From: Candidatus Levyibacteriota bacterium
GTDB taxonomy: Bacteria > Patescibacteriota > Microgenomatia > Levybacterales > UBA12049
Assembly: GCA_016186625.1 (NCBI GenBank)
Contig: JACPLG010000008.1
Span: 80,689 to 144,688, forward strand
Direction: 5' to 3'
DNA length: 64,000 nt
Shown: positions 1 through 64,000 of the stretch, one piece after another
How the letters are laid out: the number at the start of each line of letters is the position of its first letter
Position numbering within the stretch: the first letter of the stretch is position 1
Program-made: the position numbers and the translations under genes
Notes under the pieces: generated by a model
What the model was told of the DNA's origin: nothing
Seen by the model: only the letters and a program-made list of their open reading frames with translations
Database searches by the model: none

Positions 1-8
1 GAGGTGGT

Positions 9-305
9 ATGCCAACAGAGGGACGCAGCACTAGATCGGAATATTTTGTGAAAGGTACAGAGCCAACAAGCGAATCCGGGGTTTATAAGAAAAAGGATGA
101 TAAAGTTTACATTTGGCTCCGTGAATCCGATCCCGTCTCAACCGACGGAAAAAATAGATGGCAGGAAGGAATAGACAAATGGATTGAGGAAGTGCATAAA
201 GATGACCCACTATATCATCCGCCCGGAGAAGTTATTAATCCTCCAAGTAGTAGTTCGGAGACTCCAACGCCAAGTCCCACCACTTCCCCCACGCCCGGGG
301 TGTAA
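9..305 (+). CDS. C-terminal part of a hypothetical secreted protein with a Pro/Thr/Ser-rich tail (the ORF probably starts upstream of the window)
   Basis: Open frame from the window edge; ends in TPTPSPTTSPTPGV, a linker typical of surface proteins here. No recognisable catalytic motif. Confidence 0.3.
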   Translation: MPTEGRSTRSEYFVKGTEPTSESGVYKKKDDKVYIWLRESDPVSTDGKNRWQEGIDKWIEEVHKDDPLYHPPGEVINPPSSSSETPTPSPTTSPTPGV

Positions 306-338
306 AGCTAAAACCACACCCGGGGTGGAATAGGGTGG
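303..338. repeat. Partial copy of REP-2 family (ACACCCGGGGTGGAAT...)
   Basis: Resembles TTTACACCCCGGGTGTGGATTTA repeats at 13318, 22176, 37848, 38588, 52316, 52824. Confidence 0.35.
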
Positions 339-344
339 AATATT

Positions 345-2411
345 TTATTTTACTCTTGCGTTAAACTTTGAGGAAATTGCACTGATTACTTGTTCTCTAA
401 TTTCTGAAACTTCTTTGCTTGTTAAATTTCTATCTTCAGCTTGATAAATAATGTGAAAAGTTCTGGCATTTTCAAACTGGTCCTTAAGCTTCACTTCTCT
501 TATCAAAAAACTCTGAAGAGATATCTCCTCAATAACATCTTGAGTTGAAACTGCCTCATCCAAAACAAAAGTAATATCCTCAAAAACTGCCGGAAATTTT
601 GCCAGAGGTTTGTAAACTTTTTTATTGGTTGCGTTTTTAAGCAAGATTTCAAAGTTAATTTCAAAATCTATGAGATTGCTATTTAGAATTTCAATATATC
701 CGACATTTTCGTTTTCAATTGAGATTTCTGCTCCTCCTTCTACTCTATTTTTAACTTTGTAATTTTTTATCTCCAAATCGTCAAATAGGGCTTCGATTAG
801 TCCTTTTACTTCAAAGAAAGAGACTCCCGTTTTTTTAATAAGTCCGGCAAGAGTTAACTTTTCTTTAGGCAGGTTTTGCCCTGAGCCGATTCGGTCTGAG
901 CGGGTTCGACGTCCTGAGCTCACCGTCGAAGGACTCACGGTCGAATGACTTGTCGAACGGGCTTTTTGACTTTTATGATAGGTATTGGCAAGTTCAAAGA
1001 TTTTGATAATTTCTTTTGCCTTATTGTTCTCAGCTACCTCGAGAAGGCTTGGAACAAGAGTATTTCGAAGATATACCATATCCGAAGTTAATGGATTTTT
1101 AAGCTTAATGGCATTATTAATTGGACCGTCAAATAAATCCTCAGAAACCAGGGAATATGTGTAAACCTCAGTGTATCCCCAGTATTTAAGTGCGCTTTTA
1201 ATTCTATCTTCCCAGTAGAAATTGTTGGCATATGGAATCGTTTTGTCACTTAAGAAAGATGGGATAATACTTGGTATCCTATGGTACCCATAAATTCTTG
1301 CTATTTCTTCAATGATGTCTTCTTCTATTTTTATATCATTAATCCGTTCTGATGGAACCTCAACCTTAAAAAAACCTAAATGAGCGCTGACTTTAAAACC
1401 AAGTTTTTGAAGAATTTCAGTTGCGATATTTGGATTTATCCCAACTCCAATTATCTTGTTAATCTTCTCAAGAGAAACCTTTACAGTTTGAGTTTTTGGT
1501 TTGTTAGGATAAACATCCAGGATTTTTGAGACAACTTTTCCCTGTGCAATTTGCTGATAAAGTTCAATTCCTCTTTTTAGCGCAAGTTCCATAAACTCCG
1601 GATCCACTCCCTTTTCGTTAACAATGGCCGCTTCAGTTCTAATTCCAAGACTCATTGAAGTTTGTCTGATACGATCGGGATTATTATTATCAAGAAAAAA
1701 TAGTATTCTTTTGGTTTTTTCATTAACAACAGAATTTGCTGTTCCCATAATTCCCAAAAGGTCGATTATTTCCCCTTCCCCATTGTCAGCAACTATATCT
1801 CCACCCAGTAATCGATACTCTTTCCCATCCAAAGTTGTAATAATTTCTCCTTTTTTTGACCCTCTTATTATCATCTCTTTAGTGTTTAATAAATCGTAGT
1901 CAAACACATGAGCGGGGTGGCCAATTTCGCGCATTACATAATTTGTGACATCAACCAGATTATTAAGACTTCTTATTCCGGAAAGTTCCAGACGATTGGC
2001 AATTTCTTTTGGGCTTTTGCCAATATTAACTTCCAAGACCACAGCCATAATTCTATTTACCAGTTTTGGGTCATTTTTGATTTCAATCGGGAAAGAAATA
2101 TCTCCTTCCGCAACTTTTGGTGTTTTTGGCGGAATGTATTTTGCCGCAATTCCATTCCCTGAAAGTGAAGCCGTTGCCTCTTTTGCAATTCCTGCAACAG
2201 ACATTAAATCCGGCCTGTTGGTTGTAACCTCGATATCATAAGTGTAATCATCTCCAGCTTTCCCGCCTGCAACGCCTGCGCTAGCATAGCGGGCAGGTTC
2301 TGTCTGCCCTACCGAAACAGAAGTCAGGGAAAGTTGCCGGGCAATTTCTGAGGCACTTGCTTTTGTTTCCAAAAATTCTCTTAACCAAGAGTCAACGATT
2401 TTTATTTGCAT
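345..2411 (-). CDS. pheT: Phenylalanine--tRNA ligase beta subunit
   Basis: 688 aa; N-terminal MQIKIVDSWLREFLE..., B3/B4 and B5-like regions, C-terminal FDX-ACB-like domain. Directly downstream of pheS on the same strand. ATG start at 2409-2411. Confidence 0.9.
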   Translation of the reverse strand: MQIKIVDSWLREFLETKASASEIARQLSLTSVSVGQTEPARYASAGVAGGKAGDDYTYDIEVTTNRPDLMSVAGIAKEATASLSGNGIAAKYIPPKTPKVAEGDISFPIEIKNDPKLVNRIMAVVLEVNIGKSPKEIANRLELSGIRSLNNLVDVTNYVMREIGHPAHVFDYDLLNTKEMIIRGSKKGEIITTLDGKEYRLLGGDIVADNGEGEIIDLLGIMGTANSVVNEKTKRILFFLDNNNPDRIRQTSMSLGIRTEAAIVNEKGVDPEFMELALKRGIELYQQIAQGKVVSKILDVYPNKPKTQTVKVSLEKINKIIGVGINPNIATEILQKLGFKVSAHLGFFKVEVPSERINDIKIEEDIIEEIARIYGYHRIPSIIPSFLSDKTIPYANNFYWEDRIKSALKYWGYTEVYTYSLVSEDLFDGPINNAIKLKNPLTSDMVYLRNTLVPSLLEVAENNKAKEIIKIFELANTYHKSQKARSTSHSTVSPSTVSSGRRTRSDRIGSGQNLPKEKLTLAGLIKKTGVSFFEVKGLIEALFDDLEIKNYKVKNRVEGGAEISIENENVGYIEILNSNLIDFEINFEILLKNATNKKVYKPLAKFPAVFEDITFVLDEAVSTQDVIEEISLQSFLIREVKLKDQFENARTFHIIYQAEDRNLTSKEVSEIREQVISAISSKFNARVK
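895..962. repeat. MITE-like TCGAA/CCTGAG-rich repeat inserted in-frame in pheT
   Basis: gttcgacgtcctgagctcaccgtcgaaggactcacggtcgaatgacttgtcgaacggg shares GTCGAATGACTTGTCGAA with the element at 32565-32596. Translated as the low-complexity peptide ARSTSHSTVSPSTVSSGRRTRSDRIGSGQ in a PheT linker. Confidence 0.45.
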
Positions 2412-2475
2412 ACGCTCATGTCATTCTGAGGCTTGCCGAAGAATCTTAAGATCCTTCACTTCGTTCAGGATGACA
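2412..2475. repeat. Related short palindromic repeat in the pheS-pheT spacer
   Basis: atgtcattctgagg...cttcacttcgttcaggatgacat; inverted repeat; shares the CACTTCGTTC motif with the element next to tRNA-His. Confidence 0.3.
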
Positions 2476-3510
2476 TTAAAATTGCTCGAGAAATTCTAAT
2501 TTATTTGAATAGAGTAAGCGCAAATCATCAATTTCGATCCCTTCTTTCATCATTAGAACTCGCTCAACCCCCCAACCGAATGCGAATCCGTTGTGTTTTT
2601 CCGGATCAATCTTGCAGTTTCTTAGAACTTGAGGATGAACCATCCCCGCTCCTCCCAATTCAAGCCAGCCTTCTTTGCAGAGCTTACAGCCCCGGCCTAA
2701 ACAAACACCGCATGTTACATCCACTTCAAAAGATGGTTCGGTAAACTCAAAATGATAAGGTCTTATTCTTGATTTTCGTTCTTCTCCAAAATATGTTTTA
2801 ACAAAATATTCTAGTACTCCCTTAAGGTTTGAGATCGATAAACTAGTATTAACAGCTAATCCTTCAAACTGGTGAAACATTGGGGTATGCGAAACATCAG
2901 ACTGTCTCCTGTAACACCTAGCGATATTTAGCATTTTAATAGGAAGCTTTCCTTTTTCCATCTCTCTAATTTGACCATTTGATGTGTGTGGAGTTAAAAG
3001 CATTGGCCCATATTTTGGATGAGGGGGTGCATCTATGAAAAAGGTTTCCCAGTCATCCCTAGCAGGATGATTTTCCGAAAAGTTGAGAGCTCCGAAGGGG
3101 TACCAGTCCCATTCCACTTCAGGATAGCGGACTCGCCCAAATCCTATTTTTTCAAAAATTGATGTTATTTCCCAAATTGCCTGAGTGATGAGATGTAAGT
3201 GTCCAAGGGGAGGCCTTATTCCCGGGTCGGTTACATCAATTTTTTTGATTCTTTTCCCTAATTCTTGATTCTTAATTCTTACTTCTTGTTCGATAATGGC
3301 ACTTTCAATTGATTCCTTAACTTCATTTGCTAAGATTCCCACCTCTCTTCTTTTCTCAGGATTTATTTTTGGAAGGCGTTTTATAACAAGAGTTAACTGG
3401 CCGCTTTTTCCCAAAAATTGCAGTTTAATATGTTCAAGTTCGTCCGGGTCCTTAGCGTCCAAAATAAGTGACACCGCATTATTTTTGATATTGATGAGTT
3501 CATTTTCCAT
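2476..3510 (-). CDS. pheS: Phenylalanine--tRNA ligase alpha subunit
   Basis: 344 aa; class II aaRS motifs (FRPSYFPFTEPS-like EFTEPSFEVDV, GWAFGLGLERL-like GFAFGWGVERV). ATG start. Confidence 0.9.
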   Translation of the reverse strand: MENELINIKNNAVSLILDAKDPDELEHIKLQFLGKSGQLTLVIKRLPKINPEKRREVGILANEVKESIESAIIEQEVRIKNQELGKRIKKIDVTDPGIRPPLGHLHLITQAIWEITSIFEKIGFGRVRYPEVEWDWYPFGALNFSENHPARDDWETFFIDAPPHPKYGPMLLTPHTSNGQIREMEKGKLPIKMLNIARCYRRQSDVSHTPMFHQFEGLAVNTSLSISNLKGVLEYFVKTYFGEERKSRIRPYHFEFTEPSFEVDVTCGVCLGRGCKLCKEGWLELGGAGMVHPQVLRNCKIDPEKHNGFAFGWGVERVLMMKEGIEIDDLRLLYSNKLEFLEQF

Positions 3511-3628
3511 GATGTTTTAAGGATATCAAATTTAAAGCCAAAATGCAGTCTGCCTGTTTTATAAACATTGTCAGAGCTTGACAAGTGTTTGTGGAAAATG
3601 ATTAGCTAATATCAGATAAGAATTTATT

Positions 3629-5860
3629 ATGCCCGATAATCAGGAGCAAATTGTTGTAAAAGAAAAATCAGGATTTATAAGAAGGGTTCTTGGACCAATT
3701 TTATCCCCCTTTGATAAGCTTTTTAGTATGCTTCCCAAGGATAAACGAAAACTAACACTCCTAATTATTACCCTGGCAATTCCCATAACTGTAATAGCTG
3801 CTCTTATTCAGCAGGAGCTAAGGGGAAGAGCTGCTGGAGAAAGACAGCTCATCATGGGAATGTCTAACAGAGGTGGTTATAGTAGTAAGGATGTTAATGT
3901 TCAAGGAATTAAAGAAGCAATAGAAACAATCAGGAGAGAAACAGGACGATATCCTGCCATTTATCCATTATGGGTAAATTTTGAAGAAAGTCCAGGAAGT
4001 GGTGACCCGAGAGCCTCTTTCCCTAGTAAAGAAATTACAGATTATTTAGATGCCAGAGGTATTGCTGTTGCTATTTTTATGCAGCCCGTTGGCCCTGGGA
4101 TTGGCAGAAATGACGGAAGGTTTATTTTCTCCTCTAATACCTCTTCGTCAGTACCAAATGGCCAGATTAAGTTTGATTCTTCAAATCCCTCAAGTATAAC
4201 AAGGATATATGTAAGTAAAACTTCTTCAGGCACTGAAAATCCTGCAGGGCTTGCTAATACCTGGGTTCCTGGCGCAAAGGCTTCTGTGTTCGGCTCTGAT
4301 TCAAGTGGGAATGTAGCCTATACTGATTCAAATTTTTTTGGTTTCACTGTTAACTCTAAGGCAGACAGCGGGACTTTCTGGACGCTCGGAGTAACTGTAA
4401 ATAGAGCTGGTAGTTTGTCCGGTATTTTTTCAAACGGAAGGCCTGTCTTCATTACGATGGCCGATACTTTTGCCAAAAAATACAGCAATCAATCAATCGC
4501 AAACGGATCGTTTGATCCATTTCTGCGGCAACTTGCACAGGCTGCAAGATCGTATGGGAAACCTGTTCTTCTTAGATATGCTCATGAAATGAATGCACAT
4601 TGGTTCCCATGGACAGTTGGACAACCAGACCCAAAAAAAAGTTATGGAAGATACGTGTATTTTAATCAGGGAAATACGCCTTCGAATTATGTAGCAGCAT
4701 GGAGACGTGTTTATACAGTTATAAAATTGGAAGCTCCGAATGTTAAATTATTCTGGGTTCCATCAAGAGTGGCTCCGACAAAACTTGATATATATGATGG
4801 TTTTTACCCCGGGAATAACTACGTTGATTATGTAGGGTTTGATGCTTATAGCGGTCTAGGCGGAAATAACCCTAAGAACTATATTTCTATGTATGACTCC
4901 TACAAAAGAGTTATGGAAAAGGTACTACAGCTTTCAAATAACAGAAAACCTGTTTTTATAGGTGAAACTGGAGTCAATTCTATAAATGTACCAAGCGGTT
5001 TTAGTAGAGCGGATTGGGTGAGGCGAGGATATAATGATGCATATAACGCATGGCCCAAGCTCGCAGGAATTATTTATTTCAACTTTGATATGAGAGATAC
5101 TGAGAACAATAACTGGTTATTATCTGCTTCTCCCGAAGCGTTGTCAGCATATAGAGATATAGCTTCAAGAGCCAAGTTTCAGGGTAAATTTGAGGAAGGA
5201 TCCACACCAACACCAACCCCAGTCCTTCCAACAGTTCCGCCAATTATAGTATCGCCTACCCCATCCCTAGGTATTTCAGCCTTCATAGAGTCAGGTGGAA
5301 GTGTGGTTATGGAAGCTGAGAATAATGACAAAAGATTTAATAGAGGCAATTATAGGTGGGCAGGTGCGGCACCGGATACTCCACTCACAGCAACCTCTGG
5401 ATATGTGAACGAAGGAACTAGAAAAGGATACACAGCAGTAAGACCAAATGATGATAAAGTAACTTATTTTGAAGGAGGATATAAAAAGGGTCCTGAAGTG
5501 GTGTATAACATTAATTTCTCTTCAACTGGAACATATTATGTTTACATGAGAAGCTCAGGTCCTGATAGCAAATCAGACTCAGCTCACTATGGTCTTGATG
5601 GCGCCTATGATGGCACTATAGCCTTATATTATAGAGGGGAGGGGGGTGCTTCAACTAATTGGCAGTGGAAAGGAAATAATAATGATGGAACAAAAGCTAG
5701 AATTAGAGTTACTACTCCTGGAATTCATACGTTCCATATATACATGCGAGAAGACGGGACACAAATCGATAGAATTCGACTTTTTAAAAATTCTTCCTGG
5801 ACTCCATCACCAGGTCCTGCTGCAGATGGTCCTTCAGAAAGTCTAAGAGGGAAATTCTAG
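3629..5860 (+). CDS. Membrane-anchored glycoside hydrolase family 26-like protein with PT-linker and C-terminal beta-sandwich (CBM-like) domain
   Basis: N-terminal TM helix; LLRYAHEMNAHWFPW matches the GH26 acid/base signature (AHEMN..W..W); FIGETGVNS matches the nucleophile GE.G region; TPTPTPVLPTVPP linker. Confidence 0.55.
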   Translation: MPDNQEQIVVKEKSGFIRRVLGPILSPFDKLFSMLPKDKRKLTLLIITLAIPITVIAALIQQELRGRAAGERQLIMGMSNRGGYSSKDVNVQGIKEAIETIRRETGRYPAIYPLWVNFEESPGSGDPRASFPSKEITDYLDARGIAVAIFMQPVGPGIGRNDGRFIFSSNTSSSVPNGQIKFDSSNPSSITRIYVSKTSSGTENPAGLANTWVPGAKASVFGSDSSGNVAYTDSNFFGFTVNSKADSGTFWTLGVTVNRAGSLSGIFSNGRPVFITMADTFAKKYSNQSIANGSFDPFLRQLAQAARSYGKPVLLRYAHEMNAHWFPWTVGQPDPKKSYGRYVYFNQGNTPSNYVAAWRRVYTVIKLEAPNVKLFWVPSRVAPTKLDIYDGFYPGNNYVDYVGFDAYSGLGGNNPKNYISMYDSYKRVMEKVLQLSNNRKPVFIGETGVNSINVPSGFSRADWVRRGYNDAYNAWPKLAGIIYFNFDMRDTENNNWLLSASPEALSAYRDIASRAKFQGKFEEGSTPTPTPVLPTVPPIIVSPTPSLGISAFIESGGSVVMEAENNDKRFNRGNYRWAGAAPDTPLTATSGYVNEGTRKGYTAVRPNDDKVTYFEGGYKKGPEVVYNINFSSTGTYYVYMRSSGPDSKSDSAHYGLDGAYDGTIALYYRGEGGASTNWQWKGNNNDGTKARIRVTTPGIHTFHIYMREDGTQIDRIRLFKNSSWTPSPGPAADGPSESLRGKF

Positions 5861-5922
5861 CAAGTACCACACATATTGACTTTACTTTCTTATTAATTCT
5901 ATGATCAAATCAGGCAACTTAT

Positions 5923-8900
5923 ATGTCTTATTATTATAAGTTCAATAACCGTCTTGAAGAAGTAAAAAGCAGATCTCAAAAACTCACCAAACTCCTCAAA
6001 AAAAATAAAAAATCCATAATTGCCGTTTTGATTTTAATTGTTTTTCCTGTCTTTGTTATTGCATCTCAGCAGAGACAAGAGACAAGACAATTCGCATCGG
6101 AAAAAAATAAAGAAGAGAAAACTCCTCCACCTTCCCCAAAAGGATATATTGTAGAATTTAGTTCTTCTCCTGCAATTGCTGTTTCATCGGATGAAGAGGA
6201 TGAGGATGAAGATGAAGATAAATTAGACAAAACACTCCTAGAATCTTCCTATGAGTCTAATAAAAATAAAGTTATTGCGGAGCACCAACGCGCAAAAAGT
6301 GATGTTCTTGAAAAAATTGGAAAGAAATCATTTGATTTATCCAAAAGTAAGAAGGGTGATAAAAAAGTTGTACTTCTGTCAGAGTTTCGAAGTATTTTTA
6401 ACGGTATAGCTATTGATGCAGACGAAGAAGATATTGAGAAAATAAAAAAATCCTCATATGTAAAAGCAGTTTATCCAAATCTGGCAGTTGAAACAACACT
6501 AATGGATTCTATCCCTCTAATAAAGGCAGATAAGGTCTGGCAGGATGTTTTAGACTCAACAGGTGCTCCTGTGACTGGGAAAGGAGTAAATGTGGTAATT
6601 TTGGATAGCGGGATAGATTATACGCATGTTGATTTAGGTGGGACAGTTATTGAGGAGAGGCCTCTTGAGAAAATCAGCAATAAACCGATTATCAATTCGT
6701 ATAATACTGACTCTGCATTTTCATATAATCAAAATAGAATTGCCTATGCCTCAGGAGCGGACCAGGTGACAATTTACTCCTTTGATACCAAAAGCAGCGA
6801 AGACGTTAGTTTGGGGACTTCTGATATAACAGATCCATCTCTTCGCTTGGTTCTTCTTGCCGCAGATGAGCTTTTTTACATAAGCGGTTCTTTTAAAGTT
6901 GTTAACTTGTACCTGAAAAATCTTTCAAGTGGGCAGGTAAAGAAAATTGCCAACTTAGTTCAGGTAGACCAACAGGGTCAGGAAGACCTTGCGCTCATTT
7001 CAGGAATTGCTAGTAAATTTACATTTTCCGCCGATAAGCTATACTATGAGCGCCAGACAGGAGCTGTGGATGGTAATAAAAATATTCTTTACGCTCTCTT
7101 TGCCTATGATTTGTCAACGGGACAGGAGACAAAAATCCTGGATGATTCACCCTACGTGAGATTTGCAAAAGCTTCGGAGAATAAGCTTGTTTATTCCGTC
7201 TATGATCCTCAAGCGGCAAACTTCACAAAAAATGTAGTTAGAGATTTAGACACAGGGGAAGAAGAAGATATTATTTTTCCTGGAGTCGGGCCTGCAATTG
7301 ATTTTAAAAATAATTTAATTTTGTCTAAATCTTATGGTTCTTCTAGGACTTATGATTTATATAATATTGAAACAAAAGAGCAAAGAAAGCTTGTCTTTGA
7401 CGATTCAGAATCCGCACAGATTAATTCTCCAAACATAAACGATCTTTATTATAAACTCCCCAAAGGGCTAATTGGAGATAATGTTATTTTCTTTGAAAGA
7501 AACGACTTAACCTATCAGATAGTTGCTTTTGATTTACAAAAAAATAAGTATTCAATTATAAATCTTAAAACTTTCTCGGGGAAAGTTGCGGGTGATGGTA
7601 AAAAAGTATGTTTTGCCGCAAAATTAGATTTTGAAATTTATTGTCACAACTTCGATACTGAGTTTGCCTACCCATTACCGTCCCAAACCTATAATGAAAA
7701 AGTAAAAGGAGGAATTAATTTTTTTGATTCCGGAAAGGACGGACTGGATGATCTGGGACATGGCACTAATGTAGCCGGAGTAGCAGCAGGTAGCGGCAGT
7801 TTAAAAGGAGCTGCCCCCGGCGCTTTCCTATATTCATATAAAGTTGTGTCTGGGGAAGGTTTTGGATATGTTGATAAAATAATTGCGGGTATTGATGCGG
7901 CTGTCCAAACTAATTTTGACCTAGATCCAACGAATGATATCAAAGTTATTAACATAAGCCTTGGAGCAACTTGCGCTGGAAAGTATTCCGATATTTGCGG
8001 GCCCGCTGACCCAATGTCACGCTCAGTTAATAATGCAGTAGGAAGTGGTCTTGTAGTTGTTGCTGGCGCCGGAAATGGCGGAGCATCTGGCGATCTAATT
8101 TCAAGCCCGGGAACAGCAAGAAGAGCAATAACGGTTGGAGCAATTGATAAATCTAAAAAAATTGCGCAGTTCAGCTCACGCGGTCCTGTTATTTGGAACG
8201 ATAAAGATCTTAAAAAACCGGATGTAGTTGCTCCCGGGGTAGAAATCTGCTCCGCTCAGCTGTTTTATATTTATCGTTCATTTTTCAGATGTTTTGATGA
8301 TAAACATATAAAACAATCAGGAACATCCATGTCAACTCCTCACGTCACAGGACTTGCGGCCTTAATTCTTCAGGCTCATCCAGACTGGAGTCCGGCCCAA
8401 GTTAAAAAAGCAATAAAAGATACCGCAGTGGATTTAGATTATAATTACAACAGACAAGGTGCAGGCTTAATTAACGGGACAAAACTTTTTAAGAAATATC
8501 CTCCAGCCACTCCTACCCCAACAGCCGCTCCAACACCTTCTTCAAGAAAAGTAAATTTATTTCCTACCGCTGATTCGTTTGTGAGAAAAGATAGGCCAAA
8601 AAGTAATTTTGGGACTCTTAAATATATTCAGACTGATTCCAGCCCTGATACAATTTCATTTATTAAATTTAATTTAAGAAGTCTTGCTGACAAAAATATA
8701 ATTTCGGCAAAGTTATATTTAAAAGTAGATGATCCAAGCCAAGCAACGCAGTCTCTAAAAAGAGGGGCAGGCAACAACTGGACACAGCGAAATATTAATT
8801 ACAACAACAAGCCTTCTTTTAATGCGACCATCACCACATTTAAGGCAAATAAAAGAAACAAAATTATAGAATTAGATTTAATAAATCTGGTTAGAAATAG

Positions 8901-9015
8901 GAAAGGAGAGGTAATTACCTTAGGAATTACCTCATCCGGCACAAACCCAGCAAAATACTATTCAGTAGAAGCCAATAGATCAAATAGGCCCAAACTTGAA
9001 GTAGAATATAATTAA
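5923..9015 (+). CDS. Large secreted subtilisin-like serine protease (peptidase S8) with I9-like propeptide, a ~350-aa beta-propeller-like insertion and a C-terminal beta-sandwich domain
   Basis: VVILDSGIDYTHVDL (Asp), GHGTNVAGVAAG (His), GAGNGG (oxyanion Asn), GTSMSTPHVTGLAAL (Ser). N-terminal TM; acidic DEEDEDEDED stretch; PPATPTPTAAPTPS linker. Confidence 0.7.
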   Translation: MSYYYKFNNRLEEVKSRSQKLTKLLKKNKKSIIAVLILIVFPVFVIASQQRQETRQFASEKNKEEKTPPPSPKGYIVEFSSSPAIAVSSDEEDEDEDEDKLDKTLLESSYESNKNKVIAEHQRAKSDVLEKIGKKSFDLSKSKKGDKKVVLLSEFRSIFNGIAIDADEEDIEKIKKSSYVKAVYPNLAVETTLMDSIPLIKADKVWQDVLDSTGAPVTGKGVNVVILDSGIDYTHVDLGGTVIEERPLEKISNKPIINSYNTDSAFSYNQNRIAYASGADQVTIYSFDTKSSEDVSLGTSDITDPSLRLVLLAADELFYISGSFKVVNLYLKNLSSGQVKKIANLVQVDQQGQEDLALISGIASKFTFSADKLYYERQTGAVDGNKNILYALFAYDLSTGQETKILDDSPYVRFAKASENKLVYSVYDPQAANFTKNVVRDLDTGEEEDIIFPGVGPAIDFKNNLILSKSYGSSRTYDLYNIETKEQRKLVFDDSESAQINSPNINDLYYKLPKGLIGDNVIFFERNDLTYQIVAFDLQKNKYSIINLKTFSGKVAGDGKKVCFAAKLDFEIYCHNFDTEFAYPLPSQTYNEKVKGGINFFDSGKDGLDDLGHGTNVAGVAAGSGSLKGAAPGAFLYSYKVVSGEGFGYVDKIIAGIDAAVQTNFDLDPTNDIKVINISLGATCAGKYSDICGPADPMSRSVNNAVGSGLVVVAGAGNGGASGDLISSPGTARRAITVGAIDKSKKIAQFSSRGPVIWNDKDLKKPDVVAPGVEICSAQLFYIYRSFFRCFDDKHIKQSGTSMSTPHVTGLAALILQAHPDWSPAQVKKAIKDTAVDLDYNYNRQGAGLINGTKLFKKYPPATPTPTAAPTPSSRKVNLFPTADSFVRKDRPKSNFGTLKYIQTDSSPDTISFIKFNLRSLADKNIISAKLYLKVDDPSQATQSLKRGAGNNWTQRNINYNNKPSFNATITTFKANKRNKIIELDLINLVRNRKGEVITLGITSSGTNPAKYYSVEANRSNRPKLEVEYN

Positions 9016-9028
9016 AATCTACCTAAAC

Positions 9029-9265
9029 CTAGCCCCGTTCTTTACCTCTCATGGTTCCGTTCCAATCTGTCCACGGCACATCAGTTCTAGGTGCTTCTTT
9101 GGTTTCTCGATCTGCCAAAGCGTCTCTATATGCTTTTCCTGCATCATAAACAGGGAAGACGTGTCTTGCACCTGTATGGTCCCTTACAACCTCTGTTCCA
9201 ACTGGTATCGATGCTGACAGTCCACTTTCATTAATTCCTCCTCCAATTGTTTGTCCTGTTTCCAT
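9029..9265 (-). CDS. Hypothetical small protein P1 (paralog of the ORF at 13544-13840)
   Basis: Internal ATG (METGQTIGGG...) preceded by SD AAGGGTGGTGA; TGARHVFPVYDAG and PWTDW motifs resemble RVGHAFAVDGG and PWTEH in P2. GC-richer than flanks. Confidence 0.35.
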   Translation of the reverse strand: METGQTIGGGINESGLSASIPVGTEVVRDHTGARHVFPVYDAGKAYRDALADRETKEAPRTDVPWTDWNGTMRGKERG

Positions 9266-9317
9266 AAATATCACCACCCTTTTGTACGGGTATACTAGTA
9301 TATCCGTAATAATATTC

Positions 9318-9347
9318 TTGTAGCTTTGCAAGGCCTGGCCTTGCAAA
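9318..9347. promoter_or_regulatory. 29-bp perfect palindrome AGCTTTGCAAGGCC-T-GGCCTTGCAAAGCT between leader hairpin and P1 RBS
   Basis: Read directly from the sequence; candidate operator or RNA hairpin. Confidence 0.35.
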
Positions 9348-9363
9348 GCTAATTTAAGACCAC

Positions 9364-9433
9364 AAAAAAACCTCCCGTTTGGGAGGCTTATTGCCGTTTC
9401 TTTTTTACAACAGCACCTTACCTCCCTAGATGG
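9364..9433 (-). promoter_or_regulatory. Conserved leader: intrinsic-terminator-like hairpin CCTCCCAAACGGGAGG + U-run preceded by GGGAGG-containing hairpin (possible attenuator)
   Basis: On the minus strand: ...CCCTCCATCTAGGGAGGTAAGG...GCCTCCCAAACGGGAGGTTTTTTT, ~80 nt upstream of the P1 start. Same architecture at 14477-14553. Confidence 0.4.
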
Positions 9434-9526
9434 AGGGTAAAGAAGAAATATACCGCTGTAACCCTATTCACTAAAATTATAATAGCAAACATCAAAATAA
9501 ATCGCAAGTGACTATCTTACACTTTA

Positions 9527-9551
9527 CCTTCCCACTTTCCATGTGGGAAGG
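9527..9551. repeat. REP-1 copy (CCTTCCCACTTTCCATGTGGGAAGG)
   Basis: Perfect hairpin palindrome; same family flanks RAYT at 31129-31776. Confidence 0.7.
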
Positions 9552-9558
9552 TAGATAC

Positions 9559-9996
9559 TTATTCCGGAAATAAGAATTCTAGAATTCTAGACTGGTCTTC
9601 TATTAAAGCCCTTGGCTCTGGAAACGCTAGTGTTGAAGTATTTAAAACATCTGGAGATGAAAAATCTGCATGACATGTTAGTATTGTTCCGTCAGGCAAA
9701 ATTACCCAATCCATACTTAATACGTCTCTCACGCGGCTTAAGCGTAAGATAGGCGTTTTTGATGTTACATCTGGGATTTCTCCATGTCCATCCTGAATTG
9801 GCTTGGACCCTTTCATGATGTGTGTTTTAAAACGGTCAGGATCAACGATTTGTATTCGCCTAATTATTGTGCCTAGATGCCAAGCAATCTGAGCAGCATG
9901 GTGAATATAAAATCCCTCTAGTCTTGTTCTGGAAGAATCGCGTCCGTCTAATTTAGGACGAGAATCTGGTGTCAGACCTGGTATTTCTCCTGCCAT
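9559..9996 (-). CDS. Hypothetical protein (weak DinB/YfiT-like HH..Q His-rich motif)
   Basis: 145 aa; GFYIHHAAQIAWHLG; no confident family. Confidence 0.35.
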   Translation of the reverse strand: MAGEIPGLTPDSRPKLDGRDSSRTRLEGFYIHHAAQIAWHLGTIIRRIQIVDPDRFKTHIMKGSKPIQDGHGEIPDVTSKTPILRLSRVRDVLSMDWVILPDGTILTCHADFSSPDVLNTSTLAFPEPRALIEDQSRILEFLFPE

Positions 9997-10043
9997 TGCA
10001 GAAAAAGTCTAACAAAAACAGGAATTCCTGTCAATTTCAGTCG

Positions 10044-10388
10044 CTACTTAACTGAGGAAACTATTTGTTTGAAAGTATCCGGATCGTTCTGGACAAGATC
10101 GTTTAAGATTTTTCTGTCCAATTCCACATTTGCCTTTTTAAGTTTATTAATCAAAACACTGTATGAAATCCCCTCTTTTTTTGCAGCCTGCGAAATTCTA
10201 ATGATCCAAAGTGCTCTATTTTCTCTTTTTCTTAGTTTTCTTCCATGATATGCGTACTTCCCAGCATGAAGAGCAGCCTCTCTGGCGTCTCTAACAAGCC
10301 TTGTTTTTGTACCGGTAAAGCCTTTAGTTTGGGCAAATAATTTTTTATGTTTTCTTCGGGACACAGTCCCTCGTTTAACTCTAGACAT
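10044..10388 (-). CDS. rplT: 50S ribosomal protein L20
   Basis: MSRVKRGTVSRRKHKK...; ATG start with AGGAG SD 7 nt upstream. Confidence 0.9.
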   Translation of the reverse strand: MSRVKRGTVSRRKHKKLFAQTKGFTGTKTRLVRDAREAALHAGKYAYHGRKLRKRENRALWIIRISQAAKKEGISYSVLINKLKKANVELDRKILNDLVQNDPDTFKQIVSSVK

Positions 10389-10467
10389 ATGTCAACTCCT
10401 AACTGCTGACTACTAACTTCTAACCTTTGACGTTTAGTTGTTAGTCGTTAGAAGTTATTAGTTGCAG
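10389..10467 (-). promoter_or_regulatory. Long imperfect stem-loop in the rpmI-rplT spacer, immediately upstream of the rplT SD
   Basis: mRNA: ACTAATAACTTCTAAC...GTTAGAAGTTAGTAGT, arms of ~16 nt plus CTGC/GCAG extension. Confidence 0.3.
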
Positions 10468-10671
10468 CTATGCTGCATTAAGTTGTTTCTTTATTTTCTT
10501 ACCAAATACTGGATTTAAAACTCCCGGTTCTTTGCCGCGCCTTAGGTGGCTTTTAGTTTTATTTTTCTTAAGATGTCCAACATTTTGGTGAGAAAACATC
10601 ACTTTTCCGGTTTTTGTGACCTTAAAGCGTCTGCTTACCGACTTCTTGATTTTTTTCTTGTTCTTCTTCAT
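10468..10671 (-). CDS. rpmI: 50S ribosomal protein L35
   Basis: 67 aa, very basic, KKSVSRRFKVTKTGKV matches the L35 core. Confidence 0.85.
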   Translation of the reverse strand: MKKNKKKIKKSVSRRFKVTKTGKVMFSHQNVGHLKKNKTKSHLRRGKEPGVLNPVFGKKIKKQLNAA

Positions 10672-11218
10672 GTTTTTTCTTTTTATCCGGAGAAAGCATT
10701 GAAATTAGCTGCCTTCCCTCAAAATGTGCCTCCTTATCTACTTTTGATATGTCGGAAAGACGTGAAATCGCTTTTCCTATCACTTGATGTCCAAATTCCG
10801 GATGTCCCATTTGACGTCCTTTGAATCTGACAACAAGTTTTACCTTATCATTTCCTTCAAGAAATTCCCTAGCGCGCCTTATCATTGTCTCCAAATCATG
10901 ATCGTCCATGAACGGGCCTAGGCGAATTTCTTTTGTTTCAGAATTTTTTGATTTCTTTTTTTCTTCCCGTCTCTTTTTTTCTTCCTGATAAAGAAATTTC
11001 TTAAAGTCAATAACGCGAGCTACCGGAGGCTTGGCAAAAGGGGCAATTTCTACCAAATCCATTTCCTTTTCCCGGGCAATTTCAAGCGCTTCCCTCTTAT
11101 TAAGTATTCCAATTTGCTTTCCTTTCAGGTCCAAAACCCGAAGCTCGTTTGCAAATATTCGCTCATTGGTTCTATAGAACTTACTGCGCGTTTTATTTTT
11201 GTTATACCTTTTTCTCAA
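10622..11218 (-). CDS. infC: Translation initiation factor IF-3 (apparent non-ATG TTG start, K/E-rich linker and C-terminal tail)
   Basis: NERIFANELRVLDLKGKQIGILNKREALEIAREKEMDLVEI (N-domain) and KVKLVVRFKGRQMGHPEFG (C-domain). The listed start codon reads TTG. Confidence 0.85.
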   Translation of the reverse strand: MRKRYNKNKTRSKFYRTNERIFANELRVLDLKGKQIGILNKREALEIAREKEMDLVEIAPFAKPPVARVIDFKKFLYQEEKKRREEKKKSKNSETKEIRLGPFMDDHDLETMIRRAREFLEGNDKVKLVVRFKGRQMGHPEFGHQVIGKAISRLSDISKVDKEAHFEGRQLISMLSPDKKKKHEEEQEKNQEVGKQTL

Positions 11219-12401
11219 TTTCCTCTTTAACCCTTATTAAAAAATTGGAAAGATTAAGTTTTCCTAAATCTTTCCCATCCCTAGTTCTAAGCGAAATTTC
11301 GTTTTTCTCAATTTCCTTGTCCCCAATTATAACTAAATATGGAATTTTTTGCAAAGTCGCTTCCCTAATTTTTGCCTGAAGGGTATCGGATTTGCCAAAA
11401 ACTTCGGTTCGTATTCCGGCATTTCTTAGTTTGTCAGCGATTTTTTTTGCATAGCCTGTATGTTTATCTGTGATCGGAAGAATGGCCACCTGGACAGGAG
11501 AGAGCCAGAGAGGAAATGCTCCCTGATAATGTTCGGTCAAAATTCCAATAAATCGTTCAAGTGAGCCTGTAACAGCACGGTGTACAATTACTGGCCTTTT
11601 TGGTTTTCCATCCTTGTCAATGTATTCAAGCTTCAGCTTCTGCGGAATTTGAAAATCCAGCTGGATTGTTGCCAACTGCCAGTCTCTTCCTTGCGAATCT
11701 TTAATCTGAATATCAATTTTTGGTCCGTAAAAAGCTCCGTCTTTTTCTTTGACGCCGTATTTAACTTTTGCACTCTTAAGAGCTTTTTCAAGATCTTTTT
11801 CTGCTTCTTCCCATAATTTTTCCTCCCCCATTGCATTATCCGGCTTAGTCGATAGGAAAAATTCTGAGGCGAATCCAAAAATTTTATAAAAATTTTCAAT
11901 AAAAACCAACAACTTCTCAATTTCGTCCTGGATTTGATCAGGTCTTATGAAGTGATGCGCATCATCGATTGTGAATTGTCGTACTCTGAAAAGTCCGCCA
12001 AGTACCCCAGACAATTCGTTTCTATGTAATACTCCAAAATCCGCAATTCTAAGCGGTAGATCAACATAGCTTCTTACTCTGGATTGATAAATAAGGCATG
12101 CCTCCGGACAATTCATTGGTTTTAGCGAATAGAACTCTTTGTCAACCTCAAGTTTAAACATATTCTTATTGTAAAAATCCCAGTGACCAGAACGCTTGAA
12201 GAGATCGTTTTTAACCATTACGGGGGTAAAAACTTCCAAATACCCTTCGTTTAAGAGGTTATTTCTAAGATATTCCTGAAGAATCCTGTAAATTATATAT
12301 CCTTTATGGTGCCAAAAAACTGCGCCGGGTGCCTCTTCATGGAAAGAAAAAAGGTCAAGTTCCGCTCCGATTTGTCTGTGATCCTTAAGCTGATTAGTCA
12401 T
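11202..12401 (-). CDS. thrS: Threonine--tRNA ligase, catalytic plus anticodon-binding domains only (no N-terminal TGS/editing domains)
   Basis: Begins DHRQIGAELDLFSFHEEAPGAVFWHHKGY, aligning to E. coli ThrRS from about residue 243; 399 aa vs ~640 aa full length. Confidence 0.85.
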   Translation of the reverse strand: MTNQLKDHRQIGAELDLFSFHEEAPGAVFWHHKGYIIYRILQEYLRNNLLNEGYLEVFTPVMVKNDLFKRSGHWDFYNKNMFKLEVDKEFYSLKPMNCPEACLIYQSRVRSYVDLPLRIADFGVLHRNELSGVLGGLFRVRQFTIDDAHHFIRPDQIQDEIEKLLVFIENFYKIFGFASEFFLSTKPDNAMGEEKLWEEAEKDLEKALKSAKVKYGVKEKDGAFYGPKIDIQIKDSQGRDWQLATIQLDFQIPQKLKLEYIDKDGKPKRPVIVHRAVTGSLERFIGILTEHYQGAFPLWLSPVQVAILPITDKHTGYAKKIADKLRNAGIRTEVFGKSDTLQAKIREATLQKIPYLVIIGDKEIEKNEISLRTRDGKDLGKLNLSNFLIRVKEEIEKKV

Positions 12402-12445
12402 TGAGTAGGTATTTTATCAATCTAGCTTTGTTTTAGCAATTATGT

Positions 12446-12670
12446 TCATCTTCCGGGAATTTGTAATCTGTTGGAAAGAATATAATTAATGACCCGAGAT
12501 ACAAAATCTCCAACAATCGGAACAAAGTCAATATTTGAGGCAATAAAGCCAAGAATAGCAATAAAAACAGACAAACCGACTGTTACTCCCAATCCCCAGG
12601 CCACTCCTCCAAGAAAATTGTTTGTGAATATTTGTCTTTTATTTTTGTGGATATTTAAGTGTTTTTCCAT
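12446..12670 (-). CDS. Small membrane protein (hypothetical)
   Basis: 74 aa with two hydrophobic helices. Confidence 0.3.
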   Translation of the reverse strand: MEKHLNIHKNKRQIFTNNFLGGVAWGLGVTVGLSVFIAILGFIASNIDFVPIVGDFVSRVINYILSNRLQIPGR

Positions 12671-12707
12671 AGACTGAGTTTAGTTTAGGCAGAAATCCAA
12701 AGAAAAG

Positions 12708-13277
12708 TCAAAGATTTAAGTCTGGTGCAATTTTTTGCATGGCAGAAAGAGCAATTTGGATAAACTGCGGAAGCGCAATGTTTAGTTTTTGCTCACAAAG
12801 TGCTATCTGTTCCCGGTCTGCTCCTTGGGCAAATCCTTTTTCATTATACCTTTTCATTACAAAGTCAGGCGTAAGTGAAGCAAGTTTTTTGTCAGGATGG
12901 ACGAGCGCTGCGGCAATAATAAGACCTGACAGCTCATCACAGCAGTACATGGCCCAATCCATTTGTGATTTTGGTTCTACACCTGTTTTTTGGAAGTTAT
13001 GGGCTTTTATAGCATACATTACATCACTATCCAAAAGGTTCCCAATTCTTTGCTCAAGAACAAGTGTGTGCTGTGTTGGATTATCCCTTGTCAGCTCATA
13101 ATCTGCGTCGTGTAAAAGCCCCACAGTCCCCCATTTATTAAGAGTCAGAGAATCGGCTTTTGGATTAAGCCTCTTGCAAAGTGAGAGCATTATTACTTCA
13201 CACGCAAGATGATGTTTTATAAGATTGGGATTTGAAATAAGTCCAGTTAAAGTTTGAAGCGCGTCTTGTCTGGTCAT
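12708..13277 (-). CDS. HD-domain phosphohydrolase
   Basis: VGLLHDADYELTRD (HD motif) plus upstream His residues. Confidence 0.6.
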   Translation of the reverse strand: MTRQDALQTLTGLISNPNLIKHHLACEVIMLSLCKRLNPKADSLTLNKWGTVGLLHDADYELTRDNPTQHTLVLEQRIGNLLDSDVMYAIKAHNFQKTGVEPKSQMDWAMYCCDELSGLIIAAALVHPDKKLASLTPDFVMKRYNEKGFAQGADREQIALCEQKLNIALPQFIQIALSAMQKIAPDLNL

Positions 13278-13317
13278 GCTTTAAGTTTAGCAGATTTTTA
13301 TCAGGCAATTCATTCGG

Positions 13318-13362
13318 TTTACACCCCGGGTGTGGATTTAAGTTTACACCCTAGGATTTGTG
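13318..13362. repeat. REP-2 copy (TTTACACCCCGGGTGTGGATTTAAGTTTACACCCTAGGA)
   Basis: Two-part repeat identical in structure to copies at 52316 and 52824. Confidence 0.65.
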
Positions 13363-13363
13363 T

Positions 13364-13434
13364 GGACCCGAGAGGTATCGAACCTCTGGCCTCTTCGATG
13401 TCAACGAAGCGCTCTACCACTGAGCTACGAGTCC
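13364..13434 (-). tRNA. tRNA-Val (anticodon GAC)
   Basis: Minus-strand sequence GGACTCGTAGCTCAGTGGTAGAGCGCTTCGTTGACATCGAAG...GGTTCGATACCTCTCGGGTCCA folds as a cloverleaf; anticodon loop TTGACAT. Confidence 0.8.
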
Positions 13435-13490
13435 ATTCAAAGTCGGGCAGGTGTCAATGCAACGCTCTAACCAACTGAGCTACAACTCTA
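13435..13490 (-). pseudogene. tRNA 5'-half fragment (acceptor + D-arm + anticodon-loop TTGACAC, no T-arm) abutting tRNA-Val
   Basis: AGAGTTGTAGCTCAGTTGGTTAGAGCGTTGCATTGACAC then no pairing partner and no GTTCGA box. Confidence 0.4.
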
Positions 13491-13543
13491 TAAAATAAAC
13501 GAGCCCGAAGGCCCGTTTATTTTAACAAAATAAGTTCATTGGA

Positions 13544-13840
13544 TCAAATACAGTTAGTTCGAGGTCTTGGCATGACTTTGGCCATATTCGGTGCCTCTTC
13601 CGGAGGCGGAACATGCATTATTCCTCCATCCACTGCAAATGCGTGACCAACACGCATTGTTATACTCTCTCCGTCAGGAGTTCTTCCTGTGATAAATTCT
13701 TGTGGTGTACCACCATCTATTAATAAACCCGCTCTTCTATGTTCTGTCCATGGGTTTGCTTGTGTTACGCCTGTCATTTTATCCGCTGCATCAGCCGCTG
13801 CCCTTGATTCTCCTGTTTCAAATCCTGTCTCCGTTACCAT
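13544..13840 (-). CDS. Hypothetical small protein P2
   Basis: 98 aa; strong SD GGTAGGGGGTGAT 8 nt upstream of ATG; immediately follows P3 stop; GC-richer. Confidence 0.4.
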   Translation of the reverse strand: MVTETGFETGESRAAADAADKMTGVTQANPWTEHRRAGLLIDGGTPQEFITGRTPDGESITMRVGHAFAVDGGIMHVPPPEEAPNMAKVMPRPRTNCI

Positions 13841-13857
13841 AATTAATCACCCCCTAC

Positions 13858-14463
13858 CTAAAATTTCCCCTTTCCTTTCATTCGCAATTTTCCATTAGTG
13901 GATTCTCTTATTCCGTATCCAACTCCAGCTAATTTAGCTAATTCTTGCCCGATCTCATCATTTCTGCGGAAGGCGTTGACTACCAATACAGTTACTTTTT
14001 TTCTGGGATCTCTTACATCCGGTAATTCGTCTCTTGCGAAGAATGATGTCATGTCACTACCCACTCCAGTTCCTCTAATTTGCGCCCGGTACATTGTTGC
14101 TAACTCTGGTGTGTCTGGAATTGTTGTTAACCCCTGCCTATGTCCTTCGTTATTTGCCAGCCTTTCACCGTCTCTTTTTACCGCTTCCATTAATTCTGGA
14201 ATTTGGTTTGGAGGAAGTCTCCTGGGGTTGATAGAGAAAGTTAAGCTTGCACGTAACGCATCGGCTATAAACCAGCTACCGCCGTTTCCAGATATTGGTT
14301 CTACGCTTATTTTATCTACCTTTGTAGGGTCTATGTATGGATGTCTAGGAGAGTCTGCAATCATTCGCGCAATCACAGCCGCATCATGGCGGGTAAACTC
14401 ACCGGCTCTAAAAAGATCAGGTCTTTGACCTGTTTGTCTTGGTTCAAAATCTTGTCTTCCCAT
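13858..14463 (-). CDS. Hypothetical protein P3 (start taken at internal ATG; listed ORF begins with TTG)
   Basis: 201 aa, Arg/Asp/Gly-rich, no recognised motif; preceded by terminator-like hairpin 27 nt upstream. Confidence 0.4.
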   Translation of the reverse strand: MGRQDFEPRQTGQRPDLFRAGEFTRHDAAVIARMIADSPRHPYIDPTKVDKISVEPISGNGGSWFIADALRASLTFSINPRRLPPNQIPELMEAVKRDGERLANNEGHRQGLTTIPDTPELATMYRAQIRGTGVGSDMTSFFARDELPDVRDPRKKVTVLVVNAFRRNDEIGQELAKLAGVGYGIRESTNGKLRMKGKGKF

Positions 14464-14476
14464 ATTCTTAAGCAAC

Positions 14477-14620
14477 AAAAAAACCTCCCGTTGGGGAGGT
14501 TTCTAAGTTAGTCTAACCTTAATTATGCGTCAGACTTACCTCCCCGTAAGGAGTTGATAAGGACGAGAATAAGGTTTTTAATCTTTTCTACCATAGACAA
14601 ATACTAACAACTGGAAATAC
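14477..14620 (-). promoter_or_regulatory. Conserved leader (paralog of 9364-9433) with candidate promoter TTGACT-N17-TAGTAT and anti-antiterminator/antiterminator/terminator hairpins
   Basis: Minus strand: TTGACTtgagtatttccagttgtTAGTAT ... CTCCTTACGGGGAGGTAAG ... AACCTCCCCAACGGGAGGTTTTTTT then ATG 27 nt later. Confidence 0.4.
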
Positions 14621-14760
14621 TCAAGTCAAGAGGGGAAAAGAAGCGGAGCCCTTAAATAGCTAGAATAGTTGAATGGGTAAAATGGCTATATCATTAAGAG
14701 ACAGAATTATTATAATCGATAAACCATGTAGCCATGAAACAATTTAACAATTTACTGGCT

Positions 14761-15405
14761 TTAGCCTGTTTGGGTTACAACGGCGCGCTCGCCTGATAGC
14801 ATAAATGAGGCACCGTGTTTTTTAGCCAGTACTCCGTATTGACGTGCCGCTTTTTTGCTCCTAAGGGCTTTAAACCAGGCAAGAGAGTCCTCAACGTTTA
14901 GTCTGGCATCTCTTATCCATTCAAGTATCATTTCAACAAAGTTAAGCTGGTATTTGCCCGGAGCCTCAGCCATTTGCTCAAGCGCTATGACTTCAACTTT
15001 CTCTTTAAGCTCCGTTGAGCTGTTTGCAAGCTGTTTTATTTCAATAAGAATCTCCTGGATTTTTACCTGAATTTCGCGACTTTCCTCCCCTGTTTTTCTT
15101 TTTCCTACCTCAACAATTTCTCTATGGTATTGACTTCCCGGTTCTGTCCTTACTTTTGCTTCCTGAATTTTTAAAGCTTCAAAATCAACTTCTTCTCCTG
15201 CTTCCATTTCTCCGCCGGATTCTGTATTACGGACGCCAGATTTTCCCAAGAATTGATCCCACGCGTCATAAACAGAATCCTTCCCTACGTCACGTACTAT
15301 GGATTTTGCAACTCCCTTACCCACTCCAATTAGGGCTTCAAACGGGTTTTCAGAAATATATTGTTTTGGCTCTCTTTTGCCGCTTTTTAATTTTGTATTT
15401 TGCAT
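14761..15405 (-). CDS. Hypothetical protein (coiled-coil, K/E-rich)
   Basis: 214 aa, no motif recognised. Confidence 0.35.
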   Translation of the reverse strand: MQNTKLKSGKREPKQYISENPFEALIGVGKGVAKSIVRDVGKDSVYDAWDQFLGKSGVRNTESGGEMEAGEEVDFEALKIQEAKVRTEPGSQYHREIVEVGKRKTGEESREIQVKIQEILIEIKQLANSSTELKEKVEVIALEQMAEAPGKYQLNFVEMILEWIRDARLNVEDSLAWFKALRSKKAARQYGVLAKKHGASFMLSGERAVVTQTG

Positions 15406-15423
15406 ATTGCGACCACTAATTTA

Positions 15424-16251
15424 TCATAGGTTTCTTAGGAAATCAAGCGTTTTTTGCTGTCTTAAAATAGAAGCGAGAAGATATCTGTTGGCTCGCAGGC
15501 TTTCGCGTTCTTCTGGTTTTGCGTTTTCTATGGTTTTCTCAATCTCCGCTTCCTCCACGGTAATTTTTTCCTCCTGCGCAACTTTCTGAAGAGCAAACTC
15601 AAGTTTTAAGTCTGCCTCGGCTTTTCCTGCGTACTCGGCTCTTAAAGCCTCTGCAGTTTTTCCGGTTGAGGAGAGATATTGATCAAGACTCATTCCGAGT
15701 CTCTTGATCTCATCAAGCGTTTGGCTAAGCAGCCTGTCAACTTCCCTATCAATAAGGACTTTTGGGATTGTGATTTCTGCATTTGCGAGCAAAGCTTTGA
15801 TTATCTCATCAAGTTTTGGTTTTTCCTCCTGTTTTCCAGGCACAATAATTTTACTCTTTGCCGTAACTTTTTTAACTTCTTCTTTATACCCATCTAGCCT
15901 GACTTCGGGCGCTTCAGAAGTTATTGCGTGAAACTGCCAGTCTTTCCCTTCCAAAAGCTCTCCCTCAACATGGATCCTCGGATCCATAATGGGTTTTAGA
16001 TTGTACTCTTTAATTGCCTCTGTATAGGCTCCCGGAAGAATTTGTCTTAAAACCTCATCTTTTACTCTGGCGTTATCCAACTTTTCCTCAACCAGTTTTT
16101 TTGGCGCTTTTCCTTTGCGAAACCCAGGCAGATTGGCATTTTTAACCATTTCCGCAAGAACAATATCCCGTTCTTTTTTGACAATTGCCCAGGGAATGGT
16201 AATTTTTAGCTCAATTGTCCCGTCTGCTGTTCTCTCAATAGTTGTTTTCAT
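15424..16251 (-). CDS. tig: Trigger factor (ribosome-binding N-domain + C-domain; PPIase domain apparently absent)
   Basis: GFRKGKAPKKLVEEK matches the TF signature GFRxGxxP; only 275 aa. Confidence 0.7.
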   Translation of the reverse strand: MKTTIERTADGTIELKITIPWAIVKKERDIVLAEMVKNANLPGFRKGKAPKKLVEEKLDNARVKDEVLRQILPGAYTEAIKEYNLKPIMDPRIHVEGELLEGKDWQFHAITSEAPEVRLDGYKEEVKKVTAKSKIIVPGKQEEKPKLDEIIKALLANAEITIPKVLIDREVDRLLSQTLDEIKRLGMSLDQYLSSTGKTAEALRAEYAGKAEADLKLEFALQKVAQEEKITVEEAEIEKTIENAKPEERESLRANRYLLASILRQQKTLDFLRNL

Positions 16252-16261
16252 AGTTTTTTAG

Positions 16262-16385
16262 TGTTTACACTGAGTGAACGAAGTGCGGACGAGAAGATTC
16301 TCCGCAAATGCACTCGCTTCCGCTTCACAAGCGATCTCCTTCCAGTCCGCTCCCCACGCCTTAAGTAGGCCGGAGAGGACTTGAA
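16262..16385. repeat. MITE-like repeat copy next to the tRNA-Leu 3' end
   Basis: tgagtgaacgaagtgcggacgagaag... contains GAACGAAGTG (reverse complement of the CACTTCGTTC motif seen beside tRNA-His). Confidence 0.3.
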
Positions 16386-16467
16386 CCTCCAAGGGTTTCC
16401 CCATATGGTCCTAAACCATACGCGTCTGCCAATTTCGCCACCGGCCCGCAAATGGTATTATACCTTA
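16386..16467 (-). tRNA. tRNA-Leu (anticodon TAG), class II with long variable arm
   Basis: GGGCCGGTGGCGAAATTGGCAGACGCGTATGGTTTAGGACCATATGGGGAAACCCTTGGAGGTTCAAGTCCTCTCCGGCCTA. Confidence 0.8.
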
Positions 16468-16488
16468 CCCTCCAAAGGCGGGCAAGTT

Positions 16489-17049
16489 TTATAAGGCTAG
16501 GGCTAGGGTAGACTTTCCGTTTCTGAGTCTATATGCTTCAATTCTATTCATAAAAAAAGTAACCCTCTGTGCCCATGTAGGTGATGCAGCATATCTATGA
16601 CCAATCAAATATGGGTTGGAATCTGGATTTTCTCCAAGATAGTTTTGTCTAAGTCCTTTTGAAATTGTTTCAATTCCCTCACTCCATGAGGCAAATCTTA
16701 TAACATTATTTCCATATACTCCCCAACCCCATCCGTTGTAAGAGTTGTAAGGGATATTTTTTCCAAAAGTTGATTCAAGTCCGGCAATTGAGGCAACAAG
16801 TCTCCAGTCAAGGCTGTATTTATCTGCGCTTTCCACAAAATCAGCGGCATAAGGTGCAAGAGGAGAGCCATAGCTTTCTAAAAAGCCCTCAAGAATTTCC
16901 GTCCTATTATCAACAGGTTTTTGAGTTATTGTGGGATTTAGGGTAGCAGAAGAGCCTGATGCCTGTTCAAAAGCATAGGAATCCCCAGATACTTTGGAAA
17001 GCATTAAAATAACTAAAACAAAAGAGACTATTGCTTGGAATTTCTTCAT
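16489..17049 (-). CDS. Secreted glucosaminidase-domain (FlgJ/LytD-like) peptidoglycan hydrolase
   Basis: Signal/TM then ASIAGLESTFGKN...NGWGWGVYG, resembling the glucosaminidase LESGWG...FGI motif. Confidence 0.45.
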   Translation of the reverse strand: MKKFQAIVSFVLVILMLSKVSGDSYAFEQASGSSATLNPTITQKPVDNRTEILEGFLESYGSPLAPYAADFVESADKYSLDWRLVASIAGLESTFGKNIPYNSYNGWGWGVYGNNVIRFASWSEGIETISKGLRQNYLGENPDSNPYLIGHRYAASPTWAQRVTFFMNRIEAYRLRNGKSTLALAL

Positions 17050-17247
17050 AGACGAATAATTAAAATCCCCCGCCAAGCGTTATACTTTGCGGGGAATTAA
17101 AAAATCCTAACGTATGCATTTGGAAAAGCACACCTTAGGATCTAGTTGCGCATTATACTACTAACTATAGGATTTGTCAAGTACTTACTAGAGGATAAAA
17201 TTGCTAATTTTGAGGCTAGAGACCGTAAGTTTGCCCCATGCGTGAGG

Positions 17248-17817
17248 TTACTTCAGCTCTTCCATGATGTGGGTTACGTTTTCAGCCCAATTATTTGTGT
17301 TTCTGGGGTTATATAGGGTGACAATTTCAAATGGCGTGACTAACCCCTTATCTCTATATTTTGTTGACAATGTTTTTGTAATTGTTTCTATCGCCTCAGG
17401 ATAATTATTAAATTTGATAACTTTTCCTCCATAAATTCCCCATCCCCAGCAGTTGTGAGAATTGGCAATTTCTTTTTTACAAAGAGTTGATTCTTGCATG
17501 GCTATTGCGGGAAGCAGCCTAAAATCAATATCATATCTTCGGGCTGCCGCAACAATATCGGCCGAGTATGGCTCAAGAGAAGATGAGTACTTGGCGAAAA
17601 ACTGTCTGACAATTTCTACTTTTGAGTCTTCTTCTTCAATTATATTTTGGATTGTAGTATCTGCGGGCGGAAGAGCAGCGTAAGCTATACCTTGTGTACT
17701 TTCCCCAAGCACCTCTCCCTTTTTACTCGAACTTATGTTAAGAAGAAGAGAAAGAGAAAAGATAAGAAGGAGCGGAGTGAGCGTAAAAAAACCTACAAGG
17801 GCAGCAATTTTCCTCAT
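17248..17817 (-). CDS. Paralogous secreted glucosaminidase-domain protein
   Basis: AIAMQESTLCKK...NCWGWGIYG; same architecture as 16489-17049. Confidence 0.45.
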   Translation of the reverse strand: MRKIAALVGFFTLTPLLLIFSLSLLLNISSSKKGEVLGESTQGIAYAALPPADTTIQNIIEEEDSKVEIVRQFFAKYSSSLEPYSADIVAAARRYDIDFRLLPAIAMQESTLCKKEIANSHNCWGWGIYGGKVIKFNNYPEAIETITKTLSTKYRDKGLVTPFEIVTLYNPRNTNNWAENVTHIMEELK

Positions 17818-18076
17818 GTAAATTATTCTGTCATTTCCCAGGTTTTGTGTCAACTGATCTCTACTATTTCAAACTACTAGACAATTGAGTAATTGAGGCT
17901 ATTCTGTTACAATGTCATTTGATCTTTTTAATTCCAAATAGTGCTCGCCTAGAGCGCTGGCATAGTTACCACCGCTCTAGAGCAACCTTATAGGAAGGAT
18001 CGTCGGGAAGCGGACCGAAGGGAGCTCGCCTGCTTGACAGGGGCGGGAACTGTAGGTTCTGTCCCGAGACTCACTC

Positions 18077-18148
18077 GCGGATGTAGTTCAGCGGTAGAAT
18101 GTCTCGTTGCCAACGAGAAGGTCGCCGGTTCGATCCCGGTCATCCGCT
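18077..18148 (+). tRNA. tRNA-Gly (anticodon GCC)
   Basis: GCGGATGTAGTTCAGCGGTAGAATGTCTCGTTGCCAACGAGAAGGTCGCCGGTTCGATCCCGGTCATCCGCT. Confidence 0.8.
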
Positions 18149-18150
18149 CA

Positions 18151-18645
18151 ATGAGAGCATTTCTGACAGAAGATTTAATTTGGGAGCTCATAAGAGTTAG
18201 TCTTGGATTTATAATGCTTTGGGCTTTTTTGGACAAGCTTTTGGGTCTTGGATTCGCAACTTCCAAGGAGGGCTCATGGCTTGAGGGTGTTTCGCCAACT
18301 GCCGGATTTTTAAAATTCGGAGCCGAAGGACCTTTTTCTCCCCTTTTTCAATCTTTCTCGGGAAGCCTTGTAATTGATTTGCTGTTTATGGCAGGACTTT
18401 TTCTTGTAGGAGCGTCCCTTATTTTGGGGATTGGAATAAAGATTGCAGGATATGCGGGAGCCCTAATGACGTTTTTAATATACTTGTCTCTTTTCCCGCC
18501 AGAGAACAATCCAATTATTGATGAGCACATTATTTACATTATTTTGTTTTTAGGATTGGCAAATACTCAAAAAGGAAGAAAATACAGCTTTTCCAAACAG
18601 TGGGCAACTCTCGATTTAGTTAAAAAATACCCGATTCTTGTTTAA
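18151..18645 (+). CDS. DoxX-family membrane protein
   Basis: ATG immediately after the tRNA; four hydrophobic segments; LDKLLGLGF...LKFG pattern. Confidence 0.45.
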   Translation: MRAFLTEDLIWELIRVSLGFIMLWAFLDKLLGLGFATSKEGSWLEGVSPTAGFLKFGAEGPFSPLFQSFSGSLVIDLLFMAGLFLVGASLILGIGIKIAGYAGALMTFLIYLSLFPPENNPIIDEHIIYIILFLGLANTQKGRKYSFSKQWATLDLVKKYPILV

Positions 18646-18653
18646 TGATTTTG

Positions 18654-18677
18654 CCTTCCCACATGGAATGTGGGAAT
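18654..18677. repeat. REP-1 copy (CCTTCCCACATGGAATGTGGGAA)
   Basis: Palindromic hairpin of the REP-1 family. Confidence 0.65.
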
Positions 18678-18703
18678 TCGGATTGAGCTGTTTATTCCCC
18701 TTC

Positions 18704-19510
18704 CTAGCCTCCCCAGCCGCGGGAGCGGGCGTGGTTAAGAGCAGCCTGCGTGTCACCACCGTAGGACTTTAGCCCCTGCTCCACCCCACCGTGCCTTGCT
18801 ATATAGTTTGCAGCTCCATGTATTGCGTCTACAGCGTTGTTTATATCTGCATTCCCGTTTCCATCTCCATCCACGCCATAAGCTGTCCACGTGCCCGGCA
18901 TAAACTGTAAGGGACCTTGAGCGCCTGTTCCATAGCCACTAGATATTGCTCCGTCCCTCCCTCCTGTTTCCATGATATGCAGGCCATACAGAATTTCCCA
19001 CGGCACGCCGTATTTTGAACCAGCTTGTTTATATACCTCGTCAAACGAGCCTGGCGCACCTTGGGCTTGAGTTGAGGCTCCGGCGACCGTGGTTTGGGCA
19101 GGTTCGATAGAAGGCGAGGGATCCGGTGCGGTTACCTCCTCGTAAATTTTTGCAAGTTTTTCAGAAAGCTTTTCTTCAGCATCTGGTTTAACAGCCAGCT
19201 TTATTTCCCAGCCAGTGTTAATTATTCGCGGGTCTTCAATCCAGGGATTATTATTCCAAAGAGTTGTCCAGAATTTTGAGGAGCCGTAATATTTTTGGGC
19301 AATACCATAAAGAGTATCACCGGAAACAACGGTGTGAGTTTTTGGTGGCTGTGGCGTAGGAGAAGGTGAGGTTGTAGGGCTTGAAATTTGAGAAATGTTG
19401 TTTTGAGGCGGCGGTGGAGGTTTGTTTTCGTCCTTTAAGATTGGCGAAATGATGGTTAAAAGAAAAATAGCTCCTACTACTACTCCTACCATAAAAGACG
19501 ATACTACCAA
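18704..19510 (-). CDS. Membrane-anchored LysM-domain lytic transglycosylase
   Basis: HTVVSGDTLYGIAQKYYG (LysM) and GPLQFMPGTWTAYGVDGDGNGNADI (SLT_2/MltB-like); SPTTSPSPTPQPP linker. Confidence 0.65.
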   Translation of the reverse strand: MVVSSFMVGVVVGAIFLLTIISPILKDENKPPPPPQNNISQISSPTTSPSPTPQPPKTHTVVSGDTLYGIAQKYYGSSKFWTTLWNNNPWIEDPRIINTGWEIKLAVKPDAEEKLSEKLAKIYEEVTAPDPSPSIEPAQTTVAGASTQAQGAPGSFDEVYKQAGSKYGVPWEILYGLHIMETGGRDGAISSGYGTGAQGPLQFMPGTWTAYGVDGDGNGNADINNAVDAIHGAANYIARHGGVEQGLKSYGGDTQAALNHARSRGWGG

Positions 19511-19564
19511 AGGGTAAATAATATGTCAAACCGAGGCTGAAAGGGTTTGTTTTATAGTTACATT

Positions 19565-19650
19565 TGGTGCGGATGAGAGGACTCGAACCTCCACGCTTTT
19601 TAGGGCACAGCCACCTCAAGGCTGCGTGTATACCGGTTTCACCACATCCG
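19565..19650 (-). tRNA. tRNA-Leu (anticodon GAG), CCA encoded
   Basis: GCGGATGTGGTGAAACCGGTATACACGCAGCCTTGAGGTGGCTG...GGAGGTTCGAGTCCTCTCATCCGCACCA. Confidence 0.75.
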
Positions 19651-19651
19651 C

Positions 19652-19777
19652 TCGCCACATGGGACAAACCTCACGGTTTTTCCCAACCTGCCCGCTAATG
19701 CTGCGCATAAGCGTTGCAGGCGGGCGATTTCCCTTTAGGGACCACAAAATCAGCACTCCCAATCCAACGATTTTGTG
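19652..19777 (-). repeat. Conserved tRNA-upstream element (copy 3, with a ~37-nt hairpin insertion)
   Basis: Minus strand: CACAAAATCGTTGGATTGGGAGTGCTGATTTTGTG...CCTAAAGGGAAATCG[insertion]GTTGGGAAAAACCGTGAGGTTTGTCCCATG; matches 20942-21023 and 34643-34730. Confidence 0.5.
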
Positions 19778-19815
19778 TCTTTTATTCTATCAAGATTAGG
19801 TTTAATTTGGAAGTG

Positions 19816-19898
19816 TACCGAGGAGAGGATTCGGACCTCCAATCTCTTGCGAGAACAGCGTTCTGAACGCTGCGCGTCTACCATTTCGCCACCTCGGC
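19816..19898 (-). tRNA. tRNA-Leu (anticodon CAG)
   Basis: GCCGAGGTGGCGAAATGGTAGACGCGCAGCGTTCAGAACGCTG...GGAGGTCCGAATCCTCTCCTCGGTA. Confidence 0.8.
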
Positions 19899-19971
19899 TT
19901 GAATTGATTATATCAAAAATGAGCGTAAAAAGTTGTTATACAAGGCTATCTTTGATAAAATTAGAGCACAT

Positions 19972-20042
19972 TGCCGAGTCGTCTAATGGTAGGACAACGG
20001 ACTTTGGATCCGTTTATTTTGGTTCGAATCCAAGCTCGGCAG
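19972..20042 (+). tRNA. tRNA-Gln (anticodon TTG)
   Basis: TGCCGAGTCGTCTAATGGTAGGACAACGGACTTTGGATCCGT...TTTGGTTCGAATCCAAGCTCGGCA; perfect 7-bp acceptor. Confidence 0.7.
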
Positions 20043-20074
20043 CGAGAAAACCATCCTATATAATTGCTACCTCT

Positions 20075-20578
20075 ATGGCTGATAATATAGAGCGAGTATT
20101 AAGACAAGTTGACAGAGAAAACCCTGGATCTAGAGATACTTCTGATCAGATAAGGGCAATCATGTGGCCTGCTGTTGTGGAAAAAGGGTTTCCTAGACAG
20201 GCTGTCCTTATTGATAACGAACCTTCAGTTTATAGACATCCTCTTTTTGATTTCGTGAATTCAGATGCAAGGTTAGCGATTGGAGAAGATGTTGTCCAGT
20301 TAACATTAACAGAAAATAGATTATTGATTGCATTATGTAGGGAGATTAATAGAGCTGTTTCAAGAGAAAGTTTATTGTCTGCTATAAGCACTGACCCTGC
20401 TTTAGACACAGACCCTAAAACCGTAAATGTTCATATAGGTCACTTGAGAAGAAAGATAGCGAATGGAAGGGAAATAGATAGTCCTATAGAAACCGTTAAG
20501 GGAATTGGATATAGACTTGTAGACCCAACAGTGCCAAACGGTTATGGCTATAGCCATCCGCAGCCTTCCTTGGGTTAA
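20075..20578 (+). CDS. Winged-helix transcriptional regulator (OmpR/PhoB C-terminal DNA-binding domain-like, no receiver domain)
   Basis: LTLTENRLLIALCREINRAVSRESLLSAIS...VNVHIGHLRRKIA...IETVKGIGYRL. The listed ORF start overlaps the tRNAs, so the start is placed at the internal ATG. Confidence 0.5.
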   Translation: MADNIERVLRQVDRENPGSRDTSDQIRAIMWPAVVEKGFPRQAVLIDNEPSVYRHPLFDFVNSDARLAIGEDVVQLTLTENRLLIALCREINRAVSRESLLSAISTDPALDTDPKTVNVHIGHLRRKIANGREIDSPIETVKGIGYRLVDPTVPNGYGYSHPQPSLG

Positions 20579-20941
20579 TCAGGCTAAGGCGGACAAGTCC
20601 CTCAGTGCCTACAATAATTATCTGATTCGAGAGGGAGACCCAGATGATGGATCGGCCGTAAGATCTCGCCCTCTTGGAATTTGAGGATCTGGTCTTCTTC
20701 CTGTAAGAAAAAAATATCTTATTGCTTCAGTCTCATGAGCGATTGCCCTTGGGCTCCCTGGTAAACCAGGATATCTGGGAGGCGGGCAACCAACGAGTGC
20801 GCGATCAGCAACAAATCTTTCTGGCATTTTCAATATACATAATACTTTATTACCCTTTTCAAATCAACTTCCTTGCCTCTTCCCCACGACTTTTGTATAA
20901 TTGTTTTCGATATAAGATAATTGCTCGCCTAATAAAGAGGA

Positions 20942-21023
20942 GCGAAATCGTTGGATTGAGAGTGTCGATTTCGCTACCCCTAAAGGGAAATCGTTGGGAA
21001 AAACCGCGAGGTTTGTCCCATTT
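20942..21023 (+). repeat. Conserved tRNA-upstream element (copy 1): two hairpins directly 5' of tRNA-Phe
   Basis: GCGAAATCG-TTGGATTGAGAGTGT-CGATTTCGC ... GGGAAAAACCGCGAGGTTTGTCCC. Confidence 0.5.
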
Positions 21024-21096
21024 AGCCGAGTTAGCCAAGTTGGTCAAGGCATCCGCCTGAAGAGCGGACTATCTCAGTTCGATTCTGAGACTCGGC
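21024..21096 (+). tRNA. tRNA-Phe (anticodon GAA)
   Basis: GCCGAGTTAGCCAAGTTGGTCAAGGCATCCGCCTGAAGAGCGGACTATCTCAGTTCGATTCTGAGACTCGGCA. Confidence 0.8.
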
Positions 21097-21161
21097 ACAA
21101 TTCGTTTATCCTGACGAGGTCGGAGGAGCTCACATCCTCAGCACAGTTCGAATTAAAATAA

Positions 21162-22115
21162 ATGAATTTAGAATTAGCCGCTGAGAGGTACAACCGCTTG
21201 CCCGAAGCTTCTTATCGCGACACGCGATATATTGATCTCTCTCACTGGGCAGATGGAGAAAGAACAAGAAGAGCTGCGCAAAGAGATCTTGGCCGAAGAA
21301 CTGCCAGAGCAACATTTTCAGCTCTTCCTTCAAATATTCGTGATCGAGAATTTATAGATAGGCCCGTTACCATCCTATTTCCGGGTACTTTAATTCCAGC
21401 AAGTGCTACTTTCAGAGAACAGTTACCGGTAATTGAAGATTCCTCAAAACCTGTACTGTTAGACTATTCAGATAGAAGATTTTCCCAGGAAATACTAAGG
21501 TCTCAGGTTGTAGATTTTATTGAATCGCCTCCCGTAAACGGAAGAGACGTCAATCTCATAGGTTTTTCTTTTGGAGCAGCCAATGTTATTGATCTATTAA
21601 GCCACGAGCCTAGCGTGCGTGAAAGAATCCGTAGAGTAATTTTGATGGGAGCTCTTTTTTCCTCCCATGATCTTAAAAACAGCTTAGGATATAGGGTTGT
21701 AAAAGCTCTTCATCCTGTTGTTCGAGAAGGAACTCTTTGGCCAGTTGTTCCTCTTCTAAGACGCCGGGTTAAGGTAAATGATGACCCAATGCTTTTAGGG
21801 CAAGAAGGAGGCATTCATGGGTCTAAAGCAGCTGTTAGCCACAAAGCGTTCGCTGAGAGGGCTGCTTCAGTTGTATCAAGAGATCCAATTGAAACTCTAG
21901 GACAGATAACGGATATTCCCACTCTATTTTTTTATTGGGAAAACGACGAGTCTGATCCGGGAAGGAGATTAGTTTTGGCAAAAGCATTCCCTAATTCTGA
22001 AACAGTACATGTTTCAGGAAATCACGGACACACCATATCTGAGTCCCATGAAATAAATCCTGAAATTGGCAGATTTCTTGAACCTTCCCACGAAGAGTTG
22101 TTAGCTGCGGCTTAA
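21162..22115 (+). CDS. Alpha/beta-hydrolase fold protein
   Basis: LIGFSFGAANV (GxSxG nucleophile elbow), C-terminal GNHGH; GC-richer than flanks. Confidence 0.5.
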   Translation: MNLELAAERYNRLPEASYRDTRYIDLSHWADGERTRRAAQRDLGRRTARATFSALPSNIRDREFIDRPVTILFPGTLIPASATFREQLPVIEDSSKPVLLDYSDRRFSQEILRSQVVDFIESPPVNGRDVNLIGFSFGAANVIDLLSHEPSVRERIRRVILMGALFSSHDLKNSLGYRVVKALHPVVREGTLWPVVPLLRRRVKVNDDPMLLGQEGGIHGSKAAVSHKAFAERAASVVSRDPIETLGQITDIPTLFFYWENDESDPGRRLVLAKAFPNSETVHVSGNHGHTISESHEINPEIGRFLEPSHEELLAAA

Positions 22116-22127
22116 TTTATTTCTTAT

Positions 22128-22262
22128 TTTCAATGGGGTCGGATTTGGGATTTTGGGAAATCGAAACCACCCCCGAAACCACCCCGGGGGTGGAATTAGG
22201 TTTACACCCTAGGAATTTTCTATAGATTTTTCCTCAATGGGGTCGGATTTGGGGTTTTGGCG
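22128..22262. repeat. REP-2 copy (22176-22218) flanked by ~30-bp direct repeats CAATGGGGTCGGATTTGGGRTTTTGG
   Basis: The second direct repeat encodes the MFS C-terminus (QNPKSDPIEEKSIE); the first is a duplicate downstream of the stop codon. Confidence 0.5.
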
Positions 22263-23474
22263 GCGGGCAAGGTATATAAAAGGAAGAGCTGCTAACTGAA
22301 AGACTGAAGATATTCCGTAAGATATAGGATAACCATAAATATCTGCCGTTTTCCCCAGGGCCGGCTGGATAACAACTCCTCCGCTTGATCCGAGAAGAGT
22401 ATCAAAAGAAAGAACTGTTGCCCTTTGTTCGCTTGGTATTAATCCATTAAGATACGCTTGGCGAATTGGCATTAGTGCAGCAAAAAGCAGTCCCCATAGG
22501 AAAATCAAGCCAATTACCAGCCAGAAATTATTGGCAAAAGCTACCAGAATAAGAATAAGGCCTGTTAAAAATGTTCCCAAAATTAAGGCTGAAGTCCGCT
22601 TTTTAAAAAGTCTTCGGATTCTTGATGCTGCAATTCCTCCTGCAATTTGTGAAAGTCCGGTAAGTGCGGCAATAATCCCTGCTATTGCATATGCTTCTTT
22701 ATCTCCATAAAGCTGCAGTAAAAATGGCTGAAGCGCATAAAAAATATAAAAGCTCACGCCTGTTGCAAAAGGAGCTGTAAACATGATGTAGCGAACAGGA
22801 GGATTCCGCAGCCCGTGGTCAATTGATCTTGAAAAGATTTTTTTCATTTCCAAAAAAGGCTGTTTTGTTTTTTTAGGCGAGAACCCAAGATCCTGCATTA
22901 AAACAAAAGCCGTTGCAAAGTTTATTAATAACACTACGGAGCGAAGAATATAGGGGACTCCAAGGTTAGTTACTTGAGCAATAACTCCCCCACTGATTGC
23001 ACCCGCAAGCATGGCCGTACCTCCAACAATTTGACCTTTTGCAAAAACTCCTTCAAGATGCCCTTTAAAATTTGTTGCATGGAGCGCATCCACCAGCCAC
23101 GCCTCAGTTGCGCCTGAGAAAAAGGTATATCCAAGTCCCAAAAGAACAGATGAGGCAGCCCATCCCCAAAACGGGCCTTGAATTTGCCACATATAAAGAT
23201 ATAGCGCGGTTGATACTGCAAGCGTGAGTGCCCCTAAAAGATAAGAAATACGGCGGCCGTAAGTATCTGCAACAATTCCGGTTGGTATCTCAAATATTAC
23301 GTAGCCTAATGAAAAGAATCCGTTTGCAAGAAATGCTTCAAAGTTAGACAGTCCAGCATCAAGAAGAAATATTGTATTTATCCCCCAGATAAAAGAAGTG
23401 GCCAGGGTGTTTCCTAAGATTAAATAAAGATAGATTGTTTGGATATTACTTGGTTTTCTTAACAATCGAAGCAT
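22209..23474 (-). CDS. MFS transporter
   Basis: 12 TM segments; GIVADTYGRRISYLLG (MFS loop 2-3 motif). Confidence 0.7.
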   Translation of the reverse strand: MLRLLRKPSNIQTIYLYLILGNTLATSFIWGINTIFLLDAGLSNFEAFLANGFFSLGYVIFEIPTGIVADTYGRRISYLLGALTLAVSTALYLYMWQIQGPFWGWAASSVLLGLGYTFFSGATEAWLVDALHATNFKGHLEGVFAKGQIVGGTAMLAGAISGGVIAQVTNLGVPYILRSVVLLINFATAFVLMQDLGFSPKKTKQPFLEMKKIFSRSIDHGLRNPPVRYIMFTAPFATGVSFYIFYALQPFLLQLYGDKEAYAIAGIIAALTGLSQIAGGIAASRIRRLFKKRTSALILGTFLTGLILILVAFANNFWLVIGLIFLWGLLFAALMPIRQAYLNGLIPSEQRATVLSFDTLLGSSGGVVIQPALGKTADIYGYPISYGISSVFQLAALPFIYLARRQNPKSDPIEEKSIENS

Positions 23475-23510
23475 TAGATATTAATATAAATTTTCCAGCA
23501 TATTGTCAAT

Positions 23511-23545
23511 GACCGATTTTAAAAATGTTATAATAACAACTCCAA
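23511..23545 (+). promoter_or_regulatory. Candidate sigma-70 promoter TTGTCA-N17-TGTTATAAT upstream of alr
   Basis: ttgtcaatgaccgattttaaaaatgttataat, read directly from the sequence. Confidence 0.45.
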
Positions 23546-24670
23546 ATGGCAAGGATAATAGATAAACTCCTCGGGAAAAATTATGTACCTCTAAATGTTG
23601 TAGAAGTTTCAAAAAGCTCTTTAATTCATAATTACAAATACCTGACTAAACTTGCCGGGATTCCGGTTGCGCCGGTTCTTAAAAGCAATGCATATGGACA
23701 CGGAATTGAACTGGTTGGAAAAATACTTGACCCACTATCTCCTCCAATGTTTTGCGTCGATAGCATATTCGAAGCATACCAGTTGTTAAAAATTAAAATT
23801 AAAACACCCGTCCTTGTTATGGGATATGTTAGCGGAGAGAATTTAAAAATTAAAAAACTCCCCTTCTCTTTTTCTGCCTATACAAATGAAATGCTTGAAA
23901 ATGTTGCCAAATTTCAGCCACAAGCTCCGGTTCATATTTTCGTAGATACCGGAATGCATAGAGAAGGAGTTCCGCTCGAACATCTTGAGCGGTTTATAAG
24001 AAAAGCACAAAAATTCGGTTTAAAAATAGCAGGTCTTATGTCCCATTCTGCCAAGCCTGACGACCCATTTCATATAAATACTGTGCGGCAAATTAAAAAT
24101 TTTAAAGAGGCTTTTAATATTGGAAAAAGACTGGGAGTCGAGTTTGCCTATATTCATCTCTTTGCATCAGTTGGAGTAATGAATATCAAAAATTTTTCAA
24201 TGAGGGGAAATATGGCAAGGGTTGGAAAAGCACTTTATGGAATTGATGTTGTTGAGAACAGCGAAGAACTAAGGCCTGCCCTAGAGCTTAAATCAACAAT
24301 AATCCAGGTTAAAGACTTGAAAAAAGGAGAAAGAGTCGGGTATGATCTTGTCTTTAAGGCTCCAAAAGATATGGTGACAGCTGTTCTTCCGATTGGATAT
24401 AATGACGGAGTTGATAGAAGGCTTTCAAATAAAGGATTTGTCCAGGTTAATGGAATTTATTGTCAAATAATCGGAAGAGTCAGTATGAATATTACAGTAA
24501 TTGATGTGACTGATGTTAAAAATCCCCGCGTTGGACAAAAAGTTATTATTTTTTCAAATAGACCGAAAGATAAAAACTCAATATTTAATGTGTCCCAAGT
24601 TTGTGATGCAATCCCGTATGAGCTGATGTCTCATATTTACCCAACAACAAGAAGGGTATTGGCCAATTAA
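23546..24670 (+). CDS. alr: Alanine racemase
   Basis: VLKSNAYGHG (PLP-binding Lys motif); two-domain length 374 aa. Confidence 0.85.
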   Translation: MARIIDKLLGKNYVPLNVVEVSKSSLIHNYKYLTKLAGIPVAPVLKSNAYGHGIELVGKILDPLSPPMFCVDSIFEAYQLLKIKIKTPVLVMGYVSGENLKIKKLPFSFSAYTNEMLENVAKFQPQAPVHIFVDTGMHREGVPLEHLERFIRKAQKFGLKIAGLMSHSAKPDDPFHINTVRQIKNFKEAFNIGKRLGVEFAYIHLFASVGVMNIKNFSMRGNMARVGKALYGIDVVENSEELRPALELKSTIIQVKDLKKGERVGYDLVFKAPKDMVTAVLPIGYNDGVDRRLSNKGFVQVNGIYCQIIGRVSMNITVIDVTDVKNPRVGQKVIIFSNRPKDKNSIFNVSQVCDAIPYELMSHIYPTTRRVLAN

Positions 24671-27600
24671 ATTACGTACTCATCCCATGACCTTATTGGT
24701 AGATCCTCGATCCTTTTGGTAGCAATCGTTTTTATAAAAAGCTCTGCTTTTTTTAGATTTGTAAAAAGAGGAATATTGTGATCTACCGCACCTCTTCGCA
24801 TTAAGTAGTCATCGCTTAAGTGCTTGGCCAAATAGATATCTGAAATATTTATGGCCAGATCAATGAATCCTTTTTGGAAATAATCCAAAATATTTGGGTT
24901 TTTGCCCTCATAAATTTTATAGATTCTTTTAACCGTTATACCATTTTGATTTAAGAAATTAGCGGTTTTCTCGGTGGCATAAATTGGAATACCTAGCTTT
25001 AAAAGATATGGGATTGAATCTAGAAATTTTATTTTATTTTCATCTCCTCCAAGAGTAACAAATACTCCTTTTTTTGGGATTTTTCCTCCAACGGAAAGCT
25101 CTGCCTTAAGGAAAGCTTCTTCAAGATCCTGTCCAAAACATGCCACTTCTCCAGTTGAAGTCATCTCAACATCAAGCACCGGATCCGCACCCGCAAGTCT
25201 GGCAAATGAAAATTGAGCAACTTTAGTTGCAACATATGGATAATCCATATGGCCTATTATTTTTTCGTCTTTGCATTTGCCAAAAAAAGAGTCAATTGCA
25301 ACATCCATAAAGTTTATTCGAGTCACTTTTGAAATAAAAGGAAAAGTGCGTGAACTTCTAAGATTAATTTCAATAACAGAAATATCATTATCCTTTGCAA
25401 GACACTGAATGTTAAAAGGGCCGGTTATTAGCAAATTTTTTGCAAGACCCTCGGAAACTGCCCGCAGTTTTCGAAGAGTTTCTATATAAATTTTTTGTGG
25501 GGGAAAAACAATTGATGCATCGCCCGAGTGAACTCCTGCATTTTCAACGTGCTCTGAGACCGCAAAAACTTTTATTTTTCCGTTCTGTGCCACAGCATCT
25601 ATTTCAATTTCTTTCGCATCCTCAATAAATTTGGAAATGGTTACCGGGTACTCTTTTGAGATCACGGAAATTTTTTCAAGAAATGATACCAGTTCTTCAT
25701 TTGAATGAATTATTCTCATGTTGCTTCCCGAAAGCACAAATGACGGACGAACCAATACCGGAAAGCCGACTTTTTTTACAAAATTTAGGGCATCGGAAAC
25801 ATTGGTAAAATTATTCCATGGAGGCTGTTTTATATTTAATTTGTCAAGAAGAGAGGAAAATTTACCCCTGTCTTCTGCTTGATCAATATTTTTAGGATCT
25901 GTTCCCAAAATGTTAAATCCGTAAGCTTTAAGTTCTTTTGCCCTGTTATTTGGGGTTTGTCCCCCAACAGATACAACTGTTCCAAGAGGTTTTTCAAATT
26001 CCAAAATATCCGCAATCCTCTCAAAAGTCAGCTCTTCAAAATATAATTTATCAGAGATATCGTAATCTGTTGAGACAGTCTCAGGATTGCAGTTTATAAC
26101 GATTGTCTTCTTCTTATGTTTTTTAAGAGCTTTAATTGCAGCAACACTTGTCCAGTCAAACTCAACAGAAGATCCAATTCTGTACGGGCCAGATCCTAGC
26201 ACAACAACCCCCAATTTTGCGGAAGGCTTTATGTCATTATGGGAGGCATTGTATGTAAGATATAAGTAATTAGTTTGCGCTGGGAATTCTCCCGCTAGGG
26301 TATCTATTTGAAAAACTGACGGGATAATTCCAAATTTTTTCCTGATTCTTCTAATTTCAAGTCCCAATTTGTCGGTAAGTTCTCCTATTCTTTTGTCTGA
26401 AAAGCCGAGCTGTTTTAACTCAAGGAGCTCGGATTTATCAAATATTAATTTTTTGTTTTTCCTAATTTTATCTTCATGGTTTGTGATGTTTCTGATCCTA
26501 TAGAGAAACCAAGGGTCAATACCGGTGAGTTTATAAACTTTATTGACGGCAGAATTCCTCTTGAAGCTTTCAGATATGGCAAAAATTCGCTCAGGCGTGG
26601 GTTTTTCCAAAGCTTCGGTTAGTCTTCCATTTGAAAAATCAGCAAACATCTCATCGTTTACAACTCCTTCAAAGTCAAGATCCAGCATTCTGATTGCTTT
26701 TTGATATGCCTCACCAAAAGTGCGGCCTATTCCCATCACTTCCCCAACGGACTTCATACTGCTTCCTATTCTGGGATCTGCATTTTTAAATTTATTTATA
26801 TCCCAGCGGGGAATTTTTATGGTTACATAATCAAGAGCCGGTTCAAAGCAAAATTGTGTTGCTTTGGTAACTTTGTTAGTAAGTTCCACTAGATTCATCC
26901 CTAAGGCCAGTTTTGCCGCAACATAAGCCAAAGGATAGCCCGTTGCCTTACTAGCAAGGGCTGAGCTTCTAGAAAGCCTTGCGTTTAGTTCAATTACATA
27001 GTATTCAAGCTGCCCGTTTTTTGGGCGGGGATTTAGCGCAAACTGCACATTACACTCCCCTACAATCCCTAGACTTCTTACTATTTTTATAGAAACGCTC
27101 CTAAGCTTATGGTATTCATTGTTTGTAAGAGTTTGAGAAGGGGCAATTACAACTGATTCTCCGGTATGGATTCCCAATGGGTCCATATTTTCCATATTGC
27201 ACACCGTAACCGCGTTATCAGCGCTGTCCCTAACCACCTCGTATTCAACTTCTTTATAATGGTGAAGATATTTCTCAATTAAAACCTGCGGAACAAATGA
27301 AAACGCTTTTTCCAAAATCCTCTCAAGCTCTTTTTGGCTATTTGCAATTCCTGAGCTCTGACCTCCTAGTGCAAAACCCGCTCTTACCATAACCGGATAT
27401 TTAATTTTGGAAGCAATTTTAATTGCCTCTTTTATGCTTGTTGCAGCTTGACTCGGAGGAGTAAACACATTGATTTTTTTAAGATGTTCAACAAATTTTT
27501 TTCTGTCTTCTGAAATATCAACTGCTGAAATTGGAGATCCTAGAATTTTAACTTTATTTTTTCTAAGAATTCCTTTTTTATTTAGCTTAAGCCCGCAATT

Positions 27601-27885
27601 GAGAGCGGTTTGTCCTCCAAAAGAAATCAAGATTCCGTCTGGCTTTTCTTTTTTAATTATTTTTTCAACAAAAAATGGACTAACCGGGAGAAAATAGACT
27701 TTATCTGCAAGGTAATCTGATGTTTGGATGGTAGCAATGTTAGGGTTTACCAAAACAGTTTTTATTCCCTCTTCCTTAAGTGCTTTTATGGCCTGAGAGC
27801 CAGAGTAATCAAACTCCCCCGCCTCCCCAATTTTTAATGCACCTGAGCCTAGTATCAAGACTTTCTTAATGTTTGCTTTGTTCAT
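24667..27885 (-). CDS. carB: Carbamoyl-phosphate synthase large subunit
   Basis: 1072 aa; duplicated ATP-grasp halves; C-terminal MGS-like domain; conserved CPSase signatures throughout. Confidence 0.95.
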   Translation of the reverse strand: MNKANIKKVLILGSGALKIGEAGEFDYSGSQAIKALKEEGIKTVLVNPNIATIQTSDYLADKVYFLPVSPFFVEKIIKKEKPDGILISFGGQTALNCGLKLNKKGILRKNKVKILGSPISAVDISEDRKKFVEHLKKINVFTPPSQAATSIKEAIKIASKIKYPVMVRAGFALGGQSSGIANSQKELERILEKAFSFVPQVLIEKYLHHYKEVEYEVVRDSADNAVTVCNMENMDPLGIHTGESVVIAPSQTLTNNEYHKLRSVSIKIVRSLGIVGECNVQFALNPRPKNGQLEYYVIELNARLSRSSALASKATGYPLAYVAAKLALGMNLVELTNKVTKATQFCFEPALDYVTIKIPRWDINKFKNADPRIGSSMKSVGEVMGIGRTFGEAYQKAIRMLDLDFEGVVNDEMFADFSNGRLTEALEKPTPERIFAISESFKRNSAVNKVYKLTGIDPWFLYRIRNITNHEDKIRKNKKLIFDKSELLELKQLGFSDKRIGELTDKLGLEIRRIRKKFGIIPSVFQIDTLAGEFPAQTNYLYLTYNASHNDIKPSAKLGVVVLGSGPYRIGSSVEFDWTSVAAIKALKKHKKKTIVINCNPETVSTDYDISDKLYFEELTFERIADILEFEKPLGTVVSVGGQTPNNRAKELKAYGFNILGTDPKNIDQAEDRGKFSSLLDKLNIKQPPWNNFTNVSDALNFVKKVGFPVLVRPSFVLSGSNMRIIHSNEELVSFLEKISVISKEYPVTISKFIEDAKEIEIDAVAQNGKIKVFAVSEHVENAGVHSGDASIVFPPQKIYIETLRKLRAVSEGLAKNLLITGPFNIQCLAKDNDISVIEINLRSSRTFPFISKVTRINFMDVAIDSFFGKCKDEKIIGHMDYPYVATKVAQFSFARLAGADPVLDVEMTSTGEVACFGQDLEEAFLKAELSVGGKIPKKGVFVTLGGDENKIKFLDSIPYLLKLGIPIYATEKTANFLNQNGITVKRIYKIYEGKNPNILDYFQKGFIDLAINISDIYLAKHLSDDYLMRRGAVDHNIPLFTNLKKAELFIKTIATKRIEDLPIRSWDEYVI

Positions 27886-27991
27886 TCAATTGTTTGAATA
27901 ATATTAAATATCAAATATAAAATAGTAAATATACATAGAAAATTTTAAATATATTTTATTTTTGATTTGTATTTTTTAAATTTCATTTTTA

Positions 27992-29047
27992 CTATTTAAT
28001 ATGTTTTAAGAAATAATCAAAGATCCACTCTGTGTCTTCGGGGCCCGGTGTTGCTTCAGGATGAAATTGGACCGACATGACTGGTTTTCTTTTATGAATA
28101 ATCCCCTCGTTTGAATTGTCATTTGCATTTGTAAACCAAGGATAAAAATTTGGCGGAATTTTACTTACTTCAAATCCGTGATTTTGAGTTGTTATAAAAC
28201 ACCGCTGAGTTGGTTTCCCCTTTTCAAATAATAGGCATGGCTGATTTTGACTCCTGTGGCCGTATTTAAGTTTTGCAGTGTCTCCGCCTGAAGCTAAAGC
28301 TAAGAGCTGATTTCCCAAACAAACTCCGAGGATTGGAATGCTCAGAGACATTAATTTCTTAATGTTTTCAATAGTTCGGAGGACAAACTTGGGATTTCCC
28401 GGACCATTTGAAATCACAACTGCGTCAATTCTCATTCTTAGTTCTTCATTTGTCAAATCAAAATCCCAAGGTACAGTGATTACATTTACCTTTCTTTTTA
28501 AAAGAGCCCTCTGAATATTTCTTTTTGCACCGCAATCAATCAGAAGAATATTTTTGGAAGACTTAGAATAAGTCTCCCTGTTAATTTTTTTCGTTGAAAC
28601 TTTCTCTACCAAATTTTCATGGTCAGGATCATAGAACAGTATGTCTTGTTCTAAAACGATTTTTCCAAGAAGCGTTCCTTTTTTTCTTATCATCTGCGTA
28701 AGGAGTCTAGTGTCTTTAATTTGTAACCCGGGAATATTTTCTGAGACCAGCCAATCAGATAAAGATTGCTTACTCTGAAAGTGATATGGTGTGTCTATGT
28801 AGTTACTCACAATGAGTCCAGATACCATAATCTTGTCAGCTTCCCAGAATTTTTTGTCAGGAATTCCATAATTTCCTACCAGAGGATATGTAAGGACAAG
28901 AATTTGTCCTTTGTAAGATGGATCAGTAAGGCTTTCAGGATAACCCATCATTCCGGTTGAAAAGACAACTTCCCCGGCGGAGGATATATTTGCCCCAAAA
29001 CTCTCACCTTCAAAAGTTAAGCCATTTTTAAATACTAACTTCCCCAT
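27992..29047 (-). CDS. carA: Carbamoyl-phosphate synthase small subunit (glutamine amidotransferase)
   Basis: GVCLGNQLLALASGG (class I GATase Cys) and CPSase small N-domain. Confidence 0.9.
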   Translation of the reverse strand: MGKLVFKNGLTFEGESFGANISSAGEVVFSTGMMGYPESLTDPSYKGQILVLTYPLVGNYGIPDKKFWEADKIMVSGLIVSNYIDTPYHFQSKQSLSDWLVSENIPGLQIKDTRLLTQMIRKKGTLLGKIVLEQDILFYDPDHENLVEKVSTKKINRETYSKSSKNILLIDCGAKRNIQRALLKRKVNVITVPWDFDLTNEELRMRIDAVVISNGPGNPKFVLRTIENIKKLMSLSIPILGVCLGNQLLALASGGDTAKLKYGHRSQNQPCLLFEKGKPTQRCFITTQNHGFEVSKIPPNFYPWFTNANDNSNEGIIHKRKPVMSVQFHPEATPGPEDTEWIFDYFLKHIK

Positions 29048-29057
29048 TTCGTTTTAC

Positions 29058-30032
29058 TCACTTACTTTTTCCTAAAATCAAAGCAAGGAGTGCCATTCGG
29101 ATATACATACCGTTTCTAATTTCCGAGCGAAGGTACACCGCATTTGGATTTTTATCAACTTCCGGAAGTATTTCGCCAACGCGGGGCAAAGGGTGCATAA
29201 AAATCGTGTTTTTACCAGCCCTCTCTTTTATAAGTTTGTTATCAAGTACAAAGCGATTTTTTACCTTTTCATACGCGCTTTCGGACTTAAACCTTTCTTT
29301 TTGAACTCTTGTCCAATACCAAAAATCCGCATTTTTTGGAATATCTTTCTCCGATTCAATTTCTACCAACTCTAGCTTCCCACTTTCCATGTGGGAACTC
29401 AGATCTTCCCTGCTTAATCGAAGCTCTTTTGGGGAAAGAAGATAAAGTTTATTACCATTGAACTTTGAGAGACCCCGGATTAATGAATGGATTGTTCTTC
29501 CATTTAACATATCTCCTGCCAAAACTCCTATTAAATTATCTAGTTTTTTTGTTCGCTCATAAATTGTATAAAGGTCAAGCAAAGCTTGTGTGGGGTGTTC
29601 TCCGATTCCGTCACCTGCATTGATAACAGGAACAAACCCAGCTGCCTGGGCTGCCTTAAGCGTCGCTCCTTTCTTTGGATGCCTGAGGACAATTACATCA
29701 CAGTAAGCCTCAAAAACCCTGATCGTATCCTCAAGACTTTCCCCCTTTGAAACCGATGAAAAATGTTCTGGATCAAGAATTTCAACAGTTGAGCCTCCAA
29801 GTTGTTTTACTGCTGCGACAAATGATCCGAAGGTTCTACTTGACGGTTCATAAAAAATAAGGGTAACAATGTTACCCTTAAGAAGATCCGAAGGTCTTGC
29901 GTTTTTGGCAATTAGAAGCATGCCCACGGTTTTCTTAAAAAGAATAGATATGTCCTTAGGGGAAAATTGATCCAGAGAAATAATATCTTTACCTTTGTAT
30001 TTACCATTTATGGGCTCAATCGGACTGACCAT
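29058..30032 (-). CDS. pyrB: Aspartate carbamoyltransferase catalytic subunit
   Basis: FYEPSSRTFGSF (STRTR-type motif), MHPLPRVGEI (HPLPR, ATCase-type rather than OTCase HCLP); adjacent to carAB. Confidence 0.8.
   Translation of the reverse strand: MVSPIEPINGKYKGKDIISLDQFSPKDISILFKKTVGMLLIAKNARPSDLLKGNIVTLIFYEPSSRTFGSFVAAVKQLGGSTVEILDPEHFSSVSKGESLEDTIRVFEAYCDVIVLRHPKKGATLKAAQAAGFVPVINAGDGIGEHPTQALLDLYTIYERTKKLDNLIGVLAGDMLNGRTIHSLIRGLSKFNGNKLYLLSPKELRLSREDLSSHMESGKLELVEIESEKDIPKNADFWYWTRVQKERFKSESAYEKVKNRFVLDNKLIKERAGKNTIFMHPLPRVGEILPEVDKNPNAVYLRSEIRNGMYIRMALLALILGKSK
29376..29397. repeat. REP-1 copy lying in-frame inside pyrB (encodes ...SSHMESGK...)
   Basis: CTTCCCACTTTCCATGTGGGAA within the pyrB ORF. 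Confidence 0.6.
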
Positions 30033-30139
30033 AAAAAAATCCTTCGACTAGCTTAGGATTAACCAGCGAACTCTGGGACTAAAGTCTAACAAAAAGAATA
30101 TCTTGCGTCAATGAGAAAATAGTTTGGTAAAATATCTTT

Positions 30140-31093
30140 GTGAAGAAACACTTCGTTTTCTTTGTTTGCATACTGATAATAGCAGGGAGCGGTTTTGGTC
30201 TTTTTGTGTATCACCAAAAATCACTAGCCAGAAATATTTACTCCCCTCTTCCGGACTCATTGAACAAAAAGGAAAATCCAGAGGTTATGAGTCTTGATTT
30301 TTGGCTGCCGAGTCTGTTTGGTTTTTTTGACAGCGATGATGTCCCCGCGCTTAGTGCAAAATCGGTGTTGGTTTATGATCTTTCGGAAGAAAAGACAATT
30401 TATGAGAAAAATTCCAAAGATCGGCTTCCTATGGCATCTCTCACTAAAATTATGACTGCAATGGTGGCAATTGACCACAAAAGAGAGGATGATCGCTATA
30501 CTATATCTTCAGAGGATCTGGTTGGAGAAAATACAATCGGACTCTCGGCTGGAGAATCAATGAGTTTGGAAGAGCTTCTTTATGGTATTTTTATGTATTC
30601 TGCAAATGAAGCCGCTGAGGCACTTGCATCTAATACTTTAGGCCGCGAAAGTTTTATCAAGGCCATGAATGACAAGGCAAAAGCGCTCGGCCTTGAAAAC
30701 ACAAATTTCACCAACCCAACGGGTTTTGAAGGCGATGGAGACCAATATACTACAGCTTATGACTTACTCGTACTCTCGCGATATGCTGTCACAAACTATC
30801 CTCAAATCATAAAAGCATCAAGCACTGAGAAAATTTTTATTCCGCAAACAGAAGATCACTATGCATATGATATGTATAACCAGACAAATTTAATAACTTC
30901 CTATCCCGGTGTAAAAGGTTTAAAAGATGGATATACTCCCGAAGCAGGGCTTTGTCTGGTTACATATCTTGATTACGGCGGACATAAAATTATAGGAATT
31001 ATTCTGGGAAGTGAAAACAGAAGGCAGGAAATGAAGTCGTTGCTTGATTATTCTCTCCGCCAACAAGGCATCGAACCCCCACCCCACAGCTAA
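30140..31093 (+). CDS. D-alanyl-D-alanine carboxypeptidase (peptidase S11, PBP5-like)
   Basis: SLTK (SxxK), SANE (SxN), KDGYT (KTG-like); N-terminal TM anchor. Confidence 0.8.
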   Translation: MKKHFVFFVCILIIAGSGFGLFVYHQKSLARNIYSPLPDSLNKKENPEVMSLDFWLPSLFGFFDSDDVPALSAKSVLVYDLSEEKTIYEKNSKDRLPMASLTKIMTAMVAIDHKREDDRYTISSEDLVGENTIGLSAGESMSLEELLYGIFMYSANEAAEALASNTLGRESFIKAMNDKAKALGLENTNFTNPTGFEGDGDQYTTAYDLLVLSRYAVTNYPQIIKASSTEKIFIPQTEDHYAYDMYNQTNLITSYPGVKGLKDGYTPEAGLCLVTYLDYGGHKIIGIILGSENRRQEMKSLLDYSLRQQGIEPPPHS

Positions 31094-31097
31094 TGTA

Positions 31098-31120
31098 CCT
31101 TCCCACATGGAAAGTGGGAA
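31098..31120. repeat. REP-1 copy flanking RAYT-1
   Basis: CCTTCCCACATGGAAAGTGGGAA. Confidence 0.7.
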
Positions 31121-31128
31121 CACAGAAT

Positions 31129-31776
31129 TCAGTCATCGATGTCGATTAGAGAATCAAAAAGCGCCGGGTCAATATCATTAGTTTCCTCGACAAAACTTTG
31201 ATAGTCTCTTTCTGGATTCGATCGCGCAAAATAAGAAAGAATAAAACCTGTATCACAAAAAACATGTTTTTCCCCATAAATATAGTTACAATAAGACGAA
31301 TATGGGTAAACTCTACATTCACACATGGAAAGTGGGAAAGGGTTTCGGTGAATATATTTTGACAGTTGCAGAAGATGCCCATCGCTTTCAATATACTTTG
31401 CTTTAAAACTTCCTTGAAACAGTGGTCCTACTCTATCGTACTTAGTATTGAAATACCTTGTATAACTGTCTGATAATTTTCTTAGAAAGTGTGTAATGCC
31501 ATTATCGGTTAATTGTTTGACTAGGAGATGAAAATGGTTAGGCATCAAGCAAAAACAAAAAATACTTACTAGTTCTGTTTGGCTGTCTACTTTCTTAAGT
31601 TTAACGATTCCCCTTCTGTAGTCAGATAGTTTCATGGGCTGAGGAGATTTTCGATAAAAGTCCAGAGTTTCTAAAAATCTAAGATAGTCCCACCTATCCA
31701 AAAAGATATCTCTTTTTTCCACACCTCTATTATAAATGTGGAAGAATCCGTCGGTGATAAAAGGAGGATTCTTCAT
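31129..31776 (-). CDS. REP-associated tyrosine transposase (RAYT; IS200/IS605 TnpA-like HUH Y1 transposase), family 1
   Basis: HIYNRGV, MPNHFHLLV (HUH), YIHRNP (catalytic Tyr); flanked by REP-1 copies on both sides. Confidence 0.8.
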   Translation of the reverse strand: MKNPPFITDGFFHIYNRGVEKRDIFLDRWDYLRFLETLDFYRKSPQPMKLSDYRRGIVKLKKVDSQTELVSIFCFCLMPNHFHLLVKQLTDNGITHFLRKLSDSYTRYFNTKYDRVGPLFQGSFKAKYIESDGHLLQLSKYIHRNPFPLSMCECRVYPYSSYCNYIYGEKHVFCDTGFILSYFARSNPERDYQSFVEETNDIDPALFDSLIDIDD

Positions 31777-31806
31777 AAGCGTAATATATTAATTTAACCA
31801 TAAGTA

Positions 31807-31831
31807 CCTTCCCACATGTCAAGTGGGAAGG
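31807..31831. repeat. REP-1 copy flanking RAYT-1
   Basis: CCTTCCCACATGTCAAGTGGGAAGG. Confidence 0.7.
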
Positions 31832-31896
31832 TAAACTTTCCCTCTGGAGCTTGGGTTTGATATGCGCTTCTTATCCTTGTATAATATTAGCTACGC

Positions 31897-31979
31897 GCCG
31901 CGGTGGTGGAATGGTAGACACGAAGGCCTTAAGAGCCTTTGCCCTCACGGGTGTGAGAGTTCGAGTCTCTCTCGCGGTA
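31897..31979 (+). tRNA. tRNA-Leu (anticodon TAA), preceded by a TTGTATAAT -10
   Basis: GCCGCGGTGGTGGAATGGTAGACACGAAGGCCTTAAGAGCCTT...GAGAGTTCGAGTCTCTCTCGCGGTA. Confidence 0.8.
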
Positions 31980-31981
31980 CC

Positions 31982-32015
31982 GGGGACTAGCTCAGTTGAA
32001 GTAGCGACTAATTTT
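31982..32015 (+). pseudogene. tRNA 5'-fragment (acceptor + D-arm only)
   Basis: GGGGACTAGCTCAGTTGAAGTAGCGACTAATTTTC then intact tRNA-Pro begins. Confidence 0.3.
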
Positions 32016-32089
32016 CGGGGTGTAGCGTAGTTGGCTAGCGCGCCTCGTTTGGGACGAGGAGGTCGTCGGTTCGAATCCGACCACCCCGA
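32016..32089 (+). tRNA. tRNA-Pro (anticodon TGG)
   Basis: CGGGGTGTAGCGTAGTTGGCTAGCGCGCCTCGTTTGGGACGAGGAGGTCGTCGGTTCGAATCCGACCACCCCGA. Confidence 0.8.
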
Positions 32090-32099
32090 CTGGAAGTAT

Positions 32100-32411
32100 T
32101 TAAGGTTGGCCTTCTTCGAGATATGGGACGGGAATATCAGTTTCTAGTGCCCTATTTGATAATGCTACTTCTATGGCTCCAATTTGCTCATCAGTTGGAT
32201 CAGGTATGTCTCTCTTTGCAGCAATTGTTGCTGTGCTCCATCTTACATCAGCATGAAACCTTCGATCAATTTCAGCAACAAAACTTGGGTCAGGACCATC
32301 TAATTCTTCCGTTGTGTGGGATTGCTCATTTAGCCCAGGTCCATTAACTACTCGTGGAATAAAGGGAATCGGTCCTAAAAATGCCTCGTGTCTTGAAGAA
32401 CTATTTGCCAT
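32100..32411 (-). CDS. Hypothetical acidic protein
   Basis: 103 aa; GC-richer; weak RBS; no motif. Confidence 0.3.
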   Translation of the reverse strand: MANSSSRHEAFLGPIPFIPRVVNGPGLNEQSHTTEELDGPDPSFVAEIDRRFHADVRWSTATIAAKRDIPDPTDEQIGAIEVALSNRALETDIPVPYLEEGQP

Positions 32412-32466
32412 AATTAATCCGCAATATAAATCATCTATAGCTATAAGTCAAGAAAGCAGAATCTGA

Positions 32467-32598
32467 GCGGGTGAAGGGAATCCCATTCGACTTCGCTCAG
32501 GGTAAACTTCTCATCCCTTCACGCTGGATTCCACCAGCCCACCGCGAATGGTGAGCAATTCGTCATGAGCTCATTGTCGAATGACTTGTCGAATCCAG
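32467..32598. repeat. MITE-like element at the tRNA-Gly 3' end, bounded by a partial duplicate of the tRNA 3' end (GAGCGGGTGAAGGGAATCCC)
   Basis: Intact tRNA 3' AGAGCGGGTGAAGGGAATCGAACCC at 32598-32621 and partial copy at 32467-32488; between them ATTCGAC...GTCGAATGACTTGTCGAA. Confidence 0.5.
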
Positions 32599-32669
32599 AG
32601 CGGGTGAAGGGAATCGAACCCTCGTATCCACTTTGGAAAAGTGGTGTTCTGCCATTGAACTACACCCGC
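32599..32669 (-). tRNA. tRNA-Gly (anticodon TCC)
   Basis: GCGGGTGTAGTTCAATGGCAGAACACCACTTTTCCAAAGTGGATACGAGGGTTCGATTCCCTTCACCCGCT. Confidence 0.8.
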
Positions 32670-32862
32670 GCGCGAAGCGTGGGACGAAACCAAGGGTTTC
32701 TTCCCAACGATCTTCCTTTAAGGATGCACGAGGCCGGTAAAATCATCAAGCGAGCGGCCCTGACGTGCAATATCTAGCGTTTTGCGTAATCTTAATTCTA
32801 TCAAACTTGAGTGGTTATATTCAATTATTTCACGGCGCGGAGGACGAAAGCGCGGTTGATTA

Positions 32863-33534
32863 TTATTCTTTTGGAGTTGGAGTTACGGATGAGAGATCGC
32901 TTCCTACAATAACTAATACTTCCCCATCTTCTCCAGTGGCAAATTTTTCAATCTTACCAACCGGCCCTCTTTCTTCAAGAACTTTTGTGAGTTCTTCTAT
33001 AAATTCTTCCGCAACGTCACTATTTACAGTTATAATTGTTTCCGTATAGTTTGAATTGTCGGCATTCCCTACGGTAGAAACTACAAATCCAGCACCTTCA
33101 AGAAGCTCTTTTACCCGTGCTCCCTCTCCGGCTATGCCGCTGCCGTTTTGCACTTCAATTTCATAAGCTTTCCTGTCTACATCTACTTTCGTTGGGGTTG
33201 GTGAAGTTTGCGGTAGTTTGATTGACTTTTCAGGCTTATCACTTAAAAAGCTGGGATTGAAGTTCTGGCTGAAAAAAAGAAAACCCCCAAACATCAAAAA
33301 TCCTACGGGAACGACAACCAGTATTATTAAAAGGATTTTTTTCCAGCTGATTCCTCCCGAGCTCTCAATTTCATCGAGGCTGTCTGCGGTTTCCTCAGGC
33401 TTAACCTCAGCCGGAGCCTGGTCTGTGGTCTTATCATCACCGGCTTTTTCTTCGTTTTCTTCCACCTCAATAGTAACTTTTGCTTCCGGTATTTCAGTTA
33501 CTTTTTTTATTCTTTTAGGTTTTTTCTCGGCCAT
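32863..33534 (-). CDS. LytR_C-domain membrane protein
   Basis: Acidic N-terminus, one TM, EIEVQNGSGIAGEGARVKELLEGAGF...TETIITVNSD (LytR C-terminal domain pattern). Confidence 0.5.
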   Translation of the reverse strand: MAEKKPKRIKKVTEIPEAKVTIEVEENEEKAGDDKTTDQAPAEVKPEETADSLDEIESSGGISWKKILLIILVVVPVGFLMFGGFLFFSQNFNPSFLSDKPEKSIKLPQTSPTPTKVDVDRKAYEIEVQNGSGIAGEGARVKELLEGAGFVVSTVGNADNSNYTETIITVNSDVAEEFIEELTKVLEERGPVGKIEKFATGEDGEVLVIVGSDLSSVTPTPKE

Positions 33535-33585
33535 TTAAAATCCGCCTACTTATATAGTAAATATACTTTGTAGCAAATGTCAAAC

Positions 33586-34566
33586 TTATTTAAATGAGCG
33601 GATGGTTATTATTGCGGCGGAGACAAACGGAATTGAGAGAAGAGCGCCCATTACCCCAAATAATCTTGCCCCAATTAAAATTGCAACAATTATTACAACA
33701 GGATTAAGTCCTACTGCTTTTTGCATTATTTTGGGTACCAGAATATTATTTTCCGCAAGCTGAATGCCAATGTAGGCCAAAACCACAGAAACAGCCATAA
33801 CGGGCGAGATTGCAAGGCCAACTATTACAGCTGGAATTGCGGCAATTATCGGTCCAAGTGTTGGAATAATTTCCAGTATTCCTGCCAAAATTGCCAGGGG
33901 AAGCGCAAAGGGAACTCCAAGAACAGTTAGGACAATCCAGGTAATTGTCCCAACCACTAAAGATAATACAATCTGACCCCTAAGCCATGCTCCGAGCTTT
34001 TGTTCCACCAGATGAATTGTCAGAATTATCTTTTGCCTATATCTCTCCGGTAAGAGATTTGGAATTTCCCTTCCAATTTTCTCCCGCTCAATCAGCATAT
34101 AAAAACTTAAAACAAATATTGAAATAACAGTAAATATTCCTCCAAAAAACCGTGTTGTAAAAGACAGAGCATTTTGTCCAATCAGGCCTGTTAATGGTGA
34201 TAAATAGTTTTCTATCTGAGCATTACTAACCTGAAATCCTAAGACTTGGCTAGCCAAATTTAGATACGTTGGGATTGCCTTAAATAATGCCTGGATTTGG
34301 GAAATGAAAAAAGGAAGGATCGGGACTACCAAAAGAACAATTGCGGCTATTACAAGGCTATATACAACAGTTACTGTAAGAAAGTTTGGAAGTCTAAAGC
34401 GTTTCAGGCCGCGAACAATAGGAGTTAGTGCTGCCATTATAATGTAGGAGATGAAAAGCGCAAGAAGGATACTTCTTATCTGGTAAAGAAAAAGGGCAAG
34501 AGCTACCAGGAGAACTGTAGCTAAGATATGGTTATTGAGTACGTATTTAACTATAGGATTTTGCAC
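33586..34566 (-). CDS. AI-2E family transporter (PerM/UPF0118)
   Basis: 326 aa, 8 TM segments, family-typical topology and loop motifs. Confidence 0.55.
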   Translation of the reverse strand: MQNPIVKYVLNNHILATVLLVALALFLYQIRSILLALFISYIIMAALTPIVRGLKRFRLPNFLTVTVVYSLVIAAIVLLVVPILPFFISQIQALFKAIPTYLNLASQVLGFQVSNAQIENYLSPLTGLIGQNALSFTTRFFGGIFTVISIFVLSFYMLIEREKIGREIPNLLPERYRQKIILTIHLVEQKLGAWLRGQIVLSLVVGTITWIVLTVLGVPFALPLAILAGILEIIPTLGPIIAAIPAVIVGLAISPVMAVSVVLAYIGIQLAENNILVPKIMQKAVGLNPVVIIVAILIGARLFGVMGALLSIPFVSAAIITIRSFK

Positions 34567-34642
34567 TGCTTCAATTATAGCATATTTTGTTTGATTTTGA
34601 GCGGATTTCGAGGTAAAATAGTATGGTAACCTTTTAGATTAA

Positions 34643-34730
34643 CGCAAAATCGCTGGATTGGGAGTGTCGGTTTTGCGAATCAATAAAGGGAAAATCGTTG
34701 GGAAAAAACCGTTAGGTTTTGTCCCATTTA
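34643..34730 (+). repeat. Conserved tRNA-upstream element (copy 2)
   Basis: CGCAAAATCG-CTGGATTGGGAGTGT-CGGTTTTGCG ... GGGAAAAAACCGTTAGGTTTTGTCCC; stem changes relative to copy 1 are compensatory. Confidence 0.5.
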
Positions 34731-34772
34731 GGCCCTGTAGCTCAACGGATAGACCTGCCCGCTAAGCAGCAT
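34731..34772 (+). pseudogene. tRNA 5'-fragment (acceptor + D-arm + degenerate anticodon arm)
   Basis: GGCCCTGTAGCTCAACGGATAGACCTGCCCGCTAAGCAGCATG; no T-arm. Confidence 0.35.
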
Positions 34773-34845
34773 GCGCCCGTAGCTCAACGGATAGAGCAAG
34801 ACGGTTCTAACGTCAAGGTTGGGGGTTCGATTCCCTCCGGGCGTG
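34773..34845 (+). tRNA. tRNA-Arg (anticodon TCT)
   Basis: GCGCCCGTAGCTCAACGGATAGAGCAAGACGGTTCTAACGTCAAGGTTGGGGGTTCGATTCCCTCCGGGCGTG. Confidence 0.75.
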
Positions 34846-34855
34846 CAAGTATGGT

Positions 34856-34911
34856 AGGCAGGGCGAGTGCGTTCTAAGCACCAGGTTGGGGGTTCGATTC
34901 CCTGCCTGCCG
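34856..34911 (+). pseudogene. D-arm-less partial tRNA-Arg(TCT) copy
   Basis: GGCAGGG-CGAGTGCGTTCTAAGCAC-CAGGTTGGGGGTTCGATTCCCTGCCTGCC; same anticodon loop GTTCTAA as the neighbouring tRNA. Confidence 0.4.
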
Positions 34912-35072
34912 GCAGGCAGGCCTCCGGGGTCGCACTTCGGCATCAGTCCGGCAAACTCATGACAAGAGCTCAGTGCAAGCTGAGTTTGACGAAGCGACCT
35001 GAGGGATGAGAAGTTTACCCTGAGTACTTCGGTTTACTCAGCATAAACGAAGTCGAAGGGATTCCCTCCAGG
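34912..35072. repeat. MITE-like repeat with partial tRNA 3' duplicate (GATTCCCTCCAGGGTC)
   Basis: cgaagtcgaagggattccctccagggtc; CCTGAG and TCGAA motifs as in the other copies. Confidence 0.35.
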
Positions 35073-35073
35073 G

Positions 35074-35541
35074 TCACAGATGTCTTCCCCTGAGGTAAGC
35101 TTCGGCAGCCTCTCTCATTGAGTGTTCAGGGAATTCTCCTGTACGATTATGCGCAAACCGTTGATAAATACTGCCACGTAAAAGCTCGAGTTTTTCGGTT
35201 GTTAAAAATCTGAAGTCATTTGCTAAAGCAAATCCCTCTCCAACAACTTCTATTACTTTTTCCATAGGTACATCGTGAGACGCCCGAACATTATCTGGAT
35301 GAATTCTATCAGCCACAGATTTAATTGCTTGCAGCTTTGATTGATCTTCCAATAAAGCTTCTCGTAACTCTAAAGGATTTTCACCAGTTTCTCTGACTAT
35401 AAGGGCTATAACTGCTCCTTGCGCAGTAACGGAAGCAGGACAAGCCATGCTAGCTCTAATGAAATAAAAATAGGCTATTTCCGCCATACTCCTTGGGAAG
35501 CCTTCACTCATGTCAGTTTGCGCAGTTTCAGCTGTACTCAC
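35074..35541 (-). CDS. Hypothetical protein
   Basis: 155 aa, GC-richer; no motif. Confidence 0.35.
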   Translation of the reverse strand: MSTAETAQTDMSEGFPRSMAEIAYFYFIRASMACPASVTAQGAVIALIVRETGENPLELREALLEDQSKLQAIKSVADRIHPDNVRASHDVPMEKVIEVVGEGFALANDFRFLTTEKLELLRGSIYQRFAHNRTGEFPEHSMREAAEAYLRGRHL

Positions 35542-35572
35542 AGGTGAATTCTAAATTAAGCCATGTTAAATT

Positions 35573-36379
35573 TCAATTACCCAGTAGGTATTGGGCCGCT
35601 TCTTGGTCAAGTACAGCCGTTACTCTTGGATGGATGCGTAAAAACGAGGCTGGAGCGTCTGATGAAACTGGACCTTTCAGTGTGCGATTTACACCCCAAG
35701 CCTTATGTACTCCTTTTGCAATTAATATAATCCATCGAGCTCTTAGTATGTCCCCTATACCTTGAGTTAATGCTCCTTCTGGAATTTGACTTGGATCTTC
35801 AAAAAGTCTTGCGTTTGCTTCTCTGGTTTGAAGGTCTAGTGTGACATATCTTACAGTTGAGTCAGGTTCTGATCCTTTTTCGTTAAAACCAATATGACAC
35901 GTTGTGCCAGGGCCAATACCCACCACCGCAAGATCTACCGGTTGTCTTGCCTCAAGTAACGCTCTGTATCGCTGGGCTTCTTCATCTGCGCTTGGGGCTC
36001 CCCCGTTTGGAATATTCCATTCACCAACCGGAACGTGATCCATTAAATGCCTCCGCATAAAGCTAGCATAACTATCTAGGCTAGCTGGATCGATTGGATG
36101 GTATTCGTCCAGATTAACTATCGTAGTTTTACTTAAATTCACTATTCCCTCTTGAGCGCTAGCTACGATTAGTCCGTACATACCAATAGGTGTGTTCCCA
36201 GTAGGTAAAGTCAATACTGAAGTAGGTTTTGTTCTAATTTGTTCGATAATCAAACCAGCTGCATATGCGTCTACAGCTTCCGCGTTTGGGAGTACAACTA
36301 ACTCAGGTGGATAAGTAACTGAGCTAGGCTCAGGAAAGCGCCCCTCTGGTACTACAATCCTACTTTCAGCTGCTGTCAT
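35573..36379 (-). CDS. Glucosamine-6-phosphate deaminase/6-phosphogluconolactonase-family protein (NagB-like)
   Basis: LTLPTGNTP and VGIGPGTTCHIGFNEKGS resemble NagB GLPTGSTP and GIGPDGHIAFNEP; GC-richer. Confidence 0.55.
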   Translation of the reverse strand: MTAAESRIVVPEGRFPEPSSVTYPPELVVLPNAEAVDAYAAGLIIEQIRTKPTSVLTLPTGNTPIGMYGLIVASAQEGIVNLSKTTIVNLDEYHPIDPASLDSYASFMRRHLMDHVPVGEWNIPNGGAPSADEEAQRYRALLEARQPVDLAVVGIGPGTTCHIGFNEKGSEPDSTVRYVTLDLQTREANARLFEDPSQIPEGALTQGIGDILRARWIILIAKGVHKAWGVNRTLKGPVSSDAPASFLRIHPRVTAVLDQEAAQYLLGN

Positions 36380-36531
36380 TTTTAGTATAAAAACTTATTG
36401 CGAAGAATTCTACATAATAATATTTCTTTTTGCAAGTAAATTAAAAAATTTACACTAGATTGTCTAGATTGTAGAATATAGTCATTACTGCAGGTTTGAA
36501 GACTCGGGAGAGGCTGTGATATACTTTTTGA

Positions 36532-37098
36532 ATGAAGTTGGCAGTTTTGGGGGGAAGATTTGATCCTATTCATACTGGTCATATTTTGGTTGCTCGTCAG
36601 GTTTTAGAACTTGTTCCTGACATTGATAAAGTTCTGTTTATCCCAGCAAACAAGCATCAGTGGAAATCAACAGTTGCTGATGCCAACGATCGGATGGAGA
36701 TGATCAAACTTTGTCTTGAATATAAAATGGAGGTTTCAGATATCGAGTTGAAAAGAAAGGGAATAAGCTACTCAATAGATACGATAAGAGCATTAAAGCA
36801 AGAAAGAGGAGCACAAATTTTTTGGATAATAGGTTCTGATATAGTTACGGAGTTTGACCGGTGGAAAAAAGCAGATGAACTGGTAAAAGAAGCTACTTTT
36901 CTTGTTTTTCCAAGAGACCCTTATGATCTTCCCACGAACCTACCGGTTGGATTCGAACTAATTTCAGGACCAAATCTTTTGGTAACTAGCTTCTCAGGGA
37001 CTGCAATTAGAGAGAGAGTAAAAACGGGAAAATCAATAAAGTATCTTGTACCAGAACCGGTTGAGCGATATATTAAAGAAAATAAGCTTTATGTTTAG
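36532..37098 (+). CDS. nadD: Nicotinate-nucleotide adenylyltransferase
   Basis: GGRFDPIHTGH (HxGH nucleotidyltransferase motif), ISSTAIRERV-like SGTAIRERV. Confidence 0.85.
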   Translation: MKLAVLGGRFDPIHTGHILVARQVLELVPDIDKVLFIPANKHQWKSTVADANDRMEMIKLCLEYKMEVSDIELKRKGISYSIDTIRALKQERGAQIFWIIGSDIVTEFDRWKKADELVKEATFLVFPRDPYDLPTNLPVGFELISGPNLLVTSFSGTAIRERVKTGKSIKYLVPEPVERYIKENKLYV

Positions 37099-37846
37099 TC
37101 TACCCCAAATTAATCCCGAAGCAGAAGAAAAAAAGATCGTCTCTTTTTTGAGAAAAACGTTTCACGAACAAAAGATTGAAAAAGCAGTAATTGGAGTTTC
37201 AGGAGGAATTGATTCGTCGGTAAGCTTGACACTGCTTGCTAAAGCTATACCTGCAGAAAATATTTTAGCCCTAAACCTTCCCTATTTTAATGAAATTGAT
37301 AAAGACATTCCAGAACTTGAGAAAACACTTAATATGCGAATAACTACTGTATCGATCAAAAAAACAACGGATGAAGTAATCTCTCGTTTAGAAATTTCTG
37401 AGGAAGAGGCACTTCGCCGCGGCAATATTTCGGCAAGAGTCCGAATGATTGTCCTCTATGATTTTGCTAAAAAACATAGCTCTCTTGTTGTAGGTACTGA
37501 AAACAGATCTGAACACCACATGGGCTATTTTACGCGCTTTGGTGACGAAGCGTCAGATATTGAGCCAATCCAGCATTTGTATAAAACCCAGGTTTATGAA
37601 TTAGCAAGATATCTTGGAATTCCGCGTTCGATTATTGACAAATCTCCTTCTGCTAATCTTTGGCAACAGCAGACTGATGAAGGCGAATTCGGGTTTTCTT
37701 ATGCTGAAGCTGACCAAGTTCTTTATCGTTACTTTGATAAAAAGGAAAAGACCGAACAAATCGAAAAAGATTTTCCAAGTGCAGGAAAAATTATCGACTT
37801 TGCCAATAAAAACTCCTACAAACACCACGTCCCATACCACCTTTAG
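37091..37846 (+). CDS. nadE: NH3-dependent NAD+ synthetase
   Basis: VIGVSGGIDSSV (PP-loop SGGxDS); internal ATG at 37091 chosen because the listed ORF overlaps the nadD end. Confidence 0.85.
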   Translation: MFSLPQINPEAEEKKIVSFLRKTFHEQKIEKAVIGVSGGIDSSVSLTLLAKAIPAENILALNLPYFNEIDKDIPELEKTLNMRITTVSIKKTTDEVISRLEISEEEALRRGNISARVRMIVLYDFAKKHSSLVVGTENRSEHHMGYFTRFGDEASDIEPIQHLYKTQVYELARYLGIPRSIIDKSPSANLWQQQTDEGEFGFSYAEADQVLYRYFDKKEKTEQIEKDFPSAGKIIDFANKNSYKHHVPYHL

Positions 37847-37847
37847 C

Positions 37848-37903
37848 TTTACACCTTTACACCCCGGGTGTGGATTTACCTTGACACCCCAGGGATTTAG
37901 ATT
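37848..37903. repeat. REP-2 copy flanking RAYT-2
   Basis: CTTTACACCTTTACACCCCGGGTGTGGATTTACCTTGACACCCCAGGGA. Confidence 0.65.
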
Positions 37904-37917
37904 TAAAGTTAGTTTAT

Positions 37918-38580
37918 ATGCCAAGAAGGAGATTTGTTTTAGCTACCAATGAAACTTACCACATATATAACAGGTCTGTTGCTAAGGAGTCGATATTTTC
38001 TTCAGCTACTTGTTTAAACAAGATAATCGAGATATCAGACTATTATCGATACCATCAAGAGCTTAGGCTGTCTAAGTTTAAAAAATTACCCGTTGATCAG
38101 AAAAAGAGCTATTTAGATTCGATTAAGAACAGGGAGAAACTTGTAGACATCTATTCATTTGCTTTTATGCCTAATCACTACCATTTCTTATTGAAACAAC
38201 TGGTCGATAATGGAATCGTAAATTTTATTTCTAATTTTCAAAATAGTTTTGCTAAATACTTTAATATAAAAAATGATCGAAACGGTGCTTTATTTCTGAA
38301 CCCCTTTAAAGGAAAAAGAATAGAGTCTGAAGACCAGTTTGTTCATGTCTCAAGATATATTCACCTAAATCCTGTCACTTCATACTTGGTTGAGTTTAAA
38401 GACTTACCAGATTATCCTTGGACTTCTTTTAGAATCTACCATTACGGTTTAAATTTATTTGTAAATACTAAGCTGATACTGGAGAGTTTTAAATCCATAA
38501 AGAGTTATTACAATTTTGTGGAAGATCAAGTAGATTATCAAAGAAGTCTTGCTTTAATAAAGGATTTAGTTCTTGAGTGA
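37918..38580 (+). CDS. REP-associated tyrosine transposase (RAYT), family 2
   Basis: HIYNRSV, MPNHYHFLL (HUH), YIHLNP (Tyr); flanked by inverted REP-2 copies. Confidence 0.8.
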   Translation: MPRRRFVLATNETYHIYNRSVAKESIFSSATCLNKIIEISDYYRYHQELRLSKFKKLPVDQKKSYLDSIKNREKLVDIYSFAFMPNHYHFLLKQLVDNGIVNFISNFQNSFAKYFNIKNDRNGALFLNPFKGKRIESEDQFVHVSRYIHLNPVTSYLVEFKDLPDYPWTSFRIYHYGLNLFVNTKLILESFKSIKSYYNFVEDQVDYQRSLALIKDLVLE

Positions 38581-38587
38581 TTTACCT

Positions 38588-38630
38588 AATATCCTAGGGT
38601 GTAAACCTAAATTCACCCCCGGGGTGTATG
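38588..38630. repeat. REP-2 copy (inverted orientation) flanking RAYT-2
   Basis: CTAGGGTGTAAACCTAAATTCACCCCCGGGGTGTA. Confidence 0.65.
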
Positions 38631-38682
38631 CGGGACGATATTTGCTTGATTTGGGGTTCAGTTAGTTTTAAGATTGTAGTCA

Positions 38683-39363
38683 ATGATTCCTATTGCTGAT
38701 TCTGTAAAAGCCAAGCGTTTCCCCATTTTCAATATAGGAATAATTATTCTCACAGTTTTTGTTTTTTATCTTCAAATAACCAGTCCTGAATCATTCACCT
38801 ATCAATATGCCTTAATTCCTTCCCAAATCGACTTTGCTAACTTCTCAACTTTGTACCCTTTTGTTACCTCAATATTTCTTCACGGCGGATTTTTACACAT
38901 TATTTCCAATATGATATTTCTCTGGGTATTTGGAGATAATGTTGAGGGACACTTTCCTTTCTTAACCTACCCCTTTTTATACATTGGGTCAGGAATAGTG
39001 GCTAGCCTTGCACAGTACATTATTAGCCCAGCGTCAAATATACCCATGCTGGGGGCATCCGGTGCTGTTGCAGGGGCATTGGGCGCATATTTTGTGTTAT
39101 TTCCCCACCATAAAATAAAGACCTTTGTCCCTTTCTTTGGCTTCTTTACTATGGTAAATATAAGCGCAGTTTTTATGCTTGGGTATTGGTTTGTTTTGCA
39201 AATCTTATCAGGAGCGGCAAGTTTATCCGGACCATCTGATATTGGTGGTGTTGCTTTCTGGGCACATGTGGGAGGATTTGTCTTTGGCGCAGCCGCAGCG
39301 AAACTCCTTGACCTATTCAAACACGAAGAACAACACACAGATCATGCCGAGCTTTCCCCATAG
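38683..39363 (+). CDS. Rhomboid-family intramembrane serine protease
   Basis: HGGFLHIISNM, GASGAVAGALGAY (GxSG), later His in FWAHVGGF. Confidence 0.75.
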   Translation: MIPIADSVKAKRFPIFNIGIIILTVFVFYLQITSPESFTYQYALIPSQIDFANFSTLYPFVTSIFLHGGFLHIISNMIFLWVFGDNVEGHFPFLTYPFLYIGSGIVASLAQYIISPASNIPMLGASGAVAGALGAYFVLFPHHKIKTFVPFFGFFTMVNISAVFMLGYWFVLQILSGAASLSGPSDIGGVAFWAHVGGFVFGAAAAKLLDLFKHEEQHTDHAELSP

Positions 39364-39392
39364 CCTCAGAAGATGATATAATTAGCAAGAGT

Positions 39393-39467
39393 GGTGGATG
39401 TAGCTCAGTGGTAGAGCTCCTGGTTGTGGTCCAGGTGGCCGCGGGTTCGATCCCCGTCATCCACCCA
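39393..39467 (+). tRNA. tRNA-His (anticodon GTG) with G(-1)
   Basis: gGTGGATGTAGCTCAGTGGTAGAGCTCCTGGTTGTGGTCCAGGTGGCCGCGGGTTCGATCCCCGTCATCCACCCA. Confidence 0.8.
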
Positions 39468-39898
39468 TTCGACTCACTTCGTTCGCTCATGGCTGTAAGC
39501 CGGAGTCGAATGTCCTGAGTTCATCGAAGGACAAAATGTCTTTTTTCATTTACATTCTCCGTAGCTCATCCAATCAACTATATATTGGACAAACGAATAA
39601 TTTTGAAAATCGGACAAAGCAACATATTGCAAAAGATTGTAAAGCAGCGAAATTTACTAAAGATCATGAAGACTTCAAGCCCGTTTATAAAGAGGAGTAC
39701 CCTACAAGATTAGAAGCAATGAGAAGAGAAGCACAGATTAAAAAATGGTCAAGAGCAAAAAAAGAAGCGCTTATTGCAGGAAATTTGAAAGAACTTAAAA
39801 ATTTAAGCAAAAAGAAATAGTAAGTGAGATCATCGAGCCTGAGCCTGAGGTTCACTTCAGAGTCGAAGACCTGTCGAACCATCCCCGTCATCCACCCA
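39468..39898 (+). mobile_element. Minimal tRNA-integrated cassette: GIY-YIG nuclease gene bounded by a 16-bp direct repeat of the tRNA-His 3' end and ATTCGAC.../...GTCGAACC termini
   Basis: CCCCGTCATCCACCCA at 39453-39468 and again at 39883-39898; left end ATTCGACTCACTTCGTTCGCTCA, right end GAGTCGAAGACCTGTCGAACCAT. Confidence 0.55.
39536..39820 (+). CDS. GIY-YIG nuclease-domain protein (UPF0213/YhbQ-like)
   Basis: FFIYILRSSSNQLYIGQTNNFENRTKQH matches the GIY-YIG core. Confidence 0.7.
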   Translation: MSFFIYILRSSSNQLYIGQTNNFENRTKQHIAKDCKAAKFTKDHEDFKPVYKEEYPTRLEAMRREAQIKKWSRAKKEALIAGNLKELKNLSKKK

Positions 39899-40068
39899 AA
39901 TTAAATGCGCTCGGACTCACAAATGCAGTTTGGCTTGCTATAACAGGCAAATCATATCTTTTTCATCTTCACTTTTTCTGATTTGATTGGAAACTTTCTG
40001 AATGTATGCAAATGGAGTTCGGATATCTATGGTGAGCTTTTCCATACTTATACCTAGCAAGACGTAGC

Positions 40069-41019
40069 TCAATAACCTAAGTGTTTACCAAATGTAGTTG
40101 TGTCAATTGGTAAACTGGCTACATATTGGTTTATGCAATATCTTAAAGTTTCTCTCTTATTTTGCCATCTATGGTTATTGCCCAGTTTCTTAGCTATTTG
40201 TTTCTCAAAAGAAGTTTCCCATATGGCCTTAAGCAATACCATATCATCTGTAAAACTTGATAGATCCTCTAACTCAAGATCGCTGGCCGTAGCATCAATT
40301 GTATCTAAATATTTTCTTATCTGTTTTTCACTGAAATCATAAGCTAACTGACTAGTACCATCAGGTGCTGTGAAGTTCCAGAATCGGCCAGTGAAAGGGC
40401 TAGTGATTACATCGAATCCCACAGGAGCGATAAACTTATGCTCAAAATCCATGACTCCACCTGGCAACATATTAAATGGTCCTAAATCACCGTGCGTTAA
40501 AACTTGTGGTAGATTGACGACTCTTGCCTCTGCCATAGCGAATGCTTTCTCGAGATCTTCTATGCTAAGGTCAGGATTTTCCTCGATAACATTATCTAAG
40601 TTAACCCCGTCACGCAAATTACCTTGTTCTCTAAATGAAGGAGCAGATTTTAACTGTGCAACTAAAAATAGACTTGCAATACGGCAGTATTGATCAAAGG
40701 AAGTCTCTTCTATGACGCCGGTGGCCGCGTATTCTTCCCTAAATATATCGCCAAAAGTTCTAGTGCCTAGAGAGGATTCGGTAAAATAGTATGTATCAGC
40801 ATCAATTTCTCCATCACTTAATACTTCTGGAGTAGGAAATCCCATATCATGCAGAGTTCTTGCAAACTCTACTTCATCACGGATACTATTCTTAGACCCA
40901 GTTTTTAAATATCTGTCGCCATAGATAGATAGGTAGACAATTCCTTGACTTATAGTACGTGCCTTTACAAAATGCCAATCAGTATTCTCGAGTTGCAGCT
41001 GTTGTTTTAATACTTCCAT
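40069..41019 (-). CDS. Aminoglycoside/choline-kinase-like phosphotransferase (APH fold)
   Basis: THGDLGPFNML (Brenner motif HGDxxxxN) and VMDFEH (D-F/W-E metal-binding motif). Confidence 0.7.
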   Translation of the reverse strand: MEVLKQQLQLENTDWHFVKARTISQGIVYLSIYGDRYLKTGSKNSIRDEVEFARTLHDMGFPTPEVLSDGEIDADTYYFTESSLGTRTFGDIFREEYAATGVIEETSFDQYCRIASLFLVAQLKSAPSFREQGNLRDGVNLDNVIEENPDLSIEDLEKAFAMAEARVVNLPQVLTHGDLGPFNMLPGGVMDFEHKFIAPVGFDVITSPFTGRFWNFTAPDGTSQLAYDFSEKQIRKYLDTIDATASDLELEDLSSFTDDMVLLKAIWETSFEKQIAKKLGNNHRWQNKRETLRYCINQYVASLPIDTTTFGKHLGY

Positions 41020-41224
41020 CGTTAATTAGACCATAAACGAATAATTATTACATATACGTAGACGAGGCGGTAAGGTGCAATCTTACTATTTACAAAATAG
41101 ATTTTATACTATTAATTCTAATAGTCAATATCAGGGAGTTTATGCAACTTATGGAAACTCCTAATCACATAACTCAAAAAGCCTTGAGGCTATATAACTA
41201 GGCAAAATAAAACTTAATCATCCT

Positions 41225-42385
41225 CTACATTAAACTGAGGAGGTTGGGCCTTATTCCAAATGTTGAATAAAGATCGTTGAGCGTCATTTCGGGATGTTTT
41301 TTACGCCGAGACTCCGACTCAGAAAGTATTTTACGCATTGAACTCTCCTCACCCGATATAGCTTCCGCAACTCTGGGCGTAGACATGGATCCATCGATGA
41401 AAGACTGTAAAACACTTTGGACATTCACAAAACCCTCCGACTGCAACCAAACTTCCTCTATCAGGGAGCGAACAATTTTTCTAAGTACGTACGAGTGCCT
41501 CTTATTTCCGGGCATTAACCCTTCTGCTGTTAGCTCATCTATCACGCGACAAAGATTCGCCATGTAATGAGCATCCAAATCAGAGATATGACCAAATGTA
41601 CCCTTGAATTGCTCCGCTAGCTTTCTCCATGGCATCAATGAAAATTTATTTTCACCTGTTAGTGCACGTTCAACCCTGCCCATGCCCAGGCCCACATCAA
41701 ATGCCGTGTGTTCAAAAGGAACTACTGATGTGCCTTCGGAAATTCCATCAATGTCCACAATCCTACCAATCTGCAGACAATCAGATAAGTCTTGATTCTG
41801 ATCATAGCCTTCTGAAGCGAACCACGCGATTACCCCACGCCCGTGCAGGTCCCCTTCTCCAAAGCTCCATTCATGCTTCAATACTTCAGGGTCTTCAATG
41901 ATACGAACCTGATTTGGGTCTAGAGAGGCAGACCTTAGTGCCGACTCTAGAGGATGACCTCCAATTGTAGAGAATATTAGGTTCTTTTTGTTAAGCCCCA
42001 GTGCACTTAACATATCAACAAAATATTCCATTGCCTTATCATGACTCACATTGAAAAGACCGCTGCCAAGCATGTGAAATAATGATGTATAATTTATATC
42101 TACACGAGCAGTGTCAAAAGTGCCGCCAGTTCCACCTAAGCGAAGACATTTTTGTATAAAAGCAAAATTGGAAGGGGTCGTATCACCGGAGAACATCGAT
42201 TTGAACGGAGTGATTGTCGCATTAGTAAACAAAACTGTGGGATCGTCAATGACTAATGGGAAAGAATCGTGCGTCGTAAATCCATTGTCTTGATGATATT
42301 CCAGAAATGAAGATTTTATAGATTCTACTACAGCGACTTCTTTATCTTGATGATATTCCTGAGGTGAAGATTTTATAGATTCCAT
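41225..42385 (-). CDS. Standalone alanyl-tRNA synthetase catalytic-domain paralog (no editing or C-Ala domains)
   Basis: DPTVLFTNATITPFK, IQKCLRLGG...TSLFHMLGSGLFN, DVGLGMGRVERAL, HSYVLRKIVRSL align to AlaRS residues about 1-370 (LLFTNAGMNQFK, CVRAGG...HTFFEMLGNFSFG, DTGMGLERI, RGYVLRRIIRRA). Confidence 0.7.
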   Translation of the reverse strand: MESIKSSPQEYHQDKEVAVVESIKSSFLEYHQDNGFTTHDSFPLVIDDPTVLFTNATITPFKSMFSGDTTPSNFAFIQKCLRLGGTGGTFDTARVDINYTSLFHMLGSGLFNVSHDKAMEYFVDMLSALGLNKKNLIFSTIGGHPLESALRSASLDPNQVRIIEDPEVLKHEWSFGEGDLHGRGVIAWFASEGYDQNQDLSDCLQIGRIVDIDGISEGTSVVPFEHTAFDVGLGMGRVERALTGENKFSLMPWRKLAEQFKGTFGHISDLDAHYMANLCRVIDELTAEGLMPGNKRHSYVLRKIVRSLIEEVWLQSEGFVNVQSVLQSFIDGSMSTPRVAEAISGEESSMRKILSESESRRKKHPEMTLNDLYSTFGIRPNLLSLM

Positions 42386-42509
42386 TACAGCGACTCCTTA
42401 GATGCTGGGCAAGTTTTATAAAAGTACAGTATAGTATCATAATGAACTAATCTTGTAAAATAATTAAAACTACCTTCATTAAATGAGAACAGACCATGAA
42501 GGGTATCTA

Positions 42510-43142
42510 TCACTCGTGATCGCCCAGTCTCCATACGTTACCGCGGCCCACTTTATGCTCACCCGTTGAGTCTATACGCAAGGCAGCACCCTCGCCAATT
42601 GCCACAAAAGGGCATGTGCCAACCTTATGAAAACTTGTCCATGCAGACCTGGCTTTATCGAAGGAATCTTGATTTGCGTGCACCTGCACACAAGCAGAAA
42701 CGATCCCCCAACCTTTCCTCACCTCAAATACGTCGCTACCTTCGTGAATATACCAAGAAGATAGAGCCTGAGCCCCGGCGCTCATTCCAGCAATGTGAGC
42801 ACCTCGCTCAAAAGCCGCAATTAAAAGCCCCACAATGTCCCATTCAGAAAATAATCGCATTAACTGATCAGTATCACCACCACCTAAATATATCACCGAT
42901 GAAGACTTGATCGCATTGATCGCATACTCACGACCCTTTTTCTCCGTAGGGACCAAAACCTTAAATTTATCGCCAAAAACAGATGTAATGGAATCAGAAT
43001 ATGCAACGCTATCTTGTGCCGCAAAGCCAAAAAAAGCGAAGGTAGATCCTTCAGACGCAAGAGACTTTATATCCTCATCGATCTGATATGTCTCACCGTC
43101 TCTAATTTCTCCACCACCGATTAAATAAATTGAACCTATCAT
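42510..43142 (-). CDS. Peptidase S51 family protein (dipeptidase E/cyanophycinase-like)
   Basis: HIAGMSAGAQAL (GxSAG nucleophile), downstream His/Glu candidates; 210 aa. Confidence 0.65.
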   Translation of the reverse strand: MIGSIYLIGGGEIRDGETYQIDEDIKSLASEGSTFAFFGFAAQDSVAYSDSITSVFGDKFKVLVPTEKKGREYAINAIKSSSVIYLGGGDTDQLMRLFSEWDIVGLLIAAFERGAHIAGMSAGAQALSSWYIHEGSDVFEVRKGWGIVSACVQVHANQDSFDKARSAWTSFHKVGTCPFVAIGEGAALRIDSTGEHKVGRGNVWRLGDHE

Positions 43143-44626
43143 ATCGACATACGAATCAAAGGATTTTTATTAGAGCGTATATTTGCGCTAGACTGACACA
43201 CCCCACTCATTAGCTTAACTGAAACAGCATGAGTATCAATATTTGATTTCACATCACTTATATTGATTCGTCCAAGGATAAACTCAATAAACTCACGTAT
43301 AACACGATCTTTGGCTTTCTCCCCCGTAAGTCCAGTAACGTCAGCCTGCTGTTCTAGATCACGAGCAGATATCCTAAAGAAGGCTTTGCCTTCGCCAAAC
43401 ATACCAACATTGCGAAATACGTATATTTCAAAATGATTGTTACCGCCAACCTCAAATTCATCGGAATTATCAACATCATGCTGATGCTTGGATTGATAGT
43501 TATGAATCTGAATACACTGAAAAGGACCTTGTTGAATAATAAATTGCTGATGCTTTACCCTACCATTGCCTTTATACAGATCAGCATTTGGCGCAGCCCA
43601 TGAACGCCTCGAGAAGCTACTGTGCATCAAATTCACAGAGATATTGCAAATATTCTCACCGCTCCTAAGCAGCCGAATAATGTTAAACGAATCCACCTCG
43701 CCATAATCAGAAATTTTGTCTAGGTATTGCTTCGAAGAAAGACCAGTCCGCTCGTAATCAGATCCAAAATATCTAATGTAGTCTTCCTCATTTAAATTAA
43801 GAATGAGTCCACTCGGAGTCAATGGAGATGAAAAAATCTCTAATTGATCAGGTTGCTTATCATCAACAAGGCCAGACTGATACATTTGCCAGGCCATATC
43901 GAACAAGTGATACCCACTAAATGCTACTTTTCCAAAACCATCCTTAAGACCATGAGATTCTTGGGTTATTACCTCCTGCGGAAACCTCCACGAACCATCA
44001 GCATGCATAATCTGCATCGACGTTACGGGTACATTAAATTTTTTCGCTGTCCCTGAAATCAGTTCTCGGACTTTATCGAAGCCATACTCGTATCTTCGCT
44101 GAACATCTATAGAAAAAATGGTTGGTTTGTCGGCCAGATGCAACTTGTACAGATCCAGAAGTTCACTGTAATCATCAATTAAACCCATAGCTTGAGAACG
44201 ATCAACACTGATCGCCTTCCTAGCTGTAATGGGCTTATCCATAAGAATATGCAACCCTTTGCGAAGAGCCCATTCGGCATATGCCTTATGAGCTGTAGGC
44301 TCTGTAGCAATCACAACCCCTTGTATATCAAATTTATTAACCAAAGCATCTAACATCGCCCTAGAGTGATCAGGAATGCCATCAGCTGTATCAAAAGAGT
44401 CAAGATATAACATCTCCAAATCATACCTCTGATCTTTAAGGTATGAATCCACAGTATCCATTTGCCGCTTCAGATCTACAGCTGCAATTAAGCGTATAGG
44501 ATAATCTGCAGCCAACCTAAAAAAGGCAGGGACATAGATCCGCTTCGCATGAGGCCCAACTCCAATTAGCAGTAAATTTACAGTTTTCATATTGTTATCT
44601 TTTATCATATTATCAATCTTATACAC
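43139..44626 (-). CDS. Gfo/Idh/MocA-family NAD(P)-dependent oxidoreductase-like protein
   Basis: VNLLLIGVGPHAKRIYVPAF (Rossmann), GVVIATEPTAHKAYAEWALRKGLHILMDKP (EKP-type motif). Its 3' end overlaps the start of the S51 gene by 4 nt. Confidence 0.55.
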   Translation of the reverse strand: MYKIDNMIKDNNMKTVNLLLIGVGPHAKRIYVPAFFRLAADYPIRLIAAVDLKRQMDTVDSYLKDQRYDLEMLYLDSFDTADGIPDHSRAMLDALVNKFDIQGVVIATEPTAHKAYAEWALRKGLHILMDKPITARKAISVDRSQAMGLIDDYSELLDLYKLHLADKPTIFSIDVQRRYEYGFDKVRELISGTAKKFNVPVTSMQIMHADGSWRFPQEVITQESHGLKDGFGKVAFSGYHLFDMAWQMYQSGLVDDKQPDQLEIFSSPLTPSGLILNLNEEDYIRYFGSDYERTGLSSKQYLDKISDYGEVDSFNIIRLLRSGENICNISVNLMHSSFSRRSWAAPNADLYKGNGRVKHQQFIIQQGPFQCIQIHNYQSKHQHDVDNSDEFEVGGNNHFEIYVFRNVGMFGEGKAFFRISARDLEQQADVTGLTGEKAKDRVIREFIEFILGRINISDVKSNIDTHAVSVKLMSGVCQSSANIRSNKNPLIRMSI

Positions 44627-44673
44627 AACTGCAAGAATGCACTTCTTGTCAATTCACTTCTTTCTATGATACG

Positions 44674-45561
44674 ATGAGATCCTTTAAGTTACAAATTAGG
44701 AGCAATGGACAGAATATGAACCACATAGAGAATCGAGAGAATATGAACCACATAGAGAATCAATGGGGAGTTGAACGTCTGAGTCCAGATAACTCAGCCG
44801 AAGCATGTGAGCTCCTACCTGCACTCGCATCAAACGAAATTGCAGCTATTCAAATTGCTCAATTCTTAGGTAGACAAGACTTGGATATCGTCATTCAGAA
44901 CATGAGCCGACAAAATATACAATGGTACGAAAACAGAGAGTTCCAACAGGGTAGAATTGGCATAAACGCCACAGGATTTGGTTATGAATCTGGCGGCAAG
45001 CAAAGATACTTTGACCTCACCCCAGAAGCCGCGAAGGTTCGAGATGAAATATTTAAGGGAGCTTCAAACCCAATTGATAAAATTATTAAATTCTTTTCAT
45101 CAAATGGATATAATGCATCCATAGCGACTGAACCAGGCATGCAAAATGCGCAGTACTTCGCAGGCCTCATTAGAGCAATGGGAGCAAAAAGCACGCTGCA
45201 TTTTGACTATGCTCCAAACCAGCTTCCAGGCTGGAGCGTCTCTGATGCAGATGAACAATATGGTCTCGTTTTATACCTTCAGATGCCAACTGAAGGAGGG
45301 GAATTAACTGTCTACAATCGCCCATGGCAGCCAGAAGATGAGTCCCACAACAATGATATTGGACAAAAGGGAAGATACGGATTCGCAGAGGATTTCCTAG
45401 AAGACACACCGCATGCCACAATATCGCCTAAAGCGGGAGACTTAGTAGTATTTAAAACACGCAACTTCCATCAAGTAGCGGCTATCAACTCAGATAAACC
45501 AAGATTAGGCCTTACCACCTTCATGACATTGAAAGATGGGTCGCTATCGTTGTGGAGCTAA
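44674..45561 (+). CDS. 2-oxoglutarate/Fe(II)-dependent oxygenase-like protein
   Basis: LHFDYAP (HxD), GGELTVYN, TRNFHQV (distal His). In-frame 24-bp tandem duplication at the N-terminus (MNHIENRENMNHIEN). Confidence 0.5.
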   Translation: MRSFKLQIRSNGQNMNHIENRENMNHIENQWGVERLSPDNSAEACELLPALASNEIAAIQIAQFLGRQDLDIVIQNMSRQNIQWYENREFQQGRIGINATGFGYESGGKQRYFDLTPEAAKVRDEIFKGASNPIDKIIKFFSSNGYNASIATEPGMQNAQYFAGLIRAMGAKSTLHFDYAPNQLPGWSVSDADEQYGLVLYLQMPTEGGELTVYNRPWQPEDESHNNDIGQKGRYGFAEDFLEDTPHATISPKAGDLVVFKTRNFHQVAAINSDKPRLGLTTFMTLKDGSLSLWS

Positions 45562-45575
45562 CTACACACATTTAC

Positions 45576-46409
45576 TTACCAAAGATCTGACTCGAAAAAA
45601 CTGCGAAACTTCCTCATAACCTCTTTAGTAAAGGGCCCAACTGATCCGTCCCCCACGGGAACGTCATTCAACTTGGTCACGGGCATTATGTCCATTCCGG
45701 TAGCGGTGATAAACAGTTCCGACGCACCTAGTAGCTCCTGTACAGAAAAGTCACAAGCCTCAGCCCGAACAGAAAGTTGTAATTTATTAATTATGATATC
45801 GCGCGTAATCCCCTCCAGAATCCCTGTTTTAGGAGTCACAAGAGAACCATCTATTGCTGCAAATACATTACTCATCGTTCCTTCGCGTACCATACCTTCG
45901 GAATGATAGATAACCTCATCTATGTCATTAGGGATAGAATTGAATTGACGAATCGCCTCTATGTAATTATTCGTTTTGGCTTGTGGTTTATACCTTTGAA
46001 ATTCGGAAAGTAAAACATGGACTCCGTTAGCATAATCTTCAGAGGGGCGCGGAATACGCTGGTCAACCATAATAACTATTGTAGGTATTTTCGTTGTAGA
46101 GAGTGTCATTGAGGGCCCACCAGAAATAGTGACACGCATAACCTTTTCGCCCTCAACAGACTCATTCGCTTTAAGTGTTTGTACCACCCACTCAGTAATC
46201 AGCTCTTTTGGCCAAGGCAAATTCAGTGATATTTCCTGACAAGATCGATAAAGCCTATCTATATGTTTTTCTAACATAAACGGACGCCCCTTTGAAGTCA
46301 TCATAAACTCAAAAACAGCGTAGCCACGCGAATAGCCTAAATCACGTGGAGATATAAGCAGATCATCTTCATTGACAAGTTGACCATTTAAGAAATGCAC
46401 ACTCTTCAT
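45576..46409 (-). CDS. Class IV (fold type IV) PLP aminotransferase (BCAT/DAAT/ADCL family)
   Basis: AKTNNYIEAI (catalytic Lys..NYL), EGTMSNVFAA, GILEGITR. Confidence 0.7.
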   Translation of the reverse strand: MKSVHFLNGQLVNEDDLLISPRDLGYSRGYAVFEFMMTSKGRPFMLEKHIDRLYRSCQEISLNLPWPKELITEWVVQTLKANESVEGEKVMRVTISGGPSMTLSTTKIPTIVIMVDQRIPRPSEDYANGVHVLLSEFQRYKPQAKTNNYIEAIRQFNSIPNDIDEVIYHSEGMVREGTMSNVFAAIDGSLVTPKTGILEGITRDIIINKLQLSVRAEACDFSVQELLGASELFITATGMDIMPVTKLNDVPVGDGSVGPFTKEVMRKFRSFFESDLW

Positions 46410-46577
46410 AAAATAAATTACCTCTTATTATACACCCCTCCATGTCCCACCCTACGGTACTGCAAGGATGAGCGGAACACTTAGAGCCCGAGGCGTGCAA
46501 TGATACTAGATGGAGAGTAAGCTATACGAATTCAGTGAAAGAGGTGCGATAAAATGCTAGTTCTTGTGCTTGGAGAG

Positions 46578-46614
46578 TGCTATAATAGGTCCGAACATCA
46601 TTCGGTAGGCTACC
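46578..46614 (+). promoter_or_regulatory. Extended -10 promoter TGCTATAAT followed by palindrome CCGAACATCATTCGG (copy 1)
   Basis: Near-identical 37-nt block repeated at 47259-47296. Confidence 0.5.
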
Positions 46615-46681
46615 CCAAGTTTTTTGGCCTCGATTTTTGACACCCAGATTCGCAAGTTCGAACCTTTGGTATAATACTTTT

Positions 46682-47194
46682 ATGCAGAAAACTAGCAAAC
46701 CATTAGCACATATTATTATTGGATTTGTAGGTTCTGGAAAGACAACATTTGCTCGTAAACTTGAAAAAGAAACAGGAGCCGTTCGGTTTACCAAAGATGA
46801 ATGGATGGTAAGAGTATTTGGAAATACTCCTCCTAAAGACAAATTTGAAGAATATGATAGTAAAATGACATCGCTTGCAACAGAAATGGCGCTTAAATGC
46901 TTAAAAGCAGGAATAAGTGTCATTATTGACGAAGGATTTTGGGTAAAAGAGCACCGAGAAGCAATCAGAGAAAAAGTAAATAGTGTGGGTGCTATCCCAA
47001 AACTTTATTATATTGAAGCACCTTTTGAGACGATGAAAGCAAGAACTTTAAGAAGAACAGAAAATCCTCCTGTTGATTCTTTTACGATTGACGAAGAATC
47101 TTTTAATCAATACTGGAGACATTTTCAGCCTCCCGATAAAGATGAAGAATTTAAATTAATAAGTCAAGAAGATTTAAACCAACCGCTACGATAA
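46682..47194 (+). CDS. P-loop NTPase/kinase (AAA_33, zeta-toxin/CPT-like)
   Basis: IIIGFVGSGKTTFARKL (Walker A), DEGFW (Walker B-like); start at internal ATG. Confidence 0.6.
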   Translation: MQKTSKPLAHIIIGFVGSGKTTFARKLEKETGAVRFTKDEWMVRVFGNTPPKDKFEEYDSKMTSLATEMALKCLKAGISVIIDEGFWVKEHREAIREKVNSVGAIPKLYYIEAPFETMKARTLRRTENPPVDSFTIDEESFNQYWRHFQPPDKDEEFKLISQEDLNQPLR

Positions 47195-47258
47195 AGTCTT
47201 TTTCAATATAGAACCGCAAACGCGGTATTGTAAAGCTCTATTTCCTGAAGTTGCAGTT

Positions 47259-47296
47259 TGCTATAATAAGTCCGAACATCGTTCGGCAGGCTACCC
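47259..47296 (+). promoter_or_regulatory. Extended -10 promoter TGCTATAAT followed by perfect palindrome CCGAACATCGTTCGG (copy 2)
   Basis: tgctataataagtccgaacatcgttcggcaggctaccc. Confidence 0.5.
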
Positions 47297-47349
47297 ATTT
47301 TTAGCCCTATAGTTTATTTAAGGCTCATTTTTTGATATAATTCCTCCTT

Positions 47350-48429
47350 ATGCCGCAAGACAGACAATTTGAGGAACGACAAAGAGAAAGCGAGCCATCG
47401 CCTTTGATATCAATTACAGCTGTAGGATTTGAACACAGATTTTATAATATTCAATGTTTAGGATCTGTTTTTGAACAAACACACGTAGCCCTGTCGGCGA
47501 ACAGATCGGCAAGAAATATAGTCTATTTAGAAGATGCAGGGAAGACCGTAGTAGTCGCAGATGCACGAAAAAGAGACGTTGAGGTATTTGGACTTGCAGG
47601 TTTTTTAGTAAAGGAAGCTTTTGTGGCACAATTCAGAACCGAGCCCGACAGGACCTATGTTGCAGCTATGGTAAGAAAAATTGGGACGGAAATTTCAAGA
47701 GGCGACTTCTCGAGTCTGCCCGTAACAAGCGTCCAAAATTTTGTTCTGAATCTAGGTCTTGATGATATAAGGACAGACAGATATTTTGATGTTGAATTTG
47801 AAGCTCATACGCCAGGAGCTATTAGAAACGATAATAAATCCCAAGAAAGATTCCAGAGACTATCAGCAGAAGCCATTAGTAAGTGGGAGAGTGGTCAATT
47901 TGATGAGTCTTTAAGTGCTTACAAACGTGCTAAAGCTGTAATCCACGCATCCGGAGCAGCAAGAAATCCAGAAATTGTCCAACAAATTAGAAGATTAGTA
48001 AAAGAATTAGCTAATAATCCTCAAGGCGGAAATATCGTTTTACTTTTAGGAGAAAGTCATTTGCCGGTCATTGACATGCTTCAAAGACAAATTGGCAATA
48101 TGCCATCTGTCACGTTCGACAAGAAAAGAGGAAAAGTTTTTGCTGACAGCCCAGAAGGAAAATTGGATAAAGCTATGTTATCTAAAGAACAAGCACCTGA
48201 TTTAACCTATGTCCAATCTCTTTTACTTGTTCATGCTATTGGCGAGTTGGCTCAAATGTATATGGCGAGCCAAGATATGGGAACTTTTATGACAAATTAT
48301 GAGGATGTTTATAAAAAATGCGCAGAGATTACAGAACGGTTAAGCATCGATGAGATTAGACAATTATGTGAGAGTAGAACTCAAATTGGCCAATACTTTC
48401 TAAGAAAAATATTACCCAATCTCCGTTAA
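47350..48429 (+). CDS. Hypothetical protein (GC-richer, 359 aa)
   Basis: No recognisable motif; follows operator copy 2. Confidence 0.4.
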   Translation: MPQDRQFEERQRESEPSPLISITAVGFEHRFYNIQCLGSVFEQTHVALSANRSARNIVYLEDAGKTVVVADARKRDVEVFGLAGFLVKEAFVAQFRTEPDRTYVAAMVRKIGTEISRGDFSSLPVTSVQNFVLNLGLDDIRTDRYFDVEFEAHTPGAIRNDNKSQERFQRLSAEAISKWESGQFDESLSAYKRAKAVIHASGAARNPEIVQQIRRLVKELANNPQGGNIVLLLGESHLPVIDMLQRQIGNMPSVTFDKKRGKVFADSPEGKLDKAMLSKEQAPDLTYVQSLLLVHAIGELAQMYMASQDMGTFMTNYEDVYKKCAEITERLSIDEIRQLCESRTQIGQYFLRKILPNLR

Positions 48430-48654
48430 TTTCGACTGAGGAAATATCGGTTCCGATACCTGATTTGTACGTAATTGTTCTAAGAACTCATCCCTTAGAT
48501 TTCACTCCCTCCAAAGGCGGGCAGGCAGGATAAACATCATGGACTTGCTTCTTTTTAGCCTCAAATCTGCTATAATCCCCTCTTATGGGAGTCGAGGATT
48601 ATTTTCCAAACATCCAATTTCCCATAGCCTAGCTTATTTGTTATACTATATTTT

Positions 48655-48888
48655 ATGTTTCTGTTGACGCTTCCAGTAAAAATTCTCGGAATCACGGGAA
48701 CAATAATCTTAATTACAGTTGTTTACTGGCTGTTTGTAGGAGTAGGGCTAAATTTTGGAGTAAAGAATGAGCCATGCGCACAAGTTATGGCAAAGGCAAA
48801 AAATCCCATCTCAGGAGTGGAGCGTGAATTTTCCAGTCCGTGCAAAGTGCCAGTGGGCTGGCAGATAACAGAAGAAGGAAGGTTATAA
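48655..48888 (+). CDS. Small membrane protein
   Basis: 77 aa, one TM; TGCTATAAT -10 at ~48567. Confidence 0.3.
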   Translation: MFLLTLPVKILGITGTIILITVVYWLFVGVGLNFGVKNEPCAQVMAKAKNPISGVEREFSSPCKVPVGWQITEEGRL

Positions 48889-49401
48889 TCTTTCTACAGA
48901 ATGAAGAAGTAGAACTGATCCCTCAGACCATCTTCCAATACCGCTATCATCAAGAGCAATATCCTTCCCGTCCAGAGGAAGTCCGATGGCTCGCTCAAGT
49001 TCAACTCTATCCATGATCCTTACCCTTCCTTTAAGATGAACATTCACAGTTTCTCCGAGCCCAACCTCGCCTTCTACCGTGTCTTTTGGTAGCACAAATA
49101 TTGTTTTTGAGATGATAAGAAGACGTCCTTGCTGACCGAGTAATCCTTGCCCACCTGCATTAACAAAAAAAACTCTTTTTGTCACCCAGTCGGTGATCTG
49201 AGAATCCACTTCAACAGTTAGCCCATCATATACCAACGGGTCCTTTATAACATTTGCAGCCTCAACTGTTATCTTGACAGTCTCTTTGTCTCTTGCGTCT
49301 TCCTTTGCAGGCTGTGTAGCCCGGCTTAGTATAAAAAGCAGTATAAAAATAACCGCAAAAATTATTACGACAATTGAAATTAATATGGATCTTTGTCCCA
49401 T
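48883..49401 (-). CDS. Membrane-anchored hypothetical protein
   Basis: N-terminal TM then a soluble domain; start at the internal Met. Confidence 0.4.
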   Translation of the reverse strand: MGQRSILISIVVIIFAVIFILLFILSRATQPAKEDARDKETVKITVEAANVIKDPLVYDGLTVEVDSQITDWVTKRVFFVNAGGQGLLGQQGRLLIISKTIFVLPKDTVEGEVGLGETVNVHLKGRVRIMDRVELERAIGLPLDGKDIALDDSGIGRWSEGSVLLLHSVERL

Positions 49402-49450
49402 AGTGCTACGTATTATAGGATATCTTTTGTGGAAATGCAAGCGTGGTTAA

Positions 49451-50620
49451 TTAGATTTGACGTTTTATAAATGAGGTCAGCTTTTTTACTTTCTCAATCC
49501 CACTCTGCCCTTCTTTTAAAATCTCAAACTCATCATGAATTTCCCCAACCAGACTTTCAACTGCGTCTTCAAGCGTAACAATTCCCTGAGTTTGCCCTTT
49601 CTCATTCCTAACTGCCGCCATATGAATTCTCCTTGCTCTCATCATAAGCATAACATCGTCTATTTTTTCGCTGCCAAATACTTTAGGAAGACTTCTAATT
49701 ATTCCAAGTTCTCCAAGTGTTTTGTCTCTATTCCTTAAGACAAAGGTCCTATACAAGTCTTTTATCAGTTCAATTTTAGGTTGGGAGACTAGATTTCTAA
49801 AGACATCTTTGATGTGAATGAAGCCTACAACATTATCTATTGTCCTCTCATAGATAGGAAAACGGCTATGTGGATTTTGCTGTAAAGTTTTGATGACCTC
49901 TTTTAGAGGAGTTGACCTTTCAAACGCAATGACTCTTTCTTTAGGAACCATAATTTTTTCAACCGGAGTATCTCCAAGCCGCAGCACCGAATAGACCATT
50001 TCAGCTTCTTCCTTTTCAATTGCACCCTCCTGCGCGCTTTGAGCTAGTATCATTTTTATTTCTTCTTCTGAGTGAACCAGCTGATGTCCGGATGGCGCTT
50101 TAAAACCGATTGCTTTTAAAACAAGTATTCCAGCGCCATTTAATATAAAAATAAAAGGTTTGAAAATAGTAGTAAAAATGCTAAGTGGTGTGATTATAAG
50201 AAAAGAGGTTTTTTCGGCACGTTGCAGAGCAATTGACTTTGGAGCTAGCTCTCCCAGGACTATATGAAGAAAAGTTATAGCGGAAAAGGCTATTGCAAAT
50301 GACAGTCCGTGCGCGGAAAGCGAGACTACGCCATTCGGCAAAAAGCTTTGAAGAGATGGTTCAATAAGTCGGGCTAGAAACGGCTCACCAACCCATCCAA
50401 GACCAAGGCTGGCAATTGTAATTCCAAGCTGGGTTGCGGAAATAAAAGTATCAAGATTTTTTAGGGATTTCTGGACAAGTACCGCTGTCTGATTTCCCTC
50501 TTTTACCAGCTCATCAATTCTGGTTTTTCTAACACCAACAAGGGCAAACTCAGAGGCTACAAAAAATCCGTTGAGAAAAACTAGAAAAATAAGAAACAGA
50601 AGCTGGGGAATAACGTCCAT
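49451..50620 (-). CDS. HlyC/CorC-family transporter (DUF21/CNNM + CBS pair + CorC_HlyC)
   Basis: LLFLIFLVFLNGFFVASEFALVGVRKTRI (DUF21), CBS-like repeats, C-terminal transporter-associated domain. Confidence 0.75.
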   Translation of the reverse strand: MDVIPQLLFLIFLVFLNGFFVASEFALVGVRKTRIDELVKEGNQTAVLVQKSLKNLDTFISATQLGITIASLGLGWVGEPFLARLIEPSLQSFLPNGVVSLSAHGLSFAIAFSAITFLHIVLGELAPKSIALQRAEKTSFLIITPLSIFTTIFKPFIFILNGAGILVLKAIGFKAPSGHQLVHSEEEIKMILAQSAQEGAIEKEEAEMVYSVLRLGDTPVEKIMVPKERVIAFERSTPLKEVIKTLQQNPHSRFPIYERTIDNVVGFIHIKDVFRNLVSQPKIELIKDLYRTFVLRNRDKTLGELGIIRSLPKVFGSEKIDDVMLMMRARRIHMAAVRNEKGQTQGIVTLEDAVESLVGEIHDEFEILKEGQSGIEKVKKLTSFIKRQI

Positions 50621-50663
50621 TGAGAAATAAGTATAACACTTAGTTATACTTGGAGCAATTAAG

Positions 50664-51725
50664 TTATGCGAGTAAATCCTCGGGAGGGAAGCGGTTGGGA
50701 GAGCTAACGGTTGCCAGATTTGAAGCGTTAGATGAGATATCCTGTCCTTCTGGGGGTAATGGATGTGGAGCTCTAAGCGTAACAATTCCGTTTACATTTG
50801 CAGTTTGTGAATATCCCTTATAGGATCTAGCTAGAGTGGGAACTCGTCTAGCAATAGGGGACATAATTTGCGATTTCATCTCACCAGGGATGTTAAAAAA
50901 AGTATCAGAGGCTTTTATTAGATCCCTCAGCGAAATACTACCATAGTATGGTAAAGAATCATTGCTTCCGGTATAAATATTGCCATCGCTATTCAGTTGA
51001 ATACTAACAGAAGCAGTTGTTATGGACGGATCATCCTGATCAGCAACTTGTATTGCAAAACTCCAAATTGCTGATTCTGGATCAAATAAATTTCTTGTCT
51101 CCGGAAAAATATAATAGATAACTCCTCCTTCATAGTACTCATAATCTCTATAGCCTAAACTATCCAAAATTTCAATGTGTTTGGAGGGATTTACCACAAT
51201 TCTTGCGTATGTTTCCTGAATAAATGGATCCGAGTTTGTCTGCAGAAACTCTCCCATCACGTCAATAGCAACTTGATATTTTCCATTTTGTTGTTCTCGT
51301 TCTTCTTGCGCTTCATTCTCTGCGTCTGAATTACCAGAGGTAACCTCCGCTGAAATATTTTGTGTTCTTAGAGAGGGTATTTCGCTGGCTGTTTCTATTG
51401 CCGGAGGGAAAGTTATGTCTTCTCTGAATTCCGAAGATTGAAACGGATTTTCTGCGGCAAACACATGTTTTTCACCAGATATTCCAGGATTCAGCGCTGA
51501 TCCATCTGCTGGAAGAGAATCTTGAGGGAAAGTTATGTCAACTTGATAGGCGCCGGTGTGAGCTGAAACTTTTTGTCCGGTTGTGCGTAACTCTCCTGAT
51601 TCGACAATTGGCGGAGGGAATGGTGGGAGTGACTCTTGTTGAGAGGAAACAGGAGCGGCAACACCAGTAACCCCAGCGGCAGTTGCTAATAAAGTTTTTA
51701 ATAATCTCTCTCTTCCCGCGCTCAT
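50664..51725 (-). CDS. Secreted hypothetical protein
   Basis: Signal peptide LLKTLLATAAGVTGVAAPV; no motif. Confidence 0.4.
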   Translation of the reverse strand: MSAGRERLLKTLLATAAGVTGVAAPVSSQQESLPPFPPPIVESGELRTTGQKVSAHTGAYQVDITFPQDSLPADGSALNPGISGEKHVFAAENPFQSSEFREDITFPPAIETASEIPSLRTQNISAEVTSGNSDAENEAQEEREQQNGKYQVAIDVMGEFLQTNSDPFIQETYARIVVNPSKHIEILDSLGYRDYEYYEGGVIYYIFPETRNLFDPESAIWSFAIQVADQDDPSITTASVSIQLNSDGNIYTGSNDSLPYYGSISLRDLIKASDTFFNIPGEMKSQIMSPIARRVPTLARSYKGYSQTANVNGIVTLRAPHPLPPEGQDISSNASNLATVSSPNRFPPEDLLA

Positions 51726-51805
51726 CCCCGAACTTAAACCATCTTTAAAACTATAACACAACATAACAAATATATCTATAGGGTAGAATTTTGGGCAACT
51801 TGAAA

Positions 51806-52177
51806 TTATATTAGGGAGCCGTGTTTTGATACAAATTGCCGGGTAGGCTCGGATAAGTGAAGCTTCTGCACTTCACCAAGCGTAAAAAAATCCAGGAGCT
51901 GTCCCTCACCCCGTTCTATTTTGTTTACATTATCATCAGTTAACCTTGCGTGATAACAATTTTCTGAGATAAACTCCACTTCTTCTATTTTTATGCTTGC
52001 TTCTTTTTCAACGCGCCGCGCCATGGCTTCTTCAAATGATTCTCCGCCGTCTTTTTCTCCACCAATAAAACACCATTCATGCTCTTTGGCATCAAGTGGT
52101 CCGCTCATTTTATACATAAGAAGCGCTTTTCCTTTGTAAGTTAGAAGAATTAAGCAGGTTAGGGTCTTATCATCCAC
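51806..52177 (-). CDS. NUDIX hydrolase
   Basis: GGEKDGGESFEEAMARRVEKEASI (Nudix box GX5EX7REUXEEXGU). Confidence 0.7.
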   Translation of the reverse strand: MDDKTLTCLILLTYKGKALLMYKMSGPLDAKEHEWCFIGGEKDGGESFEEAMARRVEKEASIKIEEVEFISENCYHARLTDDNVNKIERGEGQLLDFFTLGEVQKLHLSEPTRQFVSKHGSLI

Positions 52178-52315
52178 AACTTTATTATAGACTTATTTAA
52201 CAAGAAAAGTTGGAGGAAAAAGTATGTCAGGGGTAATTATAGCAGAAGATACCATATTTTAAGAACAAGAAAATCCTTAAGATTACATCCAAGCGTAAAT
52301 TCAAGCTTACACAGT

Positions 52316-52358
52316 TTACACCCCGGGGGTGGATTTAGCTTTACACCCCAGGATTTAA
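52316..52358. repeat. REP-2 copy upstream of C39-like gene
   Basis: TTTACACCCCGGGGGTGGATTTAGCTTTACACCCCAGGA. Confidence 0.65.
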
Positions 52359-52404
52359 TTTAAGTGCGCAAGGCACTTGTTAATAAAATTATAAATTCTA
52401 CAAT

Positions 52405-52806
52405 GTGTCTATGAAAGCCGTGAGACAAGAGCATTTTTCAGGATGTGCTGTTGCTTGTGTTGCATTTGTTTTACGAACAAACTATAAAAGCGCACTTAAG
52501 AGTTTTGATAAAGGTTCGGAAAGAGCCCGAATTCGTGGTTTTTATAGCCGCGAGATTATTGTTGCACTTGAAAGAAATGGGCTTAAATACGCTCTTAAAT
52601 ATGTGGGAAGAAAAAAGAATGATGATTACCCTAAAGGCACAATTGTCTTTACCAAGAGAGACTCAAAACGACCTTTCGGACATTATCTTTGCAAAACAGA
52701 AAAAGGATGGATGGATCCATGGATAAATTTCCCAAGACTGAGTGCTAAAGCCGGCTTTCGCAAACACCTCCCCGGAAAAGCAGTTTATGCAATAATAAAA
52801 CATTGA
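52405..52806 (+). CDS. Small peptidase C39-like (papain-fold) domain protein
   Basis: SGCAVACVAFVL (Cys) and FGHYLC...GWMDPW (His, Trp), in the order expected of C39-like peptidases. Confidence 0.45.
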   Translation: MSMKAVRQEHFSGCAVACVAFVLRTNYKSALKSFDKGSERARIRGFYSREIIVALERNGLKYALKYVGRKKNDDYPKGTIVFTKRDSKRPFGHYLCKTEKGWMDPWINFPRLSAKAGFRKHLPGKAVYAIIKH

Positions 52807-52823
52807 AATTTCCGCTCCTAGGT

Positions 52824-52866
52824 TTACACCCCGGGTGTGGATTTAGCTTTACACCCCAGGAGTTTG
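52824..52866. repeat. REP-2 copy downstream of C39-like gene
   Basis: TTTACACCCCGGGTGTGGATTTAGCTTTACACCCCAGGA. Confidence 0.65.
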
Positions 52867-52893
52867 TTAGAGTTGTTGAGAGTTGTTGGATCA

Positions 52894-54084
52894 TTACTTC
52901 CTGACAAAGAGGAGGGCGTTGGGGATTGCGCGGCCGGGCCCGACTTTATATCCTCCGCTCCAAAGAGCGGTTGAGCCGCCAGAGTCTAAGTTCAGGGCAT
53001 TTTGAATGCCCATTGCGTGTAAAACGCGTGCCATCTGTGCTGCGTTTACTCCGTGTACTACTCCGATGTAAGCAGTTGAACCGGTTGCTCCTGCAAAACT
53101 TCTGCTTCCTGCACCAGCCCGTTTTACTTCATCATCTCCTCCAAAAACCACATTCCCACCGGAGACAAGAAGTGGTTGATTTGCCAAAACGCTATCTACT
53201 CCAGTATCTCTTCCCCACCCAGAACTTGCTCCAATAAATCTCGCAGAATTTCCTGAGAAAATTACAGCCGGAACACTGCTATAAACATTGTTATCAGAAT
53301 TAAAATAAACCTTATTCTTATTCATAAGAAGAGTGTCAAATGAGTTAGCCTTACCCGCGCAGCTTGGGTATGAAGCCGGACAAAAATACGAACCGTTAAC
53401 TCCGGCAAATGCTCCGCTTCTTGCCACATAATCGCCCAGAGCAAGGACTGGACAATTGTCGCGGCAGTCCCCGTCTGATGCTGTATCCACAATTACTCTT
53501 GTTGAGGCAAGATCCGCTGCGACGACGTCAACTATAAATTCTCCAAAATCAGTTTTGACTTTTTGTCTTGAGTAACCGGAGCCAGGCACGGCATTACTCA
53601 CTGGAACGCTTGCTGAAGAAGCAGCAATATTTGAAGAGGTAGGCGTCTTTGGTGCTTCCTGATCGATCTTTAAACTAAGCTGGGAAAACTGGGCAGAGGC
53701 AGATGAATAGTTTCTTTTTGAGAGAAGACTAAGCGCATTTGCAAATGTTTTTTCGTAATCGGAAACATTCCTCTTTGCGTCTTTAGCATCTATTATTTTC
53801 TCATAAAGCAAAACCGCCTGGATATAAGTTTTTTCAATGTTGCTAATTGTTTCCTCAAGTTCTTTATTTTTTTTGTACTGATCTTCTGATTTAAGTTTTG
53901 TTAGCTCTTTTTCAATATTTTGGTTTGTGGTCTTTAGGTTCTTATTTTCTTTTTTTGTTTGGGCTGTTAGGGCGGTTAGGGATATTAGGGCTATTAGGGA
54001 TATCGCAAGTGCGAGCCCTGGAAGGCTGAGGTGTTTAGGGAGAATGGAAAGATTATTGAAATAAGACTTTATCCTGGGATTCAT
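52894..54084 (-). CDS. Phosphodiester glycosidase (NAGPA/DUF2233) family membrane protein
   Basis: NALNLDSGGSTALW (NAGPA signature), N-terminal TM, coiled-coil spacer. Confidence 0.6.
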   Translation of the reverse strand: MNPRIKSYFNNLSILPKHLSLPGLALAISLIALISLTALTAQTKKENKNLKTTNQNIEKELTKLKSEDQYKKNKELEETISNIEKTYIQAVLLYEKIIDAKDAKRNVSDYEKTFANALSLLSKRNYSSASAQFSQLSLKIDQEAPKTPTSSNIAASSASVPVSNAVPGSGYSRQKVKTDFGEFIVDVVAADLASTRVIVDTASDGDCRDNCPVLALGDYVARSGAFAGVNGSYFCPASYPSCAGKANSFDTLLMNKNKVYFNSDNNVYSSVPAVIFSGNSARFIGASSGWGRDTGVDSVLANQPLLVSGGNVVFGGDDEVKRAGAGSRSFAGATGSTAYIGVVHGVNAAQMARVLHAMGIQNALNLDSGGSTALWSGGYKVGPGRAIPNALLFVRK

Positions 54085-54404
54085 TTTTTGCTTTCTTCAA
54101 TATCTTTATGAAGCTGCCGTTTTAATTCTTCTGCTGTTTTTTTAATCTTATCTTCTATGTTGTCAACGCTTTTTGTAAGAAGTTTCCAGATTTTTTGTTG
54201 TTCATCTTCTGCCAGAAGCTTTAAAAATTCCTGTTTATCAATTTCAGTGAGCTCTGAAAGGACAACGTCTAGAATCGCATGGTGCAGATTGTCCTGCGCC
54301 AGTTCAATCAAGTGCTTCCTTTCTTCCTGGCTTAGATCCATGTCTGCCAAAGCAAGGCTAAGCGAAGAAGTTTCTATAACATGTGAATAAAAATGCGTTT
54401 TCAT
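54081..54404 (-). CDS. Hypothetical protein
   Basis: Start at the internal Met; coiled-coil-like; ATGA overlap with the downstream gene. Confidence 0.3.
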   Translation of the reverse strand: MKTHFYSHVIETSSLSLALADMDLSQEERKHLIELAQDNLHHAILDVVLSELTEIDKQEFLKLLAEDEQQKIWKLLTKSVDNIEDKIKKTAEELKRQLHKDIEESKK

Positions 54405-54441
54405 AAAATGAGAATTGTTCGATTGCTCGATTGTTTCATTG

Positions 54442-55311
54442 TTAAATTGGATCAACTGGTCCCAATGGTATAGTATCATTAGGATCGTCAATAAAAAAAT
54501 ATAGCACAGGTCCAACTCCCCCTCCGTCAACACGCTCCAAATATTTCATTACCTCAGGGGAGCCTCCCAAATGTTTTCCTGTCCACTCAGCCGGGCCTGC
54601 ATCCCCAATAACAGCAACCATTGCCCTGCCGTTTTGCGGATTTACAACAAGCATTTTTCGGAATTTAAAAAAATCCCGATACTGGGCAATCCTTTGATTG
54701 AACTGCGGAGCAAGAAAAGTTTGGACAGCAATATAATACTTCTCTTGTGCTACATCTTGTTGAGTCATGTTTGCCCTGGATGTGGTGAAATAACCCCACG
54801 CGCCAAGGCCGGGAGCCATACCGGATGAATAATAGGCTGAAGCTTCCTGCCTGTTACCGTCAAAATGGGAGGACATATTGTCACCCGGGTAGCGGGCTAG
54901 GTGCTGCTCTGCTCCTATTAAGCCATAACTTCTATTAAGTCGCAAGCCAGAAAGTTGGGCGCTTACCTTCATCCCATATTTTTTTGAAAGAATTTGGCCA
55001 ATCTCCTCTTCTTCCTGGGAAGTTAAGGGTCTTACTGTATTAGGCAGTATTGATGACAAATCTGAAATCACAAAGGCTCTATCAACAACTTCTTCTGAAA
55101 CTTGATTTTGGGGGACCTGGGCAGGCGTTGTACTTTTTTGAATAGGGGAAGTGAGTAACACCAAACTCCCAAGAGAGCCCACCGCCAGTTGTTTGGTATT
55201 TCGGCTTAGCCATTCAAAAGAGTTTTTATGTTTTTTAATGAGGGTTTTTTGAAGATTTTTGTGTTTTTTTACCCACCTCTGCCTGAGGAATTGGTAATTC
55301 TGAGACTGCAT
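54442..55311 (-). CDS. Membrane-anchored RlpA-like double-psi beta-barrel protein
   Basis: MLVVNPQNGRAMVAVIGDAGP...GSPEVMKYL resembles RlpA vrVtN.eNGksvvVrVnDRGP. Confidence 0.4.
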   Translation of the reverse strand: MQSQNYQFLRQRWVKKHKNLQKTLIKKHKNSFEWLSRNTKQLAVGSLGSLVLLTSPIQKSTTPAQVPQNQVSEEVVDRAFVISDLSSILPNTVRPLTSQEEEEIGQILSKKYGMKVSAQLSGLRLNRSYGLIGAEQHLARYPGDNMSSHFDGNRQEASAYYSSGMAPGLGAWGYFTTSRANMTQQDVAQEKYYIAVQTFLAPQFNQRIAQYRDFFKFRKMLVVNPQNGRAMVAVIGDAGPAEWTGKHLGGSPEVMKYLERVDGGGVGPVLYFFIDDPNDTIPLGPVDPI

Positions 55312-55435
55312 ACAAAAATTGTAACAAAAAAAAGACTAGTCAAGCAATTTTTGTGTATAATTGCATGGTTGTCCCGTTAGATATTTAGCGGGCTAAATTA
55401 AGAATGATTTGTGATAATAACAAGATATCTAACGG

Positions 55436-55570
55436 GATGAAAGAGAAAATGTTTGAAATCGTTTTGTTTTTAGTGGGTCTTGCTGGTCTTTTAATTCTTT
55501 TTACATTGCTTTACGCCGGGCCAAGATTTATTTTTAATAAGGTTTTAGATATCCTTAACATAACCTTATG
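55436..55570 (+). CDS. 44-aa membrane peptide translationally coupled (ATGA) to the next gene
   Basis: MKEKMFEIVLFLVGLAGLLILFTLLYAGPRFIFNKVLDILNITL. Confidence 0.25.
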
Positions 55571-56026
55571 AAGTTTAAATTTATTATAGCTGTGGCTCTT
55601 ATCGTATTGGCAGTCGCGGCGATTATTTTAAACAAAGAAAAGAATAATAAATCTTTAGTTGATTCAACCAAATCTCATCAGGATTTAAAAAAATCTGAGA
55701 GCTTTTCTATAGTTCTTAATGAGCAAAACGCTTCTGGTCAAAGTGGACTTGCAACCATTGAAGCAAAAAATGATGTAATTGAGGTAAGAATTCTATCAGT
55801 CGGGTTTTCTCCAAACATTAATCAAGGATCAAATATTCACTCAGGCAGTTGTCAAAATGTGGGAAAAGAAATATATAAATTAGTTCCCGTGGCTAATGGC
55901 AAATCAGAAACAGTTATTATTGCTACGTGGAAAGAGTTTGAGGATCAGCTTCCGCTTGTTCTAGTTATTAATAGTCCAGAAGAATTACCAAGCATTTCCT
56001 CATGCGGTGAAATCAGTATTCAATAA
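55568..56026 (+). CDS. Secreted CHRD-like domain protein
   Basis: Signal/TM; SGQSGLATIE...NIHSGSC pattern reminiscent of the CHRD AHIH.G motif. Confidence 0.3.
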   Translation: MKFKFIIAVALIVLAVAAIILNKEKNNKSLVDSTKSHQDLKKSESFSIVLNEQNASGQSGLATIEAKNDVIEVRILSVGFSPNINQGSNIHSGSCQNVGKEIYKLVPVANGKSETVIIATWKEFEDQLPLVLVINSPEELPSISSCGEISIQ

Positions 56027-56110
56027 AAACCCACTCTCTCATAAAACGATCTTTAAATCATTAGTAGAAAGAGTGGGATAATAATAACTGCGTAAATAAG
56101 CCTAACAGGT

Positions 56111-56341
56111 TTATCTTTTGGACATTTTTGTCCAAGCGTCATAGCCGAGCCAAAGCCCTGATGCTCCTACTAATACGTATACCAACCATTCAACTTGTGG
56201 CCACGCGCCAAGAACCAAATTTACAACGTTCCAGTTAGCTCCTAAGAATCCTCCAAGTCCAACAAGTCCCCAGTTGACGGCTCCTACTACAACAAGAAAT
56301 GTCGCAGATGTTTCTACCCATTTCATGCTTTGTGCGTTCAA
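56111..56341 (-). CDS. DUF378-family small membrane protein
   Basis: VGAVNWGLVGL...GYDAW typical of DUF378. Confidence 0.55.
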   Translation of the reverse strand: MNAQSMKWVETSATFLVVVGAVNWGLVGLGGFLGANWNVVNLVLGAWPQVEWLVYVLVGASGLWLGYDAWTKMSKR

Positions 56342-56397
56342 ATTATTTCACCCCCTTTCGCCCTATATATCTAGTTATGCATATCCCAAAAATTCTG

Positions 56398-57972
56398 TCA
56401 AGAGCCTATATTTAGTGTGAAGCCAAGAGGCTTAACGCTATTCCACTTCTCTTTGGTTATCTCTTTAAGTGTTGAGTTTTTTATTAAGAGACAGGATGGG
56501 TTTCCATTTATCGAGAGTCTCTCATAGTTTTGTTCAATTTCTAGCAAATATGCTCTATGTTTTTTGTTCTGCCCAAAACAGGCATCAAAGTAAAAATCAG
56601 GCGGCTTGCTTTCAAACATAAGCAATCTATCTTCTTTAAATCTATCAATTAATGGCATATGGGCTGTGTACCACGTATGCTGATATGCGGAGGGCCTATT
56701 TGCAATCCAATAAATTAAGTCATCTCTTTCTTCAACAAATATTGTGTCATTTTCTTTTGATAATAACTTAATAGCACTACCGTACGTAAATTCCTGGGCA
56801 TAATTAGTATTAAATTCCGAAACACGGTCAATCTTTTCCCAAATAAAAAAACTAGGAGAGATAAAAATAAAAATTGCCATAACAAAAAAAGGCATCAAAA
56901 AATTGAATCTGAGCTTTTTATTCCAAGCGTTAAATAATTCAAAAACGATTAGAAAAGTAACAAAGATAAAAAGGCCATACCAAACATTCATATGGTATGC
57001 CTCATAAAACATTTTCCCAGGCACCGTTGGTCTAATATTTGAAATTGCTAGAATTATAAACATAATAATAAATCCAACCCTTTTTAATTTAAAAGAATAA
57101 AAGATACCGGCCGATAGAAAAACGGCACTGAAGAAAATTAAAATTTGCCTTAGTAAATTATTTTCACCTTCAGTAAAAATACGAAGAGGATATGAGAGGG
57201 TATTTAAAATTCCCAGGCCATAAACATTATTTCCCCTCAGCTCTTGTCCGATTATTTCTTTATTATAAAAATAGACATTTAATAAGAAATCCTTAACGGA
57301 AACAGTCAGTATTGATACGAGCGAAAGCGTTACAAAAATTGCCAAGGAATAAGCTTTCTTTTTTAAGTCTTTTCTGCCAACAAGGACCATTAGTAACAAG
57401 ATTATAGAAAGAGGCGCATACGGCTCTCGTATTGCCGCACAAAACCAGCCAAATACTCCAGCTAGTATATAGTCAAGCTTAGATAATTCTCTTTCGTTTA
57501 CTTTCTCCCAAACTATACCCACCAAATACATTAAAGGGTATATTATGAAACTTTCTCCTAAGAAATGGTCGCCAAAAACGTAAAATTTTGTTGCCTCAAA
57601 AAAAATTAATGCCAAAGCAGCTTTAATCCTAAATCTTAAAATGAGTAGAATTCCAAATGCAAAAGAAAATAAAAATAGAAAAATTTTGTGTATAAGAATT
57701 AAAGAATAAATTGTGCTCGGCTGGGAAATTTTTTGAATTAAAAAACTAATAAACGGAAGCAGAAAACTGTGGTTAAAGAAAAAATCTACATAGATTTCCT
57801 TGCCATTTAGTAAGAAATACCCTCCCATGTAGTTAAAACAATCATCAAAACAACCAAAAGCCGCTAAGCGCTGATAATAAAAATAAGTGAAGAAAAGAAA
57901 AACTCCGCAGTATGCTATAAATGCCGTTAGGAGAGTCTTGTTGTCTAAAACAATTTTTTTAAGCCTATCCAC
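56398..57972 (-). CDS. Polytopic membrane protein (possible GT-C-type glycosyltransferase)
   Basis: More than 12 TM segments and a C-terminal soluble domain; family assignment uncertain. Confidence 0.35.
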   Translation of the reverse strand: MDRLKKIVLDNKTLLTAFIAYCGVFLFFTYFYYQRLAAFGCFDDCFNYMGGYFLLNGKEIYVDFFFNHSFLLPFISFLIQKISQPSTIYSLILIHKIFLFLFSFAFGILLILRFRIKAALALIFFEATKFYVFGDHFLGESFIIYPLMYLVGIVWEKVNERELSKLDYILAGVFGWFCAAIREPYAPLSIILLLMVLVGRKDLKKKAYSLAIFVTLSLVSILTVSVKDFLLNVYFYNKEIIGQELRGNNVYGLGILNTLSYPLRIFTEGENNLLRQILIFFSAVFLSAGIFYSFKLKRVGFIIMFIILAISNIRPTVPGKMFYEAYHMNVWYGLFIFVTFLIVFELFNAWNKKLRFNFLMPFFVMAIFIFISPSFFIWEKIDRVSEFNTNYAQEFTYGSAIKLLSKENDTIFVEERDDLIYWIANRPSAYQHTWYTAHMPLIDRFKEDRLLMFESKPPDFYFDACFGQNKKHRAYLLEIEQNYERLSINGNPSCLLIKNSTLKEITKEKWNSVKPLGFTLNIGS

Positions 57973-58084
57973 TTATTCATTATAATACTTTTAAGTTTTT
58001 TAAAAACTGATCTATTTTGAGCATTTGTATTCTACTTTTGTTCTATTGATATTCGTAAAAATTTCTCATATATTGGTTAGGTAT

Positions 58085-58200
58085 GCCCTTTACTGCTCAG
58101 AATACATTTTTCGCCTCGTTCTCTTCGATTCCACTCAGGGTAAACAGGGTAAATCTTGTTCGTATACTCAGAAAAATCTTCAAAATGTATATGTTCTGGT
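58085..58200. repeat. MITE-like repeat copy upstream of dinB
   Basis: cgattccactcagggtaaacagggtaaa shares CTCAGGGTAAAC with the element at tRNA-Gly. Confidence 0.3.
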
Positions 58201-58216
58201 TTTTGGCTTAAAGTAG

Positions 58217-58239
58217 CTTCCCACATGGAAAGTGGGAAG
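58217..58239. repeat. REP-1 copy
   Basis: CTTCCCACATGGAAAGTGGGAAG perfect palindrome. Confidence 0.7.
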
Positions 58240-58253
58240 CAAGTTCTTATTAT

Positions 58254-59528
58254 TTGTTTATGAAACGAGTGATTCTTCATATTGACTTCGATTCGTATTT
58301 TGCATCTTGCGAACAGCAGTTTGACCCAACGCTGCGAGGCAAACCGATTGGAGTTACCGCAACAAACGGCAGGACTTGTATTATTGCCGCAAGTAGAGAA
58401 GCTAAAAAGCTTGGAATTCCCAGCGTTTCAAGAGTTTGGGAGGCGCGGAAGGTTTGCCCGCAGCTAATTACAGTTGGGGCTCATTTTGAAAAATATTGGG
58501 AAATAACCAAGCTTTTCTTAAATATTTGCAAAGATTACTCCCCTTATGTTGAGCTATTTTCACTGGATGAAGTATTTATTGACATAACTGGGACAGAAAA
58601 TTTGTTCGGCGGAAGATATAAGATTGTTGGGACAATAAAAAGCAGAGTGGAAAAAGAAATTGGTGAATATATTACTGTTTCAGTCGGACTTTCTTACAAC
58701 AGACTTCTTGCCAAACTTGCTTCAGGACTGAATAAACCTAATGGTTTCGTTGAGATTGGCCCAACGGACGTTGAGAAAGTTTATTCAAAAATAAAATTAA
58801 CAGATTTTTGTGGGATTGGGGCTCGTATTGAGCGGCGCTTAAACAAGATTGGTATTTATACTCCTTTACAGCTTCGTGCCGCCTCTTTGGAAGTTTTGAT
58901 TGCCGAATTTAAAGACGTTGAAGGTCATTTTTTGAAAAAATTAGGTTTGGCCCAAGATGATTCGGAAGTTATCCCCTATTATTTAGGAGGAGAAACCAAG
59001 TCTGTAGGTAGAAGTTATTGTCTTCCAAAGAACGAATATGATCAAAGGGTAATTTTACAAAACATATATGAACTTTGCGAAGAAATAGGGATAAAGCTTC
59101 GCCGGCTAAACAAAAAAGCAAAAACCATTGGGCTGTATTTGGGAGGAGGACAAAATCATCACGGTAGAAAAACGGTAACCGATTATATTGACTGGGGTTC
59201 TGATATTTTTGGTTTGTGCAAGGCTTTATATAACGAATGGGAGTTTGAAAAACTATCTCGCGAGGAAGGAATGGTAAGGCAAATCAGTGTTTGGGCCGGA
59301 AATTTAGAAGACGGTTCGAACCTAACCCTATTGCTTTTTGATCAGCCCAAAAGTTCAAAACTCCAAAAAGCAGTAGATCAAATAAATGAAAGATTTGGGG
59401 ATCACACAATTAGAAATGGTTTTGTTCACAACTGCCCAAATCTTAAGACTGTACCCAATGGCTATATGGCAGATAAATTTGAAAGACAAAAATTAGCGAA
59501 GGAGTTCAGAGACTACATACAAAATTAG
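58254..59528 (+). CDS. dinB: Y-family DNA polymerase IV
   Basis: ILHIDFDSYFASCE (Y-family motif I), SVGLSYNRLLAKLAS, HhH region. Confidence 0.85.
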   Translation: MFMKRVILHIDFDSYFASCEQQFDPTLRGKPIGVTATNGRTCIIAASREAKKLGIPSVSRVWEARKVCPQLITVGAHFEKYWEITKLFLNICKDYSPYVELFSLDEVFIDITGTENLFGGRYKIVGTIKSRVEKEIGEYITVSVGLSYNRLLAKLASGLNKPNGFVEIGPTDVEKVYSKIKLTDFCGIGARIERRLNKIGIYTPLQLRAASLEVLIAEFKDVEGHFLKKLGLAQDDSEVIPYYLGGETKSVGRSYCLPKNEYDQRVILQNIYELCEEIGIKLRRLNKKAKTIGLYLGGGQNHHGRKTVTDYIDWGSDIFGLCKALYNEWEFEKLSREEGMVRQISVWAGNLEDGSNLTLLLFDQPKSSKLQKAVDQINERFGDHTIRNGFVHNCPNLKTVPNGYMADKFERQKLAKEFRDYIQN

Positions 59529-60315
59529 CCTCTTTTATAATTTCTTCAATTTTATTTTTAGGAATATTTATTTGATTTAAAAAATTTGGATTTTCGCAGA
59601 TTTGCTTGATGAGGACTACATCTCTTGAGAGGAGTTCCTGTTTTTGAGTTAGTGATAGATATGAAAGCTGGGTTATAGGATATAATTTGTATTTCTCAAT
59701 GAGCTCTCTTAGGCTTGAGTCTTCCGGATAAGTCCAGCTTATCACATCAATTCCTTCACAAAGTGCGTAGGAGAGGGCATCTGAGGTAATTTTAGTATTT
59801 GTGACAAGAAGCGCTTTTGAAAAGTTGTGCTTTTGCCTGATGTCATCAAATCTTGCTTTCGTATACAAAGAAACATGTATTTGGGATTTAATCCCAGGTC
59901 TGTTATGAAATTTACACTCGACAAATATTTTTTTATCTTTTGATTTTGCAACTATATCTATTTCATGGTTTACACATTTGCCAACAAGAAATGTACCGAT
60001 CTCTGTTTGAAATCCCTGGGCTTTTAAAATCTGGGCAACGTAAACTTCAAAAGGAAAACCAGTGGGACCAAGTTGCATAATTGAGCTTTTAAGGGAATAT
60101 TTAGTTCTGACATAGGGTTCATTGTTTTCCTCCAAAAATTCCTCAATATGACGATAGATCTCATAGGTTGGGATGTTGTCGTAAATGCGTTTTTTTATAT
60201 GCTCTAGGACAAGACTATGCAGCCTTGAAGGAACACCTGCTCTTCTAATTGATGAGAGCAGTTTTTCTTCTGAAAAATCCTCGCTCGTCCCATCCGCTTT
60301 AATTACCTGGAGCAT
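59506..60315 (-). CDS. ATP-cone domain fused to Mrr-like restriction-endonuclease (PD-(D/E)xK) domain
   Basis: N-terminal MLQVIKADGTSEDFSEEKLLSSIRRAG (ATP-cone), then FEVYVAQILKAQGF...DIVAKSKDKKIFVECKF. Confidence 0.55.
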   Translation of the reverse strand: MLQVIKADGTSEDFSEEKLLSSIRRAGVPSRLHSLVLEHIKKRIYDNIPTYEIYRHIEEFLEENNEPYVRTKYSLKSSIMQLGPTGFPFEVYVAQILKAQGFQTEIGTFLVGKCVNHEIDIVAKSKDKKIFVECKFHNRPGIKSQIHVSLYTKARFDDIRQKHNFSKALLVTNTKITSDALSYALCEGIDVISWTYPEDSSLRELIEKYKLYPITQLSYLSLTQKQELLSRDVVLIKQICENPNFLNQINIPKNKIEEIIKEANFVCSL

Positions 60316-60329
60316 ATAACTATATTAAT

Positions 60330-61757
60330 CTAACGGTTAATTCTTTTAAATACATAAAAGCCTCCTGACTTAAAAATCGGTATAAAGTCAGGATCAGATT
60401 TAATTTTTTCAAAAGCAGCCTTCTCACCGCTATTCATAGACCTACTTGTCAGAAAAATTGCTTTATCTGCAATATCCAGTCCCCTTGGGATAACATAAAC
60501 ATGGCGTCTTTGAGAAAGCTGAGCCCCAATATTATTTGTGGCTGCAATCTTTTCATCGGGAGTAAGCAATGAAATGTAGCTATAAATTTCCATTTTCTCA
60601 GGAAGCGCTCTTTTGTAGGTTTTAAGGCTTGGATGACGGGAATAAGGAAGAGGTCCATAGTCATAAGCGGAAATGATTGAGAAAATAATAATCATTGCTC
60701 CAAACGCGTTGTATGAAATCTGAGGAATTTTTGATTTTAGAAATTTAATTCCAAATATTGCGGAGATAAAAATAAAAGGAGTGATAGCTGCTGAGTATTG
60801 GTAATAAATCTGGTGAAGCGGATTACTCGCGCTTAAAAGATTAATTACAAGGTCTGGCCCGGCAAAAATTAAAAATAGCGGAGCAAAAAATGAAAGATAT
60901 CCAAGAGGAATAAATAGCTGTTTTATAAATAAAATTCTGTCGGGCATAAGAAGAGTTTTAATCGTTTTTTGCGGTTCAAGAAAAATGTTTGCAGCAATCT
61001 CAAGCGGAGAATCTCCAAAGCTTGAGTAATAAGGAATTGCAAAATGTTGTTTTCCTAAATTCTGAGGCATCAAATGCCAGATTAATAGGTAAAAAATAAA
61101 GAAAGAAGAAAGAGTAATAAATGTTCCAAGCATTTTCTTTTTGTGGGCAAAAAACAAATAGATTCCAACAAGTCCGGTTATAAGCCAAATTTGCTCTTTG
61201 GTAATCGCGGCAAGAATTAGAAAAATAAGCATGGATCTCCAGTTTTTTTTAAACATAAAATAAAAAGCGCACAGAAAAAATGTTGTCGCAAGAGTTACAG
61301 AATGAAAATCAAAAAGGTTTGTAAAGTGGACGGCAGGGCTTAAAAAATAAGAAAGCGCAAAAACCAAAGATATGTTTTTATTTTTCAAAACATGGTTTGA
61401 TATTAAATATACAAATAATCCACCGAATGAGAGAACTATTGTTTGAATTAATAAAAGAGTACGCGGGTCTTCCCAAATTAAGTAAAAAGGAGCAAATAAG
61501 ACAAGTATAAAATCCGAATGGAAGGCAAGCCGGGATACTTCCCGCGTTGCATTTGGATCTGTGAGCATAAAAATATTTCCGTGGGCGCTGTTCCATACGG
61601 TCTGCACCATATTGCCGAGGTCAAACTTGCCGGCGTAGAAGTTCTCGTATCGAAGAAACGTTGCATACGTAAAATAGCTCAAATAGCTAATTGTCAGAAT
61701 AGCTAAAATTATTTCGTGGGCGTATTTTTTTAGATTTTTCGGTAAGACTTTTCCCAT
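60330..61757 (-). CDS. DUF2079-family polytopic membrane protein
   Basis: RYENFYAGKFDLGNMVQTVWN (hallmark FDLG..Q..WN). Confidence 0.55.
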   Translation of the reverse strand: MGKVLPKNLKKYAHEIILAILTISYLSYFTYATFLRYENFYAGKFDLGNMVQTVWNSAHGNIFMLTDPNATREVSRLAFHSDFILVLFAPFYLIWEDPRTLLLIQTIVLSFGGLFVYLISNHVLKNKNISLVFALSYFLSPAVHFTNLFDFHSVTLATTFFLCAFYFMFKKNWRSMLIFLILAAITKEQIWLITGLVGIYLFFAHKKKMLGTFITLSSFFIFYLLIWHLMPQNLGKQHFAIPYYSSFGDSPLEIAANIFLEPQKTIKTLLMPDRILFIKQLFIPLGYLSFFAPLFLIFAGPDLVINLLSASNPLHQIYYQYSAAITPFIFISAIFGIKFLKSKIPQISYNAFGAMIIIFSIISAYDYGPLPYSRHPSLKTYKRALPEKMEIYSYISLLTPDEKIAATNNIGAQLSQRRHVYVIPRGLDIADKAIFLTSRSMNSGEKAAFEKIKSDPDFIPIFKSGGFYVFKRINR

Positions 61758-62698
61758 ATTAACACTGAAAAAAGGAAAATTAACTCGGAAATTACCAAGA
61801 TTATTCTTGAAAAAATTGAGACAGCCCCGGCATCTTGGACACTTAAGATTTGAGATAACCCTAAAGTCACAACAAGTTCCCTTACCCCAAGACCCATCGG
61901 GGTTATAAAACTAAGATACCCTATTAAAAGAGAAAATACAAAAAAAGAACCAAGTATTAAAAAAAGATTAAGTCCAAGTGAAAAAATTGAGATAAAAATA
62001 AAATAATTACCTGTCCCAAAAATAAAATATGTTAAAACCGAAAATAGTATAAGTTTGATTTTCGATTTTCCGCTGAATCCCGGAAGAAGGTAGTTTGATA
62101 CTCGTTTTGTAGCTGAATATTTTTTATTATAGATTATGCCTGTTACTATGAAGAAGATAAAAGTCGCAATAAGTACTAGCGGTAAAAGGGATATTAGTTT
62201 TGTTTGCAATGTCCCCGGGTTAAGAAACCACGGAATCGAAAATATTGAAACAATACCGCAGCCTATTATGACAAGCTGAATATCCGCAATAATTGAAACG
62301 CCGAGAGTTTTTTTATCAATTCCAAGAGCGCTAAATTGCTCCGCACGGCCTAAAAATGACCAGATGTTGCCGGGCGTATACCTTTTTAACTCCGAAAAAG
62401 AAAATCTATATGTGTTTTCTCTAAAATTTATTTTATATCCAAGTTCGGCAAGTTCCAGCTGCCAGAGAAAGCTTCGCATAAGAAAATAAATAAAAAATGC
62501 AAAAATTCCCAGGATTAGATAGAGGAGACTTATATTGCCAAGATTTATGTTAAGCTCGGTACTTTTATCGGCAATAAGTTTGAGAATAAATAAAATTGAA
62601 ACAAATGAGATCGGCCAACCGATTAAAAACTTCCCCCAGGAAATTAGTTGATTTTTGTTTACGCCCACCAAGTTTATTATATATTTTTTATGGAGCAA
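61730..62698 (-). CDS. Flippase-like/lysylphosphatidylglycerol-synthase-TM-family membrane protein (UPF0104)
   Basis: YTPGNIWSFLGRAEQ motif; 8 TM segments. Confidence 0.45.
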   Translation of the reverse strand: MLHKKYIINLVGVNKNQLISWGKFLIGWPISFVSILFILKLIADKSTELNINLGNISLLYLILGIFAFFIYFLMRSFLWQLELAELGYKINFRENTYRFSFSELKRYTPGNIWSFLGRAEQFSALGIDKKTLGVSIIADIQLVIIGCGIVSIFSIPWFLNPGTLQTKLISLLPLVLIATFIFFIVTGIIYNKKYSATKRVSNYLLPGFSGKSKIKLILFSVLTYFIFGTGNYFIFISIFSLGLNLFLILGSFFVFSLLIGYLSFITPMGLGVRELVVTLGLSQILSVQDAGAVSIFSRIILVISELIFLFSVLIWEKSYRKI

Positions 62699-62713
62699 TT
62701 GTAGGCCTCCGGC

Positions 62714-63295
62714 CTAGAGAGCCTGTTGTACGGTGGGAGTTGGGGTAAAAGTTGGGGTTGGAGACGACTGGGCCCCACTATATACAAAATTTCTCGTGAG
62801 TGTTTTTTGAGCGTTACCCACAACGCTTTTTACCCTTAGATCAAATTTAATATTTCCGTTTGGAAGATTATAAAGAGCGATTGATCTGTCATCATATGAA
62901 GACCAAGTGCCATTGCTTATTCGATAAGACCAAACAACTGCGCAATAATCTCCGGCAATATAATCTATATCAACCATCACTGGATTATCCGATACGTTTT
63001 CATTTTCATCAGGATTTGAAATTGAAATATCACCGATTCCGCTTTTGCACGCCTCTTTAGTTACAATGATTTCTTTTTCGTTTGGCGCAGCCTGTGTGAT
63101 AACAATAGTTTCATTTTTAGCGTTATCCTTTTCACTGCCCTTACTGCCTGTTAAATTGTTTAGATTTAGAATAATAACGGTTAAAAGAACTGGAATAGTA
63201 AGAAGAGCAGTGAAAAATTCAATGTGCGGTTTTTTGGTATGAAACTCCTTAATTGATCTCTTTAATCTCGTCCAGCTATGCTTAATGCCTTCCAT
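62714..63295 (-). CDS. Membrane-anchored hypothetical protein with PT-linker
   Basis: TM, then SPTPTFTPTPT tail. Confidence 0.35.
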   Translation of the reverse strand: MEGIKHSWTRLKRSIKEFHTKKPHIEFFTALLTIPVLLTVIILNLNNLTGSKGSEKDNAKNETIVITQAAPNEKEIIVTKEACKSGIGDISISNPDENENVSDNPVMVDIDYIAGDYCAVVWSYRISNGTWSSYDDRSIALYNLPNGNIKFDLRVKSVVGNAQKTLTRNFVYSGAQSSPTPTFTPTPTVQQAL

Positions 63296-63357
63296 GTGAT
63301 AAAAAATGACCCCTCCGAGCCATTATCATTGTATCAGATTGATCCATTTTTGCAAAT

Positions 63358-63390
63358 TTGTTGAGGATTATGAGGCTATCTGATAAAATG
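63358..63390 (+). promoter_or_regulatory. Candidate promoter TTGTTG-N17-TGATAAAAT driving the tRNA-Arg locus
   Basis: ttgttgaggattatgaggctatctgataaaat; the tRNA fragment starts ~8 nt downstream. Confidence 0.4.
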
Positions 63391-63396
63391 AATGCG

Positions 63397-63438
63397 TGCA
63401 CCCGTAGCTCAATGGATAGAGCACATCGCTTCGGATCA
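63397..63438 (+). pseudogene. tRNA-Arg(TCG) 5'-fragment (acceptor + D-arm + anticodon loop CTTCGGA, no T-arm)
   Basis: GCACCCGTAGCTCAATGGATAGAGCACATCGCTTCGGATCAC; no matching 3' half downstream. Confidence 0.4.
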
Positions 63439-63478
63439 CAAATTGATTTCAAAGCACAAATAACTTATAATTTGAGCT

Positions 63479-63916
63479 ATGAAGAGATGTAGTAGGTGTA
63501 AAAAAGAAAAGTCTATTGAAGATTTTAATTTTAAAAATAGAGCTAAGCAGACTCGGCAATATCAGTGCAAAGATTGCAGCCGAATATATATAAGGTCACA
63601 TTATGAAAGAAACAAGAAGTACTATCTTTTAAAAGCAAAGCTCAGAAATGAAGCAAACAGAAAGGAAATCAAAGCATATATATGGAATTTTCTCAATAGT
63701 AATCCATGCGTAGACTGTGGGGAGAAAGATCCGATAGTTTTAGAATTCGATCACTTATCGGACAAGATAGCAGATATCTCCGCAATGTACAGAAATTATA
63801 ATTTGCAAAAAGTTAAAAGTGAAATTGAAAAGTGTCAGGTCAGATGCGCAAATTGTCATAGAAGAAAAACGGCAAATGAGCAGGGATGGAATAAAAATTT
63901 TGCCTCTGTAGCTTAA
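63479..63916 (+). CDS. HNH endonuclease with N-terminal CxxC...CxxC zinc finger
   Basis: CVDCGEKDPIVLEFDHLSDK...CQVRCANCHRRKT (HNH). The 3' end overlaps the tRNA-Arg 5' end by ~15 nt. Confidence 0.7.
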   Translation: MKRCSRCKKEKSIEDFNFKNRAKQTRQYQCKDCSRIYIRSHYERNKKYYLLKAKLRNEANRKEIKAYIWNFLNSNPCVDCGEKDPIVLEFDHLSDKIADISAMYRNYNLQKVKSEIEKCQVRCANCHRRKTANEQGWNKNFASVA

Positions 63917-63973
63917 CGGATAAAGCGCTGGTCTTCGGAACCAGTAATGCGGGTTCGATTCCTGCCAGGGGCG
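63902..63973 (+). tRNA. tRNA-Arg (anticodon TCG)
   Basis: GCCTCTGTAGCTTAACGGATAAAGCGCTGGTCTTCGGAACCAGTAATGCGGGTTCGATTCCTGCCAGGGGCG. Confidence 0.75.
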
Positions 63974-64000
63974 CAACGTATTGCTGCAAGGTAGCACGTT

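Follow-up and report, generated by a model that had tools for sequence, protein, structure and literature searches.

A probable RAYT-type transposase of a Levybacteria genome with copies of one hairpin around and within its gene

INTRODUCTION

Among domesticated transposases that keep a mini-repeat population of their own, RAYTs with their REPs are the textbook example. We know of no settled account of how RAYTs are controlled, or of how repeat and enzyme are matched to each other.

REPs carry a GTAG tag at one foot of the hairpin (PMC3733652). In the REPIN-RAYT systems of Pseudomonas a single-copy, vertically inherited transposase is accompanied by lineage-specific repeats, and the two co-evolve (Bertels and Rainey; PMC3116915, PMC5581495). 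REPs within genes are also known already, and in Xanthomonas the recB gene was hit at the same site by different lineages (PMC3733652). For the related IS200/IS605 family strand-specific behaviour has been described (PMC6006769).

In the open-access literature searched, on RAYT/REP systems and on REPs together with CPR bacteria, we found no link between REPs or RAYTs and CPR bacteria. Within the same RAYT/REP literature we found neither repeat copies inside RAYT genes nor concerted change with the flanks at two loops; nor did we find a repeat unit of 21-24 nt, or an intragenic fraction as high, with near-absolute polarity, as that reported below. Here we describe a 64-kb stretch of DNA (the window) from a Levybacteria genome, in which a transposase gene carries one hairpin on both of its sides and, in frame, in its interior.

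RESULTS

The transposase

RAYT-1, a Y1/HUH (IS200/RAYT-type) transposase of 215 aa, is encoded on the minus strand (31129..31776); the assignment was made from the open reading frame, Pfam and the predicted fold. The protein contains the motifs HIYNRG, NHFHLL and YIHRNP, in which H81-F-H83 forms the HUH element and Y141 is the catalytic tyrosine. The residues H81, H83, Y141, H143 and N145 are invariant in 45 homologues, within the motifs N80-H81-F-H83 and Y141-I-H-R-N145. RAYT-1 passed the Pfam model PF01797 (Y1_Tnp) with 35.7 bits against a cut-off of 23, but with 39.3 bits it stayed below the cut-off of 80 of the NCBIfam RAYT equivalog NF047646 (REP_Tyr_transpos).

Searches of PDB sequences with the single protein, and with a profile of 45 sequences, returned only marginal matches to ISDra2 (E 0.18-1), and a comparison of folds was therefore needed. 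The AF2 model, built from the 45 homologues, had a pLDDT of 81.8 and placed residues 132-144 in a helix; its confidence was lowest in two loops, residues 58-60 and 147-156. The best match found by Foldseek in the PDB was 4ER8, E. coli TnpA_REP in complex with a REP hairpin (E 9e-6), and the next were the transposases of IS608, ISDra2 and IS200. The Foldseek probability was 1.00 for 4ER8, 2VJV, 2XO6, 2A6M and 2F4F.

By profile, motifs and fold RAYT-1 is a member of the Y1/HUH transposase superfamily. This agrees with an earlier note on this DNA, which had described the ORF as a 215-aa HUH/Y1 transposase. The same note had called the gene a RAYT with its cognate REP, and here the outcome was divided. 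The hairpin does flank the gene, is dispersed and matches the transposase lineage (see below), but the NCBIfam cut-off was missed and the flanks are not inverted. The comparison with RAYT and IS200 profiles that the note had proposed was divided in the same way: Y1_Tnp was passed and the NCBIfam RAYT model was not, while in the fold comparison TnpA_REP came before IS608 and ISDra2. Taking these results together with the repeats, we consider it likely that RAYT-1 and its hairpin form a REPtron-like unit, in a CPR genome of the Levybacteria, and that the transposase is of the RAYT type.

An identical protein is recorded as the transposase of a Candidatus Levybacteria MAG, so the CPR-like host proposed in the note holds. 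RAYT-1 occurs once in the 64-kb window, where no long repeat includes the gene, and protein clusters are mostly found on one contig.

The hairpin family in the window

The window was searched with the pattern CTTCCCACATGGAAAGTGGGAAG, allowing up to three mismatches. The stem-loop TTCCCAC-N7-GTGGGAA was found in seven copies, a modest density (7 per 64 kb), whereas 100 dinucleotide-preserving shuffles contained none. It consists of arms of 7-8 bp (TTCCCAC/GTGGGAA) and an asymmetric, non-palindromic loop of 7 nt, and is thus not the perfect 23-bp palindrome for which it had been taken. Three loop variants occur in the window: ATGGAAA, ATGGAAT and ATGTCAA. On the 5′ side the stem is preceded, at a distance of 1 nt, by the consensus yTA[C/G][C/G], which is often mirrored on the 3′ side within a longer palindrome. 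The best copies have TACC/GGTA in addition, which brings the stem to 11 bp, and as single-stranded DNA they have folding energies of -10 to -11 kcal/mol (z about -5). An Rfam scan matched tRNAs only; the hairpin is therefore not a described RNA family.

Three of the seven copies lie around and inside the RAYT-1 gene, all on the plus strand and, judged by loop polarity, in direct orientation. The upstream (5′) copy (31808..31830) stands 32 nt ahead of the RAYT-1 start. With its 11-bp stem, TACCTTCCCAC/GTGGGAAGGTA, it spans 31805..31833 and has a folding energy of -11.2 kcal/mol (z -5.7); on the RAYT coding strand its loop reads TTGACAT, a candidate -35 box in orthologues. The downstream (3′) copy (31099..31121; -5.8 kcal/mol) begins 8 nt past the RAYT-1 stop codon. 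It is also 6 nt past the stop of the convergent neighbour, a dacB-like D-Ala-D-Ala carboxypeptidase gene (30140..31093, plus strand; Pfam Peptidase_S11). The internal copy (31317..31339) has three mismatches and is in frame, encoding F147-P-L-S-M-C-E153 right behind the catalytic-Tyr motif, at a position that we call site B. This copy is damaged: its folding energy is only -3.2 kcal/mol because a TGG>TGT change (W>C) breaks the stem.

The other four copies are dispersed, and three of them are intergenic. The copy at 9528..9550 (minus strand), which has the 11-bp stem, is about 9 nt past the stop of the ORF 9559-9996 (minus strand) and in sense orientation to it. Another (18655..18677, plus strand) lies between the convergent ORF ends 18645 and 18704, and a third (58217..58239, plus strand) lies 15 nt upstream of a dinB/IMS-family gene (58254-59528), to which it is sense. 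The remaining copy (29376..29398, minus strand) is in frame within pyrB, where with sense polarity it encodes S-S-H-M-E-S-G-K; it is situated within this gene, not between genes. The two copies bracketing the transposase ORF were thus confirmed at 31099 and 31808, and the claim of at least five further copies was borne out, as all seven copies were located, with the coordinates given before being off by one base.

A second transposase, RAYT-2 (37918-38580), has inverted two-hairpin units of its own repeat, REP-2, on both sides. This second pair had been described as unrelated to the first. That is true of the repeat families, which share no sequence relationship, but not of the proteins, which are paralogues with 38% identity.

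Orthologous loci and neighbourhood

One genome per species was scanned with the pattern TTCCCACATGNNANGTGGGAA. The hairpin was found in Daviesbacteria, Levybacteria and other Microgenomates MAGs, and seven of the hairpin-bearing loci encode a relative of RAYT-1; identity is 67-71% for six of these and 42% for the seventh. All six close orthologous loci (L005, L041, L044, L056, L058 and L065) show the layout with three hairpins: one copy 22-32 nt before the start codon, one within the gene at the same codon, and one just past the stop. L066, L067 and the closest relatives, L151 and L152 (82-83% identity), have the same three copies. In every close orthologue examined the internal copy is at codon 147. 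Conservation among the orthologous loci begins exactly at the upstream hairpin.

The convergent dacB neighbour is also present in L148, L151 and L152; in L148 the 3′ end of the transposase gene and the downstream hairpin adjoin dacB. The shared neighbour indicates vertical inheritance of the unit in this subclade, and RAYT-1 is probably a single-copy, vertically inherited gene of its genome. In the more distant L149 and L150, dacB is followed directly by tRNA genes and the transposase is absent from this place. One related genome retains the pyrB hairpin but is without a RAYT at the syntenic site. The candidate empty site in L021 is locally rearranged, which made the comparison uninformative.

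A candidate promoter at the upstream copy

Read on the coding strand, the upstream copy has TTGAC[A/G] in its loop at 11 of the 12 loci belonging to the RAYT-1 clade. The loops of the internal and downstream copies vary across the loci of this clade. At seven of ten close loci the TTGAC[A/G] hexamer, as a putative -35 element, is separated by 18 nt from a -10-like box, which in turn lies 5-7 nt ahead of the start codon. As a Shine-Dalgarno sequence is lacking, the geometry is that of a leaderless promoter. At the upstream hairpin of the window itself, a sigma-70-like promoter was called neither by promoter prediction nor by our own scan. We therefore do not assign a sigma-70-type promoter to the window's hairpin, although its orthologues show the geometry.

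Internal copies match the flanks of their own gene

A further 79 loci with 38-70% identity were added to the comparison from metagenomes. In nearly all of 86 related loci one 11-mer recurs on both sides, 30-100 nt ahead of the gene and just past its stop codon, which makes flanking hairpins a general property of the family. Across 82 related loci the sequence of the hairpin changes with the transposase lineage, while the two flanks of a gene match.

The gene interior follows the same pattern. Between YIHxNP and YPYSS, many distant relatives carry a palindrome of very different sequence, such as AAGTTGACAGGGT-nnn-ACCCTGTCAACTT, CCTGCGAGGAG-A-CTCCTCGCAGG or CAAGGCC-A-GGCCTTG. In relatives at 38-48% identity the hairpin that follows YIHxNP matches the flanks of its own gene over 15-28 nt. 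A second internal hot spot, site A, was found at about nt 135-180 (residue ~45-60). Four loci (L085, L110, L112 and L139) have four copies each: upstream, at site A, at site B and downstream. In the AF2 model, sites A and B fall in the two loops of lowest confidence. Site B measures 10-14 aa in hairpin-bearing proteins and 12-15 aa in hairpin-free relatives.

A neighbour-joining tree of 82 proteins was divided into groups I-III, and the interior of each gene was compared with its own flanks by the longest common string, counting strings of at least 13 nt. In group I, the canonical YIHLNPVxSxLV clade to which RAYT-2 belongs, only 2 of 32 loci shared such a string. In group II, all eight loci of which have the site A copy, it was found in seven, and in group III, which includes RAYT-1, in 23 of 42. 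Groups II and III together thus gave 30 matches in 50 loci, compared with 1.8% of 820 cross-locus control pairs.

The loops of the internal copies are informative at shorter range. The internal loop of the window, TTTCCAT, is the same as that of its own downstream copy. In L152 it is TTGACAT, within a 25-nt identity to the upstream copy of that locus, and in L151 it is TTAAGAT. Loops that differ among such close relatives, and in two of three cases equal a copy of their own unit, suggest repeated replacement and not slow drift.

Among the 120 closest homologues the motif [FL]P[LH]xxWE is kept in 81, half kept in 12 and lost in 23. To judge from these homologues, in some of which the motif is lost or halved, the internal copy is dispensable. 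When the internal stem was tested codon by codon across nine orthologues, CTT was conserved in 9/9, CCA in 8/8 and GAA in 9/9, while about 10 of 94 background columns were invariant too; this result is suggestive, but modest and on its own weak. In the earlier note the copy at 31316 was simply a degenerate one. Its occurrence at codon 147 in close orthologues, and of other hairpins at the same position in distant relatives, speaks differently: the internal copy is a conserved feature of two clades and no chance degenerate copy.

Copies within and near host genes

In the Microgenomates genomes about 40% of the copies away from transposase genes are in frame within host genes. The polarity of these copies was counted in ORFs of at least 150 aa outside RAYT genes (n=25), an ATGNNAA loop on the coding strand being scored as sense. 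The result was 24 sense to 1 antisense, and the sense copies mostly read xSHMxSG[N/K]. Copies within transposase genes have the opposite, antisense polarity in all ten cases and read FPLxxWE. Stop codons do not explain the polarity, because most of the antisense frames are open; tolerance of the peptide could be behind part of the sense bias within genes. Intergenic copies away from transposases were sense to the nearest ORF in 14 cases and antisense in 4, and at 3′ ends the ratio was 10:2. Given the in-frame fraction, the repeats are not purely extragenic.

Two other explanations of polarity were considered. That hairpin polarity follows the direction of replication was not supported: along the window it alternates with the local direction of genes, and there is no clear skew switch. 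The idea that the inverted polarity in RAYT genes comes from the RAYT lying antisense to read-through from host genes was rejected, as the orientation of its neighbours is not consistent, apart from 3′ ends that are often convergent.

Orthologues with and without the hairpin were compared for two host genes. Alanine racemase (alr) is longer by exactly eight residues in L013 than in the window, L015 and L061. The aspartate carbamoyltransferase gene pyrB (29058..30032, minus strand; Pfam OTCace_N and OTCace, PDB alignments) has an empty site in L145 and L148, and the filled site is longer by 8 codons in L147, by 4 in L146 and by 1 in the window. The 21-nt core is identical in all three filled genomes, while nearby synonymous sites vary. 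Among the closest pyrB proteins eight have SHMESGK at this site, that of the window being one of them, and other lineages have a different insert there. A templated replacement in pyrB, to which the apparent lack of net insertion had pointed, was rejected in view of the +8, +4, +1 codon series in the DNA of relatives; the series fits an insertion that was then trimmed around an unchanged core. By comparison of these filled and empty orthologues, copies of the hairpin are really gained.

DISCUSSION

The central observation is that the hairpin flanking RAYT-1 recurs in frame within the gene, and that in relatives with quite different hairpins the interior still matches the flanks. The following scheme is, in our view, the likely explanation. 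Given its family membership and the co-variation of enzyme and repeat, RAYT-1 would bind the hairpin as single-stranded DNA, and HUH cleavage and rejoining would copy or replace a unit of about 24 nt (8 codons). If the enzyme acts mostly near its own gene, the gene and its flanks would gather and refresh copies. Only copies in frame and in tolerant loops would persist, that is, at site A (about residue 45-60) and at site B (after YIHRNP), and repeated replacement would keep their sequence in line with the flanks. The -35 box of a leaderless promoter would, in most orthologues, be provided by the upstream copy's loop, and binding or extrusion of the hairpin would shut the gene off. The polarity in host genes might arise from strand-specific insertion into the non-template strand, or from selection at the level of mRNA or peptide. 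Mobility and autoregulation are, in this scheme, deduced from sequence comparison.

Taken furthest, the proposal is that two CPR transposase clades maintain their own hairpins in frame at two loops, synchronised by hairpin swapping through the cut-and-rejoin activity of the enzyme. The -35 element in the upstream loop would make a self-sensing circuit that limits expression, and the enzyme would spread a codon-neutral 24-nt unit of fixed polarity, coding for an 8-residue tag (mostly SHMxSG[N/K]), across the proteins of these minimal genomes. We advance this composite proposal tentatively, as a possible account that falls somewhat short of being probable.

The direct orientation of the flanking copies, as at IS200/IS605 ends and unlike the inverted REPs of classical RAYTs, would also suit an autonomous insertion sequence of the IS200/IS605 type, which would move as a whole between its hairpin ends and leave solo hairpins as end remnants or as tiny non-autonomous derivatives. 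The fold, which matches TnpA of IS608 and ISDra2 too, and the inter-locus conservation starting exactly at the upstream hairpin are in line with such an element. Yet there is one copy in 64 kb and it is absent from any long repeat, the second transposase shares 38% identity with it and is paired with another repeat, and full units are far fewer than solo hairpins. Vertical descent is indicated by the dacB neighbour, found again in three related genomes, most protein clusters are confined to one contig, and at 215 aa RAYT-1 is much longer than TnpA of the IS200 type (125-165 aa in the PDB matches). We regard an autonomous element as improbable; by the multi-copy criterion the RAYT-1 unit is not an IS200/IS605 element. 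Somewhat different objections apply to the idea that the hairpins are selected cis-elements of the host, such as stabilisers of mRNA 3′ ends, attenuators or binding sites of a host protein, which the transposase would share or be regulated by without spreading them. Without a specific partnership of protein and hairpin it is hard to see how the hairpin could change wholly between transposase lineages and still match the flanks. In the closest structure the enzyme was crystallised together with a hairpin of this kind, and the filled and empty sites speak for recent gain in unrelated genes. Most copies have no T-run after them, and terminator-like calls in the 1.1 kb of 30900-32000 numbered 1, against a shuffle mean of 0.8. 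A host role would fit the strong sense polarity to host transcription, including copies just past stop codons, the 21-nt pyrB core that is invariant in three genomes amid varying synonymous sites, and the genome that has the pyrB hairpin but no RAYT at the syntenic site; on balance it is unlikely.

The internal copies might also be neutral hitch-hikers, independent insertions that survived in two tolerant loops, with neither regulation nor active homogenisation. Nowhere is the AF2 model less ordered than at these two sites, about 20-30% of close homologues have lost the motif, of which the window has a damaged form, and unrelated host proteins bear the same kind of insert. We nevertheless give neutrality only a slim chance. 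The sites are occupied in deep clades with unrelated hairpins, which would require that the same two loops were hit independently many times, or that copies were retained for long while changing in concert; site B is no longer than in hairpin-free relatives (10-14 compared with 12-15 aa); and the internal loop equals a flanking copy of its own locus in close relatives that differ from one another.

The match between repeat and enzyme can here be seen within the gene itself, where the putative recognition hairpin is coded at two fixed loops and changes with the flanks in many lineages. The internal hairpins offer a testable handle on autoregulation and on concerted evolution driven by HUH enzymes. 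Very compact CPR genomes appear to accommodate a mobile repeat in frame within their proteins and in one polarity. Protein annotation is affected as well, through extra 8-residue inserts and ORFs extended through hairpins, and the in-frame inserts can serve as natural markers of permissive loops.

The earlier note had considered a complete RAYT/REP system in a CPR-like genome noteworthy. A probable REPtron-like unit in a CPR genome is what we find, though without the strict RAYT features of NCBIfam score and inverted flanks. Its nearest counterpart is the E. coli REPtron of TnpA_REP and REP/BIME, likewise a Y1/HUH single-Tyr enzyme whose gene is flanked by a dispersed stem-loop; the TA[C/G]-containing tag at the foot of the RAYT-1 stem is also reminiscent of GTAG. 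However, RAYT-1 has only about 13% sequence identity to E. coli TnpA_REP and scores below the NCBIfam RAYT cut-off. Its flanking copies are direct and not inverted, and the stem is 7 bp long and AT-richer, in a unit that measures about 24 nt. The hairpin also occurs in frame in the very gene that it flanks, many copies fall within genes, and the host is a CPR bacterium.

With the REPIN-RAYT systems of Pseudomonas RAYT-1 shares a lineage-specific repeat family that co-varies with the enzyme. RAYT-2/REP-2 fits the REPIN pattern in having inverted two-hairpin units on both sides, whereas the repeats of RAYT-1 are single hairpins, not doublets, and of modest density. Internal in-frame copies and sense polarity in host genes are absent from the descriptions of REPINs in the open-access literature searched. 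IS200/IS605 elements (IS608, ISDra2) resemble the RAYT-1 unit in their HUH/Y1 chemistry on single-stranded hairpins and in subterminal hairpins that are direct at both ends. Unlike them, the RAYT-1 unit is unrepeated in the window and syntenic between genomes, its protein is longer by 60-80 aa, and its two 'ends' are the same hairpin, which is found also alone and within genes.

As inserts in proteins, the copies recall the Rickettsia palindromic elements and the intragenic GTAG/CGTC REPs (PMC3733652), which are likewise palindromic repeats lying in frame in coding genes that stay intact. The use of one site by different lineages, here in pyrB, has its parallel in the recB gene of Xanthomonas (PMC3733652). 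The RAYT-1 hairpins differ from these elements in their unit of 21-24 nt (8 residues), compared with 20-30 residues or more in most reported inserts, in their 24:1 polarity, and in that the repeat is regularly found in the transposase gene as well.

RAYT-1 homologues and hairpins in other genomes

In several orthologues of the Y1/HUH transposase RAYT-1 (P0007, P0024, P0055, P0095, P0112 and others) the gene calls run on through the flanking hairpins. Extension of the ORFs by the gene callers gave rise to spurious tails, which were found at the N-terminus (..FPxxRWE..) in 7 of the 120 RAYT homologue proteins and at the C-terminus (..EC[IV]PT[FS][HD]VG) in eight. In the comparison locus L011 two hairpin copies, at 5171 and 5651, lie 480 nt apart, which is the upstream-to-internal spacing of RAYT-1 units. 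Both copies are in sense orientation within a 227-aa ORF, which tblastn did not recognise as a transposase. The pair could be a decayed unit read on the other strand.

L011 belongs to a set of binchicken co-assembly MAGs whose records bear the title 'uncultured Gammaproteobacteria bacterium' and in which the Microgenomates-type hairpin is present; the others are L005, L008, L009, L022, L028, L029, L031, L033, L035, L036, L039, L041, L043, L058, L060, L061, L064 and L065. In several of them there are also RAYT-1 orthologues that are 67-70% identical, or genes homologous to others of the window, with identities of 30-54%. The organism name in the titles of these hairpin-bearing MAGs looks wrong.

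Giant sulfur bacteria contain a different, abundant palindrome family, cTCG-TTCCCACATG-S-CATGTGGGAA-CGAG/TGCAG, which has the 7-nt arms TTCCCAC/GTGGGAA in common with the RAYT-1 hairpin. It was observed in Thiomargarita, Beggiatoa-like and Thiotrichales loci (L006, L010, L014, L016-L018, L020, L032, L037, L038, L046, L048-L051, L055, L057, L062), and no relative of RAYT-1 was seen in the 8-kb loci carrying it.

Insertions, rearrangement and duplications in the window

The pyrB loop that carries a hairpin copy at 29376-29398 is a recurrent landing site. At the same position the pyrB proteins P0127, P0166 and P0170, from other lineages, have a different insert, SFEKL[TA][SF][HN]P[WK]G[GV]K, perhaps derived from another hairpin family.

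Compared with L149, a more distant relative, the window is locally rearranged beside RAYT-1. In the segment 31897-32669 the adjoining tRNA-Leu/tRNA-Pro pair is inverted with respect to L149 (2563-2924), where tRNA-Gly, tRNA-Pro and tRNA-Leu directly follow dacB, and the window has extra ORFs nearby at 32100-32411 and 32863-33534. Three tRNA-like fragments (34727-34765, 34860-34914 and 63394-63432) resemble neighbouring tRNA-Arg genes and were not called as tRNAs by ARAGORN or Rfam; they could represent duplications or what is left of former tRNAs. At 42285-42398, a tandem duplication of 57 nt (88% identical) occupies the 5′ end of the ORF at 41225-42385 (-).

A second RAYT-like gene and its repeat family

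The window encodes a second RAYT-like protein (37918-38580, +; 220 aa), which shares 38% identity with RAYT-1 and has the canonical YIHLNPVTSYLV motif. Unlike RAYT-1, the gene has no internal repeat copy. The repeat on its flanks, a 39-nt two-hairpin element (TTTACACCCCGGGTGTGGATTTAGCTTTACACCCCAGGA), is unrelated to the RAYT-1 hairpin and occurs seven times within the window. The two flanking copies (37856-37894 and 38592-38630, the latter on the minus strand) are inverted; the others are located at 293-331 (-), 13318-13356, 22176-22214, 52315-52353 and 52823-52861. The last two, in direct orientation, lie on either side of a 133-aa ORF (52405-52806, +), which has no Pfam match and no similarity to either transposase of the window. 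The second RAYT-like gene with its inverted 39-nt repeats has a classical REPIN-like layout.

Follow-up and report, generated by a model that had tools for sequence, protein, structure and literature searches.

How a short, gene-less segment came to lie between a tRNA-Gly(TCC) gene and a second copy of that gene's own 3′ end is the question raised by this locus. Among the tRNAs of the window (that is, the whole 64 kb stretch of DNA analyzed), tRNA-Gly(TCC), which was called by ARAGORN, has the top Rfam score (71.7 bits), and its sequence is almost the same in syntenic relatives. The 18-mer GAGCGGGTGAAGGGAATC occurs in exactly two copies in the window, 133 nt apart (Table 1), with still only two matches when three mismatches were allowed, and at least two matches were found in none of 100 shuffles. 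Read on the opposite strand, copy 1 reproduces the final 18 nt of the tRNA call, which span the T-loop bases GATT, the 3′ strands of the T-stem and the acceptor, the discriminator, and one further base. The preliminary description of this DNA had noted a partial duplicate of the tRNA 3′ end ~130 bp away, which proves to be an exact 18-nt copy; the element it placed at 32467–32669 is also real, although that start sits 2 nt inside the repeat, which begins at 32465.

The 115 nt enclosed by the two copies begin with CC-ATTCGAC and end with GTCGAATGACTTGTCGAATCCA, their termini forming the inverted pair ATTCGAC/GTCGAAT, in agreement with the ATTCGAC...GTCGAA-type ends described earlier. Inverted repeats of the element comprise a 10-nt pair (TGGATTCGAC/GTGGAATCCA) and 27-nt arms at 70%. 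The left core pairs with 32525–32534 as a 10-nt inverted repeat, and the stem of this hairpin (hairpin X) shows compensatory change across genomes (G-C, G.T, and A-T). As in relatives, the left terminus adjoins the tRNA 3′ end and the right terminus adjoins repeat copy 2. No credible ORF was found in the 115 nt, overlapping ORFs being spurious, and the G+C content is 51% versus 39% in the window. Being small and ORF-less, with inverted termini, an 18-nt flanking repeat, and termini in common with cargo-bearing elements, the segment merits the label of a MITE-like, non-autonomous element that it had been given. Absent from that earlier account were the nested 29-nt hairpin unit, the target-complementary internal segments, and the broader link to GIY-YIG nuclease genes.

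Table 1. Positions and strands of the features discussed, numbered along the 64 kb window.
Feature	Positions	Strand	Remarks
In-frame pheT insert, 63 nt	895–957	+	hairpin units like those of the Gly element; pheT ORF on minus strand
Direct repeat copy 2	32465–32482	-	displaced/duplicated 3′ part of tRNA-Gly
Gly element, non-coding, 115 nt	32483–32597	-	missing from empty sites of relatives
Right end of Gly element	32483–32513	-	GAGAAGTTTA motif and terminal hairpin core CCC-TGAGCGAAGTCGAAT-GGG
T′, internal inverted copy of target 3′ end	32514–32524	-	tRNA sense GCGTGAAGGGA
Nested 29-nt hairpin unit	32557–32585	+	AATTC-GTCA-TGAGCTCATTGTCGAA-TGAC; missing from the L090 copy
Left terminal core	32586–32597	-	tRNA sense TGGATTCGACAA...; homologue of the (A)TTCGAC with which GIY-YIG elements begin
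Direct repeat copy 1, 3′ part of tRNA-Gly	32598–32615	-	tRNA sense GATTCCCTTCACCCGCTC
tRNA-Gly(TCC)	32598–32669	-	intact target gene
Arg element, non-coding	34934–35059	+	3′ of now disrupted old tRNA-Arg(TCT); displaced 3′ copy 35060–35078
tRNA-His element with cargo	39468–39880	+	413 nt between 18-nt repeats
Left module of tRNA-His element	39468–39535	+	
GIY-YIG ORF of tRNA-His element	39536–39820	+	
Right end of tRNA-His element	39821–39880	+	

The 115-nt segment is an insertion, as filled and empty orthologous sites in relatives demonstrate. Syntenic Levybacteria contigs, reached through homologues of the neighboring AI-2E transporter, share the conserved neighborhood AI-2E/LytR_C/tRNA-Gly (in a metagenome scan, the repeat together with 5 nt of its flank matched unrelated tRNA-Gly genes only). 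In L086/87 (AI-2E 74% identical), the gene order is that of the window (AI-2E, LytR_C, tRNA-Gly, small ORF, tRNA-Leu, tRNA-Pro), a promoter-like sequence is shared with it, and the nearly identical tRNA-Gly is directly followed by unrelated sequence. Empty tRNA-Gly 3′ ends were likewise found in L088/89, L093, and L096, and at a second tRNA-Gly in L094. Homologous elements occupy the same position in L090/91 (AI-2E 72%), L094 (68%), and L095 (65%), the second repeat being slightly decayed in the latter two, while in L092 (87%) the same tRNA end holds an unrelated 136-nt inverted-repeat element with a 14-nt repeat. The comparison with related strains suggested in the preliminary description thus finds the same tRNA-Gly empty in some and filled in others. 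Between the L090 and window copies there are 3 substitutions in 86 nt (~96% identical), with 29 nt (32557–32585) missing from the former; set against 72% identity for the adjoining AI-2E, this resemblance suggests recent spread or constraint. Chance or low-complexity resemblance might be considered because some of the common words are short, such as an 11-mer that the Gly element has in common with pheT, but it is refuted by the shuffles, none of which gave the 18-nt repeat, and by the homologous filled and empty sites in other genomes, leaving it a negligible probability. Visible rearrangement also marks the tRNA genes of these genomes, some being flipped in orientation and others fragmentary.

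Sister elements occur at other tRNAs. In addition to the Arg element of the window, a clean tRNA-Arg(TCT) counterpart was found in L088 (108-nt element, 19-nt repeat), an orphan copy of the tRNA-Arg(TCT) element in L090, and a tRNA-Leu(TAA) element with a 17-nt repeat in L095, such that, together with the tRNA-His element described below, further copies with defined ends are present next to tRNA 3′ ends. The Gly, Arg, and Leu repeats (17–19 nt) all run from the T-loop to the tRNA end, and the orientation relative to the tRNA is the same in every copy. Read in the tRNA sense, the tRNA is succeeded by the left terminus TTCGRC-AAG-CTCA, hairpin X, a short segment T′, the motif GAGAAGT, the terminal hairpin CC-TGAGCGA..GTCGAA-GG, and the repeat. 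The right end of the Gly element includes a 23-nt exact match to the Arg element at 35002–35024. An inverted orientation of the Gly and Arg elements relative to the tRNA was also considered, as CCATTCGACTTCGCTCAGGG on the plus strand resembled the canonical left end; this reading fell with the L088, L090, L094, and L095 copies and the L061 alignment, the same inverted core being present at both termini. The three invaded tRNAs of the window have the T-arm GGGTTCGAT(T/C)CCC in common, and among the other ten tRNAs only tRNA-Arg(TCG) has the same T-arm start (GGGTTCGATTCC). Separately, tRNA-Arg(TCG) carries an HNH cassette.

The sequence of segment T′, reverse complementary to the beginning of the repeat it adjoins, depends on the target, reading GCGTGAAGGGA at Gly (complementary to TCCCTTCA-CCCGC of the repeat), GACCTGAGGGA or GGACTGAGAGGGA at Arg, and GCGATGAGGAC at Leu. 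Each T′ scores best against its own target, giving block-diagonal scores for the three. Pairing with the 3′ strand is Watson-Crick even where the tRNA itself has G.U pairs, and T′ is therefore a DNA-level inverted copy; an origin from leftover tRNA 5′ strands was ruled out on the same grounds. T′ was detected only in the GAGAAGT subfamily (Gly, Arg, and Leu) and not in the tRNA-His element or most coding relatives, a general search of the tRNA-His element, L017, L026, L040, and L061 yielding nothing significant.

The arrangement T-X-T′-Y-T, in which the tRNA end appears in direct, inverted, and again direct orientation, could alternatively be an inverted triplication that arose from local replication errors with no dedicated mobility, through fold-back priming or template switching at a hairpin-prone tRNA gene end, with the hairpin units carried along. 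Such an origin would fit the exact complementarity of T′ to the 3′ strand, unlike the wobble-containing 5′ strands of the tRNA, the position of T′ directly after the 3′ arm of hairpin X, as from fold-back synthesis, and the flips and fragments among the tRNA genes of these genomes. Nonetheless, X and Y recur at three tRNAs, in genomes whose neighbor protein is 65%–74% identical, the cores are near-identical (including the 23-nt exact match), and the termini are common to gene-carrying elements across phyla. Because the same sequences recur at different tRNAs and in different genomes, we consider local replication error distinctly improbable as the origin of these elements.

The earlier parallel with the tRNA-His locus is apt, since an 18-nt repeat of the same type (ATCCCCGTCATCCACCCA at 39450–39467 and 39881–39898, the T-loop-to-end segment of tRNA-His) there encloses a GIY-YIG ORF. 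The 94-aa product matches PF01541 (E 2e-19 over residues 3–76), the catalytic-type residues Y6, Y16, R26, and E65 are invariant among 25 homologues, and the nearest solved relatives belong to UPF0213 (1zg2, E 3e-10; and 1ywl). The window holds only this one GIY-YIG gene of the type. Hairpins flank the ORF on both sides, namely GTCC-TGAGTTCATCGAA-GGAC upstream and ...CTGAGG..GAGTCGAAG..GTCGAACC downstream. At tRNA-His in L096, the same termini as those of the window element enclose a different, 75-aa ORF (15-nt repeat), and other GIY-YIG subfamilies were found at tRNA-His in L086 and at tRNA-Arg in L094, with 16- and 22-nt repeats. Full-size members comprise a conserved left module, one small cargo gene, a short right end, and a second tRNA-end copy of 15–24 nt, the usual cargo being, as judged from its sequence, a ~94-aa single-domain GIY-YIG nuclease of the Ssn/UPF0213 type. 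The Gly element has its termini in common with these gene-carrying relatives, whose gene encodes a GIY-YIG nuclease and no recognized transposase, and keeps only their left terminus and right end; moreover, the right half of the Gly and Arg elements can be aligned to the right end of the L061 GIY-YIG element. Because the termini and this right end are common to coding elements, the gene-less elements look like internal-deletion derivatives, and their relation to the gene-carrying ones looks like the classical MITE relationship.

A profile of the nuclease scanned over species-representative genomes detected 80 homologous loci, which span Patescibacteria, Bacteroidota, Armatimonadota, Elusimicrobia, and Binatia, together with loci that carry a delta- or gamma-proteobacterial label. 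In 21 of the 80 loci, versus ~1.1 expected, the GIY-YIG ORF is preceded within 600 nt by the end of a tRNA gene (Gln, Asn, or Ala) on the same strand; a tRNA lies downstream of the ORF in none of the 80, and on the opposite strand in two. Cargo genes invariably run in the same direction as the tRNA. Directly after the tRNA comes the conserved start (A)TTCGAC, and many more loci have only a tRNA-like 3′ end left before it. Downstream repeats of the tRNA 3′ end measure 24 nt in L017, 18 nt in L026 and L061, and 16 nt in L040. The association of tRNA gene ends with GIY-YIG hairpin elements is family-wide, widespread, and apparently undescribed. Across the family, repeats of 15–24 nt at Gly, Arg, Leu, His, and Asn tRNAs begin in or at the T-arm (mostly inside the T-loop) and extend to the tRNA 3′ end, with a shorter repeat (12 nt) after a Gln tRNA, consistent with the previous suggestion of a family aimed at the tRNA T-loop/acceptor region.

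Targeting of this kind is also expected of a miniature integrative element or island remnant, in which the 18-nt repeat would be an attL/attR block, like those of tRNA-borne islands and their integrase-less derivatives (CIMEs), and the tyrosine integrase would be encoded elsewhere. A repeat from the T-loop to the tRNA 3′ end is the block expected for T-loop crossover, the identity block that the Williams 2002 survey of tRNA integration sites reportedly assigns to integrases crossing over there, and every copy faces the same way relative to the tRNA. However, no integrase was found in the full-size relatives, where the 400–500 nt between tRNA and repeat hold a single small ORF (GIY-YIG or 75-aa). 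The same termini occur at at least seven tRNA species with differing repeat sequences, whereas an integrase normally works with one core sequence, and hairpin units are also found in frame inside pheT and nested in the Gly element. As there is no integrase and the target sequences are many and different, we regard an integrase-borne origin as improbable.

The left module of the full-size elements itself bears a relationship to the target. It starts with TTCGACTC, an optional hairpin, TCGCTCA, 5–9 variable nt, (TATAGCC), and GAGTCGAA, and finishes with a hairpin unit, GTCC-TGAGCGA..GAGTCGAA-GGAC, right before the start codon. Reverse complementarity links the variable nucleotides after GCTCA to the flank immediately preceding TTCGAC, with a perfect 5-nt complement in 16 of 43 loci (permutation mean 4.1, maximum 10 in 5000) and six compensating pairs (AGCCA/TGGCT, AGCCG/CGGCT, AGCAG/CTGCT, AGCTG/CAGCT, AGTGG/CCACT, and GCGGAGCCC/GGGCTCCGC); in L061 and L082 the complement reaches 9 nt. 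Of the 80 homologues, 58 are preceded by hairpin units in which a variable, covarying stem encloses a conserved loop (YGAGC...GTCGAR), and the stems are fully paired in 34 of these 58 (permutation mean 11.9, maximum 19). On the other strand, the left terminus and its flank form one more unit of this type, with the tRNA end as its outer stem strand, and the hairpins at both element ends therefore consist partly of target DNA.

Covarying helices could instead denote a functional structured RNA, either a 3′ trailer of tRNA-Gly or a small RNA transcribed together with the tRNA, which might regulate tRNA processing or, in full-size members, the expression of downstream cargo. In line with this, no terminator was found between tRNA-Gly and the Gly element, a conserved promoter-like site lies upstream of the tRNA, and cargo always shares the direction of the tRNA. 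On the other hand, the Gly element has no match in Rfam 15, in which only tRNAs reach threshold, and permissive scans of 32300–35300 and 39380–39920 returned nothing credible; its folding energy is only marginally below that of shuffles (z -1.7 and -1.2), presence and absence vary among close relatives with an identical tRNA, the same units lie inside a coding gene (pheT), and the covariation fits RNA and single-stranded DNA alike. A structured RNA is accordingly a very improbable account of the segment, while a functional RNA trailer is compatible with mobility, as a possible added layer. Ribozyme and intron identities were considered separately for the left module, which by eye resembled none of the hammerhead, HDV-like, hatchet, hairpin, or group I cores and gave no Rfam match at either gathering or permissive thresholds.

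The insert in pheT places the same units in a protein-coding context. The 18-mer GTCGAATGACTTGTCGAA, which the preliminary description had reported as common to the Gly element and an in-frame pheT insertion, was confirmed at 940–957, and the insert adds ~21 codons that are in frame and absent from solved PheT homologues. The nested 29-nt unit of the Gly element is a hairpin unit of the same kind. The window has nine plus-strand GTCGAA hexamers, every one of which lies in one of four places, including the Gly element, pheT, and the tRNA-His element. In-frame palindromic inserts are known in Rickettsia. Elsewhere in the window, a RAYT-like ORF (31129–31776) is flanked by another palindrome, TTCCCACNTNNNCATGTGGGAAGG.

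Based on these results, we think it reasonably probable that the Gly segment is a non-autonomous, ORF-less member of a mobile family that inserts at tRNA gene 3′ ends, propagated by GIY-YIG nicking at hairpins and synthesis by the host. The GIY-YIG protein of the tRNA-His copy, 6.9 kb away, would recognize the element hairpins in single-stranded DNA and, by analogy with Ssn nucleases, nick near them, making the tRNA-His element the candidate source of a nuclease acting in trans. Mobilization in trans had been proposed before, and we infer that it is brought about by this protein. To our knowledge, GIY-YIG enzymes are hydrolytic nucleases and not transposases, and insertion must therefore rely on host functions; host repair or replication (fill-in, fold-back, or template switching) would finish the insertion, a step from which the 18-nt direct repeat and the inverted copy T′ may both result. 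Excised or circular forms of the element were not observed. The polarity of T-X-T′-Y-T is that predicted for a nascent strand that folds back on hairpin X and copies the end of the tRNA, and could equally reflect quasi-palindrome correction after insertion. Because the segment from T-loop to 3′ end is duplicated, the tRNA gene stays intact. The elements probably ride on tRNA transcription, since cargo is always co-directional and there is no intervening terminator. The internal segments are complementary to the target, and single-stranded ends can therefore fold into hairpins that are partly target. A more speculative extension, which we hold to be rather unlikely, is that target choice is nucleic acid guided and re-programmable, internal segments pairing with the target and thereby building the hairpin for the 94-aa nuclease; the candidate guides would then be the 5–9 nt after GCTCA in the left module and the 11–13 nt of T′ in the gene-less form, and the whole would amount to minimal DNA-guided, nuclease-driven transposition aimed at tRNA gene ends.

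Several known systems offer partial parallels. Bacterial MITEs and palindromic elements, such as Correia elements and Rickettsia palindromic elements, are likewise short and do not code for protein; they too have inverted termini, direct repeats at their flanks, presence/absence polymorphism, occasional in-frame insertion into genes, and termini in common with a coding relative. In contrast, the coding relative here carries a GIY-YIG nuclease and no recognized transposase, the duplication comprises 17–19 nt of a specific tRNA segment instead of a generic 2–10 bp target duplication, and there is an internal inverted copy of the target. The tRNA islands and CIMEs of tyrosine integrases have the same block from T-loop to 3′ end, an intact tRNA, and a fixed orientation, whereas the elements described here lack an integrase, measure 0.1–0.5 kb, and have the same ends at many tRNAs. 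Free-standing homing endonuclease genes can bring along a replacement 3′ end of the invaded gene, and Paquin et al. reportedly described in 1994 a GIY-YIG element of this sort in Allomyces atp6. There, too, a GIY-YIG gene lies near a gene 3′ end, and the 3′ segment is duplicated with function preserved; the present elements differ in their bacterial tRNA target, non-coding derivatives, and conserved hairpin termini, and in that the duplicated copies are identical and not foreign. IS200/IS605 and REP/RAYT systems resemble them in subterminal hairpins and in strand and orientation specificity, and the guide of IS608, an internal sequence that pairs with flank or target, has its likeness in the complementary segments found here. 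However, IS200/IS605 elements use an HUH Y1 tyrosine transposase rather than a GIY-YIG nuclease and make no direct repeat, compared with the long one found here; these families are also discussed in the paper on Ssn nucleases (PMC11893778).

In a full-text literature search, that paper (PMC11893778) was the only relevant one, and tRNA-end GIY-YIG hairpin elements were not found described. Ssn proteins, single-domain GIY-YIG nucleases of 94 aa, are encoded by genes with NTS/SRM hairpin repeats at their flanks (Chenal et al., Nat Commun 2025, PMC11893778). Hairpin binding by these proteins is restricted to single-stranded DNA, which they cut a few nucleotides upstream, and they can also act on a hairpin built from two strands; the repeat-gene-repeat layout has been likened to an insertion sequence, Rickettsia is among the repeat-rich genera, and the natural role of Ssn outside Neisseria "remain[s] to be elucidated" (PMC11893778). 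The present family is alike in its ~94-aa single-domain GIY-YIG protein, in hairpin repeats of defined orientation that lie on either side of the gene and at other genomic sites too, and in an insertion-sequence-like layout. It may thus work like Ssn and its repeats, and the protein is a candidate for the Ssn subfamily (CDD cd10448, GIY-YIG_unchar_3), with UPF0213 proteins as its nearest solved relatives. The hairpins differ, however, in having a variable stem and the conserved loop YGAGC...GTCGAR, with the published degenerate SRM motif unmatched: it had no match in the window, and the 361 kb of the 80 homologous loci gave 5 versus 3 in shuffles, only one of the 5 lying near the gene. The elements are, moreover, tied to tRNA 3′ ends, with a 15–24 nt duplication and target-complementary segments. 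The Ssn paper (PMC11893778) does not mention tRNA, nor does it describe targeting of tRNA ends, a long duplication, or segments complementary to the target.

If the mobile reading is true, a 94-codon nuclease gene, among the smallest known, would be central to widespread mobile elements with neither transposase nor integrase, which settle at tRNA gene ends and leave the tRNA unharmed, and which would also give rise to copies lacking a gene and to in-frame insertions within essential genes, pheT being an example. Selfish spread at tRNA genes would then provide a biological context for Ssn-type single-strand nucleases. The covariation of element and target raises the prospect that target choice is guided by base pairing, a property that would interest developers of single-stranded DNA tools. 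For those annotating these genomes, tRNA fragments and odd peptide inserts call for caution, and the elements help to explain the rearranged tRNA loci in these reduced genomes.

The 3' end of tRNA-Gly(TCC) is a hot spot that attracts different types of element, since in L092, the closest relative found (AI-2E transporter 87% identical), the same end holds a different element. This 136-nt insert is unlike the ORF-less Gly element of the window, having the termini TGTCTTTCG.../...CGAAAGACGA and an imperfect 14-nt repeat, GAGCGcGTGAAGGG. The in-frame pheT insert begins with TCTGAGCGGGT (895-905), which recurs identically at 32462-32472, where it spans 3 nt of flank and runs 8 nt into the displaced tRNA-Gly repeat from its start. 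Judged by this match, the start of the pheT insert reads as if copied from the Gly site along with part of the repeat, a resemblance that could be partly due to chance.

Several tRNA genes in the window are accompanied by remnants of other copies. The old tRNA-Arg(TCT), identical in type to that of the syntenic contigs L086 and L088, is interrupted in its D-arm by a cassette with CCTGCC...GGCAGG boundaries, inside which lies a new and intact tRNA-Arg(TCT); a second insertion, the 20-nt palindrome CCTGCCTGCCGGCAGGCAGG, lies in its T-stem/acceptor region. A tRNA-Arg(TCG) 5' half (GCACCCGTAGCTCAATGGATAGAGCACATCGCTTCGGA), truncated immediately past the anticodon, precedes a 145-aa ORF whose C-terminus is HNH-like and for which comparison with Pfam gave no match. 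Immediately 3' of this ORF lies a complete tRNA-Arg(TCG) unlike the 5' half in sequence; the arrangement looks like an endonuclease cassette supplying its own replacement tRNA. Further relics of tRNA replacement are a tRNA-Val 5' half that breaks off in the anticodon loop and continues as CCTGCCCG... directly upstream of the intact tRNA-Val, and a tRNA-Pro 5' fragment (CGGGGACTAGCTCAGTTGAAGTAGCG) immediately preceding an intact tRNA-Pro that differs from it in sequence.

A conserved motif, AATCGTTGGGAAAAACCGYGAGGTTTGTCCCAT, lies directly 5' of several tRNA genes in the window (Phe, Arg-TCT, Gly-TCC and Leu-GAG) and is also present in contigs L090 and L092. At tRNA-Gly it falls within the ~110 nt that separate the gene from its promoter-like site in the window, and L086 lacks these ~110 nt. 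Two repeat families besides the GTCGAA-bounded elements occur in the window. The palindrome TTCCCAC(N)CATGTGGGAAGG occurs on both flanks of an IS200-like/REP-associated tyrosine transposase-like ORF and in at least six more copies in the window; ORF and palindromes are a separate REP/RAYT-type system, with no relation to the GTCGAA-bounded elements at tRNA 3' ends. The third family, GTTTACACCCCGGGTGTGGATTTAGSTTTACACCCYAGGA, is ~40 nt long and is present in seven copies, mostly at gene ends.

Coordinates of tRNA-associated features and repeat families
Feature	Sequence	Positions	Strand
Element at tRNA-Gly end	L092	1821-1974	
Orphan Arg-type element	L090	1104-1215	minus
Old, split tRNA-Arg(TCT)	window	34731-34933	
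New, intact tRNA-Arg(TCT) in cassette	window	34773-34846	
tRNA-Arg(TCG) fragment, ORF, complete tRNA-Arg(TCG)	window	63398-63974	
tRNA relics (Val, Pro)	window	13435-13494, 31982-32015	
AATCGTTGGGAAAAACCGYGAGGTTTGTCCCAT sites	window	20992-21024, 34696-34730, 32670-32709 (minus strand), 19659-19687	
Transposase-like ORF	window	31129-31776	
Palindromes flanking this ORF	window	31096-31120, 31805-31835	
Further palindrome sites listed	window	9523-9553, 18654-18676, 29375-29397, 58217-58240	
GTTTACACCCCGGGTGTGGATTTAGSTTTACACCCYAGGA copies	window	297-327, 13316-13359, 22180-22214, 37856-37893, 38591-38628, 52314-52356, 52821-52861	

In L090, an orphan copy of the Arg-type element, the non-coding sister of the Gly element, carries its 19-nt tRNA-end repeat on one side; the opposite side shows just 9 nt of tRNA and no tRNA gene. 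The functional tRNA-Arg(TCT) of this genome lies 5.6 kb away, its site empty. Among the compared Levybacteria genomes, the strand of tRNA-Gly and tRNA-Arg switches relative to their neighbours. These strand switches suggest that the repeats promote rearrangement.

Follow-up and report, generated by a model that had tools for sequence, protein, structure and literature searches.

A second RAYT-like gene with its own bipartite repeat, a probable REPtron/TIRtron-type unit in Candidatus Levybacteria

The 64-kb stretch of Candidatus Levybacteria DNA analysed here, called hereafter the window, contains at 37918..38580, on the + strand, an open reading frame for a 220-aa protein with the motifs of a Y1 HUH tyrosine nuclease/transposase (RAYT-2). 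All three motifs of the original prediction, HIYNRS, NHYHFLL and YIHLNP, were found in it, as YHIYNRS at residues 14-20, NHYHFLL at 86-92 and YIHLNP at 147-152, and the claim of a second RAYT-like Y1 HUH gene in the window is supported. By motif assignment, the HUH pair is H87/H89 of NHYH and the catalytic tyrosine is Y147 of YIHLNP; these three residues, together with N151 and P152, are invariant in an alignment of 22 family members. Among the 120 best homologues, 111 carry both YIHLNP and NH[YF]H. The predicted structure has a TnpA-like fold, in which Y147 is placed in a helix (138-149) and the C-terminal tail, from about residue 160 to 219, is helical. This tail had no match in Pfam, even at E 10.

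Against the Pfam family Y1_Tnp (PF01797), RAYT-2 scored 22.5 bits (E 1.3e-4), marginally missing the gathering threshold of 23, and a precomputed match to this family is carried by most of its close homologues. The only NCBIfam family matched was the REP-associated tyrosine transposase (NF047646 REP_Tyr_transpos, 43.5 bits, E 2.8e-11, below the 80-bit equivalog cut-off). A phmmer search against PDB sequences gave no match and a profile of the family gave only marginal ones (ISDra2 TnpA, E 0.03); the link to TnpA_REP is drawn from the predicted fold. A tblastn search of plasmids returned only distant matches (22-32% identity), annotated "transposase" or without annotation.

The gene lies between inverted copies of a repeat, REP-2, as had been claimed: a 43-nt imperfect inverted repeat, 79% complementary, surrounds the ORF (37858-37900 and 38586-38628). 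REP-2 is a bipartite element of about 40 nt, consisting of a CACCC-NNN-GGGTG palindrome (part 1), a spacer of about 8 nt, and the segment TTKACACCC-AGGA (part 2). The upstream copy (copy A, 37848..37900, + strand), delimited by pattern, nhmmer and the inverted repeat, comprises a partial extra half-site (TTTACACC, 37848-37855), part 1 (TTTACACCCCGGGTGTGGATTTA, 37856-37878) and part 2 (TTGACACCCCAGGG, 37881-37894). The downstream copy (copy B, 38586..38630, - strand, TACACCCCGGGGGTGAATTTAGGTTTACACCCTAGGA), found by pattern and nhmmer, is inverted relative to A.

Further copies were searched for with a 30-nt core pattern, CACCCCGGGKGTGNNNTTANNTTKACACCC. It matched seven times in the window (298-327(-), 13322-13351(+), 22180-22209(+), 37860-37889(+), 38597-38626(-), 52319-52348(+) and 52827-52856(+)) and not once in 100 dinucleotide-preserving shuffles. 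With a profile made from these seven, nhmmer retrieved exactly the same copies (E 1e-13 to 1e-17) and no other full copy in the window. The positions first given for the five dispersed copies, 303, 13318, 22176, 52316 and 52824, were right to within a few bases.

Inspection of the dispersed copies, each located by pattern and nhmmer, showed that all five are intergenic with respect to the called ORFs. Copy C (13318..13356, +) stops 5 nt short of a tRNA-Val gene (13362-13434, -), on the 3' side of that gene. Copy D, a variant (GAAACCACCCC...; 22168..22214, +), carries a tandem duplicate of its own 5' half-site, and an MFS transporter gene (22209-23474, -) takes its TAG stop codon from part 2 of this copy. 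Copies E (52315..52353, +) and F (52823..52861, +) lie upstream and downstream, respectively, of a 133-aa ORF (52405-52806); they are the closest pair, 508 bp apart in the same orientation, and differ at 1 nt over 39. Copy G, another variant (293..338, -), lies downstream of pheT (345-2411, -) and has its 5' half-site duplicated (ATTCCACCC twice). An exact 23-mer is common to copies A, C and F. The dispersed copies are single units of two direct half-sites. Orientation bias of the copies could not be related to replication, the GC skew of the window giving no signal of its direction. No insertion polymorphism or empty site was found in the sole independent assembly, a 5.6-kb sequence 100% identical to positions 57826-63430, a stretch with one REP-1 and no REP-2 copy.

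The designation of this repeat as a REP does not hold in the canonical sense. Neither GTAG nor GTGG stands beside the CACCC stem on either strand, so the GT[AG]G foot is absent; what precedes the stem on its 5' side is T-rich (TTTA, ATTC, GAAAC). The hairpin stem has only 5 bp, and the predicted folding energy of the single strand is modest (-5 to -12 kcal/mol, z -0.03 to -2.8). Covariation was measured over 25 elements for two candidate pairings, that of the part-1 hairpin and that between the right arm of part 1 and part 2. The aligned elements agree with both (92% and 85.5% of cells paired, respectively), and neither gave covariation above shuffles, because the stems do not vary. The covariation result therefore also accommodates recognition of duplex DNA, and REP-2 may be read by a protein as a double-stranded palindrome or as direct repeats. 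An Rfam scan of the window returned no family besides tRNA.

The upstream copy contains a putative promoter, TTGACA-17 nt-TAAAGT (37881..37909, +; 10 of 12 matches in a promoter scan). Its -35 hexamer lies within part 2 of copy A and its -10 hexamer ends 8 nt before the RAYT-2 ATG, which implies a leaderless or near-leaderless mRNA. Among seven homologous loci, 7/7 upstream copies had TTGACA, at a distance of 35-39 nt from the start codon, versus 2/14 other copies (Fisher p 3e-4, the seven loci not being phylogenetically independent). Part 2 of the upstream copy, with its perfect TTGACA, may be the -35 box of a promoter from which a leaderless transcript is made. Since this box is inside the cognate element, binding of RAYT-2 to it could repress the RAYT-2 gene, a form of autoregulation.

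The other RAYT-like gene of the window, RAYT-1 (31129..31776, -), was identified by motifs, Pfam and BLASTP. It encodes a paralogous 215-aa Y1 HUH protein (NHFH, YIHRNP) that is 100% identical to MBI2621608.1 and scores 35.7 bits against Pfam Y1_Tnp. It is flanked by copies of REP-1, a TTCCCAC-loop-GTGGGAA hairpin: one on its 3' side (31096..31124, TACCTTCCCACATGGAAAGTGGGAA, recognised by hairpin pattern and fold) and one on its 5' side (31805..31833, DNA fold -11.8 kcal/mol, z -5.6). On the RAYT-1 strand, the loop of the 5'-side copy reads TTGACAT, a -35-like box. The statement that each RAYT is flanked only by its own REP type was thereby borne out within the window. The two proteins had also been described as sharing the catalytic motifs only, and this proved wrong: they are full-length homologues, with 38% identity and 56% positives over 207 residues (BLASTP, E 1e-41).

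Relatives of both genes were also examined. At seven loci with proteins 56-100% identical, a RAYT-2 type gene always lay between inverted copies of the same two-part element. In the loci examined, relatives of RAYT-1 were always bracketed by TCCCAC-loop-GTGGGA hairpins and never by REP-2 type elements. The link between repeat type and protein family is kept in the other Microgenomates loci examined, and identity is 28-49% between the two families (median 36%) versus 60-66% within each. With RAYT-1 and RAYT-2 being 38% identical and belonging to two separate protein families, recent duplication was rejected. A REP-2 element at one locus (L007) might have been the cognate repeat of a homologue with 45% identity, but this reading was rejected as well: the homologue has its own diverged element, and the REP-2 there adjoins what appears to be the remnant 3' end of another RAYT-2 type gene.

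More than 1000 database proteins are of the RAYT-2 type and several thousand of the RAYT-1 type, and all those that bear an organism name are from Microgenomates. By these comparisons, RAYT-1 and RAYT-2 are old paralogues from two large Microgenomates families, each with a conserved flanking repeat. The pairing seen in other Microgenomates genomes fits two long-separated cognate pairs. Because the gene-repeat pairs belong to two old families, the simplest reading of RAYT-1/REP-1 and RAYT-2/REP-2 is that of two separate cognate systems, which would act independently of each other and would each have a protein-DNA specificity of its own.

Could RAYT-2 be an inactive relic, its association with REP-2 being historical and the repeat having been spread earlier, possibly by another enzyme such as RAYT-1? 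The Pfam score just under the cut-off would suit such a view. Against it stand the invariance of the five active-site motif residues in the 22 aligned members and the exclusion of REP-2 type elements from the RAYT-1 relatives examined. Moreover, the more than 1000 homologues of RAYT-2, full length and about 60% identical, are a clear indication of purifying selection on the family, which also speaks against a relic. We consider this explanation very improbable.

The distribution of the repeat differs between genomes. In three other genomes (60 kb in all), the element was found at the gene flanks only. The exact REP-2 core occurred at only two loci in the GTDB species-representative genomes and at four loci in JGI metagenome contigs, the source genome not being among the matches in either set. 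With five extra copies in 64 kb here, versus gene flanks only elsewhere, the amplification of REP-2 appears to be lineage-specific.

This bears on the possibility that REP-2 is a selected host site, regulatory or structural (a site for a protein binding double-stranded DNA, a weak promoter, a terminator or an mRNA-stabilising element), which the Y1 protein uses or regulates and did not spread. In favour of this, part 2 looks like a -35 box (TTKACA), the copies are situated at gene ends, and a scan reported terminator-like features at 37856-37874, 37879-37894 and 38626-38614. The ACACCC direct repeats inside REP-2, with spacings of about 10 and 25 nt, are as expected for repeated duplex binding sites, and the single-strand hairpin lacks covariation support. 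However, a general host function confined to one lineage is implausible for an element that is only beside the gene in the other genomes of the family. The near-identity of copies (E and F, and the 23-mer of A, C and F) suits recent copying, the partial tandem half-sites and the stop codon supplied by copy D resemble insertion events, and a hairpin followed by a T-poor tail makes a poor intrinsic terminator. A host site not spread by the enzyme is therefore unlikely in our opinion.

Alternatively, the 0.8-kb repeat-gene-repeat unit may be an autonomous insertion sequence of the IS200/IS605 kind (a mobile "TIRtron"), and the dispersed REP-2 copies would then be solo ends or MITE-like derivatives rather than products of a domesticated enzyme. 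The predicted fold is within the Y1 transposase superfamily, and the neighbours of the RAYT-2 gene are different in every distantly related genome examined. In addition, group 1 RAYTs are the most IS-like RAYT group, some of them being duplicated and some located on plasmids (Bertels et al. 2017, PMC5581495). At shorter distance, in contrast, synteny is kept: next to a homologue 79% identical to RAYT-2 (locus L014), NadE (75% identical) is kept as upstream neighbour, and the two genes have diverged at about the same pace. The IS200/IS605 transposases (IS608, ISDra2) have a Y---Q motif, exist as multiple near-identical copies, are often accompanied by tnpB, and have two different hairpins, a left and a right one, on the same strand. 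No such trait is found at RAYT-2 in the window. Its motif is Y---NP, versus Y---Q in IS200 (PMC6006769 Table 1); the window holds a single RAYT-2 and a single RAYT-1, with no near-identical duplicate; the neighbours are NadE and a rhomboid protease, with no tnpB partner; and the ends are inverted copies of one element. The dispersed copies, finally, are complete 40-nt units rather than gene fragments. An autonomous insertion sequence thus seems improbable.

The RAYT-like group that resembles RAYT-2 most in motifs is known under several names, TIRYT/TIRtron (Di Nocera et al. 2013, PMC3733652) being the same as TnpA_Y1 subclass 2.1 (Quentin et al. 2018, PMC6006769) and RAYT group 1 (PMC5581495). 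Class 2 of RAYT/TnpA_REP is defined by the Y---NP form of the tyrosine motif, which YIHLNP has, and subclass 2.1 by NH[YF]H, FQ or W[EQ], and Y[IV]HLNP (PMC6006769), of which RAYT-2 shows NHYH, NFQN (residues 106-109) and YIHLNP. This signature and the flanking inverted repeats fit TIRYT/subclass 2.1 rather than the canonical GTAG-REP RAYTs, the placement being one by motif signature and not by a phylogeny that includes reference members. Like RAYT-2, TIRYTs are longer than IS200 TnpA, have a C-terminal tail, and lie between inverted repeats that are not GTAG REPs; they are of low copy number, and RAYT-2 has one copy in the 64-kb window. The TIR consensus GGGGWSAS is matched by the flanks of homologues at two loci (L001 and L012), whose GTCACCCC reads GGGGTGAC on the complement, and with one mismatch by the window's own TACACCCC, which reads GGGGTGTA. 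Some TIR families are moderately amplified, and several TIRYT genes with different TIR families coexist in S. maltophilia K279a and in K. versatilis. Subclass 2.1 proteins have a median of 238 aa and an HTH-like C-terminal tail (Bac_DnaA_C / HTH_23 / HTH_28); RAYT-2 has 220 aa, and its tail, helical in the predicted structure, gave no Pfam match of this kind. There are also differences. No REP-like repeats were reported for subclass 2.1 by Quentin et al. (PMC6006769), whereas REP-2 is clearly dispersed here. Lastly, the host of RAYT-2 is a CPR/Patescibacteria bacterium, and no TIRYT/RAYT case from this group was found in the searchable literature.

RAYT-2 also has the layout of a REPtron, a gene between inverted copies of a repeat whose further copies are scattered through intergenic DNA. 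The E. coli REPtron is a single-copy gene that likewise lies between inverted cognate repeats, which are dispersed intergenically as well (Messing et al. 2012, PMC3479197; Corneloup et al. 2021, PMC8266576), and its enzyme TnpA_REP (RayT/YafM, PDB 4ER8) has, like RAYT-2, an HUH and single-tyrosine active site (PMC3479197, PMC8266576), but the two are only 14-15% identical. In E. coli, REPs are imperfect palindromes of greater length that carry a GTAG guide on the 5' side, are often arranged as BIMEs or REPINs, and number hundreds of copies; REP-2, in contrast, is a 5-bp palindrome plus a second direct half-site, without GTAG and in single units.

In a single genome, more than one tnpAREP gene may be present, and to each belongs a separate REP family (PMC6006769 section 12; PMC3733652). 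In P. fluorescens SBW25 and S. maltophilia, diverged RAYT paralogues each have their own dispersed intergenic repeat family, as here (Nunvar et al. 2010, PMC2817692; Bertels & Rainey 2011, PMC3116915). Those are group 2/3 RAYTs with GTAG-type REPs, which occur in hundreds of copies, as inverted doublets (REPINs), in genomes of 6-7 Mb, whereas the repeats of the window are non-canonical single units in a host from the CPR, a group with reduced genomes. A REPIN consists of two inverted REPs forming one long hairpin (PMC3116915), and the dispersed REP-2 copies are not of this kind. That a genome carries several RAYTs with their own repeats is thus already known from Pseudomonas, Stenotrophomonas and Koribacter, and the central idea is not new. 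What is new is the host phylum, the bipartite repeat, its apparently lineage-specific amplification, and the TTGACA box as a candidate -35 in every upstream copy.

Taken together, the locus is probably a REPtron/TIRtron-type unit of Candidatus Levybacteria, composed of a vertically inherited RAYT-like gene, single-copy in the window, and of the cognate bipartite REP-2, which it would have spread. By analogy with E. coli TnpA_REP and IS608 TnpA, RAYT-2 would bind REP-2 as single-stranded DNA and cut beside it by means of an HUH-bound metal and Tyr147, with formation of a 5'-phosphotyrosyl intermediate. Such cleavage could have copied REP-2 to further intergenic sites in this lineage, giving the five extra copies in the window. 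A bolder proposal, which we regard as possible though rather doubtful, is that the two Microgenomates families make up a pair of domesticated RAYT-like systems, hitherto undescribed and present across the phylum, which would be active in remodelling the DNA between genes in the reduced genomes typical of the CPR. In them, the cognate element would serve as promoter too, in an autoregulatory loop, and REP-2, with its short palindrome, its direct ACACCC half-sites and no GTAG guide, would represent a fifth REP type, recognised in a way unlike that of E. coli TnpA_REP.

RAYTs and their REPs are among the foremost cases of transposases that became domesticated and have intragenomic sequence populations of their own, and to our knowledge nearly all work on them concerns Proteobacteria and Cyanobacteria. 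The CPR/Patescibacteria have reduced genomes, in which repeated DNA is not expected to persist without reason. Since the organism-named members of both protein families are Microgenomates, the two pairs in this Levybacteria window extend the known range of RAYT-like gene-repeat pairs to the CPR/Patescibacteria; the layout of a gene with its own repeat, known in other bacteria, has apparently not been described before in this phylum. RAYT-1 and RAYT-2, 38% identical enzymes with very different DNA elements, form a natural pair for specificity swaps, and the RAYT-2 system offers a testable link between binding of the element and transcription of the enzyme gene.

One further observation concerns the repeats themselves: both elements contain a -35-like box, which REP-2 has in part 2 and REP-1 in its loop.

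The gene RAYT-2 (37918-38580, + strand; MBI2621616.1, from a Candidatus Levybacteria MAG) encodes a protein of 220 aa with the motifs YHIYNRS, NHYHFLL and YIHLNP. Its score against Pfam Y1_Tnp was 22.5 bits, slightly below the cut-off of 23, and its sole NCBIfam match was REP-associated tyrosine transposase (43.5 bits, E 2.8e-11, for a cut-off of 80); PDB sequence searches returned nothing or marginal matches only. Residues H87, H89, Y147, N151 and P152 are invariant across the family alignment. Together, these weak but consistent family matches and the invariant residues place the predicted protein among the Y1 HUH enzymes, in the RAYT branch.

On either side of the ORF lies one arm of an imperfect 43-nt inverted repeat (37858-37900 and 38586-38628, 79% complementary). 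Each arm carries REP-2, a two-part element in which part 1, TTTACACCCCGGGKGTGGATTTA, centred on the small palindrome CACCC-NNN-GGGTG, is followed two bases later by part 2, TTKACACCCYAGGA. A 30-nt core pattern had seven matches in the window, against none in 100 shuffles; an nhmmer profile built from these seven copies recovered exactly the same set (E 1e-13 to 1e-17), without an eighth full copy in the window. Five copies are dispersed between housekeeping genes (pheT, tRNA-Val, an MFS transporter, a NUDIX hydrolase and others), and the original prediction had located them to within a few bases. The association of RAYT-2 with REP-2 is real and far beyond chance. An exact 23-mer is common to the upstream flanking copy A and the dispersed copies C and F, and copies E and F differ by one nucleotide in 39, a near-identity that fits recent copying.

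Two single-stranded folds are possible for REP-2: a 5-bp hairpin inside part 1 and, in most copies of the window, pairing of the right arm of part 1 with part 2 across a 12-nt loop. Predicted energies were modest, from -5 to -12 kcal/mol. Among 25 REP-2 type elements both pairings were compatible, with 92% and 85.5% of cells paired, and no covariation was detected for either, the stems being invariant, so that hairpin and duplex recognition cannot be told apart from the sequence. The guide tetranucleotide GT[AG]G is absent from REP-2, which is therefore a non-canonical REP.

In several REP-2 type copies the 5' half-site is partly duplicated in tandem, with the extra stretch 8-12 nt upstream of part 1 (37848-37855, 22168-22179, 328-338 and 52307-52314 in the window; about 9930-9945 and 470-484 at the homologous loci L011 and L014, respectively), as in TTTACACC|TTTACACCCC, GAAACCACCCCC|GAAACCACCCC and ATTCCACCCT|ATTCCACCCC. 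A strict CACCC was found in the duplicated half-site of two of the seven window copies (binomial p ~0.003), and looser versions in four of seven. Target choice or insertion may have left this duplicate as a footprint. Copies E and F (52315-52861) bracket, in direct orientation, an ORF of 133 aa (52405-52806) for which Pfam gave no match; its N-terminal GCAVACVAF may loosely resemble cysteine peptidase active-site regions. This ORF may represent a gene cassette with REP-2 repeats as its boundaries.

The association of gene and repeat was followed in seven RAYT-2 type loci (the window and the loci L001, L004 and L011-L014 of other genomes or contigs), whose proteins are 56-100% identical to RAYT-2. 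In all seven, copies of the same two-part architecture lie on both sides of the gene, inverted relative to each other. The original reading of a further RAYT-like system that has a repeat of its own was broadly right. The consensus of the 25 aligned elements is T.CACCCC.GGGGTGGATTTAG.TTGACACCC.AGGA. The other gene of the window, RAYT-1 (31129-31776, - strand; 215 aa, NHFH, YIHRNP; MBI2621608.1), is flanked by the REP-1 hairpin TTCCCAC-loop-GTGGGAA, which has four further copies in the window (9529, 18656, 29377, 58218). TCCCAC-loop-GTGGGA hairpins likewise bracket its relatives in three Daviesbacteria contigs, where no REP-2-like element was found. No REP-1-type hairpin was found at RAYT-2 type genes in the loci examined, the sole loose-pattern match being a CCCCAC-loop-GTGGGG palindrome some 400 nt downstream in L004. 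Conserved as they are in both families, the two pairings appear from these comparisons to be older than the split of the lineages, which supports two separate cognate systems that may act independently.

The two proteins had been thought to share catalytic motifs only. Alignment revealed instead 38% identity and 56% positives over 207 residues (E 1e-41), as expected of clear full-length homologues. Recent duplication, which would have spoken against two distinct systems, does not account for them: median identity is 60-66% within families versus 36% between them. Each protein belongs to its own large family of ~215-225 aa proteins (1065 matches for RAYT-2, at least 7964 for RAYT-1), and named members of both come from Levybacteria, Daviesbacteria and other Microgenomates.

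TnpA_Y1 subclass 2.1 is characterised by NH[YF]H, FQ and Y[IV]HLNP (Quentin et al. 2018, Table 1, PMC6006769); its proteins are long, with a C-terminal tail, and lack a canonical REP. The same authors treat it as identical to the TIRYT group described by Di Nocera et al. 2013 (PMC3733652), in which terminal inverted repeats with a common GGGGWSAS flank the genes and in some cases form moderately abundant families. RAYT-2 likewise has NHYH, NFQN and YIHLNP; compared with GGGGWSAS, the flanks of its homologues read, on the complement, GGGGTGAC, and its own flank reads GGGGTGTA, with one mismatch. Pfam gave no match to an HTH in its C-terminal tail. By its motif signature the RAYT-2 system is TIRYT/subclass 2.1-like, and its bipartite repeat is non-canonical. 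Several such genes per genome, each with its own repeat family, have been described in S. maltophilia, K. versatilis and P. fluorescens (PMC6006769, PMC3733652), and the main inference of the original prediction is therefore an established phenomenon. Full-text literature searches found no paper linking RAYT/REP elements to CPR/Patescibacteria, Microgenomates or Levybacteria, and the CPR host range appears new. The case is of moderate interest for this host, for a putative promoter embedded in the element and as a natural diverged enzyme-element pair for specificity experiments.

By analogy with TnpA_REP and IS608 TnpA (PMC3479197, PMC8266576, PMC6006769), RAYT-2 would most likely bind REP-2 on single-stranded DNA, cleave beside it via a Tyr147 5'-phosphotyrosyl intermediate, and would have copied the 40-nt unit into new intergenic sites.

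Part 2 of the upstream copy contains a perfect TTGACA; 17 nt further on comes TAAAGT, whose end is 8 nt ahead of the RAYT-2 ATG. TTGACA lies 35-39 nt before the start codon in 7/7 homologous loci, and five of them also have, after 17 nt, a recognisable -10-like hexamer (TATAAT in L012). Downstream and dispersed copies mostly have TTTACA or other variants: TTGACA was found in 7/7 upstream versus 2/14 other copies (Fisher p 3e-4, for loci that are not independent). In RAYT-1 and its relatives, too, the loop of the upstream REP-1 hairpin contains TTGAC(A/G). This arrangement suggests leaderless transcripts with a -35 box inside the presumed binding site of the enzyme, a placement through which it might possibly autoregulate its own gene.

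The window contains one gene of each type. At L014, the homologue is 79% identical to RAYT-2 and its upstream neighbour is still NadE (75% identical), which points to vertical inheritance of RAYT-2, with divergence about as fast as that of a housekeeping gene; the gene neighbourhood is not the same in more distant homologues. RAYT-1 relatives are syntenic in the three Daviesbacteria contigs (L015-L017, gene at ~10001-10680), with a class I tRNA-synthetase gene (Pfam tRNA-synt_1b) on one side and, on the other, the ATP synthase operon, whose atpB end faces the RAYT-1 type gene; RAYT-1 itself differs, lying between a D-Ala-D-Ala carboxypeptidase gene and tRNA-Leu/tRNA-Pro. In three other genomes (60 kb of sequence) the REP-2 type element is confined to the flanks of the RAYT-2 type gene, and the exact core was found at only two loci in species-representative genomes and four in JGI metagenome contigs; five core loci, from Levybacteria RIFCSPLOWO2_01_FULL_38_21 and matching metagenome contigs, are apparently one solo copy, identical in sequence and flanks. 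The spread of REP-2 copies is therefore an amplification specific to one lineage.

At L007 (957-1075, - strand), another REP-2-bearing locus, a 5'-altered RAYT-like gene that is 45% identical to RAYT-2 lacks the N-terminal YHIxNRS strand. Behind this gene come its own diverged element and, next, a near-perfect REP-2; directly adjoining this REP-2 is the apparent 3' remnant (...GLE*) of a further RAYT-2 type gene. The arrangement is suggestive of decay and turnover among RAYT-like units. In L006 (CAZFNO010000012.1), a REP-2 type element at 672-716 has part-2 motifs on either side; this contig, binned as 'uncultured Gammaproteobacteria', is probably a mis-binned CPR contig.

Thirteen tRNA genes lie in the 64-kb window (13362-13434, 16365-21098, 31897-32669, 34773-34846, 39394-39466, 63902-63974); tRNA-Val is 5 nt from REP-2 copy C and tRNA-Leu ~120 nt from RAYT-1. 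A small GIY-YIG ORF (39536-39820) comes after tRNA-His, and small GIY-YIG ORFs are also found near the RAYT-2 homologues of L011 and L013.

A REP-1 hairpin also occurs inside RAYT-1 type coding sequences, directly after the catalytic YIHRN[PSA] motif (31318-31338 in the window; 10440 in L015 and L016, 10476 in L017). It encodes F-P-L-x-x-W-E, with stem codons conserved and the two 'loop' residues varying across the family; that of RAYT-1 is slightly degenerate (TTCACAC...GTGGGAA, FPLSMCE). The constraint may act on the DNA or on the protein. A complete, in-frame REP-1 hairpin, TTCCCACATGGAAAGTGGGAA (29377-29397), lies in an aspartate/ornithine carbamoyltransferase gene (ORF 29058-30032, - strand); the residues that it encodes, SSHMESGK, belong to the C-terminal Pfam domain, and the hairpin looks like an intragenic REP insertion tolerated by the enzyme.
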